Of a stretch of 64,000 nucleotides of DNA, positions 1-64,000 are shown piece after piece. Within the stretch, counting starts at the first letter, position 1. Each line of letters opens with the position of its first letter. The translations under genes and the position numbers were made by a program. The notes under the pieces were generated by a model, which saw only the letters and a list, made by a program, of their open reading frames with translations, searched no databases and was not told where the DNA came from. Source of the DNA: Tubulanus polymorphus (taxonomy: Eukaryota > Animalia > Nemertea); contig NC_134025.1 in assembly GCF_964204645.1 (NCBI RefSeq), forward strand, positions 12,338,001 to 12,402,000, given 5' to 3'.

Positions 1-636
1 AAATTGGGTCGAAGTGGGTCAATAATTTGTTATTTGGCGCCGGAATGTCTACCGTGACCCGCAATTCCATCCGGATAACTAACCAATAATTACGCGTCGA
101 TATGGTGACGTCACAGGCTCCAGTATGTCTGGCCGTGTCGGCAGTTTTTAAGTCGTGCGGGTGTTTGTGCGCTATTCAGAAGAGCCATTGGCATTTCCCA
201 GTAAAATTTCTTTTCTATTTATGATGAATGGCCGACCACCTGCATGATTTTACCTAATACAAAGACCTTTCTGGCCGTTGCTAGGTATCCGATGTGTTTT
301 ATTATTTTGGTGTCCTCGGAATACCCCACAGGTGTGGAGTTGGACATTGAACAAATTCGTGAGACCAGCCATATAGAACCGCATTTTGTATTATAAATGC
401 TGTTTCCTTTTGTTCCCACTGTATTTGCTTTATCAGTCGGTATTTGGAAGTTAAGGTTTAATAGTTGCCCGCTAAAGAAAAGCGGCCCGAACAAGATATA
501 GAATCCCACAATAAACATTATGCACTTTTGAATAGGACAAGTGTTGAAAAAGGGATTAGTTTCTTATGTGAGCGCGAATATTTGACAGATATATGGCCGC
601 AATTCAAAATTAATGTGACATGAGAAACCAGATTTG

Positions 637-641
<5 letters not shown>

Positions 642-681
<40 letters not shown>
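642..681. repeat. (AT)n microsatellite
   Basis: About 20 uninterrupted AT units. Confidence 0.95.
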
Positions 682-684
<3 letters not shown>

Positions 685-2288
685 ATACATATAGTGGTTG
701 CTATATTAGGTTGGTGCGCCTTTCCTGTAAAATCAGATTATTTTTCACCCACTCGATATCCCTGCATTCGCTATATTTCATCAGCAGAATATTTGAAAAT
801 CTACAAATTTACTTATATTTGTCAAACTTCTCAACTTTCGAATCAACTCTGCATTCGGTACGTATCTGAATGTCGATATACATCAATGATGATTTAACTG
901 AATACATTCGTTTAATCGAAATGCTACTACTGTATTGTGAATTATACAAAAGGCAAGTATGTATATAGAAAGTTCGGTAGAGACTGGAATGCGTTGAATG
1001 GCGAAATGTTTTATTCAGATATTTCTCGTAGAATACGGCGACATTATCACATCATCATAGAATCTGATGGATAAATCATTGTTTGGAAAATCGTTATCAA
1101 CTCCGATACTGCCATATGCAGCTGAATTAGATGCGAAGGATCAAAGACTAGGCTTAGAAATATCATTTTATCAAGTGGATTTTATCATCGATCCACATCA
1201 TTATTTTCTAAATAAGTGAAAGTATATGATATATGATAGTTTTAGTTTATATCAGGGGTCAGCTGGTTTTCATAAGTTAATCAAAAGTTGATTTATCCAG
1301 TGGGTAACTGACATCATTGACAATCCAGACTGAATCGTTATCACGGTATTCATCCAATGATAAAGTGTACCTCAGAGTCAGTTCCATCGATGCGAGTGAA
1401 GAATTGAAAATTAACTGATTTTAAACTCTGTGTTAATTCAAAATCACGACTGTGGAACTGGACCCAGGATCTCCCCCAATTTGATTCTAGAGTTAAAAGT
1501 CAGTTCATTTCCAATTATCCAACTGGCGAAACAGGATCACGAGTGGAATTCTACTAGTTACGATAATTCCTTTTCAAATTATCAACACGTGGCGTAAATA
1601 AAATCTTAGATAGATTATTTTTCAATGTGTTCCTTAAAAGTTTCTTTACAAACTATAGGAACTTCGAATGAATAGCTTTATTTTGAAAAATACATGTATT
1701 TCAAAATATGGAAGACAATCTTACATCTTTCGAACAACATCTTTCGAATTTGAAAGAAATACTACTTCATTTATATTGAAAGTATACGTAAGAACACAGT
1801 CATCGGGAAGTGTTGTTTTTTTTTAAATTTCTTGTTTGCAGAATATATGGAAAAATAATTTACAAAACTATTACTGCAAGACATGAGTCAAACAGAAAAT
1901 TAAAACTCATTACAGACAAATGATCAAACGGCTTATTGTGAAATTCAAATAATTTTGCAAGACATACAATAAAATCCAAGAATTAGATATACAGCTCATT
2001 GTTTGGTTCCATAACGTAAGGAATTATTCAGAAGAAGCCGCTGCAGGTCCCGGTTTTTACAGACTGGTGTTAACTTTGGGGCTAACTCGATTCATTTTCG
2101 ATTGAGTTGACTCCCGGGTTAAAGTTAAAGCTAATCTATAAAACCGACCTCAAATTTTATGGAATCTATTCTCTTTCGAATATCGAAACCGAAGAGTAAA
2201 TGAAAAAAATTTCCGAATCACTGCTGTACGTAAGTTCTAAAGTAAACAGATAAATATATGACTATTTTCTGTAATCATTCAGAACTAC

Positions 2289-2790
2289 ATGTTTCTACTA
2301 CGATTTCGCTGCTCTAACCATAAATTACCAGTCGAAATAGGAAGATATAACCGTACCCCCAGGGAAGAGCGAATATGTAATCTATGTAATATAAAAGTCA
2401 TTGGGGATGCAAGTACCACTTTGTTCTAGAATGCCCTTTCCTTCAGAATCTTCGCACCCGGTTCATTAAACCATATTTTAGAATAAGACCAAGTGCCTTC
2501 AAACTGATACATTTATTAAATTCTAAGGGCAAACAGCTCTGTAACCTGTCTCGCTTTATACAGCAAGGATCAAAGTTTCTCTAACTCATATTAAATATGT
2601 ACTGTTCAATGTCCGCCTTAAGCTATTGTTGATTGATAAGTATTCATGTATTTCTTCTCATTTAAACTGTGTTTTTTATGAATTCTGTAAACTGCATGGA
2701 TACGTGTACAATGTATGAACCTGTTTTTTGTGCTCTGTGCAAATGTAAATTTTGTTGAGCAATAAACTAATTGTAATTGTAATTGTTATT
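2289..2790 (+). mobile_element. 5'-truncated LINE 3' end (RTE-X/L1-like ORF2 C-terminal CCHC knuckle plus 3' tail)
   Basis: Manual translation LLRFRCSNHKLPVEIGRYNRTPREERICNLCN..IGD/(frameshift)YHFVLECP...FL* (stop 2582-2584), then AATAAA at 2761 and a (TAATTG)n tail. Confidence 0.75.
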
Positions 2791-5700
2791 ATCTTTGCAT
2801 CAAGATTGTTGATTACTCTTCTGACGCGTCGTCTGTTCAGTGGACCCTTTTCGTTTTGGATTTATGTTACTCAGTCTTATATACAAAACAACACGAATTC
2901 ACATACGCCAGGTTCAAAGGAAGATTCATTGATCATTTCGAATGAAGTGTCGTCGTGAAATTGTCTGTAAATGGGCAGACTCCAAATTCTCGCATTTTTC
3001 TTGTGCGGGTGACAATATCGGAGTCATCACATTCTAAATGATGAATCCCAGTTTGAATTTGCGTGAATTTTTGAGTCCCCGGGAGTTTATGACTGACCAA
3101 CGAAGTAATGAATCGATGATAAACGGCTGCAAGACGAAACTGATGCGAAAATGTCGAATTAATTTTCCTTTATTTCGCGAGCCTGTTGGCAGCTGGTACG
3201 CGTGTATTGACCCGGTATAAAAGAAAATTGAAAAACGTTAATTAGATGGCTGGAGATTCCCGTGCATGAACGATTATTTTCAAACATCATCATAACGGCG
3301 AAAAAATACGAAAGGACCTATCAACGCGTCGTACAGAGTATACAAATCGCCCAGATGAAGGTATCGGTACATATAAAAATAAACAGCACTGCACCAGAAT
3401 TAATGTTTTGCTTATTCTCGGCTGATTCACGACGCGCATGATAGGAAAATAATCAAAAGAATTCAGAATCATCGGATGAAAGATCATGCCCTGTAAACAC
3501 GGGAACGTGCGCCAGCGACCAGCGTAATAAGCGTTTAATAAGACTAAAACGCGCGCATAAATTTACAAAATGTTATCACACGAATCGGTGCGATTTAATC
3601 ACTAACCTCTCTAGAACGAGCAAATATACATTCGAACCCGTGGTTAATCAAGTTAAAACGCCGATAGCACGTTTTTAACGTATTTATTATTTCATATTTT
3701 TTCATTTCTCATCGCAGTTTTTTTTTCTATGGATTTCGCACATAATTCCTTGGCTATGAAATCGAAAGTTTCTTAAATAGAAAGAATATTCGAAAAGTAG
3801 AATTTTGACTAAAATGGAAAAGGTCTTTTTAAATATTGAATAATTTTTGTATGAAAAATACAATCGTGCAATGAATCTAATTTCTTTTACTACGTACTCC
3901 AACAAAGTGAATTGACTCATTTTAATAAAAAAATTCAATTTTGTAATCGCGGCTTTTAAATAAGAGTATTCGCAGTGATGAATTTGAAATAATTTCGCAT
4001 TGGTGGTGCACCTGCATGAATAAACCAGATATATCTCCGCTCTAATTGGTAGACGTCACGCGAATCCTTCAGAATCCGACAGACCCTACCCGGAAACTAT
4101 AGTTTTTTCAAGTATTAGAAAAAGGGTTTCGCATTTGATATTACTCTTTTTTCCGTTCATAAATAATTTACAAATACATCACAGCACTGATAGACTAAAT
4201 TCTGCTGCAAAAATACATCGAGTAATCGAATATTATGAAAAGAAACTCGACCGGTGGTCCTATTGTCGAGGAGGGGATATATCGATAAAATCGGACCGTA
4301 AAGATGCAATGACACACGCGTTATCGCGAAGGGTCTTTTGTATAATCAGATTGAAGCCCGGGCGCGTCATTAAGATTCGGCCGATTGCACCATTGCGATA
4401 GGACAGTTTGCTGTTCATTCTGATGCAACAATGTACACGCTTGGTACGCGCCTAATCTCAATCTTCGAGTCGTATTTTTTCTACGAAACAAAACAAAGAC
4501 TCGCCGCTCTACATAAACATTTGTTAAACGGAAAACGCATCGATATGCTGAGTTCGAGGTTCTGAATTTCAATGTATAACGATGAATAATTTTCGAAATA
4601 ATCTGTATCCGTCAATATTTTCAGCAAATACGATTGCAATTAATATGTTTGTTTTAGGACGCCATGTTAGATTAGGTCCGTGTGCCTTCTAATTGCGCAT
4701 TCGAGGTTATGAAAATAAGAAAGATCACGATAGAATTTAATGTAAAAATATTTGAAGGGGAAGATTTAAAATAACAGTGTTTTTGTTCCTCGGATTTCTG
4801 TTTTATAGCTAATTCAAGAGGCAATTGTTTGGATACTCAAATTTCGCTGATGAAAATTGTCCTTTCTTTTGATAAGATTACTCCCATTCTAACTCCATTT
4901 CAGGATATGCTTGCATTTCGGAATATTCTAGAAGAAGAGAAAAATTGCAATCCACATTTTATTTAACGATAAGGCACTAGAATCTCTGGAGGCCAGAATT
5001 AGCGTAATTAATTAATTAGTTCATTTTAGTCCTACGATTCGGTGAATAACCAACCCAAATTTATCTCGGTTTGCTACGAAAAAAACTTAGCAGACATATA
5101 TAATTGTAAATTATATAATTCAATGGTATAATTAAGTTATACCATTGAATTCTAGTACATATCCAATCCAAAATCAAGTCTGCCCACAACTGCGATGCAG
5201 ACCCCTTAAAATCCCATCCTTTCAATATCGCAGTTATGAGCCTCGTACTAGAAACCCCGCACAGCGATGATGTAAGCAAATGTAACACGGGAACTCGATT
5301 ATATTTCCAGGTAGTTTGAAAAATGCTCATGATTTAAATGTTTTCGAGCTTGAACCAAACCGAATAGAATTTCGTCAGTTGAGTATAAACGTACGTACGA
5401 TTTATGCGCACATCGTTACACGCGAGAATATAAATATATTCATTGAATACATGATTAATTTTTGTGCCACTGTTAAAATATATTGCTTCTTAATTGGTGT
5501 CAGCGTCTTTATTCAGCAATCCATCTTTTCCAGGATGCGCGAAATTGGTGTTATTTTTCAAAAACCGTCCTTTACAGGAAAAACAACACTTCCCCGAATC
5601 GCAACACGGGAAATGCGATCTAAATAAATTATTTAATCCGTACGTATTAAGTAATTACGCTTGTCAAAATTATAGTCGTCCATTAATGCAAATTTAAGCC

Positions 5701-8577
5701 GGTCGTTTGTAAGAATTTTAGTGCACTTTGTGCGTCTGCGATGCGAAGAAAACCGTCTGGCGGGTGAAAGCAATAAATCGTGATTGCGCGCGTCAGGATG
5801 GAACTTTTTCCCTACAAATCCGTTACAATAATACTGCGTCTAAAAGCTGACATCGGAACTTAATTTAACAGTCATCGTAAAAGGTATACCGTTTGGGAAC
5901 ACCGTCGGATATTTTATTATTTTATTGTATTGTATTGTTTTCAGTGTCGACTGCGAGTATTCCAGTGATCGGCTTATACGATGTAAGGATGGCGGAAAGG
6001 ATTTAGCAGCTACCGGAAGGACCCGAGAGCAGCGCGTCATGTTCCCCGGCACGAAATCGTTAATGTTTTACTCCGGGGCGGCGACTGTACCCATGATCTT
6101 CGAAATGTTTTACCGTTTGAACGCAGTGGGGGTCCCCCGATAAAATTTTGAATTTCTAAACGTGTTGTGGCGCGACTTTAAGACGAAAATACGTTTCTGT
6201 CACATCTCAGTCAGAAAAGAAATTTAATGACAAATGAGCAGTACTCAAGTTTTGAAAGGGAGGGGTCGTCCGGGACGCCCCTGGTTGTAGTACCAAAATT
6301 GTCAGGCAAATTGTCTCTACTTCAGTGCGAGGGGCAATATGATATCAAGGATCCTTTTTGTGGACATGGAGCGAGAGCTGAAATAGAGGACATATCTTTC
6401 ACCGGGTGCAGAGGAATGATGTCCTGAGTGAGCACACTCAGCAGTCAACATTGGATCATGTTCTACATTGATGAATAATCAGCAATAATTTATGGCCCTA
6501 TGTGCGAGTCAGTTCTTTTTTTCATTGCAGATTGAATTCTTTTGCTTGAGAATTAGGACAATAGGAAGTATCCCTCATTGGATAGGTAGGAGGGGTTTGC
6601 AGTTGAAAATTAGGTAGAGTTGAAATATGTTTTTTTTGGTGGATATCATTTATGAATGGTCCCTAAAACCGTGTGCCCGGACTCAGAGCAGTTGCCCCCC
6701 AGAAATTTTGGAAAAGTACCCTTTTTGCAAATATTATTGTTCAGTAAAACTAGCCTTACTTGGCCGATTCGGACCTTTGACTAACTTGGACAAAAATTGA
6801 ATCATTTTTGTAACTTGCAACTGTATTTCTTATTTTTTACTGTATATCCTAGAAACTGCCCTTTTCGGGTATTTCTGCCACCAAAATTCAAATGCTAGGT
6901 ATAATTAATCAAGAACTGAATTCAGTTCCCTGCCACTGAATGAAAAAAATAATGAAAAAATATTTTCACACATTCGATTCAGTATTTATTCATTAAATCT
7001 TTAAAATCAATGGATTCTAGATTACACATGTACATGTATTCAAAAAGAAATTCCACATACGACACGATACACGTTTCCACTTACAAAAAAAATTAAAACC
7101 CTCTACATCTTTTTAGTGAAAAGAAATTCTTACACAACACTCTTTAAGCAGCTTAAAATTTACTTAAAGGCAAGGGCACACACAAGCATATTTTTTGCCC
7201 ATACGCAGTGAACCTATAAACCGCCCGATTAGATATTACCAGTTCACTCGAAACTTCACCTATCTACCCATACTCGGCATAATCTGTCGAACCAAATGCT
7301 TCGTTGATATCATGTGATTTGTTAAAATAGCTGCGACAATCGGGATCAGTCGGAATAACTCAATATTGATCACCTTCATGCGCCTGTTGGTAATTGGGTT
7401 TATAAATTTTCACTTTCAGGCAAAAAAAAAACACACGTGTGCCCTTGGCAGAAAATCAAAGTACTGAAATTGTAATCAGATATTTTGACTGTAAATGTAT
7501 AGCATTAGAGCTAGACATGCTTAATGCAGATAAGTTTAGTCTCGATATCAAAGTCATTGTTAAAACCTTTTTTCCACAATTATTTAGATTAAATGTAAGC
7601 AGAATATGAATTTTGATCCAGATGAATCAAGAACTGAATTCATTTTCAATCACTGATCCCAAACAATCCAGATTGAGCAGGTGTTTTTACTGCAGTATGG
7701 TAACAAAAATTTGATCAAGAAGAGCAGTTTGCTGACTGAATTGCTCACTAAAGAGGGAGGAATCCTCTCTAAAACTGTGGTGACTGCAGTTGCTGAGGAT
7801 GCTTTTGAATGCAGGTATTTGAATATGGGCTTTGACCTAGTTCTGTGAAATCTGTTGATTTTCAGATGAACTTTACCAATTAGAAACCGTCATCTTTCAC
7901 TCATGTAAGCGTAAGGCCTATAAATGTACCAGTAATATATATCAAATGTTAAATGAATCAACACTCCTCTCACCGTTTCTAGCCATATGATATAACATAT
8001 GATGGGAAATGTATACTTTTTTTCCAAATAGGGGGAGGGGTCATTCATTAATTACGTGCGCATTAGGGAAGGAGAATGCTTCATGTGTATATGAAAAAAT
8101 GTCTGATTTTGCTTACAGGGTGCAAGGTATACGAAAAATTCAAATTTTATGCCTACATCGTAAATGAATGATCCCTTATGACAAAATTTATCAAATATAT
8201 GGATATTTCTGGCTGACAATAGAAAACGACATTGGCCTAACCCCGACAAGGATCCTGCCTACAGAGAGCATCCTCAGGGTTGGAAAAAGTCCCCGGGATC
8301 CAGTTCCACAATAGTGAGTTCGAGTTAACTCTGAGTGAAAATTAGCTCATGACTTATCTTAATTCAGAACTGCGAAACTGGGTTCTGAATTCTACAGTAT
8401 CATAAAACATTTCCAGAAAGTACATTTCATCAATTTAAAATAAACTCAATTATGGTGTAATGAAAAAATCAAATCGCTTTCCAAGAGTTTTAACAGTTTT
8501 GTGAGAAACTGGAGGCCCAGGATGGTAGAAATGCTAAATGAAGGTAGAATTTACAGTTGTTCGCCACCATCATATTT

Positions 8578-8857
8578 TTAATACGGTCTCATACGCGGCT
8601 TCGGAGGCGGATTCCTGTTCGGGGGTGTGATCGCGATATCGATGTAGTCACCTATCAGAAATCGGCGCGAGGCTAAGGATGCATTGTCATCTGCTGTCCG
8701 CCTGCCGGAGAATACGCGTCCAATGTCTCTCAAACGAAATAACGGTTGACGACTGTCGGCGAACACGATTCCGAAATCGAAACACGTTCCTTTCTTCCGC
8801 GCATCGGGGTTTACTTCCTTCACTAAACTAGCCAACTCTTTCAATGTGGCATCTTTC
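8578..8857 (-). CDS. SAP18: Histone deacetylase complex subunit SAP18, coding exon 3 (last)
   Basis: (W)KDATLKELASLVKEVNPDARKKGT...GDYIDIAITPPNR...RMRPY* matches the SAP18 C-terminus; acceptor TTTGCAG ends at 8858; phase 2 fits exon 2. Confidence 0.95.
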
Positions 8858-9380
8858 CTGCAAATAGAACGCATGAACAACGTGTTAAAATAAATACAAA
8901 TTTCTATGGCTCCATACCAATATACTTATACCGCCAACCCACTTAACTTGGATATTTCTAATCTAGATTTCGACCTAATCTGGATATTACTTAGTGTATT
9001 TATACATAAATGTATGATATATGTCAGTATAATGTTTAATTCAGATTTAACTGGATTAATTAGATTGGTCCAAAGTGATGTAGATTAAGAAGGTTCAATC
9101 ATATACTGTAAATAGCTGCGATCACACGAGCATTTTTGGCCCGGAACAACTGTTCACACAGGTGCCAAATGGGCCTGAGCCTGTTTGGCCCGACCAAAAA
9201 TTACAATTTTTGGAACTAAAATTTGTATTTCCGAGTAGTACTTTTGGATTGATCGCCAATGGTTTTTCTATACGACCCGGCCCTGCGGTATTGCATTTAG
9301 CCACCGGCGAAATCCGCCATCTTTTTACGTCATAGCAGACCAAAAAAAACAGCTATGCGGGGCAGGTGGGCGGGATTCCC

Positions 9381-9478
9381 ACCATAGGAAAGGGTGAGTA
9401 CTACTCGGAAATACAAATTTTAGTTCCAAAAATTGTAATATTTCCGTCGAGTACTGTACCCTTTCCTATGGTTTTTGC
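9381..9478 (+). other. DIRS internal complementary region (ICR), copy 1
   Basis: ...CCAAAAATTGTAA|TATTTCCGTCGAGTACTGTACCC... is the complement of the element's two outer ends joined head to tail. Confidence 0.9.
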
Positions 9479-9551
9479 TAGACTAGCCCAGCACAAGGAT
9501 GGTGGGAAAGGTAGATAGAAAAACCACCGCTCAAACACAAGGTAAGAGGGA

Positions 9552-10845
9552 ACAAGAGCCCCAAGGGGCACAATGGCCAGCCTGTCAGATTTGCTTTTTA
9601 TAAATGATGTAATCTGTGGGTTATATTTATCAATATACACTCCCTGCTCAATATCATTTACATAGTAAAATCGTGTGTTAACACAGACAGCAGGAACGAA
9701 TGTAATATAGAAATACTAAGTTATTGTATTGTTCAACGCCCCTGGTGGCCATATACAAAAACCAATGAGCTTGAAACTCACCAAGATCATAGATCATGTC
9801 ATGAGCTACAACTTTCCAATTGATTGTGGTAGCAAAATATGCATAGGTACGAATGTAATATAGAAATACTAAGTTATTGTATTGTTCAACGCCCCCTGGT
9901 GGCCATAAACAAAAACCAATGAGCTTGAAACTCATCTCGATCATAGAACATGTCATGAGCTACAACTTTCCAATTGATTATAGTAGCAAAATATGCTTAA
10001 GTATCAATTATGATGTGGAAAAACTTTTTTTCCACCTATGAATGAGTACTGATGACCCCAAGATGGCCGCCAAGTGCGTCATAATTGCCTGGTCAAAAAT
10101 ACCCTCTCGGATATAAAAGATCCCTTTCCAAGGAATACCCATTACAAATTGCAATGAAACATGGCACACCATTAGAAAGCTACAGTACTCAGAATTCAGG
10201 CCAAAATTGACATTTTTGGGAACAAAAAAGGTTACAGTACGGCCATCTTGAGTCCGATCGACCCAATTTTTCTCATGCCGATGGGCCCTCGGGGGATACA
10301 AATATATACGAATGATCAAGGTTATTGATAAAAGTGTCTTCAAAATTTCCCTCGAAAACTTCAAAAATGTGTAAAAAGTGCTGATTTTGGCGAACAACAA
10401 TGGCTACCAGTCGGCCATCTTGAATCTGACAGGGCCAGTTTTTGGCCTGAAGATGTGTCTAGGGTAGATACACGTATAAACCAAATATCAAGACATTACC
10501 TTGAAGCGTCTTCAAAACTTTGGAACTCTCACGAACTATCTAGATGGTTATCTCTCGACCTAAATAGCTTCAAGACCCATCTCAAAACAACTTTGTTTCA
10601 TGCAGCATACCATTAACTCTCGGAAAGCGAATTGTATTTAACATTTTTTTGGCAGAATAAAATTTGATTGAATTTGCAATTCAGGCACATGGCTAATTAG
10701 CATATCAAGGTCATACACCCGATTTGGTAAAACCTTTTTTTTCACGAACCTTGCACAATTGTCAAGGATGAATTTTCTGTAGAGCAAATAAAAATTCCTC
10801 CCAAACACCAAATCAACTAAAGCCTAAAAGCCTACGGCTGGCCTA
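9552..10845 (+). mobile_element. Non-autonomous Helentron-like (HINE) element inserted in the DIRS 3' UTR
   Basis: Absent from DIRS copies 2 and 3 (GAGGG AAAAA GAGAGC). Inserted in an A-run without TSD. Terminal hairpin GCCCC-AA-GGGGC, subterminal inverted GGCCAGCC/GGCTGGCC, two ~153-bp internal tandem units (from 9696 and 9849). Confidence 0.8.
10521..10677 (+). mobile_element. Short CR1/L2-like LINE 3' remnant inside the HINE
   Basis: WNS...LNSFKTHLKTTLFHAAYH* (stop 10614-10616) resembles an L2/CR1 ORF2 C-terminus; followed by AATAAA and a short repeat tail. Confidence 0.5.
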
Positions 10846-11103
10846 AAAAGAGAGCACTTACCCAAGCACGGAATGGAGCACTGTAGCACAGGGAAGACCG
10901 GTTGGCCACAGTGAGTCCGTCCAGCTCAGGGGCCCCCCAGAATTTTGCGAAATTAATACTTGCAGATATGAGCCCAAACTATGTACAAGGATACACCCCC
11001 TGTGATCCTGATAATGTAACATAAATATTCTACACGAAAGGGTCCGATCGGAAAGAACGGACACCTTGAGCCATGACAACAGGACCAAGTGAAGCTAATG
11101 AGC

Positions 11104-13953
11104 CTAACTGGCCTGAACATCCCTTATATAAAATGACGTGAATGTCGATGGAGAATTCCAAAAGGCGGCCCGACAGACTTCCTCCAACGGAGCACCCGAA
11201 AAGGCTGCGCAGGAAGTAGCCATAGACCTCACTTGATGAGAAACAACTCCCTCCGAGGAAAGATTCTCCTTCAATAAAATGTCCTTGATCAGTGAAGAGA
11301 CCCATCGGGCCACTGTGTCCCGTGAAATATCACCCTTTAGGTGATCCAGAAGTGGAATAAATAACCGCTCCCGTGAACCCCTCCGTGAAGCAGAGCGATC
11401 TAAATAGAAACACAACGCCCGCACAGGACATAAAGTCCTGTCCGGGATGCCCGGTTCCACTCGATGTTTTAGGGCTTCAATTCGCCATTGACGCCCAACT
11501 GAGCCTGGTCGTTGGTTCTTTGCCAAAAATTCCAAAGCAGGCCGCAGCGAAACAAATTCCTTCACTGGCCCAAAGACAATATGACTTTGTCGGACTGAAA
11601 GCGCATGAATCTCAGAGCGACGGGCCGAGCAAGCCAAGAACAGCAAAAACACAGTCTTTTTTGACAAATTTGCAAATGACGCTGCCGAAAGAGGTTCAAA
11701 TGGAGCCTCCATTAACTTTTTCAAAATTACAGACAGATCCCATGGAACTGTCCTTGGTACCCGAGGCCGGGAAATAGAAAACCCTGCAACCAGCTGGGAT
11801 ATCCGATGATCCCCTGCTACATTTGGCCATCCAGAAGCACGCAATGTATGAGAAATCGCGGAGCGGTAACCTTTAATAGTTATGACCTGCAAACCTTTTA
11901 CTACAAATAGGTGCAGTAAAAAATCTGCCAATTGAGCTACAGAGGGTGAGCATGGATCAATTTCCCCTGCAGCACACCAATCCGCAAAATGACTCCATTT
12001 GGCATCGTAAATGGTACTTGTTGATGCCCGCTTAGATCCTGCGATAAAGGAGGCAGCCTGTTCTGAAAAGCCTGAAGCTGACAAGGATCGCTGGACAATG
12101 GCCAGGCGAGCAGATTTAACCACTGGCTGTTTGGATGATGCCGAAAGTTCCCCTGAGACAGAAGCAATGGGAAATTCGGAAGAATCCTGGGGTTGTCGCA
12201 CAGTAGGTTGAGAAGTGGTAGGAACCATTTCTGAGCCGGCCAACATGGTGCTACCAGAACTATGTTGCAATTGACTGATCTCTCTATATGATCCAGTAAG
12301 CGCGGCAGGACTGGTGTGGGCGGGAACGCATACGCATGCATCCCCGACCAGTCCAGAAAGAAGGCATCGACCCCCCACGCTTCCGCGTCTAGAAACGGGG
12401 ACACAAACAGAGGACACCTCCGATTGAACCGGGTGGCAAACAGATCCAGCAGCGGATTGCCGAACATGCCCCGAACCCGATCGGCTACTTCTTGGTGGAG
12501 AACCCATTCTGTCGCAATAGCCTGACCTCGACGAGACAGAGCATCGGCCATCACGTTCCTTTTCCCTGCTAAATGTGCCACAGTCAGGGACACGCCCTTT
12601 GTCTGGCACCAAAGAAGAATTTTGGCCGACAGACCTGTGAGGGTTTCTGAGTGAGTGCCCCCTTGGTTCTGAAGGTAAGCCCTCACTGTTGAATTGTCTG
12701 TGGCTAACCAAACGTGGTGGCCCTCCACTCTCCTGTGAAAGAACTTCAGGGCCTTCCACACGGCCAGCATTTCTAGGAAATTTATGTGGTTGGTGGCCTC
12801 GTAGCGAGACCATCTCCCGGCTTTGACTCGGTTCTCCAGATGTCCCCTCCATCCTTGGTGACTGGCATCCGTGAATACACGAACTGGAGCCTCTAACGGG
12901 GCAAGTGACCCCCCGAGCCGAAGATTTGTAGTTGCCGCCCACCACTGAAGATCCGGACTTAGATCGGTTGGAGGTACGGGAATCAAGGCCTTCCAGTTGC
13001 CCTTCGACTGAGACCAGAAGACCTTCCAATATTGTTGCAAGCGCCTGCTTCTGAGGCGGCCTAAGGGCACCACCAGACCCATGGAGCTGATGGAGCCTAG
13101 AAGCCGTGGCCAGTAACGAGCTGTTCTCGGGGTTGTGGACACTCCCGCTACAGCTTCTTGAAGTTTGGCTACTCGAGCCATAGACGGAAATACTTTGCCG
13201 ATTCGAAGATCGAAGTCCATGCCGAGATAAGTGAACTGTTGGGCCGGCGTCAACTGAGATTTTTCCCTGTTTACGCGGAACCCTAGCTGATGGACTAAGT
13301 CCAAGACTGAGGTCATTGCCTCCCGACATTCCTGAGCTGAATTCGCGACTATTAACCAGTCGTCGAGGTAAACGAACAGTCGAACACCCCTTGACTGAAG
13401 TACCTTCTGAACTGACTTGACCAACTTGGTGAAAACCCACGGGGCCGTACTGAGGCCAAATGGAAGAGACCTGAATTGGAACTGGCGGCCTTTCCACTTT
13501 ATCCTGAGAAATCGCCGAGATTTTGGGTGAATTGGAACCTGAAAGTAAGCATCTTTCAGGTCCAACGAAGCCGCCCATTGACCCGGATAGAGCCCTTGAA
13601 TCACGTCCTTGGGCTTGGTCATCCGGAACCTTGGAATGTCTAGGTGCCGATTGAGGGATGACAGATCTATCACTGTCCGTTGACCCCCTGTGGCCTTTGG
13701 TACCATGAATATTCGGGAAAACCAGCCGGGAGACGTTTCGTTGCAAACTGGTTCTATTGCTCCCTTCTCGGCCAATTCCTTGAGAGCCGGAGAGATTATG
13801 GTCTCCTGACCTGGTTTTGGCCCCATGTCGGGAGGTGACCTCATCAGGCGCGGTCGCCTTAGGAAACGGAGACGGTAGCCACAAGAGACGACCCGGGAGT
13901 GCCAACCGTCTCCGAAAAGGTCGGACCAGTGGGTTGCTGCCTGCTGCAGACAA
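11104..13953 (-). CDS. DIRS copy 1 tyrosine recombinase frame (long N-terminal part overlaps pol); C-terminus truncated by a 1-nt deletion
   Basis: Catalytic-type motifs SARRSE, HQVRS, AFW, FTSFY. Ends FYIRDVQAS* versus FYLRDVSGQLGS... in copies 2 and 3 (CTGAACATC vs CTGAAACATC). Confidence 0.85.
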   Translation of the reverse strand: MSAAGSNPLVRPFRRRLALPGRLLWLPSPFPKATAPDEVTSRHGAKTRSGDHNLSGSQGIGREGSNRTSLQRNVSRLVFPNIHGTKGHRGSTDSDRSVIPQSAPRHSKVPDDQAQGRDSRALSGSMGGFVGPERCLLSGSNSPKISAISQDKVERPPVPIQVSSIWPQYGPVGFHQVGQVSSEGTSVKGCSTVRLPRRLVNSREFSSGMSGGNDLSLGLSPSARVPRKQGKISVDAGPTVHLSRHGLRSSNRQSISVYGSSSQTSRSCSGSVHNPENSSLLATASRLHQLHGSGGALRPPQKQALATILEGLLVSVEGQLEGLDSRTSNRSKSGSSVVGGNYKSSARGVTCPVRGSSSCIHGCQSPRMEGTSGEPSQSREMVSLRGHQPHKFPRNAGRVEGPEVLSQESGGPPRLVSHRQFNSEGLPSEPRGHSLRNPHRSVGQNSSLVPDKGRVPDCGTFSREKERDGRCSVSSRSGYCDRMGSPPRSSRSGSGHVRQSAAGSVCHPVQSEVSSVCVPVSRRGSVGGRCLLSGLVGDACVCVPAHTSPAALTGSYREISQLQHSSGSTMLAGSEMVPTTSQPTVRQPQDSSEFPIASVSGELSASSKQPVVKSARLAIVQRSLSASGFSEQAASFIAGSKRASTSTIYDAKWSHFADWCAAGEIDPCSPSVAQLADFLLHLFVVKGLQVITIKGYRSAISHTLRASGWPNVAGDHRISQLVAGFSISRPRVPRTVPWDLSVILKKLMEAPFEPLSAASFANLSKKTVFLLFLACSARRSEIHALSVRQSHIVFGPVKEFVSLRPALEFLAKNQRPGSVGRQWRIEALKHRVEPGIPDRTLCPVRALCFYLDRSASRRGSRERLFIPLLDHLKGDISRDTVARWVSSLIKDILLKENLSSEGVVSHQVRSMATSCAAFSGAPLEEVCRAAFWNSPSTFTSFYIRDVQAS

Positions 13954-14108
13954 CCTCCCACTGGTCCCAAGAATTCATTTTGAGTTTTTCCGAAAGGAAG
14001 AGCCCCTTTTTGGAGCTTTCCCCTTGCCTCGATACGAACCGGAACTGGTACGACCGGACGAGGCTTGACACGATTGTTGTAGTTGCGCACTAGTTCTCCA
14101 ACCGGCAT
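11937..14108 (-). CDS. DIRS copy 1 pol: reverse transcriptase, RNase H and methyltransferase-like domain (intact frame)
   Basis: LDLKDAYFQ, LPFGL, YLDDWL; RNase H FTDAS, LEM, ATDN, ADALSR; MT-like DLFAT...YAFPP...VLVAPCW. Confidence 0.92.
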   Translation of the reverse strand: MPVGELVRNYNNRVKPRPVVPVPVRIEARGKLQKGALPFGKTQNEFLGPVGGCLQQAATHWSDLFGDGWHSRVVSCGYRLRFLRRPRLMRSPPDMGPKPGQETIISPALKELAEKGAIEPVCNETSPGWFSRIFMVPKATGGQRTVIDLSSLNRHLDIPRFRMTKPKDVIQGLYPGQWAASLDLKDAYFQVPIHPKSRRFLRIKWKGRQFQFRSLPFGLSTAPWVFTKLVKSVQKVLQSRGVRLFVYLDDWLIVANSAQECREAMTSVLDLVHQLGFRVNREKSQLTPAQQFTYLGMDFDLRIGKVFPSMARVAKLQEAVAGVSTTPRTARYWPRLLGSISSMGLVVPLGRLRSRRLQQYWKVFWSQSKGNWKALIPVPPTDLSPDLQWWAATTNLRLGGSLAPLEAPVRVFTDASHQGWRGHLENRVKAGRWSRYEATNHINFLEMLAVWKALKFFHRRVEGHHVWLATDNSTVRAYLQNQGGTHSETLTGLSAKILLWCQTKGVSLTVAHLAGKRNVMADALSRRGQAIATEWVLHQEVADRVRGMFGNPLLDLFATRFNRRCPLFVSPFLDAEAWGVDAFFLDWSGMHAYAFPPTPVLPRLLDHIERSVNCNIVLVAPCWPAQKWFLPLLNLLCDNPRILPNFPLLLSQGNFRHHPNSQWLNLLAWPLSSDPCQLQAFQNRLPPLSQDLSGHQQVPFTMPNGVILRIGVLQGKLIHAHPL

Positions 14109-16181
14109 CCGAAGCCGCCTGAGAAAGCGCTGAAGTTTGAGATGGTCCTGTTTGCGTCCGTGCCGAACCTTGCGCCGCCGGCGTCAGACCAGAACGCTTT
14201 TTCCACGGAGTTCGGGGGTTGGACTTGGCCTGAACCTCCCGTATCTTCCTCAGCTCTGCGGAAACCGGAGCGCACCAACCGGAGAAGAGACGTGAAGACG
14301 TCCCCAATGAGGCTCTCAGCAAAGCATTGGACACCATATCCGGTAGACGAGTTTTGGAACTGGAGTCCATCACTGACTGACGGGAGGCTAACACAAGATT
14401 AGCCTGACCCCGAACCGACAACGGAATTACATGCGAAACAGACCGAGCCAAAGATTGGATAATCCGGTCCATTCCCTCCAGTTTTAGGGCAACTGACTCT
14501 GGGTCGGAGCCCGCATGAACGGCGGCGTGAGTCTCGCGAAGCTCACCCGTCAACACCTTAAGTGCCATATCTTGAAACGAACCAACCCTGGTAAGATTGT
14601 CCAGGATTGACGTCATGGCCACCAAACCGGACTTAGGCAAACGAATACCCGACTGTGCTGTAACAGTATCCGGGCTGATCAAAGTATAATCAGCATCCAG
14701 GCAGTTATGACTGTGATCCACAGCACCTGGAGTTGCGTAATACGCCGAGCGAAATGCGCCTATAGGTGGATCGGTTGAACTAAAATATTTCCCAGATTTC
14801 ATTCCCCGTTCTGGAGGGGGAAATGAAAATGTTCCAGGCCGACATTCACCCCATAATTGCGTATCCAATCGAGCCCATTCTCTCGAAACCGCTGACGATT
14901 CCCGTAAAACGTTAAGATCGGAGTCCGGAGGGCGATAAGCTTCCATTGACTCACCGACCGGAGGAGCTGCTGTGGGCTTAGCGCGAGTTGCCCCGTGCTT
15001 GACAAAGAACTCACTTATCATCGCTCTAAATGGCATGTCCCCCGCTGGTTCGGATAAAACTGGACGGGACGGAGATACATTGCGAGCCAGGGAAGCCCCC
15101 ATCGTCTGGGGCAACCCACAATTGCTCGCGACAGGAACGACCCCAGAAGGAATTGCCGCTTCTGGGACCGGATCCTCATTGAAATCAGACCCTACCGCAG
15201 CATCCAGGAATTCAGAGTCAGAATTCCGAAGAACTGAGTGGGCTGGCGAACTTCTAACCGGACAATCAGGAATAGGCTTACCTGTTGTAGAGGTTGCAGC
15301 GACTTGTTGCGACGAAGATAACAAGTTTAAAATTTTCTCTTCAAATACATGGAAATCCTTCTGAGTCAGGTATTTTCCAGTATCCCGACGATCATGCCGA
15401 CTTCGGTGACGGTCCCTCGAACGGGATCGAGACCTACTAGAAGAATCGCTTTCACCGCTAACCGCTGTCGACGAACGATGAGAAGACCGATGGCGAAACT
15501 TCCGACATTAACGATCGTAGTCCCTCTCGCGATCAAACCTTGATCTGCGAGAAGGAGATCTTGCTCGTTTATTACGCTCACGGCGTCTAAATCTAGTGGG
15601 AGAGCGAGCTCTATCCCCGGAGCGACGATCAGAAGCAGATGATGAACGTACCGGATGTTTTGAACCGGACGACGTCTGGACTGGACCGGTGCCCGAACCG
15701 GACCGATGCCCGACCAGGACCGGTACCGACCGAACCGGTGCGGGCCGTTCCCGACTACCACGGCGTGCGCTCGGTTCCGAACATGTAGTCTGAACCGGCC
15801 GAACCGGTGAACGACCAGAGACCGGTGAATGACCAGAGACCGGTGCCGGTGAACCAGCGTTCCTCCCCGGTGAACGGAGTTGGGAAGCCGATCGTACCTG
15901 AACGACCGGCGACCGCTTTACGATAAGAAACAGGATTAGAAACGTCGGTTGGCACGTCGGCAGAAACCAACGAATCCCTGCTAACTCGACGACGATCTCT
16001 TAGTTTAAGAGCCTTATCGGCCCGAAAGCCAAAGGTCCTCGGACCACACCTCGCAAATCTTGCAAGGATTGCTCCTGCACATATTTGACCGGATTTGCGC
16101 CGAATCGTGGTTGTCCCAGGCGCCAAACAAATGCCCGCATCCCTCCCTGCCACGATGTTGACCCTTAGGAGGGGGTGGCAT
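13975..16181 (-). pseudogene. DIRS copy 1 gag-like ORF, frameshifted in its 5' part
   Basis: Homologous to the intact 55602-57851 ORF, but small deletions (e.g. near 16100 and 15915) break the frame; the C-terminal 449 codons remain open. Confidence 0.8.
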
Positions 16182-17942
16182 AATTATCCTGTTTCAAATC
16201 AAAACAATTCAATTCAATCAAATTATATTTGTAAATAAAATTCTTACGGAAAAATAGAAACCAGGGATAACCCCCAAACCGAACGGACTCACCGTTATGA
16301 GAGTGAAAACTCCCTAATATATTAATTCCCAGATTTTTACGGCGAAAAAACCCAACACGTTCTACTGCGAGAACGCCAAGAAAATAGATGGCCGATTTCG
16401 CCGGTAGCTAGATGCAATACCGCAGGGCCGGGTCGTATAGAAAAACCATTGGCGATCAATCCAAATTTAGAAAATATTGGCCAAAAACCATAGGAAAGGG
16501 TACAGTACTCGACGGAAATACCTCGAACCAGGCCCGAGCCTAATTTTAGCACCAGACAAATGATTGCGTTTGAATTGCAACTGGCACCGGAAATGAACCT
16601 TTTCGCTTTGAGCATTGTTGAGTATTGAGTGAATGGTTTGCGTGTGAACGCGTTTTCTAATTAGGCACGGGCCAAATCTTCTCCGTGTGATCGCAGCTAA
16701 TGTGAATGTACAGATTAGATGGACCAAAATTGTAATAATCAGGACTTATCATTTACCAGTTCTCAGGGTTTCCAGAGGTAAGGCCAGGGTAAAAAGAAGT
16801 ACTAAGAAGGACTTTTTCACTAATTTTAGGCCCAAAAGGAGGGACTTTTTGACTCGGAAAGATATACTTTTCAGTAAAATGAGGGCCCATAAGGGAGCAT
16901 CATCGCAATGCCTTAAATTGCCCGAATACTAGTCATGTAGACTGGTCATATATTTCAGGGTAATTCCATAACACTTGCCCGTAGATTTCATCTCACTGAT
17001 AATTGAATAATGAGGCCTGATTAATGAAATACTTGAACAACAGTCGAATTCGCGACAAAATTGCGCGCAAAAATACACAAAATTCAAATTTGGGAGGACT
17101 TTTTTATCTGAAGGACTTTAAGTCAAAAAGAAGGACAAAGATGATGTTTGTCCAAACTTTTTCCAAAAGGACTTGGAAGGACCGTTCGAAACCCCGAGTT
17201 CTGTACAGTAGACTAAAATCCAGATTGGATAGAGCCAAATCAGTTTATTGATCTAATCCGAATATCATTTACGGTATATAGATGTGCCGGTATGGAAAAC
17301 ATTATGATTAATTGCAATTCTTAATAAACCAAAAGAATTCTATTGGTCCCAGATGAAAGCCGGTTGGTGTATGTATTGACTATATTTTCTAGACAATAGT
17401 CATTTTTTTCCGAGGTAAGTAGGGGGATAATCTAGGTTCAAGTATGGATATGAGTAAAACTGAAAGGATACATTCCACCCTTTTTGGCAAAATCCCAAAA
17501 TTGTCAACTTCTCCATCTTCAGGTATGGACATTTTAGGTGGCTCTTCAGATGTTTGTTAGATAAAAAACAAGCTTTTGAAATACTTTGAGACAGATTCGT
17601 TTCGGGAAAAAATCTAAGAAATTGTTTCAAATGTATATAGGCTCTAATTGATGAGAGGGAAGAGGAAATATTTTTCATGATGTTGACATTTTCCAGAAAA
17701 ATCTCGGCAGCACTGCGCAAACAATAACCACCGGTAGAATGAATATAACATTGAATTAAAGATCTAATTTTGTGCAAATCATTCGATCAAAAATCAAGAT
17801 AGAAATATTAAGAAATATGAAAAAACACAACAGAGGATAAAAAAGATTCAAAATCATTTTTTCTAAATAAGACATTTTTTTGCAAATTCAGGGAGCAGGA
17901 TTTGGACACATCAAGTAAAAAAGAGAGCATTAAGAAACAAAC

Positions 17943-18049
17943 CAAGTGTAGATCTGTAGTTCATTTTTCGGTGTATTGCCTTTTCTGTACTCTCTCAGGT
18001 CATTGTGGTGGCCTGTATTGCAGAAAACTCGCAACAGCAGAGGACACGT
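17943..18049 (-). CDS. SAP18: SAP18 coding exon 2
   Basis: Not in the ORF track. Manual translation TCPLLLRVFCNTGHHNDLREYRKGNTPKNELQIYT(W); CAG acceptor at 18050-18052, GT donor at 17941-17942; 107 bp, phase 0 to 2. Confidence 0.95.
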
Positions 18050-19587
18050 CTGAATGGAAGAATAAAATAGATTATGGTAAAAGTACAATGTCTAATCTTG
18101 CCATAGATTAATGACCAAACCATGAGTTTGAAGTAATTGTTTCACAGGTACCTCGAAGATCCACGGTGCATGGGTAAAGGGGGAAGTGCAACGTTAACTA
18201 TCACACCATATGGCATGAGTAGCACTCAAACTTATGACGAGCACTCAGTATTTTCATTGAGGTAAACAGAAATAATGCTACTGGAAAAAAGCCACATTCA
18301 CAGAATTTTGCATCATAGGAAACTATAGGTCCAGGGATGCGATGCCCACTTGGGAAGTGGTTTCAAATGCTCAACAATCTCAACAATTTCAATATTCAAC
18401 ACCCCCTGGTGACCAAATACAAAAACCAATGACCTTGGAACTCACCACAATCATAGAACATGTCAGGAGCTACGATTTTGTAATTAATTGTGATGACAAA
18501 ATATGCCTCATAACCAATTTAATATGGGAATACTAAATTATTCTACTAATCAACACCCCCTGGTGACCATATGCAAAACCCAATGGCCTCGAAACTCACT
18601 ACAATCAAAGAACATGTCATGAGCTACAACTTTGTTATTGATCATGGTAACAAAATATGCCTAGGTACATATATAATAAGGAAATACTAAGTTATTATTA
18701 GGGTTTTCTGTTATTTCACAGAAAACCCTATTGATATCCGCGTGATTATTAGGGTTTTCTGTTTCTTCACAGAAAACCCTATTGAAATTCGCGTGATTAT
18801 TATTATTTTTTTTTCCCTTTTCCACATAGTTTTTGTTAAAAGTGTAAAGGCTTCCTTACCTTACCGCTGTCGCCGATACAATCCGTATGATGTCCTTCAG
18901 CTCACTTCAATCTCCAGATACTGCATGGGAATTTTGATAAATCCACGTTATAAAGGCACTGTCGAGCCGTAAACATCGGAAATTTGGCTCCGTTCAATTA
19001 GTAGCCATGTTGTGTTTTCTTACCGATATTTCTCTCTTCTTTTCGAGGAAGAGCTATCGAATAATTCTCTCTCTTCTCCACAATCAATTTCAAAGTCAAT
19101 TTTATGAATTTATTGCTCAGCGGGTCCGAGTCCAAGAGTTTACGAGTCTGGCGTTCGCGTGTCTGACAGGTTTACGGGCATTTGTTTGTTACCTCTTTAA
19201 TATTTTTGATTTCTTGTTATTCCGGTTATTTTATTTAAGTATATTGCTGATCAGTTCATGTAACCAAAAGCGTCAATAAACACACTTTGAATTGATCAAG
19301 TTTAAATCAAGGTCGTTGAGTCGCGGAAGGCTACTAGAATTACGTTCGTCTTCGTCTCAGAGAGAGAAAACGAAAGACAGAAAAGTATCAGGTGATTATC
19401 GATAGCCTACAACGGTACACACAGCTGACAAACAGTGTTAGGCCTGTGCCGGTTGGTGCGTACTGGGACTAAATATACTGGTTGGTCAGTTGGTTCGGTT
19501 GTGAAGTGTGGAAGCTAAGATTATAAGAAAGCCTACCGGTATTTATTTGTCTATAGGCCTATTATATAGAAGCCAATACCATTTTAA

Positions 19588-19926
19588 GTACGAAATTGTA
19601 ACGCGTACGTGACTGTACGGTGATATCCACAGGTTAACCGTACGTGAGTTCCCTTAACACGCTGTACGTGAGTTCCTATAATCTGCAAACGCGCATGCGT
19701 AAAAGAATAGAGTTTGGGTTAGGTGAGGCTAGGCTATTTGTAAATCAAATTTCATCCACCCACCAGTTACGTTCTGTGGCACAGTGGGTAAATCACTGGA
19801 CTACTACTGGATTTTTTTTTTCGTTTGGTTTCGAATCCCAATATTGCAAGTCTGAGCGTCAACGTACTCACATATGGCTAACCTGTAGAAATCCCCGTAC
19901 AGTCACGTACAGGTAACAACAGCGTT
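19588..19926. mobile_element. MITE with ~45-bp imperfect TIRs flanked by TTAA
   Basis: GTACGTGACTGTACGG...CCGTACAGTCACGTAC inverted pair; TTAA at 19584-19587 and 19927-19930. Confidence 0.6.
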
Positions 19927-20964
19927 TTAAGTATTAAGTGAGTACGACAAGCCTACCATGCCTATGTACTACAAACACAACTTTTTCCCTCTCATCGGCC
20001 CTACAGTGATGTTACTATAACTGGTGCCATTATAATATGGATAGGATTTGGTCAGGACTAGCCTAAAGTCTAATTCAGTCTATGTACTAATTCACTCGAT
20101 AGGCCTATTTTTAAAACAATACAGTGAAATATTCACACGCAGAAAGGCTAATTGATTTGAGCCATGTGATTAAGTTTGGCCAGGCCTTCTCTGACCTGCT
20201 GACATTAATAGTCAAACCAAAACATGCATGTGGTCACGGCTTGTATTACCAGAAATCATTGTAGGCCTGTACATTTTGCTGTTCGTAGGTTTGGTATACC
20301 GATTTCTCCATTCTTGACTGATAAGTGTACGGTACAGCTGTACACATTATATAATTGTTCCAATGGGAATAGGGCCTATTGATTGGGCTTATTATTTCCT
20401 GCTTTTTTCCTAGTACTGAAATAAACCTAATGTTCATTCAAATATCCGACATCGGTGAAAGTTTGATTAATACTGTATACATGTACTGTAGGTTTTCATG
20501 TTGTATGAATATTTTGCAGTTCAAATGGGTATGATGCTGATTCCAATGTCAAACGCATGAAGTTAGATGGTCAAGGACAGTCAACACCATATATCTCTCT
20601 TCGACCGATGTTGTACCATAGAAGATCTGATTCTTTCAACTCAAGGAAAGTGATTCAACACGATCGACATAACACTGGAATAGGTTTGCAGTAACTAACC
20701 GTTCATTTCATTTAGTCCTACGTACTTTTTAGCCAATTTGGATTTGATTGTAATTGAAACTCTGGAACTGTTAACAAAAGACAAGTTGAAAAAACACAAG
20801 TTATGCTTGATTCTCATGTTCAAATTTAATTCAAATTTATTTTATTACATCATATTTACAAAGCATATCATTGGTTCATACAGTAATAAAAATTAGGGCA
20901 GAACAAATATTATAACAGAAACTCCAAAAAGGCAATGAATTTCTATGACTAAATGAACATTATT

Positions 20965-21527
20965 TTTAGCCCACTAGGGACTTTAGTCCCAGCGGGCTAT
21001 TGCGTTCACTTTTCGTCTGTCGTCCGTCCGTCCGTAGACGGAAATCAGTTATTTTAGGAAGTTTTGAAGACGCTTCAATGTAATGTCTTGATATTTGGGT
21101 TTCACATGTATCTACCCTAGACACATCTTCAGCTCAAAAACTGGCCCTGTCAGAATTAAGATGGCCGACTGGCAGCCATTGTTGTTCGCCAAAATCAACA
21201 CTTTTTACACATTTTTGAACTTTTTGAGGGAAATTTTGAAGATGCTTTGATCAATTACCTTGATCTTTCGGATATATGTGAATGCCCCCTGGGCCCATTA
21301 GCATAACAAAAATTGGGATACGGACTCAAGATGGCCGTCCTATGACCTTTTTTAGTGCCCAAAAATGTCAATTTTGGCCCGAATTCTGAGTTTGCCATTT
21401 CTCATTGCAATTTGTGATGGGTATTCTTTGAAAAGGGATGTTTTATACCTTTGATACCTGAATTGTTAGATTGTTGAGCATTTGGAACCACTTCTCAAGT
21501 GGGCATGGTGGCCCTGGACCCCTAGTT
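20965..21527 (-). mobile_element. Complete short Helentron-like family A element
   Basis: TTTTAGCCCACTAGGGACTTTAGTCCC hairpin, (GTCC)n microsatellite, subterminal CAAGTGGGCAT, ends CCCTAGTT; no TSD. Confidence 0.8.
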
Positions 21528-23425
21528 CTAATAACTCAGATCAAGAGTGACTCTCCCGTTTATTAGGAAACACACGCAACTGTAGAATTTGTAATCCATA
21601 AAAGCCAAAATCAACATCAGCCGGAAACCCAGACCAAATTAATTCATAATTTATTGATTGAATCTACATTAAAATATATGTATTTATTCAAATATTTCAA
21701 TAAAAACATTAACTTCTTAAATCTATTCTAAATCATAATACGTTCTTATCTGTGAATTCACTCAATCTATCGGCTCAGCAGGTGCTTAAGATGAGTTCTT
21801 AATAGGACAGATCCATTTTTAAGGATGGTGATAATACAGTATCATGATGTTTGAATGCCAAGATAAGTGCCTGGTCAAATATATCAATATTTGTGATTGT
21901 ACGTCCACGTATGTTCGGTTTCAAAGCTGAATCATATTTGACGTTTACACAGTGGTTGCATATTAGGTTCGAATCTGTCAATGCATTTAATTCTATGTAT
22001 CGATATTTCAATTTACTACAATTCCCATCATTCTGAATGGCTTTACAGAAAACGCGTCATCGCTGCTTTGCAGCTATATTTATTATTATTATTTTCTTCC
22101 ACACTATTTTTACCAAAAGGACATAGGCTTTGTTACCTTACCGCTGTTTCATATACAATCCATATAATATCGTTCAGCTCACTGAGATCTACAAATAGCC
22201 CGCGTGTTTTTTCACGAATCATCGTTACAAAAGCGCTGTCGGGCCGTAAACATAAAAAATTTAGCCCCATTCAATGGGGCGACATGTTTTTCGAGTCGTC
22301 ATCCCGAAATCAACCCGCAGGCCGACTGTCACTTCGATTATCAATTCAAGTATAAATGAACTAATTTATTGCCGCAGACTTCAAATTCTGTCGCGGTCTT
22401 CAAACAGTGATTTTAACAATAGCCCATTTTCCTCATCAAATCATATTACCGATACACTGGAAATTTACTACTTTAGATTTTAAAAGCACTGTCCAGCCGT
22501 AAACATCGACGAATCGACGTGTGTTACTACATCGTCGTTCCGGGGATCAGCTGCGAGTTTCTCCTCATCATGAGAATCAAATCGAGTACAAATTAATTTA
22601 TTACTACCAGTGATTTGGCTGCGGGTTTCAAGGAGTTAGTATAACAATACCTATTTTTCTTTACCGAATTAACCGTGTATTTACTAAGATAAATCTTTAG
22701 TGTACCGGGGAATCGTAGGCCTAAACTAAACACGCCGAAGAGATATAGCGGAGAAAAGCTGTTATGTCGACGAGGTATCAAAATAAAAGAATATATCACT
22801 TTATTCGGCCGCAGGCTTCAACCTCTATATCAATACCATCAATACTCTATATTTCCTACAGTACATACTGATCATTGTCAAATGCACAAGGTATTTACTA
22901 AATACAAGTATATAACACACTCCTATCCGTATGCTGGACTCACACTTGACATTCGGAGTAAGCGTTCGCTGTGGGGGAAAGGAATCGTTCGCTGTGTCGC
23001 TTGAAGTGTTTATCGAGTTTGACGCGGCTTTAGGCCTACCGGTACTGAGCTTTACTGTATCAAACAAACACAGTACAATTGTTGCGTTTATTAACGGACT
23101 CATTGGATTGAACTTCAAAACAAAATTTACGATATTTAGGTGGGTTGTTAAATTCAATAGGCCTACGACCAATCTGTCCGGATGTTAGGCCTACGCATAT
23201 ACATAGGCCTACATAGGCTAGTAGCCTCTACTAGGTTAAGCGTTCGCTGGGGGAAAGGAGATCGTTCGCTGTGTCGCTTGAAGTGTTTATCGAGTTTTAC
23301 GTACGCGACCTTAAGGCTTTAGTATGGTGGCTGATAAGGGCCATGCGTAAAAAAAACACGTATATGCAAATGAGGGCGACATTATGACAAAACGACAAAA
23401 CTAAAATAACGCGACAAAACAATAA

Positions 23426-24350
23426 TTTTGGTTTTGTCGCCCGCGACAATTCATTATTTTGGTTTTATCGCCCGCGACAATTCATTAATTTGGTTTTGTC
23501 ACCCGCGACAATTCAAGATTTTGGTTTTTCTGCCGCGACAATTCATTTTTTGGATTTGTCGCCCGCGACAATTCAATATTTTGGTTTTATCGCCAGCGAC
23601 AATTCATTATTTTGGTTTTATCGCCCGCGACAATTCATTATTTTGGTTTTATCGCCCGCGACAATTCATTAATTTGGTTTAGTCACCCGCGACAAAACAA
23701 TATTTTGGTTTTGTCGCCCACGACAATTCAATATTTTGGTTTTATCGCCCGCGACAATTCATTATTTTGGTTTTATCGCCCGCGACAATTCATTATTTTG
23801 GTTTTATCGCCCGCGACAATTTTTTTCTTTTCTTTTTGTCGCGGTTTTATCGCCTGCGACACTTCAATATTTTGGTTTTATCACCTGCGACAATTCATTA
23901 GTTTGGTTTTGTCGCCCGCGACAATTGAATATTTTGGTTTTGTCGCCCGCGACAATTCATGATTTTGGTTTTATCACCCGCGACAATTCATTTTTTGGTT
24001 TTATCGCCTACGACAATTTATTATTTTGGTTTTATCGCCCGCGACAATTCATTAGTTTGGTTCTGTTGCCCGCGACAATTGAATATTTTGGTTTTGTCGC
24101 CCGCGACAATTCATTATTTTGGTTTTATCACCCGCGACAATTCATTTTTTTGGTTTTGTTGCCCGCGACAATTCATTTTTTTGGTTTTGTTGCCCGCGAC
24201 AATTCATTTTTTTGGTTTTGTCGCCCGCGACAATTCATTTTGGTTTTATCGCCAGCGACAATTGATTATTTTGGTTTTATCGCCCGCGACAATTGATTAT
24301 TTTGATTTTATTGCCCGCGACAATTAATTTTTTTGGTTTTGTCGCCCACA
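23426..24350. repeat. 31-bp minisatellite, about 30 copies
   Basis: Unit ~TTTTGGTTTT(G/A)TCGCCCGCGACAATTCATTA; consecutive units start 31 bp apart (23430, 23461). Confidence 0.95.
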
Positions 24351-24437
24351 TTATTATCTTTTGAATAATTAGGCCAATTAATAACGTAATAAAGACTTAT
24401 GCTTTCGCCTATTTTGAAGTCGATTAATCTGATATAG

Positions 24438-24852
24438 TACGGAAGCGATATAGGGCCTCGAGTTGTCGCGTTCAAACGCGACAAGTCGCCATATTTATGT
24501 CGATATATCGCGATATATCGTTTCAAGTCCACATGAATATGTCTACATATCGTGACGTTTTCACGACAAATATCGCTATTTGCTCATTTCCCACGGGACA
24601 AGCCGTCATTTGAAGACATATCTAAATGTAAGATGAGGACGCCAGTAATATGACGACTGAGTTTCAAGTCGTCATGAATATGTCGACTTGTCGCGAGGAA
24701 AATGGTTGAGAAAACGAAATATGTCGTCAAAACGTCACGATATATCGACATATTCATGTCGACTTGACGCGATATATCGTGGTATGTCGACAATAATATG
24801 GCGACTTGTCGAGTTGGAACGCGTTATCTCGAGGCCCCTTATCGCTTCCGTA
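24438..24852. mobile_element. Foldback MITE with long TIRs and an apparent 7-bp TSD; partial second copy at ~24950-25110
   Basis: TACGGAAGCGAT..GGGCCTCGAG / CTCGAGGCCCC..ATCGCTTCCGTA; GATATAG on both sides (24431-24437, 24853-24859). Confidence 0.75.
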
Positions 24853-25209
24853 GATATAGTGTCGAATATTAAGGTCATTTTGGCAGATTCTTTTTTTTTA
24901 AAAGTGATATTAAAGCGATCATTCAAGTGATCCTACTTAATGAAAGATCTACGGAAGCGATAAAGGGCCTCGAGTTGTTGCGTTCCAACTCGACAAGTCG
25001 CCATATTTATGTCGATATATCGCATATATTCGACATGAATATGTCGACATATCGTGACGTTTTGACGACTTGAAACGCAGTCGTCATATCACAGGCGTCC
25101 TCATCTTTCAGCAACGCCAGTCACATGGAGTCGTACGTGTTCTACTTTCTGCGACGCGACACGACTGTTTATTAAATATTTTCAGTGTGAATGTGGTGTG
25201 AAAGAGAGA

Positions 25210-26010
25210 GAAAATTTATTTCGTTCGAACCAATAATATTCTATACAATTGAACCAATTTGAAAAAATCGTTAGAACAAAGTTGAACAAACTTTTTTTTG
25301 TCCAAACGAAAGGTTTTTCGTTCGAACAATCATTCAATTGAACAGAATCGTTTTAATCTGGCAGAAACTAGTCGCACACAATCGTATTGCATGCGACTTG
25401 CATCGAAACTTGCGATGCAACGCGAGGATCGCATCGTGTTACAAGAACAACCTACGTCTGGCTTTAAGTTACTGCGGAGCACCAGAAATATCTTTTTTTT
25501 TGTTCATAAGACCTTTCGCTTGAAAATTCTTTCGTCGGAACAAAATTTATTTCGTTCAAACCAATAATATTCTATACAATTGAACCAATTTGAAAAAATC
25601 GTTAGAACAAAGTTGAACAAACTTTTTTTTGTCCAAACGAAAGGTTTTTCGTTCGAACAATCATTCAAATGAACAGAATCGTTTTAATTTGAACAGAATT
25701 TTCTTGTCAGAACATTAAGTTTTTCGTTCGAACAAGTATATTGAAAAAAGTTTTTTCTCCGAACCGAAAGTATTAAGTATTTCGTTCAATCGAACAGAAT
25801 TGTTTTCATTCAAACATTCGTTCGAAAAAAATTGTTTTCGCTCAACCAAATTTTTTTTCATTTCAACAATAACATAGCTTTTTATTCGAACACATTTTTT
25901 GTCAGAATGAAGAAAATTTTTGGTTCAAGCAAAAAGCGTATTGTTCGATCAAACAGAATTATTTTCATTCGAACAAGATTTTCTTGTTGGAACATTAAGT
26001 TTTTTGGTCA
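25210..26010. repeat. Degenerate TTCGTTCGAAC-rich repeat with a ~145-bp direct duplication
   Basis: 25211-25357 is nearly identical to 25542-25688; recurring TTCGTTCGAAC/GAAC motifs. Confidence 0.75.
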
Positions 26011-26294
26011 GGACAATAAACAGAAGACAACTTAGGATACTACCTTGCGTGACTCCACTAGTTTGACCGACTTATTCCAAGATGAGGCGTTCCGTTGATT
26101 TCAGCTACAAGTTTTCGTTCAGAGATAACTGCTGAGCCATTTGGGCGACCTATCATTGACACTGTTTCCTAATAGCCTGTTTATTAGTAATGGCTGATGT
26201 TGTGCCTTATCAAATGCTTCGTCAAAATCCACCGTTGATCAGGATTCTAAGACTGTGCAGAAAACCCGTTATCGCTGCTTTGCAGCTATATTTA

Positions 26295-28000
26295 TTATTT
26301 TATTTTTCCATTTTGAATTATAATAATCGTACAAAGTAATACAAATACAAAAATTCAAGATGGAGGGAAACATGAAGAAACCTGTTAAGGTTTATATGAT
26401 ATTCATGCCACCCTCGTACACCCAATCACACTCTCTTTCACACCACATTCACACTGAAAATATTTAAGTGCCAGATGGCAGAGACTGGCAAGGTTATCGA
26501 AACATTAATTGAGAAGATACTGTTTGAGAGCACGTTTAAAAACTGGAGGGGATACTGATCCAATGATCTTCAGTGAGTTAGGTAAGTTATTCCAAGTAAA
26601 AGGGGCTGATACTTTTAATGAAAATTTCTTTCGATTGGTTTTAAATTGTTCTACTTTGAATGCATGACGGTTTCGAGTATGATGATGGTGAAAGTCGGAA
26701 TTTAATGAAAAATAATCTGAAAACGAGTTAGGCAGTAGTGAATTCTTATATTTAAATATGAAAAAGCACAATTGGAATTTCGTCATTGCTCGAAAAGCAA
26801 GGATACCTAAGTTTTTGAAGATGGGGGCTGTATGGTCAAAGAAGGTAACCTTCGATATTACCCTGATCGCACGCTTTTGAAGTAGGATTATTGGCCTGAT
26901 TCTCGATTCGTAATTATTGCCCCAGATAAAATTGCAGTATTGGAGATACGGGTAAACAAAACTATAGTATAAGGTTTTCATCACTAAAACTGGCAATCGT
27001 CTTTTAACTCTATTCAAAACACCAATACTACGCGAGATCTTTTTACAGACAAATGATATGTGGTCAGACCACGTCAGTTTACTATCAATATATAAACCAA
27101 GAAATTTTGTGGAATGAACTTGCTTTATTGGTACATTTCCAATTTTTATGGCACAAGGGGTACCCTTGAAATTTCCGAAAATCATAAAATAACATTTTTC
27201 AAGGTTAAGAGACAATTTATTAACTTGAAACCACATTCGAAGTTTGGTGAGTTCATTGTTTATCAGTTGGAATATCTTCTTATGATCTTTTGAATAAGCG
27301 AAGCATGTTGTGTCATCTGCAAAAAGGGTGAAGTCAAGAATTTTTGAAGCATTGACACAATCATTTATGAATAATAGATATAAAAGAGGACCGAGAATAG
27401 AACCTTGGGGAACTCCGATAGTTATACCCCTTCTTGACGAGTTAATACCATTAAAACAAACAATTTGACCCGATCAGACAGGTAACTTTCGAACCATTTG
27501 AGAGGTAAACCCCGAATACCATAGTGATCTAATTTACCGAGCAGAATTGTGTGGTTGACCGTGTCGAATGCCTTCTTTAGGTCTAAGAAAATGCCTATGG
27601 CTGAATATTTTTTATCAAGGTATGATGTTAGGGTGTCTGTTACTTTGGCAAGAGCAAGTGCAGTGGAATGATTTGATCGAAAACCGAATTGATTTGAAGA
27701 AATAACGTTATGTTTATTGAGAAAGGAGGATAATCTGTTAAAGACCAGCTTTTCTAAAATCTTTGAAAATACCGGAAGAATAGAGATTGGACGATAATTA
27801 TTGAAATTTTCCGAATCTCCTGATTTAAATAACGGGTAAACTTTGGCTTGTTTCATGTCAAACGGAACAATACCATTATAGAAGCTACAATTAAATATAT
27901 GCGATAAAGGAGCATTTATTAGATCTATTGTGTCTTTAAGTAAAGATGTACTAATACCATCCAACCCTGCACTTTTTTTCGGATAAAAATTTCTAACTAT
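26295..28000 (-). mobile_element. 5'-truncated CR1/L2-group LINE (RT domain, frameshifted)
   Basis: ORFs 27422-27964 (NYRPISILP, QFGFR, FLDLKKAFDTV) and 26505-27236 (KFLGL..D.KL.W..H); GVPQGSILGP and LFADDT readable in between; AATAAA-rich tail near 26295. Confidence 0.9.
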
Positions 28001-29885
28001 ATTCTACTATTCAACGCCCCTGGTGACCATATAGAATAACTAACGTCCTTAAAACTCACCACAATCAAGGAAAATGTCACGTGCTACAAGTTTGCAATTG
28101 ATAATGGTAACAAAATATGCATAGGTAAAAATAATATAGAAATACTAAGTTATTGTATTATTCAACGCCCCCTGGTTGCCATATACAAAAAACAACGACC
28201 TTGAAAATCACCAATCTCATAGAACACGCTATGAGCTACAACTTTCAAATTGATTGTGCTAACAAAATATGCTTAGTTGTCAATATAATGTTGAAAAACT
28301 TTTTTCCGTCTACGAATGAGTACTGATGACACCAAGATGGCCGCCAATTGCGTCATAATTGGCTGATCAAAAATACCTGTCTCAGGTATAAAAGATCCCT
28401 TCTTCAAAGAATCACCCATTACAAATTGCAATGAGAAAGGGCAAACCAGTAGGAAGCTACAGGACTCTGAATTCGGACCAAAATTGAAATTTTTGGGCTC
28501 AAAAAAAGGTCATAAGACAGTTATCTTGAGTCCGATCGACCCAATTTTTCTTGTGCTGATGGACTCTTGGGGGTTTCAAATATATAGATAAAGATCCAGA
28601 TAATTGATCAACGTGTCTTCAAAATTTCCCTCAAAAAGTTCAAAAATGTGTATGAAGAGCTGATTTTGGCAAAACAACAATGGCTGCCAGTCAGCCATCT
28701 TGATTCTGACAGGGCCAGTTTTTGGGCTGAAGATGTGTCTAGGGTAGATAGATACATGCGTAACCCAAATATCAAGACATTACATTAAAGTGCCTTAAAA
28801 AATTCCCAAAATAACTGGATTCCGTCTACGGGTGGACGGACGAAAAGTGAACGCGATATATATAGCACTGGGACTTAAGTCCCAAGTGGGCTACAAATTG
28901 CCCCCAGTAAAAATTCATTTCAATATATAAATAAATTCAGTTTCAACTACAATAATCATCGAATATCTTACCATCTAATCGTAAACTTGTATGCACTATT
29001 ATAAGATTATTCCAATATTACCATTAGTTTGTATCACATCTAACTTAATCAACTTTTACATTCAAATGGGGTACCCGCAAAACCAGCTATCCCACCAGGT
29101 GGCGTGACGAGTAGTAGGTTGTTTGTAGTCAAAACATGAGTTCATTTTCAATAAACTTTGAACAGGATTTTTAGACTCCTGAATCCATTATTCCAGGACT
29201 AACCAAATATGAAATAATTTCATTCTTCTTAACAGATTTGGATATAGTTTTCATAGAATATTGATTCATTTAAGAGAAAAGTTCATTCAGATTTAATTGA
29301 AATGTAGAAGGAAATTGAAAGCAGACGACCAACTATCTACTAGCGAACCTGGCGGATCCTCGCTTGCCATACGTCGAATCCCCAATTGCCACAGTAACAC
29401 TGCGGGTAAACTGTTATCTGATACAAAAATAAATCTTTGGCTGTGCCTGTGATGAGAAGTCCAACACTTTGATTTCATCTATTATAGCCGATAGAGGTCC
29501 ACATAATCGTGTTGACTGGAATACAAGTATTGATTAATGATGCCAGGGCCAGGGATCAGCAAAATATCAATTTCTAATTTTATCAGTTTTCCGTGGCGTG
29601 GTGTACAACCTAACCAATAAACCATCATAGTCTACCTTCTGCAAAAGTGACCTAAACTGCAGTTACTAGATTGGATGCTTATTGTGATTGAATAAACTAG
29701 AACAATGACTAACTCAATATTGCAAAGATACACCGTACAGTGCTGCCACCTAGATATATAAAAATTGCCGCTATTAATGATTACTTCTCATCAGTGAATA
29801 GATCCAAAACAAATATCAAGCATTTAGCAAAGGGACAATGTGATCATCTTTCTATAGCTTTTAAAACTACCGCGGAAAAACATAC

Positions 29886-29954
29886 CTTTTCGCGGTCTAC
29901 AGTTTTTTCAGGATCACGATCACCGCCAATATTATTATCGATGTGGGCCGCCAT
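29886..29954 (-). CDS. SAP18: SAP18 coding exon 1
   Basis: MAAHIDNNIGGDRDPEKTVDREK then AAG|GTATG donor; 69 bp. The spliced CDS of 69+107+280=456 nt gives 151 aa. Confidence 0.92.
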
Positions 29955-30060
29955 CTTGTTATTCGAGTAGGCTATTAATCGCCAAAAACCGTTCACGCCG
30001 ATGCTTTCGCGCGGGACAACGGCGGCCGGGGGCGCGGAGCGTCCTTGCGTACGAAAGATT
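29947..30060 (-). promoter_or_regulatory. GC/CpG-rich 5' region of SAP18 with a YY1-like CAAGATGGCGGC over the start codon
   Basis: Local GC-rich patch (GGCGGCCGGGGGCGCGG) and GCCGCCATCTTG on the plus strand. Confidence 0.45.
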
Positions 30061-32067
30061 TTAAAGTGCATCAAAATACGATGCATGCACTTCCCTTTCT
30101 GATAGGAAAAATAACTACAACTCCGGCCAGGGAAAAAACTGTGGCATTTGAAATGCAATAAGGGCACAATATTCAGTTGTCAATCAATTCAGAAAAAAAA
30201 AAAAACAAGAAAGGCCACTTTTAGTCGCTCTATCAATCCCAAAGGTTGAGAAAGGGCACATTTTTAAAAGACAAGGTGGATGATTTTAACCAAAAAGGCA
30301 CGCCGTTCTTCATAGTCTAGGCTATCAGGATTTCATCTTTATTGCTGCATCTCAGTGCAGTAAATTTCCTGTTCCTAGATTGCAATTTGCATCAGGACTT
30401 CATTTATTGCTTGGATATTGCACTAAAAAGCAACACATTTTCAAAATTTTCTTTGGGGGACACCCCCAGACCCCTCGTTTTTTCGTGGATCACGCCTTTT
30501 TTTATAAGTTGTGCTAAAGTAGCCCCTGCTCCGCCCCTGTTTATGGTCCAGATTGCAGGAAATTGATTTAAAAACAGGAAAAATATCAACAATTTCTCAC
30601 CCCTTTGCTTCGTGCCTGCGGCGATCGCACATTCCGGCCACCGCGCTACCACCATCTATGGGTGCCTTTTTTGGTGACATTGCCCTTTTTCCCCAAGTAG
30701 AACCCAGCCCTCGAATAAAAAAGTGTGAAAATGCGTGAATCTCTTGAAATCGATGCTCAAATTTTCAATGAGCGGGTTCGTTTAACCCCCCTAAATGCGG
30801 GCCTGAAAATGTAAATTCTACCATTCACTGGGCATCGTTCACCCGGAATAGGATTTTCGGAAGCGTTCTTATTAACACAGGGACTTTTGCAAATTTGGAG
30901 TTGCGAAAGTATTAATTGCGACTAAAGCCTTCTCCCACTGTTGTTCAGAAAATCGATGTAACCACCTCTCGATAACAGCGCCCGTTTGCGCTCTTACTAA
31001 CCGTGCTAGCTAACAGTGATTTCCTGCGCCTATTTAGACGCCTAACCCCAATTTAACTAACCATGGTTAGCGCATACAGGGCTTCCTATGCCCGCCCAAT
31101 TTTCGCCTAGCCATCGATATATCACAGTATCCACCAACATTATTTCCATTTTTTCTAATCAGTGATTGGTAGGATCATCAATTGAGAACAATCGATTCGA
31201 TTTATACCGAAATGTAGAGGAAATTGAATGCGAAAGACCGAGTAACTACGAGCGAATCTGGGCGTTCCTCGCTAGCTTGTCATAAGTAAATCCTCGATTG
31301 CCACAATAGCGTGGTCAGTCGAGTGACTAATACATGGCCAGCCATGTGTGTATCGCCCTTCAATCCTTCTGGCAAAACTGGTGACGCGAGTTACGGCGAT
31401 AAGTAGTAAGAATTAGAAATACCTTTTTATACAAAAGATTCTTTTTTATTCAGAAGAAATAATCCAAAACAAAACGTATGTCCAATGCATCATGGCTTAA
31501 TTTCTAGGTAAAAGAAATTTGTGAATATCAAACATGCATGTACATTTTAGTTAAGTAATCGATTACATTTTGTGATCAAAAATAATACTTCAGCATGATT
31601 GCATTTTAAGAGGATATCTCAGTAACCATGATAGTCTTAAGTAAATCAAGATGATACATTGTATATAATCAAAAATACACAAAATACATAGTACATAAAT
31701 TCTGTATGTATTTTTGATATAATGTACATGTATATGTCAATTTGCGGAATGTATATATATATATATATAGCATAAACACAAAATCTTAACACGAAAAACA
31801 AATAGATAATTGCATCATTTACCATAAACAATTGAGTACAAATAATACTTCAGGACAGTTTTTAAAGACCAGTCTTGAATCGAGCTGGTTTAGACCAGAT
31901 TCTTAACGGACGTACATTATTCGCTGTAAACCAATTATTTGTCGTTTTTAAAGTACTGTATTGTGACATGGAGAATCTTTTATCATATTTGACTAAGAAT
32001 TGGCTTTAAGTTAATACTAAATGTACAATGAAGTCAGAAACACTGCACCTTGGTTTAAAATGTTTTT

Positions 32068-32480
32068 TTTTGCCCACTCGGGACTATTGTTCTCCCCACC
32101 AGGGAGTTACTAATTGAATCATATACAATCATCCATATTTATCAGTACCTAGACATATCCGTTATCACAATCAATCGCAAATCTGCTCATGCTCTTTGAT
32201 TATGGCAAGTTTCAAGGTCATTGATATCTGTATATGTTCCAGGGAACATTGAATAGCCGAATGACATGGTATTCCCATACATATTTTTACCTAAGCGCAT
32301 CAAAACCACAATCAATTGCATAATTGTAGCTCATGACATGCTCTATCTATGATTACATTGAGTTTCAAGCTCAATGATAACAGTTTCTGTTCATATATCA
32401 CCGGGGAGTGTTGAATTTTGAAATTTTCAGATTTAAAAAGCATTTTACCAAGTGGGCATGGTGTCTTTGGACTCCTAGTT
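32068..32480 (-). mobile_element. Degraded Helentron-like family A copy (further fragments near 48040-48425, 60200-60350, 62718-62830)
   Basis: TTTTGCCCACTCGGGAC...CAAGTGGGCATGGTGTCTTTGGACTCCTAGTT termini. Confidence 0.6.
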
Positions 32481-33489
32481 TATCGTAAATATACTCTCTC
32501 TTAACTTACGAGACAACAAACATTATTAACAAACAGCAAATATTACTTGTATTTTATGATGGAAATAACCGGTATCGCATGCAGTACGAGTAGCCATCAG
32601 ATATGTATCATTCTAAGAATATAATATTTAATGCACAACGTTCAATGTAAAATTCACCGTATAAAACTAATTCATCCTTCAACAAGATATACAAAATGTT
32701 ACGTTTGGCTTCTTACAAAACTACATTGTATCACCACCAAACCGTCTAAAGCCAACAACAATAGTAAATTTGTGTACATTTTCATATACGTGACAATGCT
32801 GATAATGTATATACTGCTTCTAAATGCATCAACAAGATGGATATTCCAAGACAAAACATCATTTCAAAGTAACTGAATCTCCTCTGTTACCGGTACACAT
32901 GTAGATCTGTAAAACCCGCATAAATTTCACCCAATACAGTTCACGTGTTCCAAAAAAAAGTGCTCGATTGAAGCGCATACATACTGGAACCGCAGAAAAA
33001 TACCATTCCAGCACATGTATGACCATTAACAAATGAAATAAAAAACAATCACTATATACGATTATATAATCAACAGAAACTTAAGAAATTTTAAAAATAT
33101 TGATACATCATTGAATATATAATATTCCAATCGAAACAATGAAAATATAATTTGTGATCTAAATTGACTTGTTACCGAATGGACAATGCCAATGATAATC
33201 GAATGCATTAGCAAGAGACAGATCCAAGAACTACAAATGAAGATCAAAAACGAAGCGAACGGTTTGAAATTCAGAAAAACAGATTTATCAAATCTTCTCA
33301 ATTGAGCAATTTATATATTACTGTAGGTAACGCTCAGTACCTTACAAGTCAACGCCTACGAAAGGTTCACCTTTCACCTACTGACTGTAACTTTTAACAT
33401 TTTAATCATTCTATATGCTCCCAATGCCTCGTTGGATAAGGCAGAACATCCACTGCACATTTGACACATAACTTGTGGTTTCACACATG

Positions 33490-33974
33490 TCAAGTTTTAC
33501 TACCAAATACGTCATCATAAGACGGTGGTGGATTAGTGTCGTGAAGGGAATAAGGAGGGGTTTCGATGTACACTTGATTGACATGACTTTCAGAAGTCGG
33601 TGATGGTAAGGTGGAAGCATTAGCCATAAAACCAGTAGGATTTGAACATCCTTCCAGATTGACATGGTCAAGATTACATGACTGCCAGAGGTCGATTCCA
33701 AATACCGGATTGACGTGACCGCTCATTGGCAGCGTCGAACCAGACAAAAGCTGAATTCTTGGCGCAGAATTGCTCGATCTCGTACTGGCAGTTAGTCGTG
33801 ATATTCCCGGCTGGCTTGGTGTGCGAATTTCGCTTGTTTCGTTGCTCAGTGGGTCGGCTATTCGCATCTGTTGACGCTGTCGTTGTAATTTGTATGATTT
33901 GTAACAGCGTCCCATGATCGTACATGTAAACACGAATGAAAACAGGATTCCAAAAATGATCGGCATCCACGTAC
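33490..33974 (-). CDS. Candidate alternative terminal exon C of the CACHD1-like gene: TM helix plus NPVF/PPSY tail
   Basis: Acceptor CCTTCTTTTCAG, phase 1; TWMPIIFGILFSFVFTCTIMG then RCYKSYK; NPVF; TPPY; PPPSYDDVF; 485 bp. Confidence 0.65.
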
Positions 33975-36816
33975 CTGAAAAGAAGGATAACATTCAAATT
34001 ACTATTGATTTCATATGCTTTTTCGTAGAAAATGAAAATCGTACTATCTATTTCAAATACATTCAAACAATTACAAATTCATTTCAGCTATTCACAATGT
34101 GATCTCTTTTTGATTTATTTGGAAATCAATTTGCATATTTACCACGATAGTCCCAGTAGCAAAATCCAGAGAGTTACATACAGTTTATACGTTGTAACAA
34201 TGAAACCCCAAAACTACTATATATTCAAAATTTCGGTACCACAACAGTAAATTTTTATTACTTAATGACAAATATCACATATGCATAGCCTATACTACCC
34301 AGTTAAATACCGGTACTGTCATGTGTATACAAATATATGAATCACACTTTAATTTATAATCTCAATAGAAAAAACATATATACATATATAACATATACAA
34401 TCTAAACAAAAAATCAACATCAACCAATTGAAGAATTCATTACTACAGAATCTTAATGGTAACACACATTTTTATCTGGACGGACTGACAATTATAAAAA
34501 AGGCATATAAATCATGGACATGTAACTTCACAAGGACAGCAATGAGTTGAGGGCTTTATAACATTTGCCTTGAACCCAACAATTTAATTCGAGTGGCAAT
34601 CGTTTCAAAATATTCAACCCATTCATCATACTATATATCCAGGGCTGCAAACCTCAGAAAACCTCAGAAAAGTACTATTGGTAACAAATTAAATTTTTCT
34701 TCAGTAACATTTCATTGATATATGAAAGAAAATGTTCAATTAATCAGTAGACATTAACAGCAAGTAACATCTTACATATTACTGTACATATCGAACAAAT
34801 TAAATCAGTATTTCTCGTTATAAAATAGTAACAAATACTCTAAATCAGGAACTCTGAACAAGCAAATTATTGTAACCCTATTGATAAATTTGTGAAAATC
34901 ATGACGCAGTATCAAATATGAAGATTTGAATCCTCATTGATAAAATACACGTAGATAACAAGATTTTGAATTAAAAATTGGTACAAAATATTTGTTCAAC
35001 CTCTTTTCACTATATCTCTACACAAAGCAAAGACCGCATAGTTTAGTGACAATTCACCTGCAGACTACATTTACTAACTATAGCAATATCCGTAATAGAG
35101 CCCAATCACAACTAATCTAGATGTTATTTTATGATAAACTCAATGATTGACTATGAATTACAACGCATCCAATTATATCATTGATCGAAATTAACAGTTA
35201 TAGAAAAGAAAATGAGACAAATTTCTTTTACCCACCGACGTTATCAAGTGCCTTCAGTTATTTTAGTAGTCTTTCAGATTATTTTTTCAATCATGAATCA
35301 TAGATCATAATTCTCCACAATGAAACGTGCTACAGGCAAATTTGCTTAATCCAGTCTAGAAACTTCTACATGTAGATTTCTGAGTAGAATATGATTTTTC
35401 ATCTGGTTTTCTGCATAATCTGAATTAATTTTACTGATCTCAAATAATCCCTGATTATTACCATAAAACCACATAATGCAGGTATCAAGCTGCCCAGTAC
35501 ACACTCCTCAGACATTCAGCTTTGTCTATCGTGATTAAACGACTTATATGGTCTGGTGAATTAAGTTATTCGTTTATTTTCGATCAAAATTGTCCGAGTT
35601 GATGTCCCGAACGCTGGACCATCTAAAAATTGCAGGAATGGTGATGATTAAATATCACATGTCTGAGGGGTGAATCCTTGCTGCAGATTATTACCTGCAT
35701 TATTCCAGTTGTTAACCTACATTATCTTTAATTATTATCTTAAGTTGTTAGATGTAAAAATATTATGTTCGAACCTTAGGTGGTACCAGTTAAACCTGAT
35801 TTCATTGGCGCAAAATGATCCAGAAGAAACAGGACATACTCACCAGCTGGTTTTACGTATTAGAAACAAGTGTAATTAGATATGAGACAATTAGTATTTC
35901 ATATGTGTGTCACATTGATTATATTGATTTAGATTAGATCGATTAAATAAATTGTCAGTGGATACATTAGATTATATTTTCATTTCTTGGATAATATGCA
36001 AGGCTTTCTTTATAAGTGATTTAAATAGAGAGTAAAAAGATTGTCAAGATGTCAATTCTGAACCCTGTGTTTTCCTATCTATGTATTTGTCGCTACTAAG
36101 TAGGCCACCGATATCGGAATAATTATTAAACTCAAAAAAATATCTGCTGATCTGGTATTTCTCGGTTAGCTTTTTCTATTTTTTGACAGGAAAAATACTT
36201 AATCGTTTAACCAAATTGAAAAATTTTTGGAGTAAAGAATTTTGGGTATAAAGTTAAGAGCAAATTGACGTAGTAGTAGCAGGCAGGTCTGGTTTGATGA
36301 AAAGCTCAAGAAACGCGTAAAAAATTGTAAATAAATAAATGCAATTAGTGCTTATTTTTACAGACATTTTTCTAAGAAATTCTTATGTACTACTACTAAA
36401 AGTGATAAAGTACCTAATAAAGATTTCATCGTATGAAAATATTCTGAATTTCTAAAATTTCAGAGTAAGTGGGTTATTAACTTGATTGATAGCGAGAGGT
36501 GTCTACTGTATTAGAAGGTGGCTATCTACTTTTCTGTTCTGTCTATAAAATACATGCTGCTATCAACGGGCCAGTTCCACAGTCGAGACATTAGATAATA
36601 AGACTTTAGATCATTTTCACCCATACTAATTAACCAATCAAACAATTATGACCATTATTAAGTTCAAGTCAGGGTAAATCATCGTGTAAACCCTAGTTTA
36701 AGGCCATTATTGGAACTTAAGCCAGTAGCCAGAAATGGGTTCATCAAATATCTTATTTGTTGTTTAGAAGCCATATATCAACATCCAGTCACTGAATTGA
36801 ACTATAGATGATTAAG

Positions 36817-36819
<3 letters not shown>

Positions 36820-36850
<31 letters not shown>
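36820..36850. repeat. (TA)n microsatellite
   Basis: About 15 TA units. Confidence 0.9.
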
Positions 36851-36852
<2 letters not shown>

Positions 36853-36915
36853 ATTTTCACTCAAAGTATTTTATTCCAGTTTTGAGTGATAAATACTTTG
36901 AACCGTGGAGCTAAG

Positions 36916-37376
36916 CTAAGGTGATTTGGTCAGATCATCGTACGTAGGAGGCAAACTGTCATCATTGGGAGACGGTGATGACATGACAAGCGAATAAGAT
37001 GGCGGGAGCGATATATCCAACTCATCGGTCATATGCAATGAATGATCTGAGATCGGAGAATCAGTATTCGTAAATGACGGATTCCAACTACCGCCGACTG
37101 ATGAATAAGTAGACACCTCCGATGCTGGTGAGATTAACATAGGCATCGGCACGTGGCGAGGCGTTTCGTATAACGATGCCAAATTAGAAGATTGATACGG
37201 GTTAGGTGTTAGCATACGACCTGGGTCGTGTGAGTTGTTGATGTGGTTATTATTGAACCGGTGACAACAAACTCTAGATAAAAAGCAAAGAAACGTGGTT
37301 AAGAGTATAGCACCCATAAATGTACTGATTCCGACCCAAATTGGGAGGGAGGACGGACAGCCAATACAAAGACCAC
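36916..37376 (-). CDS. Candidate alternative terminal exon B: TM helix plus NPSF/PPSY/PPTY tail
   Basis: Acceptor CTTCTCTTGCTTGGCTTTCAG, phase 1; LPIWVGISTFMGAILLTTFLCFL; AATAAA at 36870-36875, ~40 nt after the stop; 461 bp. Confidence 0.65.
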
Positions 37377-38106
37377 CTGAAAGCCAAGCAAGAGAAGCGT
37401 TAATACTAAGCATACGCGATAAATTCAAAACAATATGCCATCTGAGATTCAAAGCGTGGGATTCTCGAAAAACGTTTGCAGTACTTGAAAACCTTTTATG
37501 GAATTTTTATATTAGATTAATAATATAGATATTGAAAATGTGAAAGAGTCAACCGTGATCGTGCTAGTTAATCCGAATTGAAATGTGGAGAACTCAAAAA
37601 TACTGATAGCTACAGCGCACAGCTAGTCTGAGGTGGACACACTTCAAGTTGATCCGTGTTCAACAGACCGGGGAGGTTTCGCACCTGCCTGTACAGACTC
37701 AGCTTTGATCATTTTCTTCACATTTCAAAATAGGCCTCAGACCTGACTCAGTTAATGCACCTAAGTAGGATCTGTAACAGCAAGTAATTTTACCTGATGC
37801 TGCGCCTGACATAATGAGAACATTTTCCATAACTCTAATCTAGAGGTATTTCACCTTCTACATTCAAGCGTTAGGAAAAATAATGCATACATGAACTCAG
37901 ATGGATCTTTTGGGTTCCATTCAATTTGAGACAAATTAGCCATTGATCACCCGCATCAAGCAGAATACTTGACAATCCCAATTTCATTACACAGTAACCG
38001 ATTAGAGTTATATGTAGCTAATTGATATGGGTTCAGCCGATCAAAAGGAGTTAAGAATTGTTTTCATTTCCATAAAAGTTAAACTCGCGAAATCTGGTGC
38101 CAGAAA

Positions 38107-38597
38107 TCAAAACTTGGAATCATCAGGTAGATCAACATTGTTAGTCTTATCACTGATATCACTTAGATAGAATGCGCGATTGTCATGTGCATTATTATTC
38201 CACGACGCGGCTGAGTAACTAGGAGCCACCGCGACTCGCATATCTTCGAGAGCCTCTTCGTACGACGGAGGCTGATCGACAAATACGGGATTCGTCGCAT
38301 AAGCCGGGAAATGTACATTCGTATCAGAGGGAAGCATGAACCCCGAGGAGTTTGAGACGGCAATTTCCGCCGCTGCCACTGAACCATCGGTGACGTGCGA
38401 CGCACCGATACTGTTCGGATCAAAAGACGAAGTGTTTCGATGCGTGTAAATTCCTTTGCGACACGACGGACAAAACAAGCCGTTGCGTAATTTTACAATT
38501 AGAACGACAACGATGACGATAACAAAAATTCCACCCAATACGGGAAATACGATTGTCAATATATTGACATCGACGAGTCCATTTACACCTGGTGAAA
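38107..38597 (-). CDS. Terminal exon A of the CACHD1-like gene: TM helix plus NPVF/PPSY tail
   Basis: Acceptor TTTCTCTTTCAG, phase 1, matches the donor at 40153; ILTIVFPVLGGIFVIVIVVVLIV-KLR; YATNPVFVDQPPSYEEAL; 491 bp. Confidence 0.8.
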
Positions 38598-39311
38598 CTG
38601 AAAGAGAAATTATGGCGCATGCAGAATAAGGTAATGATAAAATACAATGAAACACGCTTAATCCCGATTCATCAATTTAATGTGAATATATCATCATTCA
38701 TTTCATGGTCTTCCTTTAGACAAATGCATGTAAAATATGATGTTTAATCTGGATTCCTCATATGCCAAATTAATTTCATCGTTTCCAAATGATTCAGATT
38801 AAGCGGGTTCTACTGTAATACGCTTTCATACAGCCATCCATTTATCACGTAACCACATACTCGAGGAACGAGAGATGTCGTAATGCTCAAATCCTTAACA
38901 TTAGTGTGTGTTATGTGGTAAAAAGCCTTCACATATATGCACGCACTGTTTTAGTAAATCTACATCGCCTTATCCGCTGACAAGCGGTGCAACTGGAATA
39001 TGGCATGACCGTTCCGTTGCGCTCATGTGCTGCCATCTAAACCCCCAGGTTCTCTTTGAGAATGTATACACTTTGGGGATAAATGTCAATACAGTATGGT
39101 GCAAAAGCATTTTGATCTCAGTATGCATACATGTATGATTGACCAGTGTACATCAATTAAAATGTGTACAGGGCTTGAAAATAGGACAGTATTTTGCATA
39201 CATGATAAATGGATGACCTCTATAGCCATAGAAAAAATTCCATGCAGAGGACTTCTGTTTCTTAAGGTTAATTCAAGACCATGAAAATGTGTAGAAAAAT
39301 TGAGTAAGCTT

Positions 39312-39837
39312 AAGTGGAACCTTGTTAATACGAGGTGGTCTTTTACAAAACTTGGCGTATAACAATGATTTTCGTGTCCCAGCCAAATGTAGTTAAAAAA
39401 TCAGTGTAATACGAACACGATACAAAAAATTGAAACAATGAAAATGAAATAAAACAATGAAAATTTTCAGTCGCCATGTCTCATTTCCCTAGTAAATACT
39501 TGTGGTTAATATCAAAGCTGATCGAGTGGATCACCTGTATCCTATATAGGCCTAATACATGTGTGTAACAATAACATGATATCGTGCCGAGAGTTTTATC
39601 GATCAACAAATGAATAAATTTTGAAAAAGATATCTTATATTTCGTTTTATCATATTTATTATTATTCAGAATTGTGTACATATAGGCCTACAACAAAAGG
39701 AGAAACGATCTCAGTGTACATGTGAGCGTGCTGTGAATCGATTGGCGGTAAATTTATGTTGGATTGTATGTTATGAATTCTCGTTAATACGAATAATTTT
39801 CATTGCCCCTGGTACTCGTATCAACAAGGTTCCACTG
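39312..39837. mobile_element. pogo/Tigger-like MITE
   Basis: TIR AGTGGAACCTTGTTAATACGAG / CTCGTATCAACAAGGTTCCACTG. Confidence 0.65.
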
Positions 39838-40153
39838 AAATAAGCTCTAGCTTAGGAACCTATAGGAGGGAAATACTAAGAGTCATGGCAAATAAAACTA
39901 ATAGAGACCAACTTAACCAGAAGAAACAAAGTACGAACTAAGGAAGAATCTAAGAATCCAGTCTATCGGTTAATATTTGTTATGCATGACAATGAAAAGA
40001 TGTGTACTAGCACAACAACCGAAGAGAAATAGAATTTTTAGACAAATGAAGATGCAATTGTACATAAAAGAGAACTTAACTTTAAACAAAGGGGTGAAGA
40101 ATGCAGCCAAGAGAAAGAGCCAAGTAGAGCTAAGATAAGTTTACCACACTTAC

Positions 40154-40305
40154 TGGGTGCTGTTGTAGTAGTGTAACCATTGGAGTCTGGTGCAACCTGA
40201 ATCCCAAATGGACATTCATTCTGACTCGAACAATATGGTTTCTGCAGACGAAATGAGTTCTTATCGCGTTTACACCAACTGCAGCCAAGCGTGTTAGCAC
40301 AAGAC
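40154..40305 (-). CDS. CACHD1: CACHD1-like exon (Cys-rich juxtamembrane region)
   Basis: SCANTLGCSWCKRDKNSFRLQKPYCSSQNECPFG resembles the CACHD1 C.WC...KPYC....EC motif; donor A|GTAAGT, phase 1. Confidence 0.88.
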
Positions 40306-40665
40306 CTTAAAGGAATTGATAAAATTTCATAAATGCTAGAAAAACGATGAGAAATATTTATCATGTAGACCAGTTGTTGTAAGGCCAGCTCTTGCCAGCA
40401 GAGCCTATACAGTAGCAAGTCTAGAAACAGTAATCCAAAAGAACAGTGGCAAAAAAAGTTTTGGAGCCCTCCCCAAAAATAAGTATTCCAGGTGCACTTT
40501 TGGCCAACATGAAGTCACACCAACACAGAACTCTATGACTGTGAACTATGGCACTGGAGGAGAGACACCATTCAAGTTCTCCTCATTTTCATGTTCATGA
40601 GGATTAGGTAATTGTTAGTTTGACGTGATTGGGTTTGCATGCTGTTGCAATGTACACATACTCAC

Positions 40666-40797
40666 CTTTCATCAAGGGATGATGTGCAATCACCTTGAAA
40701 GCATTTCAAAAGTAATTTCGCAGCAGCCACCTCAGACTGTACCGCCGTTGTTGGATTTATTTTTGGTGCAGCCGGAATGCATGGTGGATAAGGATTC
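40666..40797 (-). CDS. CACHD1: CACHD1-like exon
   Basis: NPYPPCIPAAPK...KCFQGDCTSSLDE; TTTCAG / GTGAGT; phase 2 to 2. Confidence 0.85.
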
Positions 40798-40926
40798 CTG
40801 AAACAAAGGACATCACATTTGAAGCCACTAATTATGTCGAGAGATTTGTAAAGATGTATGGCACTAAAATAGAATATATGAGTTTGAAAAGGCTAAATTA
40901 TTGAATGAAAAAAAAACTTGACTTAC

Positions 40927-41033
40927 TCTCCAGGAATGTAATGATCTTGACAGTACTGATACATTGCAGCGGAATAACAAGGGCATTCACAATACGACAA
41001 CCTCTTTGGTTGTAAGCACTTGTATTCTTTGAG
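40927..41033 (-). CDS. CACHD1: CACHD1-like exon
   Basis: LKEYKCLQPKRLSYCECPCYSAAMYQYC (CECPC motif); TTTCAG / GTAAGT; phase 0 to 2. Confidence 0.88.
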
Positions 41034-41546
41034 CTGAAATTCAAAAGTGATATTGAAATTCATATGAGTTTTCAGAAGTTACCTTTAATGTAGTGAATAT
41101 GTATTGCATTGCTATGTACGCAAAATAACATTAACAATTTCTATATATGTAGGCATATATGAATTTCGATTCTTAAACCAGATTAGATCAGTTTAGTACG
41201 AGATTGGTGATAATGCCAAGACCTTGGGAAGTTATTTTATAGTTGGCTAGAATTCGACAACATAATTTGTCATAACGTGATTAGTTATGTCTGGGAAAAA
41301 AATTCAAGCCATTCTTGGGGATTATACTAATTATTCAAAATCATTGAAATTAAATTCACTTAGAAGCATCTTCAAAAATGGTTTTGAAAGAAAACTGGAG
41401 TAGAGTCTGATTTTCTCTGCATACTTCATACGGGAAATCATACAGCGCCAAGAAATCTGTGACATACTGTAGGCTAAATGATTTGGTAAATAATTTGGTA
41501 TATTCTACATGAAAAAAATTAGGCGGATGCAATGAACTTAACTGAC

Positions 41547-41684
41547 CTTTGGAGCACATTCACAAGAATGATACTGCGGTGAGACATTTGCAACAACTAT
41601 AAATACATTGCTGGTTGGCACTGTATGAATTTGAAACAGCGGCACGCCAGTTGAAATGTAATACTCTTCCTTTGTAATTGATAC
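41547..41684 (-). CDS. CACHD1: CACHD1-like exon
   Basis: VSITKEEYY...VPTSNVFIVVANVSPQYHSCECAPK; AAG acceptor, GTCAGT donor; 138 bp, phase 0 to 0. Confidence 0.8.
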
Positions 41685-41946
41685 CTTCAAAAACAATATA
41701 TATGCACTAGATCAGGGGCCAGATTTTTCAAAGGAGTTTCAAAAGTCACACATCTAAACATTGTTTAGCATTGGACATTGATTAGCATTATCACCTCCTT
41801 TCCCCAGCAGCACTATTCTCGGTCGAGCAATTAGACTACTTCCCATTGTTGCGGCATCATTCATTTTTCCATTAAAAACCCAAATTTTTGTGATGCACAG
41901 AAACTTACACTTGGTGCCCTGTTATGAGAGCTGTGTTATTAAAAAA

Positions 41947-44900
41947 TTACAATTTTTGGAACTAAAATTTGTATTTCCGAGTAGTACTTACCCTTTCCTA
42001 TGGTTTTTGCCAATATTTTCTAAATTTGGATTGATCGCCAATGGTTTTTCTATACGACCCGGCCCTGCGGTATTGCATTTAGCCACCGGCGAAATCCGCC
42101 ATCTTTTTACGTCATAGCAGACCAAAAAAAAACAGCTATGCGGGGCAGGTGGGCGGGATTCCCACCATAGGAAAGGGTAAGTACTACTCGGAAATACAAA
42201 TTTTAGTTCCAAAAATTGTAATATTTCCGTCGAGTACTGTACCCTTTCCTATGGTTTTTGCTAGACTAGCCTAGCACAAGGATGGTGGGAAAGGTAGATA
42301 GAAAAACCACTGCTCTAACGCAAGGTAAGAGGGAAAAAGAGAGCACTTACCCAAGCACGGAATGGAGCACTGTAGTACAGGGAAGACCGGTTGGCCACAG
42401 TGAGTCCGTCCAGCTCAGGGGCCCCCCCAGAATTTTTGCGAAATTAATACTTGCAGATATGAGCCCAAATTATGTACAAGGATACACCCCCTGTGATCCT
42501 GATAATGCAACATAAATATTCTACACTAAAGGGTCCGATCGGAAAGAACGGACACCTTGAGCCATGACAACAGGACCAAGTGAAGCTAATGAGCCTAACT
42601 GGCCTGAAACATCCCGTAAATAAAATGACGTGAATGTCGATGGAGAATTCCAAAAGGCAGCCCGACAGACTTCCTCCAACGGAGCACCCGAAAAGGCTGC
42701 GCAGGAAGTAGCCATAGACCTCACTTGATGAGAAACCACTCCCTCCGAGGAAAGATTCTCCTTCAATAAAATGTCCTTGATCAGTGAAGAGATCCATCGG
42801 GCCACTGTGTCCCGCGAAATATCACCCTTTAGGTGATCCAGCAGCGGAATAAATAACCGCTCCCGTGAACCCCTCCGTGAAGCAGAGCGATCTAAATAGA
42901 AACACAAAGCCCGCACAGGACATAAAGTCCTGTCCGGGATGCCCGGTTCCACTCGATGTTTTAGGGCTTCAATTCGCCATTGATGCCCAATCGAGCCTGG
43001 TCGTTGGTTCTTTGCCAAAAATTCCAAAGCAGGCCGCAGCGAAACAAATTCCTTCGCTGGCCCAAAGACAATATGACCTTGTCGGACTGAAAGCGCATGA
43101 ATCTCAGAGCGACGGGCCGAGCAAGCCAAGAACTGCAAAAATACAGTCTTTTTTGACAAATTTGCAAATGACGCTGCCGAAAGATGTTCAAATGGAGCCT
43201 CCATTAACTTCTTCAAAATTACAGACAGATCCCATGGCGGAACTGTCCTTGGTAACCGAGGCCGGGAAATAGAAAACCCTGCAACCAGCTGGGATATCCG
43301 ATGATCCCCTGCTACATTTGGCCATCCAGAAGCACGCAATGTATGAGAAATCGCGGAGCGGTAACCTTTAATAGTTATGACCTGCAAACCTTTTACTACA
43401 AATAGGTGCAGTAAAAAATCTGCCAATTGAGCTACAGAGGGTGAGCATGGATCAATTTCCCCTGCTGTGTCCATTTGGCATCGTAAATGGTACTTGTTGA
43501 TGCCCGCTTAGATCCCGCCATAAAGGAGGCAGCCTGTTCTGAAAAGCCTGAAGCTGACAAGGATTGCTGGACAATGGCCAGGCGAGCAGATTTAACCACT
43601 GGCTGTTTGGATGATGCCGAAAGTTCCCCTGAGACAGAAGCAATGGGAAATTCGGAAGAATCCTGGGGTTGTCGCACAGTAGGTTGAGAAGTGGTAGGAA
43701 CCATTTCTGAGCCGGCCAACATGGTGCTACCAGAACTATGTTGCAATTGACTGATCTCTCTATATGATCCAGTAAGCGCGGCAGGACTGGTGTGGGCGGG
43801 AACGCATACGCATGCATCCCCGACCAGTCCAGAGAGAAGGCATCGACCCCCCACGCTTCCGCGTCTAGAAACGGGGACACAAACAGAGGACACCTCCGAT
43901 TGAACCGGGTGGCAAACAGATCCAGCAGCGGATTGCCGAACATGCCCCGAACCCGATCGGCTACTTCTTGGTGGAGAACCCATTCTGTCCCAATAGCCTG
44001 ACCTCGACGAGACAGAGCATCGGCCATCACGTTCCTTTTCCCTGCTAAATGTGCCACAGTCAGGGACACGCCCTTTGTCTGGCACCAAAGAAGAATTTGG
44101 CCGACAGACCTGTGAGGGTTTCTGAGTGAGTGCCCCCTTGGTTCTGAAGGTAAGCCCTCACTGTTGATTGTCTGTGGCTAACCAAACGTGGTGGCCCTCC
44201 ACTCTCCTGTGAAAGAACTTCAGGGCCTTCCACACGGCCAGCATTTCTAGGAAATTTATGTGGTTGGTGGCCTCGTAGCGAGACCATCTCCCGGCTTTGA
44301 CTCGGTTCTCCAGATGTGCCCCCCATCCTTGGTGACTGGCATCCGTGAATACACGAACTGGAGCCTCTAACGGGGCAAGTGACACCCCGAGCCGAAGATT
44401 CGTAGTTGCCGCCCACCACTGAAGATCCGGACTTAGATCGGTTGGAGGTACGGGAATCAAGGCCTTCCAGTTGCCCTTCGACTGAGACCAGAAGACCTTC
44501 CAATATTGTTGCAAGCGCCTGCTTCTGAGGCGGCCTAAGGGCACCACCAGACCCATGGAGCTGATGGAGCCTAGAAGCCGTGACCAGTAACGAGCTGTTC
44601 TCGGGGTTGTGGACACTCCCGCTACAGCTTCTTGAAGTTTGGCTACTCGAGCCATAGACGGAAATACTTTGCCGATTCGGAGATCGAAGTCCATGCCGAG
44701 ATAAGTGAACTGTTGGGCCGGCGTCAACTGAGATTTTTCCCCGTTTACGCGGAACCCTAGCTGATGGACTAAGTCCAAGACTGAGGTCATTGCCTCCCGA
44801 CATTCCTGAGCCGAATTCGCGACTATTAACCAGTCGTCGAGGTAAACGAACAGTCGAACACCCCTTGACTGAAGTACCTTCTGAACTGACTTGACCAACT

Positions 44901-47900
44901 TGGTGAAAACCCACGGGGCCGTACTGAGGCCAAATGGAAGAGACCTGAATTGGAACTGGCGGCCTTTCCACTCCATCCTGAGAAATCGCCAAGATTTTGG
45001 GTGAATTGGAACCTGAAAGTAAGCATCTTTCAGGCCCATTGACCCGGACGGAGCCCTTGAATCACGTCCTTGGGCTTGGTCATCCGGAACCTTGGAATGT
45101 CTAGGTGCCGATTGAGGGATGACAGATCTATTACTGTCCGTTGACCCCCTGTGGCCTTTGGTACCATGAATATTCAAGAAAACCAGCCGGGAGAAGTTTC
45201 GTTGCAAACTGGTTCTATCGCTCCCTTCTCGGCCAATTCCTTGAGAGCTTAAGGTCTCCTGACCTGGTTTTGGCCGCATGTCGGGAGGTGACCTCATCAG
45301 GCGCGGTCGCCTTAGGAAACGGAGACGGTAGCCCCGAGAGACGACCCGGGAGGGCCAACCGTCTCCAAAAAGGTCGGACCAGTGGGTTGCTCCCTGCTGC
45401 AGACAACCTCCCACTGGTCCCAAGAATTCATTTGAGCCCCTTTTTTGAGCCTTCCCCTTGCCTCGATACGAACTGGAACTGTTACGACCGGACGAGGCTT
45501 GACACGATTGTTGAAGTTGCGCGCTAGTTCTCCAACCGGCATCCGAAGCCGCCTGAGAAAGCGCTGAAGTTTGAGATGGTCCTGTTTGCATCCGTGCCAA
45601 ACCTTGCGCCGCCGGCGTCGGACCAGAACACTTTTTCCACGGAGTTCGGGGATTGGACTTGGCCTGAACCTCCCGAATCTTTCTCAGCTCTGCGGAAACC
45701 GGAGCGCACCAACCGGAGAAGAGATGTGAAGACGTCCCCAATGGGGCTCTCAGCAAAGCATTGGACACCATATCCGGTAGACGAGTTTTGGAACTGGAGT
45801 CTATCACTGACTGACGGGAGGCTAACACAAGATTAGCCTGACCCCGAACCGACAACGGAATTACATGCGAAACAGACCGAGCCAAAGATTGGATAATCCG
45901 GTCCATTCCCTCCAGTTTTAGGGCAACTGACTCTGGGTCGAAGCCCGCATGAACGGCGGTGTGAGTCTCGCGAAGCTCACCCGTCAACACCTTAAGTGCC
46001 ATATCTTGAAACGAACCAACCCTGGTAAGATTGTCCAGGATTGACGTTATGACCACCAAACCGGACTTAGGCAAACGAATACCCGACTGTGCTGTAACAG
46101 TATCCGGGCTGATCAAAGTATAATCAGCATCCAGGCAGTTATGACTGTGCGCCTATAGTTGGATCGGTTGAACTAAAATATTTCCCAGATTTCATTCCCC
46201 GTTCTGGAGGGGGAAATGAAAATGTTCTAGGCCGACATTCACCCCATAATTGCGTATCCAATCGAGCCCATTCTCTCGAAACCGCTGACGATTTTCGTAA
46301 AACGTTAAGATCGGTGTCCGGAGGGCGATAAGCTTCCATTGACTCACCGACCAGAGGAGCTGCTGTGGGCTTAGCGCGAGTTGCCCCGTGCTTGACAAAG
46401 AACTCACTTATCATCGCTCTAAATGGCATGTCCCCCGCTGGTTCGGATAAAACTGGACGGGACGGAGATACATTGCGAGCCAGGGAAGCCCCCATCGTCT
46501 GGGGCAACCCACAATTGCTCGCGACAGGAACGACCCCAGAAGGAATTGCCGCTTCTGGGACCGGATCCTCATTGAAATCAGACCCTACCGCAGCATCCAG
46601 GAATTCAGAGTCAGAATTCCGAAGAACTGAGTGGGCTGGCGAACTTCTAACCGGACAATCAGGAATAGGCTTACCTGTTGTAGAGGTTGCAGCGACTTGT
46701 TGCGACGAAGATAACAAGTTTAAAATTTTCTCTTCAAATACATGGAAATCCTTCTGAGTCAGGTATTTTCCAGTATCCCGACGATCATGCCGACTTCGGT
46801 GACGGTCCCTCGAACGGGATCGAGACCTACTAGAAGAATCGCTTTCATCGCTAACCGCCGTCGACGAACGATGAGAAGACCGACGGCGAAACTTCCGACA
46901 ATAACGATCGTAGTCCCTCTCGCGATCAAACCTTGATCTGCGAGAAGGAGATCTTGCTCGTTTATTACGCTCACGGCGTCTAAATCTAGTGGGAGAGCGA
47001 GCTCTATCCCCGGAGCGACGATCAGAATCAGACGATGAACGTACCGGATGTTTTGAACCGGACGACGTCTGGACCGAACCGGTGCCCGAACCGGACCGGT
47101 GCCCGAACCGAACTGATGCCCGACCCGGACCGGTACCGACCGAACCGGTGCGGGCCGTTCGCGACTACCGCGGCGCGCGCTTTGTTCCGAACATGTAGTC
47201 TGAACCGGCCGAACCGGCCGAACGACCAGAGACCGGTGAATGACCGGAGACCGGTGCCGGTGAACCAGCGTTCCTCCCCGGTGAACGGAGTTGGGAAGCC
47301 GATCGTACCTGAACGACTGGCGACCGCTCCGCTTTACGATAAGAAACAGGATTAGAAACGTCGGTTGGCACATCGGCCGAAACCGACGAATCCCTGCTAT
47401 TTCGACGACGATCTCTTAGTTTAAGAGCCTTATCGGCCCGAAGCCAAAGGTCCTCGGACCACACCTCGCAAATCTTGCAAGGATTGCTCCTTGCACATAT
47501 TTGACCGGATTTGCGCCTGCACGACGCACACGAATCGTGGTTGTCCCAGGCGCCAAACAAATGCCCGCATCCCTCCCTGCCACGATGTTGACCCTTAGGA
47601 GGGGGTGGCATAATTATCCTATTACAAATCAAAACAATTCAATTCAATCAAATTATATTTGTAAATAAAATTCTTATGGAAAAATAGAAACCAGGGATAA
47701 CCCCCAAACCGAACGGACTCACCGTTATGAGAGTGAAAACTCCCTAATATCCTAATTCCCAGATTTTTACGGCGAAAAAATCCAACGCGTTCTACTGCGA
47801 GAACGCCAAGAAAAAAGATGGCGGATTTCGCCGGTGGCTAAATGCAATACCGCAGGGCCGGGTCGTATAGAAAAACCATTGGCGATCAATCCAAATTTAG

Positions 47901-47949
47901 AAAATATTGGCAAAAACCATAGGAAAGGGTACAGTACTCGACGGAAATA
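41947..47949 (-). mobile_element. DIRS1-like retrotransposon, copy 2 (multiple small deletions; defective)
   Basis: Same ITRs and ICR (42164-42261); gag, pol and YR fragmented by deletions near 43467, 44167, 45035, 45432 and 46148. Confidence 0.95.
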
Positions 47950-48539
47950 AATTAGTGTCCGTTATATGAATCAAATCTTGAAGCTGAAAATTCTCAATAC
48001 CATGTTATTATCGTTAGCATATTCATGATACGAATAAACGCTACTAGAAATGCAGTTGTTTTTGCCAGACAACAATGGCTTCAAGTCGGCCATCTCAATT
48101 CTGATTGGGCAGTTTTACCAAGGGCAGATATATGAATAAACCAAATATCGTCTTGTGTCTGATTGACCCAATTTTTGTCAAAGCGTTTTCAAAACTTCCC
48201 ATGTAAACTTTAAAAATGCACAAAAGTGTTGATTTTGTGTGAAATGGCCAAAAGTGGGCCACCTTGATTCCCATCGGACCAAGTTTTGGGCCACACAAAC
48301 CTAATATCAATATATAGACCATACATCAAAGTATATTGAAAACTAGATTCTGTCTACAGATGGAAGAACAGACAGCAGAAAAGTGAACGCATTAGACTTA
48401 CGTAAGTACCAAGTAGGCTAAAAACCCACTACAGTGGAACTTCATCATAATGTATTCTGATATGACGATTTATCAGTAAAAAATAACTGTGACCAAAATG
48501 AGAAAATTTGTGAATTTTTGGAAATTCATATTCATTTAC

Positions 48540-48635
48540 CTTCCAGCTGTGTTTAACAGCAACGTCACTTATATTTAAACAGCTTGAGCGAGTCATGATT
48601 CCAGCAAGGATCAACGTGGTTGCAATAGATGGTTC
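48540..48635 (-). CDS. CACHD1: CACHD1-like exon
   Basis: EPSIATTLILAGIMTRSSCLNISDVAVKHSWK continues HITSK|EP as in CACHD1; TAG / GTAAAT; 96 bp. Confidence 0.85.
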
Positions 48636-48726
48636 CTATGATGAAAATCAAACAACAAATTGTTAAGAACCACAAAGCAACCATTTTTTTTGGCCTGCTT
48701 GGGATTGATTAATCTAATATTTCTAA

Positions 48727-49411
48727 AGTCCCATTCACAGAACTAGTTTAGACCAGTCTAAATGGTTTGCACCAGGTCCGGTCCAAATTTGGACTGGACC
48801 GAATCTGAGTGTGCGTTCACACACGCTAAATTGGCAACAAATTGTTATGACTGGGCCCTCAAGATGTCGACATAAGTATTTTACCCTGAAATTTATATCT
48901 AGTCCCTGGCAGTTTTTTATTTGAACAATTCTGATCATTACAGTTTATCATATATCTGGACACATCAATCAATGATAGATTCTAGGTAATTTTCGGAACA
49001 GTTAAAACAGATATAAACATGTACTCTTCGAGCAACACATGCTGAGATTTTAAGATATGTAATACATGTAATCCGTTAGCATTTACATCAATTTTATGAA
49101 ATCTAAAAACTATATGAAATCAGCTTGATGAGGAATTGGTGACATGTTTGATACGATTAAATTTATATCCCAGAGTATGATTTAGACTGGATCTGGTACC
49201 AGTTTCTGTCCACAGACACAGTCCGTTTTAGTCTGTTCAAAAATTTGGACTGGACCTGGTTCGCTCTTTTCGGTGGGTAGAAATTAGACCAGTCTAAAAT
49301 GGACCAGATCAATTTGGAACAGAAGTTTTTGCTCATGTGAACACTTGGTACGGTCTTGACTGGAATGGACCAAATTTAGACCAGTCTAAATAACGGCGTG
49401 ATAATGCGTCT
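48727..49411. mobile_element. Degenerate MITE rich in TTTAGACCAGTCTAAA / GGACTGGACC motifs
   Basis: Palindromic TTTAGAC-CA-GTCTAAA near both ends and internally. Confidence 0.45.
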
Positions 49412-50074
49412 TAAGAGTTATGCAACTATTTTGTGTGGCAATGTGTGTAAATTCATGAAACTTATAAAGGGTTCGTAATGAAATTGGTTAAGTTACATGT
49501 ATTTATATATGTCATACTTTTTATAGATCTAAAATAATTTTGTATTATAATGTGGTACAGTCATTGTTTGGTCAACTTCCATGTTGTTAAATTAAGTTGG
49601 TCTGTCATTCATTCTGTCGCTGCAGTGTTTTCATTATGAGTGGAATTTTGCTCCAGCTGCAGCTGGACGTACCACCTACCAAGAAGAATTCTGCAGGAAC
49701 CCAACGAACCACAATTGATCGGAAAACTCTTCTCTGAATATTGGGAATTCATGCGGTCACATGTGCATATTATGATACAAAGTATACATATAGGTTCAAC
49801 TTCAATTTTCCTCTCCCCTGTTAGGGATAAGGAAACAATATACTGGTAATATATTTTGCCAAGTGAAGATTTGTCATTTTGAGTTACAGCATATGCTTGA
49901 AGCGTATTCAACTGAGCAATCTGATTGGACAGAAATGCTACATTGGTGTAACGGTATACTACCCCCAGTAGTTATTTGAACATCAGCATGCAGTAACAAA
50001 ATAATCTTCATCCAATAGTGTAATTGTCATCAACAAATACTAAAGATTTTACGAATACAATGTACAAGTTTTAC

Positions 50075-50180
50075 CTTGGAAGTGATATGTACGTCTTCTA
50101 CAATGGGTAGATTTGTTGTTCTAGCTTCGATATAATCGGGATGTATAACAATAAAGCCACTGTCATCAATGACAAAACAA
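50075..50180 (-). CDS. CACHD1: CACHD1-like exon (Cache domain)
   Basis: CFVIDDSGFIVIHPDYIEA...HITSK; TTTTCAG / GTAAAA; phase 2 to 0. Confidence 0.9.
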
Positions 50181-51222
50181 CTGAAAACAAATACCGCTAA
50201 CATTAGGTAAAAATAGGAATAAATCAAATATCGGGGAGATGTAGGGTGGGCAGTTCAGGATGGTTGAATTCTGCAACAAAATAATCAAAATCGTTTCTTA
50301 ATAATTTGGATTTGTTTAATCAAAGGATAACGGAACTCAAAGGATAAGACTTTTCTGTAAAAAAAATGTATACAGGGTACAGTTTCCCGAAGCTAACAAG
50401 AAAAATACCTAGTATCCTCCATCGCTATGGCTAATATAAAAAGGATACCAGGGTTTATTGTGTTAATTCAGTGACCATATGTGCAGACTAATGCCTTTGG
50501 AGTATGGATTTTACCAGCGAAAAATGTAAGGGCAAATTTTTACGATCACAGACGTTTTATAATGAAGGGAACTTAGATTTCTTCATTTTTGAGTATTTTC
50601 CACATTAAATCTTGGAAGGACTACGGAAAAGAGTGAAAACTGCAGTGGATTGCATTCAAATGATGGGAATGATTAGATCGAAAATTAAGATGGAAATGTG
50701 AAGAAATTATAGACAGGTTATCAAGAAAAAATTGTTTTAAATAATTATGATAAAAACAAGACTTTTTTCAACAATGATGTTTATGGCGGAATTTCTGAGG
50801 GAAAACCGTGATCCAAGTACAATGTTATGAAAAGCATGCATCCCCTAGAACCAAGAAATTCTTATGAAAATCTGTCAATTTTCAATCCATCAATCACCTC
50901 CACGATGCACTCTACTGTATAAACATGTAGCAATCACACACAGCTGCATGATTGATCATGAATATATGTAGTAGTGGGTTTTCCCCAATGACTCGAATAG
51001 ACACCTGCCTTACAACATAGGCCTACCAGGATTGAAAGAAATCAACATGATTTATATACCGTCCATTGTGTGAACTCGGAAGCTGAACGATCAATTACAT
51101 AGATTCACTGCCCCTCTCCCAATTTCATTGCCTTTTTCAAAAATTCACAGCTATCCATGGACGTGAATTGATTTTTTTCAGTTCACTGCTATTCACTGCT
51201 CGCAAAAATGAAGTGAGACTAT

Positions 51223-51544
51223 AGCCGCGATAACACAGAGACCATTTGGCCAGGGCCAAATTGCAAGGATCAGGCTCGAGCCAAATTTGGCCCATGCCTA
51301 ATTAGAGAGCGCGTTCACACGCAAACCATTCACTCGATGCTAAACAATGCTCAAAGCGAAGTGGGTCATTTCCGGTACCAGTTGCAATTTAGATGCAATC
51401 GTTTGTCTCGTGCTAAAATTTGGCTCGGGCCTGGTCCAACGTTTTTGGTTGGGCCAAATTTGGCCATGGCCAAACAGGCTCGGGCCCATTTGTCACCCCT
51501 GAGAACAGTTTTTCCGGGCCAAAAATGCTTGTGTGATCGCGGCT
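51223..51544. mobile_element. PIF/Harbinger-type MITE (uninterrupted relative of 9114-16698)
   Basis: TIR AGCCGCGAT(A/C)ACAC, 3-bp TSD TAT. Confidence 0.85.
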
Positions 51545-51679
51545 TATATGCAACGTCTTCAGAATATTCAGTTGGCTTGATGAAAGGGCAGAAATAGTTT
51601 ATGTTCAACTCCAGAATGATATGATGAAAGCAGTACTATCATGGGGGGTTTATTCTTAGGCCAGTCAGGCATGTTGAAA

Positions 51680-52040
51680 GGTAGAACCTCCAAATCAATA
51701 GGATTCTTCCCTACATGGTCTCACAACATGCCATAAAATCACAAATGATTCTATCTGTTGGTGTAGCCTGTATCCTGCTCACAAGCATGTTCGCCAAACA
51801 CAGATGGCCACCAGTCAGCCATCTTGAGAGGTGGTACTTCCGTAATCAATAAGGTAATTCCCTACATGGTTTGACATCATGTCATTAAGTCTCACAAGAT
51901 TCTATCTGCTGGTTCAGCCTGCATCCTATTCACAATGATGTTTGACAAACAAAGATAGCCGCCAATCTGCCATCTAGAAAGGTGGAACTTCCAAAATCAA
52001 TAGGGTTCTTCCCTACATGGTTTGACATCATGACATGAAA
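51680..52040. repeat. Degenerate ~150-bp tandem repeat (2.5 units)
   Basis: TTCCCTACATGGT recurs at ~51707, ~51859 and ~52009. Confidence 0.65.
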
Positions 52041-52653
52041 TATATACATGTCAAATATGTACATGATGCTTAAAATTACAATTTTTGGAACTAAAATTTG
52101 TATTTCCGAGTAGTACTTACCCTTTCCTATGGTTTTTGCCAATATTTTCTAAATTTGGATTTATCGCCAATGGTTTTTCTATACGACCCGGCCCTGCGGT
52201 ATTGCATTTAGCCACCGGCGAAATCCGCCATCTTTTTTCGTCATAGCAGACCAATAAAAAAAAACCAGCTATGCGGGGCAGGTGGGCGGGATTCCCACCA
52301 TAGGAAAGGGTAAGTACTACTCGGAAATACAAATTTTAGTTCCAAAAATTGTAATATTTCCGTCGAGTACTGTACCCTTTCCTATGGTTTTTGCTAGACT
52401 AGCCTAGCACAAGGATGGTGGGAAAGGTAGATAGAAAAACCACCGCTCAAACGCAAGGTAAGAGGGAAAAAGAGAGCACTTACCCAAGCACGGAATGGAG
52501 CACTGTAGCACAGGGAAGACCGGTTGGCCACAGTGAGTCCGTCCAGCTCAGGGCCCCCCCCCAGAATTTTGCGAAATTAATACTTGCAGATATGAGCCCA
52601 AACTATGTACAAGGATACACCCCCTGTGATCCTGATAATGCTACATAAATATT

Positions 52654-54240
52654 CTACACTAAAGGGTCCGATCGGAAAGAACGGACACCTTGAGCCATGA
52701 CAACAGGACCAAGTGAAGCTAATGAGCCTAACTGGCCTGAAACATCCCGTAAATAAAATGACGTGAATGTCGACGGTGAATTCCAAAAGGCGGCCCGACA
52801 GACTTCCTCCAACGGAGCACCCGAAAAGGCTGCGCAGGAAGTAGCCATAGACCTCACTTGATGAGAAACGACTCCCTCCGAGGAAAGATTCTCCTTCAAT
52901 AAAATGTCCTTGATCATTGAAGAGACCCATCGGGCTACTGTGTCCCGCGAAATATCACCCTTTAGGTGATCCAGCAGCGGAATAAATAACCGCTCCCATG
53001 AACCCCTCCGTGAAGCAGAGCGATCTAAATAGAAACACAACGCCCGCACAGGACATAAAGTCCTGTCCGGGATGCCCGGTTCCACTCGATGTTTTAGGGC
53101 TTCAATTCGCCATTGACGCCCAACCGAGCCTGGTCGTTGGTTCTTTGCCAAAAATTCCAAAGCAGGCCGCAGCGAAACAAATTCATTCGCTGGCCCAAAG
53201 ACAATGTGACCTTGTCGGACTGAAAGCGCATGAATCTCAGAGCGACGGGCCGAGCAAGCCAAGAACAGCGAAAATACAGTCTTTTTTGACAAATTTGCAA
53301 AAGACGCTGCCGAAAGAGGTTCAAATGGAGCCTCCATTAACTTCTTCAAAATTACAGACAGATCCCATGGTGGAACTGTCCTTGTTACCCGAGGCCGGGA
53401 AATAGAAAACCCAGCAACCAGCTGGGATATCCGATGATCCCCTGCTACATTTGGCCATCCAGAAGCACGCAATGTATGAGAAATCGCGGAGCGGTAACCT
53501 TTAATAGTTATGACCTGTAAACCTTTTGCTACAAATAGGTGCAGTAAAAAATCTGCCAATTGAGCTACAGAGGGTGAGCATGGATCAATTTCCCCTGCAG
53601 CACACCAATCCGCAAAATGACTCCATTTGGCATCGTAAATGGTACTTGTCGATGGCCGCTTAGATCCTGCGATAAAGGAGGCAGCCTGTTCTGAAAAGCC
53701 TGAAGCTGACAAGGATCGCTGGACAATGGCCAGGCGAGCAGATTTAACCACTGGCTGTTTGGATGATGCCGAAAGATCCCCTGAGACAGAAGCGATGGGA
53801 AATTCGGAAGAATCCTGGGGTTGTCGCACAGTAGGTTGAGAAGTGGTAGGAACCATTTCTGAGCCGGCCAACATGGTGCTACCAGAACTATGTTGCAATT
53901 GACTGATCTCTCTATTTGATCCAGTAAGCGCGGCAGGACTGGTGTGGGCGGGAACGCATACGCATGCATCCCCGACCAGTCCAGAGAGAAGGCATCGACC
54001 CCCCACGCTTCCGCGTCTGGAAACGGGGACACAAACAGAGGACACCTCCGATTGAACCGGGTGGCAAACAGATCCAGCAGCGGATTGCCAAAAATGCCCC
54101 GAACCCGATCGGCTACTTCTTGGTGGAGAACCCATTCTGTCGCAATAGCCTGACCTCGACGAGACAGAGCATCGGCCATCACGTTCCTTTTCCCTGCTAA
54201 ATGTGCCACAGTCAGGGACACGCCCTTTGTCTGGCACCAA
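52654..54240 (-). CDS. DIRS copy 3 tyrosine recombinase (true start uncertain)
   Basis: SARRSEIHAL, LCPVRAL, HQVRSMATS, AFWNSPSTFTSFYLRD. Confidence 0.88.
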   Translation of the reverse strand: MVPDKGRVPDCGTFSREKERDGRCSVSSRSGYCDRMGSPPRSSRSGSGHFWQSAAGSVCHPVQSEVSSVCVPVSRRGSVGGRCLLSGLVGDACVCVPAHTSPAALTGSNREISQLQHSSGSTMLAGSEMVPTTSQPTVRQPQDSSEFPIASVSGDLSASSKQPVVKSARLAIVQRSLSASGFSEQAASFIAGSKRPSTSTIYDAKWSHFADWCAAGEIDPCSPSVAQLADFLLHLFVAKGLQVITIKGYRSAISHTLRASGWPNVAGDHRISQLVAGFSISRPRVTRTVPPWDLSVILKKLMEAPFEPLSAASFANLSKKTVFSLFLACSARRSEIHALSVRQGHIVFGPANEFVSLRPALEFLAKNQRPGSVGRQWRIEALKHRVEPGIPDRTLCPVRALCFYLDRSASRRGSWERLFIPLLDHLKGDISRDTVARWVSSMIKDILLKENLSSEGVVSHQVRSMATSCAAFSGAPLEEVCRAAFWNSPSTFTSFYLRDVSGQLGSLASLGPVVMAQGVRSFRSDPLV

Positions 54241-55735
54241 AGAAGAATTTTGGCCGACAGACCTGTGAGGGTTTCTGAGTGAGTGCCCCCTTGGTTCTGA
54301 AGGTAAGCCCTCACTGTTGATTGTCTGTGGCTAACCAAACGTGGTGGCCCTCCACTCTCCTGTGAAAGAACTTCAGGGCCTTCCACACGGCCAGCATTTC
54401 TAGGAAATTTATGTGGTTGGTGGCCTCGTAGCGAGACCATTTCCCGGCTTTGACTCGGTTCTCCAGATGTGCCCCCCAACCTTGGTGACTTGCATCCATG
54501 AATACACGAACTGGAGCCTCTAACGGGGCTAGTGACACCCCGAGCCGAAGATTCGTAGTGGCCGCCCACCACTGAAGATCCGGACTTAGATCGGTTGGAG
54601 GTACGGGAATCAAGGCCTCCCAGTTGCCCTTCGACTGAGACCAGAAGACCTTCCAATATTGTTGCAAGCGCCTGCTTCTGAGGCGGCCTAAGGGCACCAC
54701 CAGACCCATGGAGCTGATGGAGCCTAGAAGCCGTGACCAGTAACGAGCTGTTCTCGGGGTTGTGGACACTCCCGCTACAGCTTCTTGAAGTTTGGCCACT
54801 CGAACCATAGACGGAAAGACTTTGCCGATTCGGAGATCGAAGTCCATGCCGAGATAAGTGAACTGTTGGGCCGGCGTCAACTGAGATTTTTCCCTGTTTA
54901 CGCGGAACCCTAGCTGATGGACTAAGTCCAAGACTGAGGTCATTGCCTCCCGACATTCCTGAGCCGAATTCGCGACTATTAACCAGTCGTCGAGGTAAAC
55001 GAACAGTCGAACACCCCTTGACTGAAGTACCTTCTGAACTGACTTGACCAACTTGGTGAAAACCCACGGGGCCGTACTGAGGCCAAATGGAAGAGACCTG
55101 AATTGGAACTGGCGGCCTTTCCACTTTATCCTGAGAAATCGCCGAGATTTTAGGTGAATTGGAACCTGAAAGTAAGCATCTTTCAGGTCCAATGAAGCCG
55201 CCCATTGACCCGGACGGAGCCCTTGAATCACGTCCTTGGGCTTGGTCATCCTGAACCTTGGAATGTCTAGGTGCCGATTGAGGGATGACAGATCTATCAC
55301 TGTCCGTTGACCCCCTGTGGCCTTTGGTACCATGAATATTCGAGAAAACCAGCCGGGAGAAGTTTCGTTGCAAACTGGTTCTATCGCTCCCTTCTCTGCC
55401 AGTTCCTTGAGAGCCGGAGAGATTAAGGCCTCCTGACCTGGTTTTGGCCGCATGTCGGGAGGTGACCTCATCAGGCGCGGTCGCCTTAGGAAACGGAGAC
55501 GGTAGCCCCGAGAGACGACCCGGGAGGGCCAACCGTCTCCAAAGAGGTCGGACCAGTGGGTTGCTGCCTGCTGCAGACAACCTCCCACTGGTCCCAAGAA
55601 TTCATTTCGAGTTTTTCCGAAAGGAAGAGCCCCTTTTTGGAGCCTTCCCCTTGCCTCGATACGAACCGGAACTGTTACGACCGGACGAGGCTTGACACGA
55701 TTGTTGAAGTTGCGCGCTAGTTCTCCAATCGGCAT
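53565..55735 (-). pseudogene. DIRS copy 3 pol (RT-RNaseH-MT) with a 1-nt deletion at ~54320
   Basis: RT frame 54311-55735 ends ATDNQQ*; STVRAYL...ADALSR and the MT domain continue in another frame. Confidence 0.85.
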
Positions 55736-57851
55736 CCGAAGCCGCCTGAGAAAGCGCTGAAGTTTGAGATGGTCCTGTTTGCGTCCGTGCCGAACCTTGC
55801 GCCGCCGGCGTCGGACCAGAACGCTTTTTCCACGGAGTTCGGGGGTTGGACTTGGCCTGAACCTCCCGAATCTTCCTCAGCTCTGCGGAAACCGGAGCGC
55901 ACCAACCGGAGAAGAGACGTGAAGACGTCCCCAATGGGGCTCTCAGCAAAGCATTGGACACCATATCCGGTAGACAAGTTTTGGCACTGGAGTCCATCAC
56001 TGACTGACGGGAGGCTAACACCAGATTAGCCTGACCCCGAACCGACAACGGAATTACATGCGAAACAGACCGAGCCAAAGATTGGATAATCCGGTCCATT
56101 CCCTCCAGTTTTAGGGCAACTGACTCTGGGTCGGAGCCCGCATGAACGGCGGCGTGAGTCTCGCGAAGCTCACCCGTCAACACCTTAAGCGCCATATCTT
56201 GAAACGAACCAACCCTGGTAAGATTGTCCAGGATTGACGTCATGGCCACCAAACCGGACTTAGGCAAACGAATACCCGACTGTGCTGTAACAGTATCCGG
56301 GTTGATCAAAGTATAATCAGCATCCAGGCAGTTATGACTGTGATCCACAGCACCTGGAGTTGCGTAATACGCCGAGCGAAATGCGCCTATAGGTGGATCG
56401 GTTGAACTAAAATATTTCCCAGATTTCATACCCCGTTCTGGAGGGGGAAATGAAAAAGTTCCAGGCCGACATTCACCCCATAATTGCGTATCCAATCGAG
56501 CCCATTCTCTCGAAACCGCTGACGATTCCCGTAAAACGTTAAGATCGGAGTCCGGAGGGCGATAAGCTTCCATTGACTCACCGACCAGAGGAGCTGCTGT
56601 GGGCTTAGCGCGAGTTGCCCCGTGCTTGACAAAGAACTCACTTATCATCGCTCTAAATGGCATGTCCCCCGCTGGTTCGGATAAAACTGAACGGGACGGA
56701 GATACATTGCGAGCCAGGGAAGCCCCCATCGTCTGGGGCAACCCACAATTGCTTGCGACAGGAACGACCCCAGAAGGAATTGCTGCCTCTGGGACCGGAT
56801 CCTCATTGAAATCAGACCCTACCGCAGCATCCAGGAATTCAGAGTCAGAATTCCGAAAAACTGAGTGGGCTGGCGAACTTCTAACCGGACAATCAGGAAT
56901 AGGCTTACCTGTTGTAGAAGTTGCAGCGACTTGTTGCGACGAAGATAACAAGTTTAAAATTTTCTCCTCAAATACATGGAAATCCTTCTGAGTCAGGTAT
57001 TTTCCAGTATCCCGACGATCATGCCGACTTCGGTGACGGTCCCTCGAACGGGATCGCGACCTACTAGAAGAATCGCTTTCATCGCTAACCGACGTCGACA
57101 AACGATGAGAAGACCGACGGCGAAACTTCCGACAATAACGATCGTAGTCCCTCTCGCGATCAAACCTTGATCTGCGAGAAGGAGATCTTGCTCGTTTATT
57201 ACGCTCACGGCGTCTAAATCTAGTGGGAGAGCGAGCTCTATCCCCGGAGCGACGATCAGAATCAGACGATGAACGTACCGGATGTTTTGAACCGGACGAC
57301 GTCTGGACCGGACCGGTGGCCGAACCGGACCGAACCGGACCGATGCCCGACCCGGACCGGACCGGTACCGACCGAACCGGTGCGGGCCGTTCGCGACTAC
57401 CGCGGCGCGCGCTCGGTTCCGAACATGTAGTCTGAACCGGCCGAACCGGCCGAACCGGTGAACGACCAGAGACCGGTGAATGACCGGAGACCGGTGCCGG
57501 TGAACCAGCGTTCCTCCCCGGTGAACGGAGTTGGGAAGTCGATCGTACCTGAACGACCGGCGACCGCTCCGCTTTACGATAAGAAACAGGATTAGAAACG
57601 TCGGTTGGCACATCGGCCGAAACCGACGAATCCCTGCTAACTCGACAACGATCTCTTAGTTTAAGAGCCTTATCGGCCCGAAGCCAAAGGTCCTCGGACC
57701 ACACGACGCAAATATTGCAAGGATTGCTCCTTGCACATATTTGACCGGATTTGCGCCTGCACGACGCACATGAATCGTGGTTGTCCCAGGCGCCAAACAA
57801 ATGCCCGCATCCCTCCCCGCCACGATGCTGACCCTTAGGAGGGGGTGGCAT
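55602..57851 (-). CDS. DIRS copy 3 gag-like ORF1 (N-terminal Cys/His finger, RS-rich region)
   Basis: ATG at 57851 (MPPPPKG); CGH...HDSCASC...C..SNPCNIC..W; RSRSRSRDR; overlaps the pol start. Confidence 0.85.
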   Translation of the reverse strand: MPPPPKGQHRGGEGCGHLFGAWDNHDSCASCRRKSGQICARSNPCNICVVWSEDLWLRADKALKLRDRCRVSRDSSVSADVPTDVSNPVSYRKAERSPVVQVRSTSQLRSPGRNAGSPAPVSGHSPVSGRSPVRPVRPVQTTCSEPSARRGSRERPAPVRSVPVRSGSGIGPVRSGSATGPVQTSSGSKHPVRSSSDSDRRSGDRARSPTRFRRRERNKRARSPSRRSRFDRERDYDRYCRKFRRRSSHRLSTSVSDESDSSSRSRSRSRDRHRSRHDRRDTGKYLTQKDFHVFEEKILNLLSSSQQVAATSTTGKPIPDCPVRSSPAHSVFRNSDSEFLDAAVGSDFNEDPVPEAAIPSGVVPVASNCGLPQTMGASLARNVSPSRSVLSEPAGDMPFRAMISEFFVKHGATRAKPTAAPLVGESMEAYRPPDSDLNVLRESSAVSREWARLDTQLWGECRPGTFSFPPPERGMKSGKYFSSTDPPIGAFRSAYYATPGAVDHSHNCLDADYTLINPDTVTAQSGIRLPKSGLVAMTSILDNLTRVGSFQDMALKVLTGELRETHAAVHAGSDPESVALKLEGMDRIIQSLARSVSHVIPLSVRGQANLVLASRQSVMDSSAKTCLPDMVSNALLRAPLGTSSRLFSGWCAPVSAELRKIREVQAKSNPRTPWKKRSGPTPAAQGSARTQTGPSQTSALSQAASDADWRTSAQLQQSCQASSGRNSSGSYRGKGKAPKRGSSFRKNSK

Positions 57852-58260
57852 AATTATCCTGTTACAAATCAAAACAATTCAATTCAATTCAATCAAATTA
57901 TATTTGTAAATAAAATTCTTACGGAAAAAAAGAAATCAGGGATAACCCCCAAACCGAACGGACTCACCGTTACGAGAGTGAAAACTCCCTAATATCCTAA
58001 TTCCCAGATTTTTACGGCGAAAAAATCCAACGCGTTCTACTGCGAGAACGCCAAGAAAAAAGATGGCGGATTTCGCCGGTGGCTAAATGCAATACCGCAG
58101 GGCCGGGTCGTATAGAAAAACCATTGGCGATAAATCCAAATTTAGAAAATATTGGCAAAAACCATAGGAAAGGGTACAGTACTCGACGGAAATATTACGT
58201 ACATACTGGTTATAGAGGACAGTTGAATAAAATCCAGAAGTTACAGAAAATTGAACTTAC

Positions 58261-58383
58261 AATTTGTTTGATTCTGAGCACACAGGATATTGCTTGCTTA
58301 GCAAGTTATAGAAATAAGGCAGCGTAAAATCAGCACCTAATACGCCGATTACAGGATCAGCAGATTGATGATCTCTGGTTTGG
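58261..58383 (-). CDS. CACHD1: CACHD1-like exon
   Basis: PVIGVLGADFTLPYFYNLLSKQYPVC resembles the CACHD1 G.DFTL.YFY motif; TTCCAG / GTAAGT; phase 2 to 2. Confidence 0.9.
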
Positions 58384-58530
58384 CTGGAAATTTAAACAAA
58401 AATAAGATACAAGTTAAGAAATAATTAGCGCATTGCAACAGAAATCTGGTAGTAGGTCTGCTTTATGCTCTTATCATCCTGCCTTATAAGTTGAAGAAAA
58501 CATACGAAAAAACAGAATATGTTAACTTAC

Positions 58531-58641
58531 TTCGCCATGAAAATCGTATGACTTAACGTGATGACGAAACCTGCTCCAAAAGGATCTAATCGGGGGCCTG
58601 TTAGAGTATTCTTGCCAGGGTTAGCTCTTGCATTTCTGTAC
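58531..58641 (-). CDS. CACHD1: CACHD1-like exon (Cache domain)
   Basis: (W)YRNARANPGKNTLTGPRLDPFGAGFVITLSHTIF; TTCCAG / GTAAGT. Confidence 0.92.
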
Positions 58642-58753
58642 CTGGAATGTTAAGGATGTTAGCTGACTAGACATCATACAAATATTTGATACCAAGAAGT
58701 TACAACTGATTTCTATTCACACTATTGATTTTTGAAATGACGTGTTCACTTGC

Positions 58754-58929
58754 CATTTTTGTTGAGTTGGATCATAGATCTTTGGCAAGACAACACCAGG
58801 AATGATTCTGAACACACCATCACTGCTACCATAGTAACGCCAAACAGTGTTTTGAATGAGACCCGTGTGACCTATTAGCCAAACTTCATTTAAATATGAT
58901 GTCATGGTAACTGTGTTTTGGATTCCATG
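58754..58929 (-). CDS. CACHD1: CACHD1-like exon (GC donor)
   Basis: HGIQNTV...WRYYGSSDGVFRIIPGVVLPKIYDPTQQK(W); frame requires TG|GCAAGT. Confidence 0.9.
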
Positions 58930-59121
58930 CTGTAAACAAATGAATCTAAGTATAAACAACTTTGCTGTAAGGCAATACCTGAAAAATATTTGAATCTGTT
59001 AGACCTTTCAGCATTTAAAGCTTGAGAACAATTTTGGTAACCGGCTTTCAGAAGTGTGATAATAATTGCAATGTTTTCTTAGTTTTCTTAACAAGTAACA
59101 CTGGGACATATTTCTGTTTAG

Positions 59122-59493
59122 AGCTAAGCTCAGGTCGACTTACAACCCGATCAGATCATTGGATCGGAAGTAGACGAATCTGCAATTTTCTAATCGAGAA
59201 CCTATTCGATATGAGTGTAATTACGACCACAAAGGATTGATCGCAGACTGATCTAAGCCGAATCGTAGGGATAGAACAAGTACCATACCATCTTCTACAA
59301 CCCGATCAGATTGCTGTATCCAATCAGCGATGAGTATTGCATCGAATGATTTTTAGACTCGGCGATGATCGAGTCATAGTTGCCCAAAGTGCTCTTATGA
59401 TCGTAAAGCAATCGGCAATCAGCAGTCACGTGTCCTACTGCTGTTCTTATGATGATCTAGTTTGAATGGTCGTAAGTTGACCTGAGTTTGGCT
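59122..59493. mobile_element. MITE (Harbinger-like)
   Basis: TIR CTCAGGTCGACTTACAACC / GGTCGTAAGTTGACCTGAG. Confidence 0.65.
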
Positions 59494-60454
59494 TAACATC
59501 AATCTAATCAGTGCATGCACTCATTATTGATACACCCTCTACTTCTAATATTCCACTAGTTATCCACTAACAAAGACCCAGTGGAAACCACAGGTGTTTT
59601 TTTTAGTCCAGGAACCACAAACATTTCGATTCAATATGTTTTCAGGGTTCATTGAAAGTCACAACTTTTTTTCAACTAACTACTTAGAAGTTGCGCCAGT
59701 TCACGCATCAAGATACACACAGTTCCAACTGATTTAGATTTGTCTTGTTACCGCTATCAATAAATTGGATTGATTGAATTTGTTCTACTTGACTTTTTTC
59801 GATTAAATTGCGAAACCACACAGCGCCAGTAATCCTGGGAATATTATGCATAGTCATAGTATGCATTTCGTGATTTTTATTAAGCAAAGGTCAAATACTT
59901 CCCGCATGCCTTAGGATCTTGGGAACTTGGTAACCCTGGCCCATGGAGACAGGGAGAATGAGTCGAATACCAGATCAATATGTACTTATCTACTGTAAGA
60001 GACATGTGCTCAACTAAATGGACCACACTGCGACTACAGCATACCAGTATACTAGGCTACGATGTTATAGATTTTATTACTCCAGAACTAATAAGGCCAA
60101 TGAATTGCACACTTCAAATAGATTCCAAATAATATTAAGGGAATTATTCCTTTTTCAAAAGAACCTTCCTCACATGTTTTCAGTATTCAAAAGATATGTA
60201 AATACTGGGGCGATAGCCTACTGGGACTTAAGTTCCAAGATGGCTAAAAATTCACAAAAAGTGCTGACTTTGGCAAAAAAAAAGCTGCCGATCGACTTTC
60301 TTGATTTTGATTGGGAAAATTTTGAAGTTGCAGATATGTCTAGGGTAGACATAATTGTGTGTGTAAACCAAACAAAACCTTGGCTAAATAAGGAAATAGC
60401 TTTCTGACAAATTAGGTGCTACTTCTCTTTGCAAAAATAAATAAACCAAAATAC

Positions 60455-60594
60455 CTTAAAATTAAGATCATAAGCATCAGTTTTGCCAGTTATATACTGC
60501 TCAATTCGGTCAACTGAAGAAGGAGTTTCCAGCATATTCATGTATTCATATGGCTGTTCGAAGCATTCAGGTGCAAATTTTATCACAGACATAG
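60455..60594 (-). CDS. CACHD1: CACHD1-like exon
   Basis: AMSVIKFAPECFEQPYEYMNMLETPSSV...; TTTCAG / GTATTT; phase 1 to 0. Confidence 0.87.
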
Positions 60595-61095
60595 CTGAAA
60601 TTGGTTAAAAATGTACAATTAGTAAAAAATATCACAAGTAGCGTTAAGTAATGTGTACAACTAAAAATTCATACAATAATATAAATTTGAAATGATGCTG
60701 ATATCCAAGCTACAAGGTCATAATTTGTACTGAATCTATGCTTTGGGAATGACTGGCCATTTTATTTCCACTTGACCTAATTTTCTTGTTTCCAATGAAA
60801 AACTTCAAAAATGTACAAAAAGTGCTGATTTTGCCTTAATTATTAAAACTGTAGGACTCGGAGAGTGACTGACATTCTTAACATTGACTGACAGTCTTAA
60901 AATTCAGAATATACATGTTGTATAACGAAAGTATGACGCTCCATGTTAGAATTACTGATTTCAATTGCATATTCCTGCTGAGGGACTATCTAATTCGTAA
61001 TGTTACAATACTGCCTAGTAGTAACTTAACTAATAATGCATCTGCCATTTGTCACAGGTCATTGCATTTTTGTTTTCAATTACACGTTACAGTAA

Positions 61096-61856
61096 AGGCT
61101 GGCTTATGTCGACAAGCACGCAACTTGGTTTATCGCCGATTAGCGGCGACTAGCGGCCTACGAGAGGCCGCCAGTTGCTGCTCTATCGGTTCGACAACCC
61201 GACGCCTACCGGCTCGTCGCAAGCCGTATCCGGCTAGTTGCCAATGTTCTACTCCGGCCTACGGTAGGCAGACAGTTGCTTTCGATCGCAACTGACATAA
61301 GCCCATCTGCGACGCGACGGAACTGAGCACAAGGGTTCCAGCCAATAAGAGACCGCATATACATAGTACAAATTATGACTGCTAGTTAGCGTCGTTCGTA
61401 ATTAGTCATTAACTTTCAAATTCAAGTATTTCGAAACGTAAACCAAACCTACAGCACGGCAGATGACTGGACCGAAGATCTAGAAGCGAAATTGGTAGAA
61501 TTATTATGGTGTGAGCGGCCATCTTTATATGATGGCACTAGCACATTGAATTCAAAACAGAATCAGAAAGATAAAGATCTTAAAGAAATAGCTTTTCTAA
61601 TAGAAATATATTTCCCAATAATTCAAAATAGATCAAATTTATTCTAAAAATGCTTATCACGTGACCATCTGAGCCGTTGCAGTTGCCAGTAATCGGAACC
61701 GACATAAGCAGGGAAGCAACTGAGAGGATCTCGTATACCGCTAGTCGGCCTCAGTTGCTGCGAATCGGAGCGCAGTTGACATAAGCTGGGCTGCGATCGC
61801 GGTTGCTCTCAGTTGCGTCGGTAGGCGTCGCGTTGCTTGTCAACATAAGCCAGCCT
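61096..61856. mobile_element. Non-autonomous PIF/Harbinger element carrying a MADF/Myb-SANT remnant
   Basis: TIR AGGCTGGCTTATGT(C/T)GACAAGC, TSD TAA; plus-strand 61456-61608 reads ADDWTEDLEAKLVELLWCERPSLYD...KDKDLKEIA. Confidence 0.8.
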
Positions 61857-62163
61857 TAACACGTTTCAAACTGGCTACTACTACGGTTCGACAGGTTTTC
61901 AAAAACCATACATGTGTATTAATAACAGCTTCCTTCTATTCAAGTGCACCTTACATTATTTTGATGTAGCAGTATACATGAAATGCTTAATGACGCATCA
62001 TAGCAGTGACTATGTGAGAAATTTCGAAACATATCCTAAATGTGTGTCGAACACATTTGCAACTGAAGGAAAATGAACTACAGAATACATTTTGAACTAC
62101 AACCAAACGCAAATGAACACTAAAGTTTAATTACTTCTAGGCTCTACCATAGCTCTTAATTAC

Positions 62164-62326
62164 CTTTAGTTGAAACATGGTCAAAGTGACTGCATTTATG
62201 CGGGGGTGGCTTTATGTCTATACGATGGTAGATAAATGCAGATGACTGTGGTTGCAAGGATTGTAGTAGAGGCTCCACTTGACCATCAAATACAACCACG
62301 CATAATCGGAAATCTGTACCATTGAC
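62164..62326 (-). CDS. CACHD1: CACHD1-like exon
   Basis: VNGTDFRLCVV...FIYHRIDIKPPPHKCSHF resembles CACHD1 YHRLD...C.HF; CTCCAG / GTAATT. Confidence 0.9.
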
Positions 62327-62580
62327 CTGGAGATAGGGAACTCTATGTCAGCAAATACTCTACAATACAGGGCTATATATAACTTAACAAATATCTGTTA
62401 ATACAATTCTATCGAGATGAAGGAAAATGCTTAAATAAACCAGTAATTGAGGACATCTCAAGGTAAAACTCAAAGAGGGTCGATGAAATGTATATATCTC
62501 AAAGGCAATTAGAGTATCAAAATATGAAAAATCAGTGCAAATACTTAAGTAACAAAGTACAAGTAACAAAGATGACTCAC

Positions 62581-62680
62581 AGTTTTCCAGTAGTAATGGG
62601 ATAGAACTGGTATACTGCTTGTTCCTAGTTTGAACACATCGACAGGCTGAGTCAAGAAACTTTTTTGTCCAGAATGTCCA
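62581..62680 (-). CDS. CACHD1: CACHD1-like exon
   Basis: SGHSGQKSFLTQPV...SHYYWKT; TTGCAG / GTGAGT; phase 2 to 0. Confidence 0.85.
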
Positions 62681-62975
62681 CTGCAAATAAAATATTTCGA
62701 AGAAAACCTGAATATGCAACTAGGGATCTAGGGACACCATGCCCACTTGCAAAGTGGTTTAAAATGTGCAACAATCTGACAAGCTCAATACTCAATGACC
62801 CCTGTTGAACACATACACGTAACCTCGGAACTGACTAAAGGAAAATTGTTCAAATTCCATAGTTTCCCCTATTTTTCTAATTCTGAGGTTTTAGGTTCTC
62901 CAGGATAGTGGCCACCCAGCTGAAGAGCTTCGCTAATCAAGAGATTAAAAGAACATAAATGATGTGACACAGTAC

Positions 62976-63376
62976 CTCAACATGTCAGAAATAACACCTT
63001 CGGCTTGAGCAGTTGGTTCCAACATTCTAATATCAACGATGATCGGCATTGAAGAATAATCGGTTGGTTGTGGAAGTAATGGATGGAAAAGCGTTCGAGC
63101 TGAGGAATCGATTACGAAACTATAGTGACGATTATAGGAAACTGACTGCATCAAATCTGACATTTGTATATCAATACCGGCCACGCCCACAAGCGTTCCG
63201 GCGTGATAGACAGGCGTGGCTGCCGTCATAATCAGTCCAAGACCCAGTGCGTCGTAATACGGTACAGTTAATACAGGCGGTGTATTCAAAGTTGATGGTT
63301 TGCTGAAGAAGTCGTAATATGAGCCCATTTCTGTTCGCAGCTGATCAGGACTTAAAATATGCCTAAAAACACCGGC
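62976..63376 (-). CDS. CACHD1: CACHD1-like exon (first Cache domain)
   Basis: TVPYYDALGLGLIMTAATPVY...LVGVAGIDI...YSFVIDSSARTLFHPLLPQP; TTTTTAG / GTACT; 401 bp. Confidence 0.92.
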
Positions 63377-63493
63377 CTAAAAAAACAAAATACCAATACT
63401 ACCGGTACATAATTATGAGCAGCTAATAGATTCCTAAGACAAAAAATGTCCTCGAGTCAGATGAAATATTGAATGTAGGTTGGTCAAATTTAC

Positions 63494-63573
63494 CTTGGCT
63501 GGGCCATAAGAAATATCAGCAAAAGGCTGTTGAGCCATCACATCCAAAATAGTTTGAGCATTTGCACTTAAAA
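63494..63573 (-). CDS. CACHD1: CACHD1-like exon (gene continues beyond the window)
   Basis: LSANAQTILDVMAQQPFADISYGPAK; TTTTCAG / AAG|GTAAAT; phase fits the next exon. Confidence 0.75.
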
Positions 63574-64000
63574 CTGAAAACAACAGTGGCTGGTTTTATA
63601 GAAAAAGTTATAAATTTTTCCATAGGGGTAAACTCAATTGACCATGATTTGAGTTAAAACGAAGGGACCAGTTACAGCCATGGCTTAGATTCAGGACCAG
63701 TTCAAGACCATCTCGGTTCTATAGTCAATACTATGGTAGTCAATCTAGCAACTTAATACGAGTTTGGAGATTTGAGACCACTAATTTATGGCAAGTCACG
63801 ACTGCGAAACTGCACAAAGGGCTGAGTTGCAGAGCAGTGAACTAACTAAAAAGCAGTCTTAAATCACAAGACTCATCTTGAGTTACTACAGTCAACCTTG
63901 CTTCATTCGTCGTCGGTTAATTCGTATAACTACCTAATTCGTAAAAAATGAAAGGTCCTGATTTTTTCCTTTGTTATTCCCATTAATTTCTATCAGATAA

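Follow-up and report, generated by a model that had tools for sequence, protein, structure and literature searches.

In the nemertean (ribbon worm) Tubulanus polymorphus, a gene with a CACHD1-family ectodomain is followed by three open reading frames (ORFs), A, B, and C, all on the minus strand, each of which encodes a membrane helix, an NPxF motif, and a PPxY motif, in this order. We hold with moderate confidence that A is the default last exon and that B and C are, as in LAMP2A/B/C, alternative last exons, chosen rarely or in a tissue-specific manner and located within the long 3' region of A. A LAMP2-type layout, with two or more candidate exons for a transmembrane (TM) helix and tail behind one donor, in the phase of that donor and each with its own stop, is present at this locus.

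The CACHD1-like gene and its default last exon

Positions are those of the window, i.e., the whole stretch of 64,000 nucleotides that was analyzed; the 5' part of the gene lies beyond it. The features of the locus are as follows.

40154..63376, minus strand: ectodomain exons of the VWA/Cache (CACHD1-family) gene, 13 inside the window (translation match; VWA and dCache domains)
63376-62976, 62680-62581, 62326-62164, 60594-60455, and 58929-58754 (GC donor), minus strand: first to fifth ectodomain exons in the window
58641-58531, 58383-58261, 50180-50075, 48635-48540, and 41684-41547, minus strand: sixth to tenth ectodomain exons in the window
41033-40927, 40797-40666, and 40305-40154 (last), minus strand: 11th to 13th ectodomain exons in the window
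40148..40153, minus strand: common donor GTAAGT, phase 1, behind the last ectodomain exon (run X2 shows a 38597/40154 joint whose ends are CT..AC)
38107..38597 (491 bp), minus strand: exon A, default last exon with TM helix, NPVF, PPSYEEAL, and stop (joint in run X2, both RefSeq isoforms, ORF analysis)
31754..38106, minus strand: region downstream of the stop of A, unspliced in run X2, with two contigs meeting at a (TA)n run (36808-36862); coverage below 32000 extrapolated from contig size
36916..37376 (461 bp), minus strand: ORF B, candidate alternative last exon with TM helix, NPSF, PPSY, and PPTYDDL (ORF, acceptor, and motif analysis; unspliced cover by the run X2 contig carrying exon A)
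36870..36875, minus strand: AATAAA, 41 nt past the stop of B, the first canonical hexamer downstream of A
33490..33974 (485 bp), minus strand: ORF C, candidate alternative last exon with TM helix, NPVF, and PPSYDDV (ORF, acceptor, motif, and ESM Atlas analysis; unspliced cover by a run X2 contig)
33401..33406, minus strand: ATTAAA, 84 nt past the stop of C
33490..34052, no strand assigned: 563-bp stretch skipped by one run X3 contig, comprising all of C and its acceptor, with breakpoints at two TTGA microhomologies

The C-terminal part of RefSeq XP_074645925.1 is the exact translation of 14 window exons ending in A. Pfam assigned VWA_N, VWA_2, dCache_1, and MCP-like_PDC_1 to this protein, i.e., an alpha2delta-like ectodomain of VWA plus dCache. 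It matched vertebrate CACHD1 (PDB 8S7C) with an E value of 1.1e-130 over residues 17-1031, whereas the best E value for alpha2delta-1 was 7e-26, over residues 151-576; judged by these matches, it is nearer to CACHD1 than to alpha2delta-1. The eight other matches were 23-38% identical. The original prediction of a CACHD1-family gene is upheld by the domains and the 8S7C match. In the alignment with 8S7C, however, the MIDAS of the T. polymorphus protein is a canonical DxSxS (D214-M-S-I-S), with DMSIS aligned to DHGAS, and the variant DxGxS of mammalian CACHD1 is absent; the protein is therefore labeled CACHD1-like, and the name of CACHD1 orthologue is withheld.

The last ectodomain exon closes, as had been proposed, with a phase-1 donor at 40153. 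Exon A has a TTTCAG acceptor in phase 1 and is open to its own stop (162 residues), with its best 19-residue Kyte-Doolittle window (3.3) starting at residue 15 and its motifs at NPVF102 and PPSY109. Isoform A is predicted to have this one TM helix followed by an intracellular tail of ~130 residues, which fits the CACHD1-family plan. The A junction is the sole ectodomain-tail junction in both RefSeq isoforms of the cluster; isoform X2 uses a second, frameshifting donor, so that exon A is read out of frame (FHQV, stop) and the product has no membrane anchor.

ORFs B and C differ from chance open frames

Both further ORFs have a TTTCAG acceptor in phase 1 and are open to their own stops, B with 152 and C with 160 residues. 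The best 19-residue Kyte-Doolittle windows are 2.07 from residue 14 in B and 2.05 from residue 3 in C, and the motifs are NPSF98, PPSY124, and PPTY142 in B and NPVF88 and PPSY149 in C. Their acceptors lie 2-13 residues ahead of the helix, like that of A, and both agree in phase with the 40154 donor, for which the chance is 1 in 9. All predicted properties of the three exon-like ORFs of 491, 461, and 485 bp, namely, phase-1 acceptors, TM helix, NPxF, PPxY, and own stops, were confirmed. Among 362 AG sites, the acceptor of B ranked 5th and that of C 1st, with scores of 7.1 and 11.3, respectively, as compared to 2.1-10.4 for the 13 true acceptors, each scored with itself omitted.

The 6353 nt downstream of the stop of A were subjected to a chance test for YAG-started phase-1 ORFs of at least 140 aa, a test that is post hoc because the 140-aa cut and the motifs were picked after the ORFs had been seen. 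Two ORFs qualified, both with TM helix, NPx[FY], and PPxY. One qualifying ORF was obtained in 25 of 2000 block shuffles and in 13 of 2000 Markov simulations; neither null model gave a region with two, or a case with all features. The 76,412 bases of the window used as a control contained one qualifying ORF, which had none of the features. A pair such as B and C far exceeds what chance yields. The reading that they are frames left open by chance or a fault of assembly, for which it may be said that no protein expression is shown and that the motif test is post hoc, is very improbable and already largely refuted, since two such ORFs arose in none of the simulations and the independent run X2 reproduces the window sequence through B and C.

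A search for more or decayed cassettes from 40153 to 16700 returned only three unrelated motif matches. Stop-codon readthrough from A through B to C was considered and rejected: the three ORFs have one common genomic frame (1 in 9 by chance), but stops interrupt it between the ORFs.

Junctions and coverage in RNA-derived contigs

Run X2 was taken as RNA-derived solely from its spliced joints. In these junction data, which consist of assembled contigs from one informative sample, drop rare variants, and cannot show RNA ends, the sole ectodomain-tail junction seen was 40154->38597 (run X2 contig), and no junction into B or C occurred among the 15 of 23 joints listed. The X2 contig that joins the ectodomain to A continues unspliced through B, and a second X2 contig runs unspliced through C; the two cross 37794, 37376, 35844, and 33974 unspliced, have no break at 37376 or 33974, and record neither a changed letter nor a gap within B and C. 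Since one RNA-derived contig carries B together with ectodomain exons, the precursor reaches the B acceptor. The region 31754..38106 probably forms a single 3' UTR of ~6.4 kb. The two X2 contigs had depths of 22 and 76.7, a step that was set aside because contig depth cannot rank gene parts. A second study contributed only run X5, which gave a single record, in a repeat, and was uninformative.

A contig of run X3, which is from the same sample as X2, skips the 563-bp stretch that holds C (depth of 24.3; flanks of 169 and 353 letters, with 0 other letters). The ends of the skip are not GT-AG on either strand. We infer a deletion allele, and at least one haplotype seems to manage without C. A second variant at the locus is a 1-bp insertion at 38246.

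The interchangeable use of the three exons that had been predicted is not borne out by these data: only 40154->38597 was seen, B and C are unspliced in X2, RefSeq has the A junction only, and an X3 contig lacks C. Of the findings named beforehand as speaking against the original prediction, an A junction standing alone was obtained in the data seen, whereas B and C being untranscribed or spliced from their own first exons was not, as both are covered and no such splices were seen. Three poly(A) sites had also been proposed; hexamers follow soon after the stops of B and C, but between the stop of A and B there are variant hexamers and neither AATAAA nor ATTAAA, so the proposal is doubtful.

It is unlikely that B and C are relics, i.e., terminal exons of the past whose divergence took place while they were in use, which A then displaced and which lie untranslated in the 3' UTR, heading to loss. 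The A junction seen alone, the X3 deletion of C, and the lack of a protein record for B or C would agree with such a fate, as would the missing canonical hexamer between A and B, so that A transcripts would continue over B. However, the window haplotype has an intact ORF, acceptor, downstream hexamer, and full set of motifs for B as well as C, and the X2 contigs are unchanged across B and C; silencing would need to be very recent for both.

Protein records, mutual similarity, and possible independence

A search of ORF B against 1.84 billion representatives gave no related match and one unrelated match (E value of 4e-4), for ORF C 0 of 16 candidates matched, and none of the three ATG-started forms of B and C was a record in the protein collection. 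ORF C was rated real-protein-like by ESM Atlas (recognition 2494), with clusters of TMEM52 (0.91), MLANA (0.90), and PRR7 (0.86) as look-alikes in an assignment flagged as probably the wrong family (4/10 agree).

These look-alikes would suit a reading, which we judge unlikely, of B and C as small type-III membrane adaptors in their own right (Commissureless, PRRG, Shisa/CYYR1, or TMEM52-like), nested behind the gene and with short first exons or in-frame ATGs of their own, A perhaps being a third such unit captured as a tail. There are in-frame ATGs at 37413 (B) and at 33993 and 33966 (C), and a candidate 12-codon phase-1 first exon ends at 37794; however, a purine at -3 is present in 0 of the 3 ATG contexts, which are weak, and the donor at 37794 comes no higher than 12th in the candidate list, a rough rank given that one border in the donor set is off by a base. 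None of the donors between A and C scores above 7.1, and the unspliced X2 contigs and the lack of a standalone protein on record also argue against independence. B and C have a CpG o/e of 1.14-1.15 versus 0.72 in ectodomain exons, and the six homologue tails have no NPxF or PPxY bar one PPAY, which would point to separate units. Yet exon A, which is certainly in the big gene, has like features (CpG o/e of 1.65; weak TMEM52 Pfam match, E value of 0.86), and such features are therefore no mark of independence. A supply of B and C from polycistronic RNA by spliced-leader trans-splicing, which nemerteans may have, was rejected for want of literature support, four nemertean names occurring 0 times in the available text of PMC7986045.

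No DNA match was found among A, B, and C. In protein comparisons with 500 shuffles each, the global p value was 0.006 for B-C and the local p values were 0.09 (A-B), 0.016 (A-C), and 0.04 (B-C); pairwise BLASTP gave E values of 0.31, 0.033, and 0.023. The exon duplication originally proposed retains this weak protein similarity (marginal for A-B and A-C) but finds no DNA match, and the sequences only weakly suggest that the three may derive from one exon. That B and C are still open without DNA similarity to A or to each other would imply selection for coding until at least recently. Homologue clusters showed no alternative tails (Corticium X1 judged by length only). For docking/selector RNA pairing, the best shared duplex had -19.3 kcal/mol in this single species, a strength equaled or exceeded by 16 of 30 control window pairs.

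Proposed mechanism and significance

The use of B and C as alternative last exons is favored because the ORFs are non-chance, match the donor phase, have strong acceptors, and include B on the ectodomain contig; because hexamers lie behind the stops of B and C, the in-frame ATGs are weak, no strong donor lies between A and C, and C has its Atlas score; and because LAMP2 is built alike, most tissues having very little of one of its isoforms (PMC8873216, available part). It is weakened because no B or C junction is among the joints listed, the contigs are unbroken, and RefSeq has the A junction only; because B and C have no protein match and an X3 contig is without C; and because the homologue tails are motif-poor, docking/selector pairing above control was not found, and the A-B and A-C similarity is marginal.

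Under this preferred reading, one ectodomain donor would compete for three acceptors, and first-come scanning would select A. Where the A acceptor is skipped, in some cells, ectodomain-B or ectodomain-C transcripts would result, each able to end at the hexamer behind its own stop. The extended PY motifs (PPSYEEAL, PPTYDDL, and PPSYDDV) may attract Nedd4-family ligases, as those of Commissureless and PRRG4 do, and tail choice may therefore set the internalization speed of the protein and its binding partners. Going further, and tentatively, a nemertean CACHD1-family protein may have gained Nedd4-adaptor tails of the Commissureless/Shisa type that are switched by cell type, which would turn its ectodomain into several sorting devices that determine how long Wnt receptors or calcium channels stay at the surface; the default 3' UTR would house the spare cassettes, one of them presence/absence polymorphic, and the anchorless RefSeq isoform X2 would be a fourth output.

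The CACHD1 ectodomain alone dampened Wnt signaling, and for the tail a lack of structure is described (PMC7615972, available part). If the proposal holds, three tails on one ectodomain, all with TM helix, NPxF, and extended PY motif, constitute a natural experiment on tail-controlled trafficking, and automatic annotation misses whole coding exons within long 3' UTRs. Even with B and C silent, the locus would clearly capture terminal exons in turnover.

Comparison with known systems

Like vertebrate CACHD1 (8S7C), with which it aligns over residues 17-1031, the T. polymorphus protein has an ectodomain of VWA plus dCache; it differs from the human protein in its canonical DxSxS in place of DxGxS. 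Vertebrate CACHD1 has one TM helix and a long cytoplasmic tail, like isoform A (PMC6527056 and PMC7615972, available parts). The literature search found no alternative terminal exons in vertebrate CACHD1 and no report of multiple TM-plus-tail terminal exons for CACHD1 or alpha2delta genes.

The arrangement itself is of a known kind, namely, a swappable anchor and tail. LAMP2 tails are short and recognizably alike, whereas those of T. polymorphus have about 130 residues and are barely alignable. In both cases one gene has three anchor-plus-tail variants, candidate exons in T. polymorphus; however, all LAMP2 forms are proven mRNAs, as compared to A only here. LAMP2A, LAMP2B, and LAMP2C arise from alternative exon 9 and have different transmembrane as well as cytosolic domains, one being very low in most tissues (PMC8873216, available part).

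Tandem 3' cassettes behind a common 5' part, as at the T. polymorphus locus, are also found in Drosophila PGRP-LC, CG42235, and Pip. PGRP-LC swaps its outer recognition domain, not its anchor and tail. Competing RNA pairings occur in these genes, whereas none above control was found at the T. polymorphus locus; acceptor choice by a common donor is explicable by scanning alone (PMC6191721, available part).

Commissureless, PRRG4, and CYYR1/Shisa combine a single TM helix with an extended PY motif, as do the T. polymorphus tails with PPSYEEAL, PPTYDDL, and PPSYDDV, a match at the motif level only; in Comm, this motif (GLPSYDEAL) is a Nedd4 WW-domain ligand (PMC5578492, available part). These are short standalone proteins, whereas T. 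polymorphus A is fused to an ectodomain of 1000 residues.

The host gene and its isoforms

The largest ectodomain exon is 100% identical to a single cluster, "VWFA and cache domain-containing protein 1-like" of Tubulanus polymorphus, which has two members, XP_074645925.1 (isoform X1, 1208 aa) and XP_074645932.1 (isoform X2, 1040 aa). The C-terminal part of isoform X1 is the exact translation of 14 minus-strand exons of the window (63376-38107). VWA and dCache domains are present in the protein, and its match to CACHD1 (8S7C, E 1e-130) is far stronger than that to alpha2delta-1 (E 7e-26); by sequence similarity, the gene is a CACHD1 family member, termed CACHD1-like here. Its MIDAS is canonical (DMSIS), whereas the excerpted text of PMC6527056 gives DxGxS for mammalian CACHD1. 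Two splicing features stand out:

40694, minus strand: alternative donor, the earlier one used by RefSeq isoform X2
58929-58754, minus strand: exon followed by a GC-AG intron (donor GCAAGT), confirmed via the RefSeq protein match

Use of donor 40694 shifts the frame and introduces a stop four residues into the last exon, exon A. Isoform X2 is therefore devoid of a membrane anchor and is likely to be secreted, or else degraded.

Anatomy of the three terminal reading frames

38107-38597, minus strand: exon A
36916-37376, minus strand: ORF B
33490-33974, minus strand: ORF C
41 nt past the stop of B, minus strand: AATAAA (hexamer scan)
84 nt past the stop of C, minus strand: ATTAAA (hexamer scan)

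The original prediction held these to be interchangeable, mutually exclusive last exons behind one ectodomain, and its coordinates, lengths, acceptors, phase, helices and motifs were all reproduced from the sequence. The 6353 nt past the stop of A contain two YAG-started phase-1 ORFs of at least 140 residues, both with a helix, NPxF and PPxY. Under criteria fixed post hoc, once the ORFs had been seen, one such ORF arose in 25 and 13 of 2000 runs of two null models, whereas two arose in 0 of 2000 runs of either, as did the full feature set, making chance an extremely improbable origin of B and C. A control of 76,412 bases yielded one ORF of that kind, which was featureless, and in shuffled tail residues, a test likewise defined post hoc, both motifs co-occurred in 0.14%, 0.57% and 0.14% of 100,000 trials for the three tails. 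Among 362 AG sites, the acceptors of C, B and A ranked 1, 5 and 102 by a crude matrix trained on only 13 ectodomain acceptors. The GC content of A, B and C is 45-46%, versus 30-38% in the spacers. The locus is a real, unusual gene anatomy, and B and C are candidate exons.

As side observations, the CpG observed/expected ratio is 1.65 in A, 1.15 in B and 1.14 in C (0.72 in ectodomain exons), which could reflect amino-acid composition or low methylation. The three frames (38595, 37374, 33972; spacings 1221 and 3402 nt) share one genomic reading frame, for which the chance is 1/9.

RNA and protein records

Five runs are on record, and contigs of four (X5, X2, X3 and X4) were aligned to the window. 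The kind of run X2 is unrecorded, but it is RNA-derived, since one of its contigs (4741 nt) contains four ectodomain exons spliced together at GT-AG borders. This contig continues through 40154->38597, the junction into A that both RefSeq isoforms use, and is then gapless from 38597 to 36875, covering A, the spacer and the whole of B. A second, unspliced contig of 5042 nt reaches from 36794 to beyond 32000 and includes C. Both contigs come together at a (TA)n run, from which we infer a single long 3' UTR behind exon A; contigs show neither RNA strand nor RNA ends.

Of the three predicted junctions, 40154->38597 was thus seen; neither 40154->37376 nor 40154->33974, nor any other junction into B or C, occurred among the joints seen in run contigs (15 of 23), and neither run X2 contig is broken at the acceptors of B or C. 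Interchangeable use is weakened accordingly: B and C, covered unspliced, are not major forms in the run X2 sample, and rare or tissue-restricted use is compatible with these data, as contigs drop rare variants and represent one informative sample. Among 1.84 billion representatives no relative of B was found (one unrelated match), nor was one of C among 16 candidates of 88-280 aa; 0 of 3 ATG-started forms occur in the protein collection.

Runs X3 and X4 show patchy coverage of introns and look like DNA. In one contig of run X3 (depth 24.3, with no other letters), 33489 is directly followed by 34053, so that 563 nt containing C together with the acceptor of C are missing. Both ends carry TTGA, neither is a splice site, and we read the gap as a deletion allele removing C. 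Run X2, with the same sample label, has C intact and lacks this joint among the joints seen (15 of 23). A 1-base insertion at 38246 in the run X2 contig, absent from the run X3 and X4 contigs there, would shorten the product of A to 125 of 162 residues, retaining NPVF and PPSY; confined to a single contig, it may be an error. Runs X2 and X3 share a synonymous change in A at 38116.

Proposed choice and origin of the tails

No canonical poly(A) hexamer lies between A and B; this, with the hexamers after B and C, fits a precursor running past A. On such a precursor, one donor (40154) would meet three in-phase acceptors, A being chosen by default and B or C where the acceptor of A is skipped under regulation, in cells not sampled. 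We give this reading about an even chance, because two frames too diverged to align remain open and have each kept an intact acceptor, helix, motif set and hexamer, and because independent starts for B and C look poor. The same intactness makes it rather unlikely that B and C are recently silenced relics, and the poor start sites make independent TM-PY adaptor genes an unlikely reading; others beyond those named are very improbable. For regulated skipping, docking/selector RNA pairing at A, B and C gave nothing above control; according to the accessible portion of Pan et al. (PMC6191721), scanning alone, without RNA structure, can account for such acceptor choice.

The proposed exon duplication fares unevenly. 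A, B and C share architecture and motif order only, with no DNA match among them. Against 500 shuffles, protein similarity reaches P = 0.006 globally for B and C, and P = 0.016-0.09 locally for the three pairs. Duplication is plausible as the origin of B and C and unproven in the case of A. Six homologues (a Logan protein, Owenia, Nematostella, Corticium, Tegillarca and Sycon; 32-36% identical) have unrelated tails, with one PPAY in all, and the two Owenia forms differ solely in the ectodomain.

Other features of the window

41931-48000, 52072-58194 and 10845-16521: three copies of a retroelement of about 6 kb (reverse transcriptase and RNase H matches, inverted ends)
9243-9558: short piece of this element
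8581-8857, minus strand: last coding exon of SAP18 (Pfam PF06487, E 9e-19)
26508-28003, minus strand: reverse-transcriptase fragment in two frames (RVT_1, E 1e-12), presumably LINE-like
23390-24330: short repeat units, each about 30 bases, arranged in tandem (by eye)
222-563, minus strand: open frame of 114 codons with a hydrophobic start, no Pfam match

The three copies are about 96% identical, and two lie inside introns of the CACHD1-like gene. Their last ORF is recombinase-like, with no Pfam match, which together with the layout points to an element of DIRS type.

Comparison with known systems

NPxF motifs bind PTB or FERM adaptors. A search of article listings, mostly of open-access journals, turned up no report of alternative terminal exons for CACHD1 or alpha2delta genes. 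The extended PY motifs of A, B and C resemble, by analogy, that of Commissureless/PRRG4, a Nedd4 ligand according to the portion of PMC5578492 consulted. The closest mode of action would be that of LAMP2A/B/C, as far as the extract of PMC8873216 describes it: the two systems would work alike, but LAMP2 is defined by the splicing of each exon, whereas here A alone is seen spliced.
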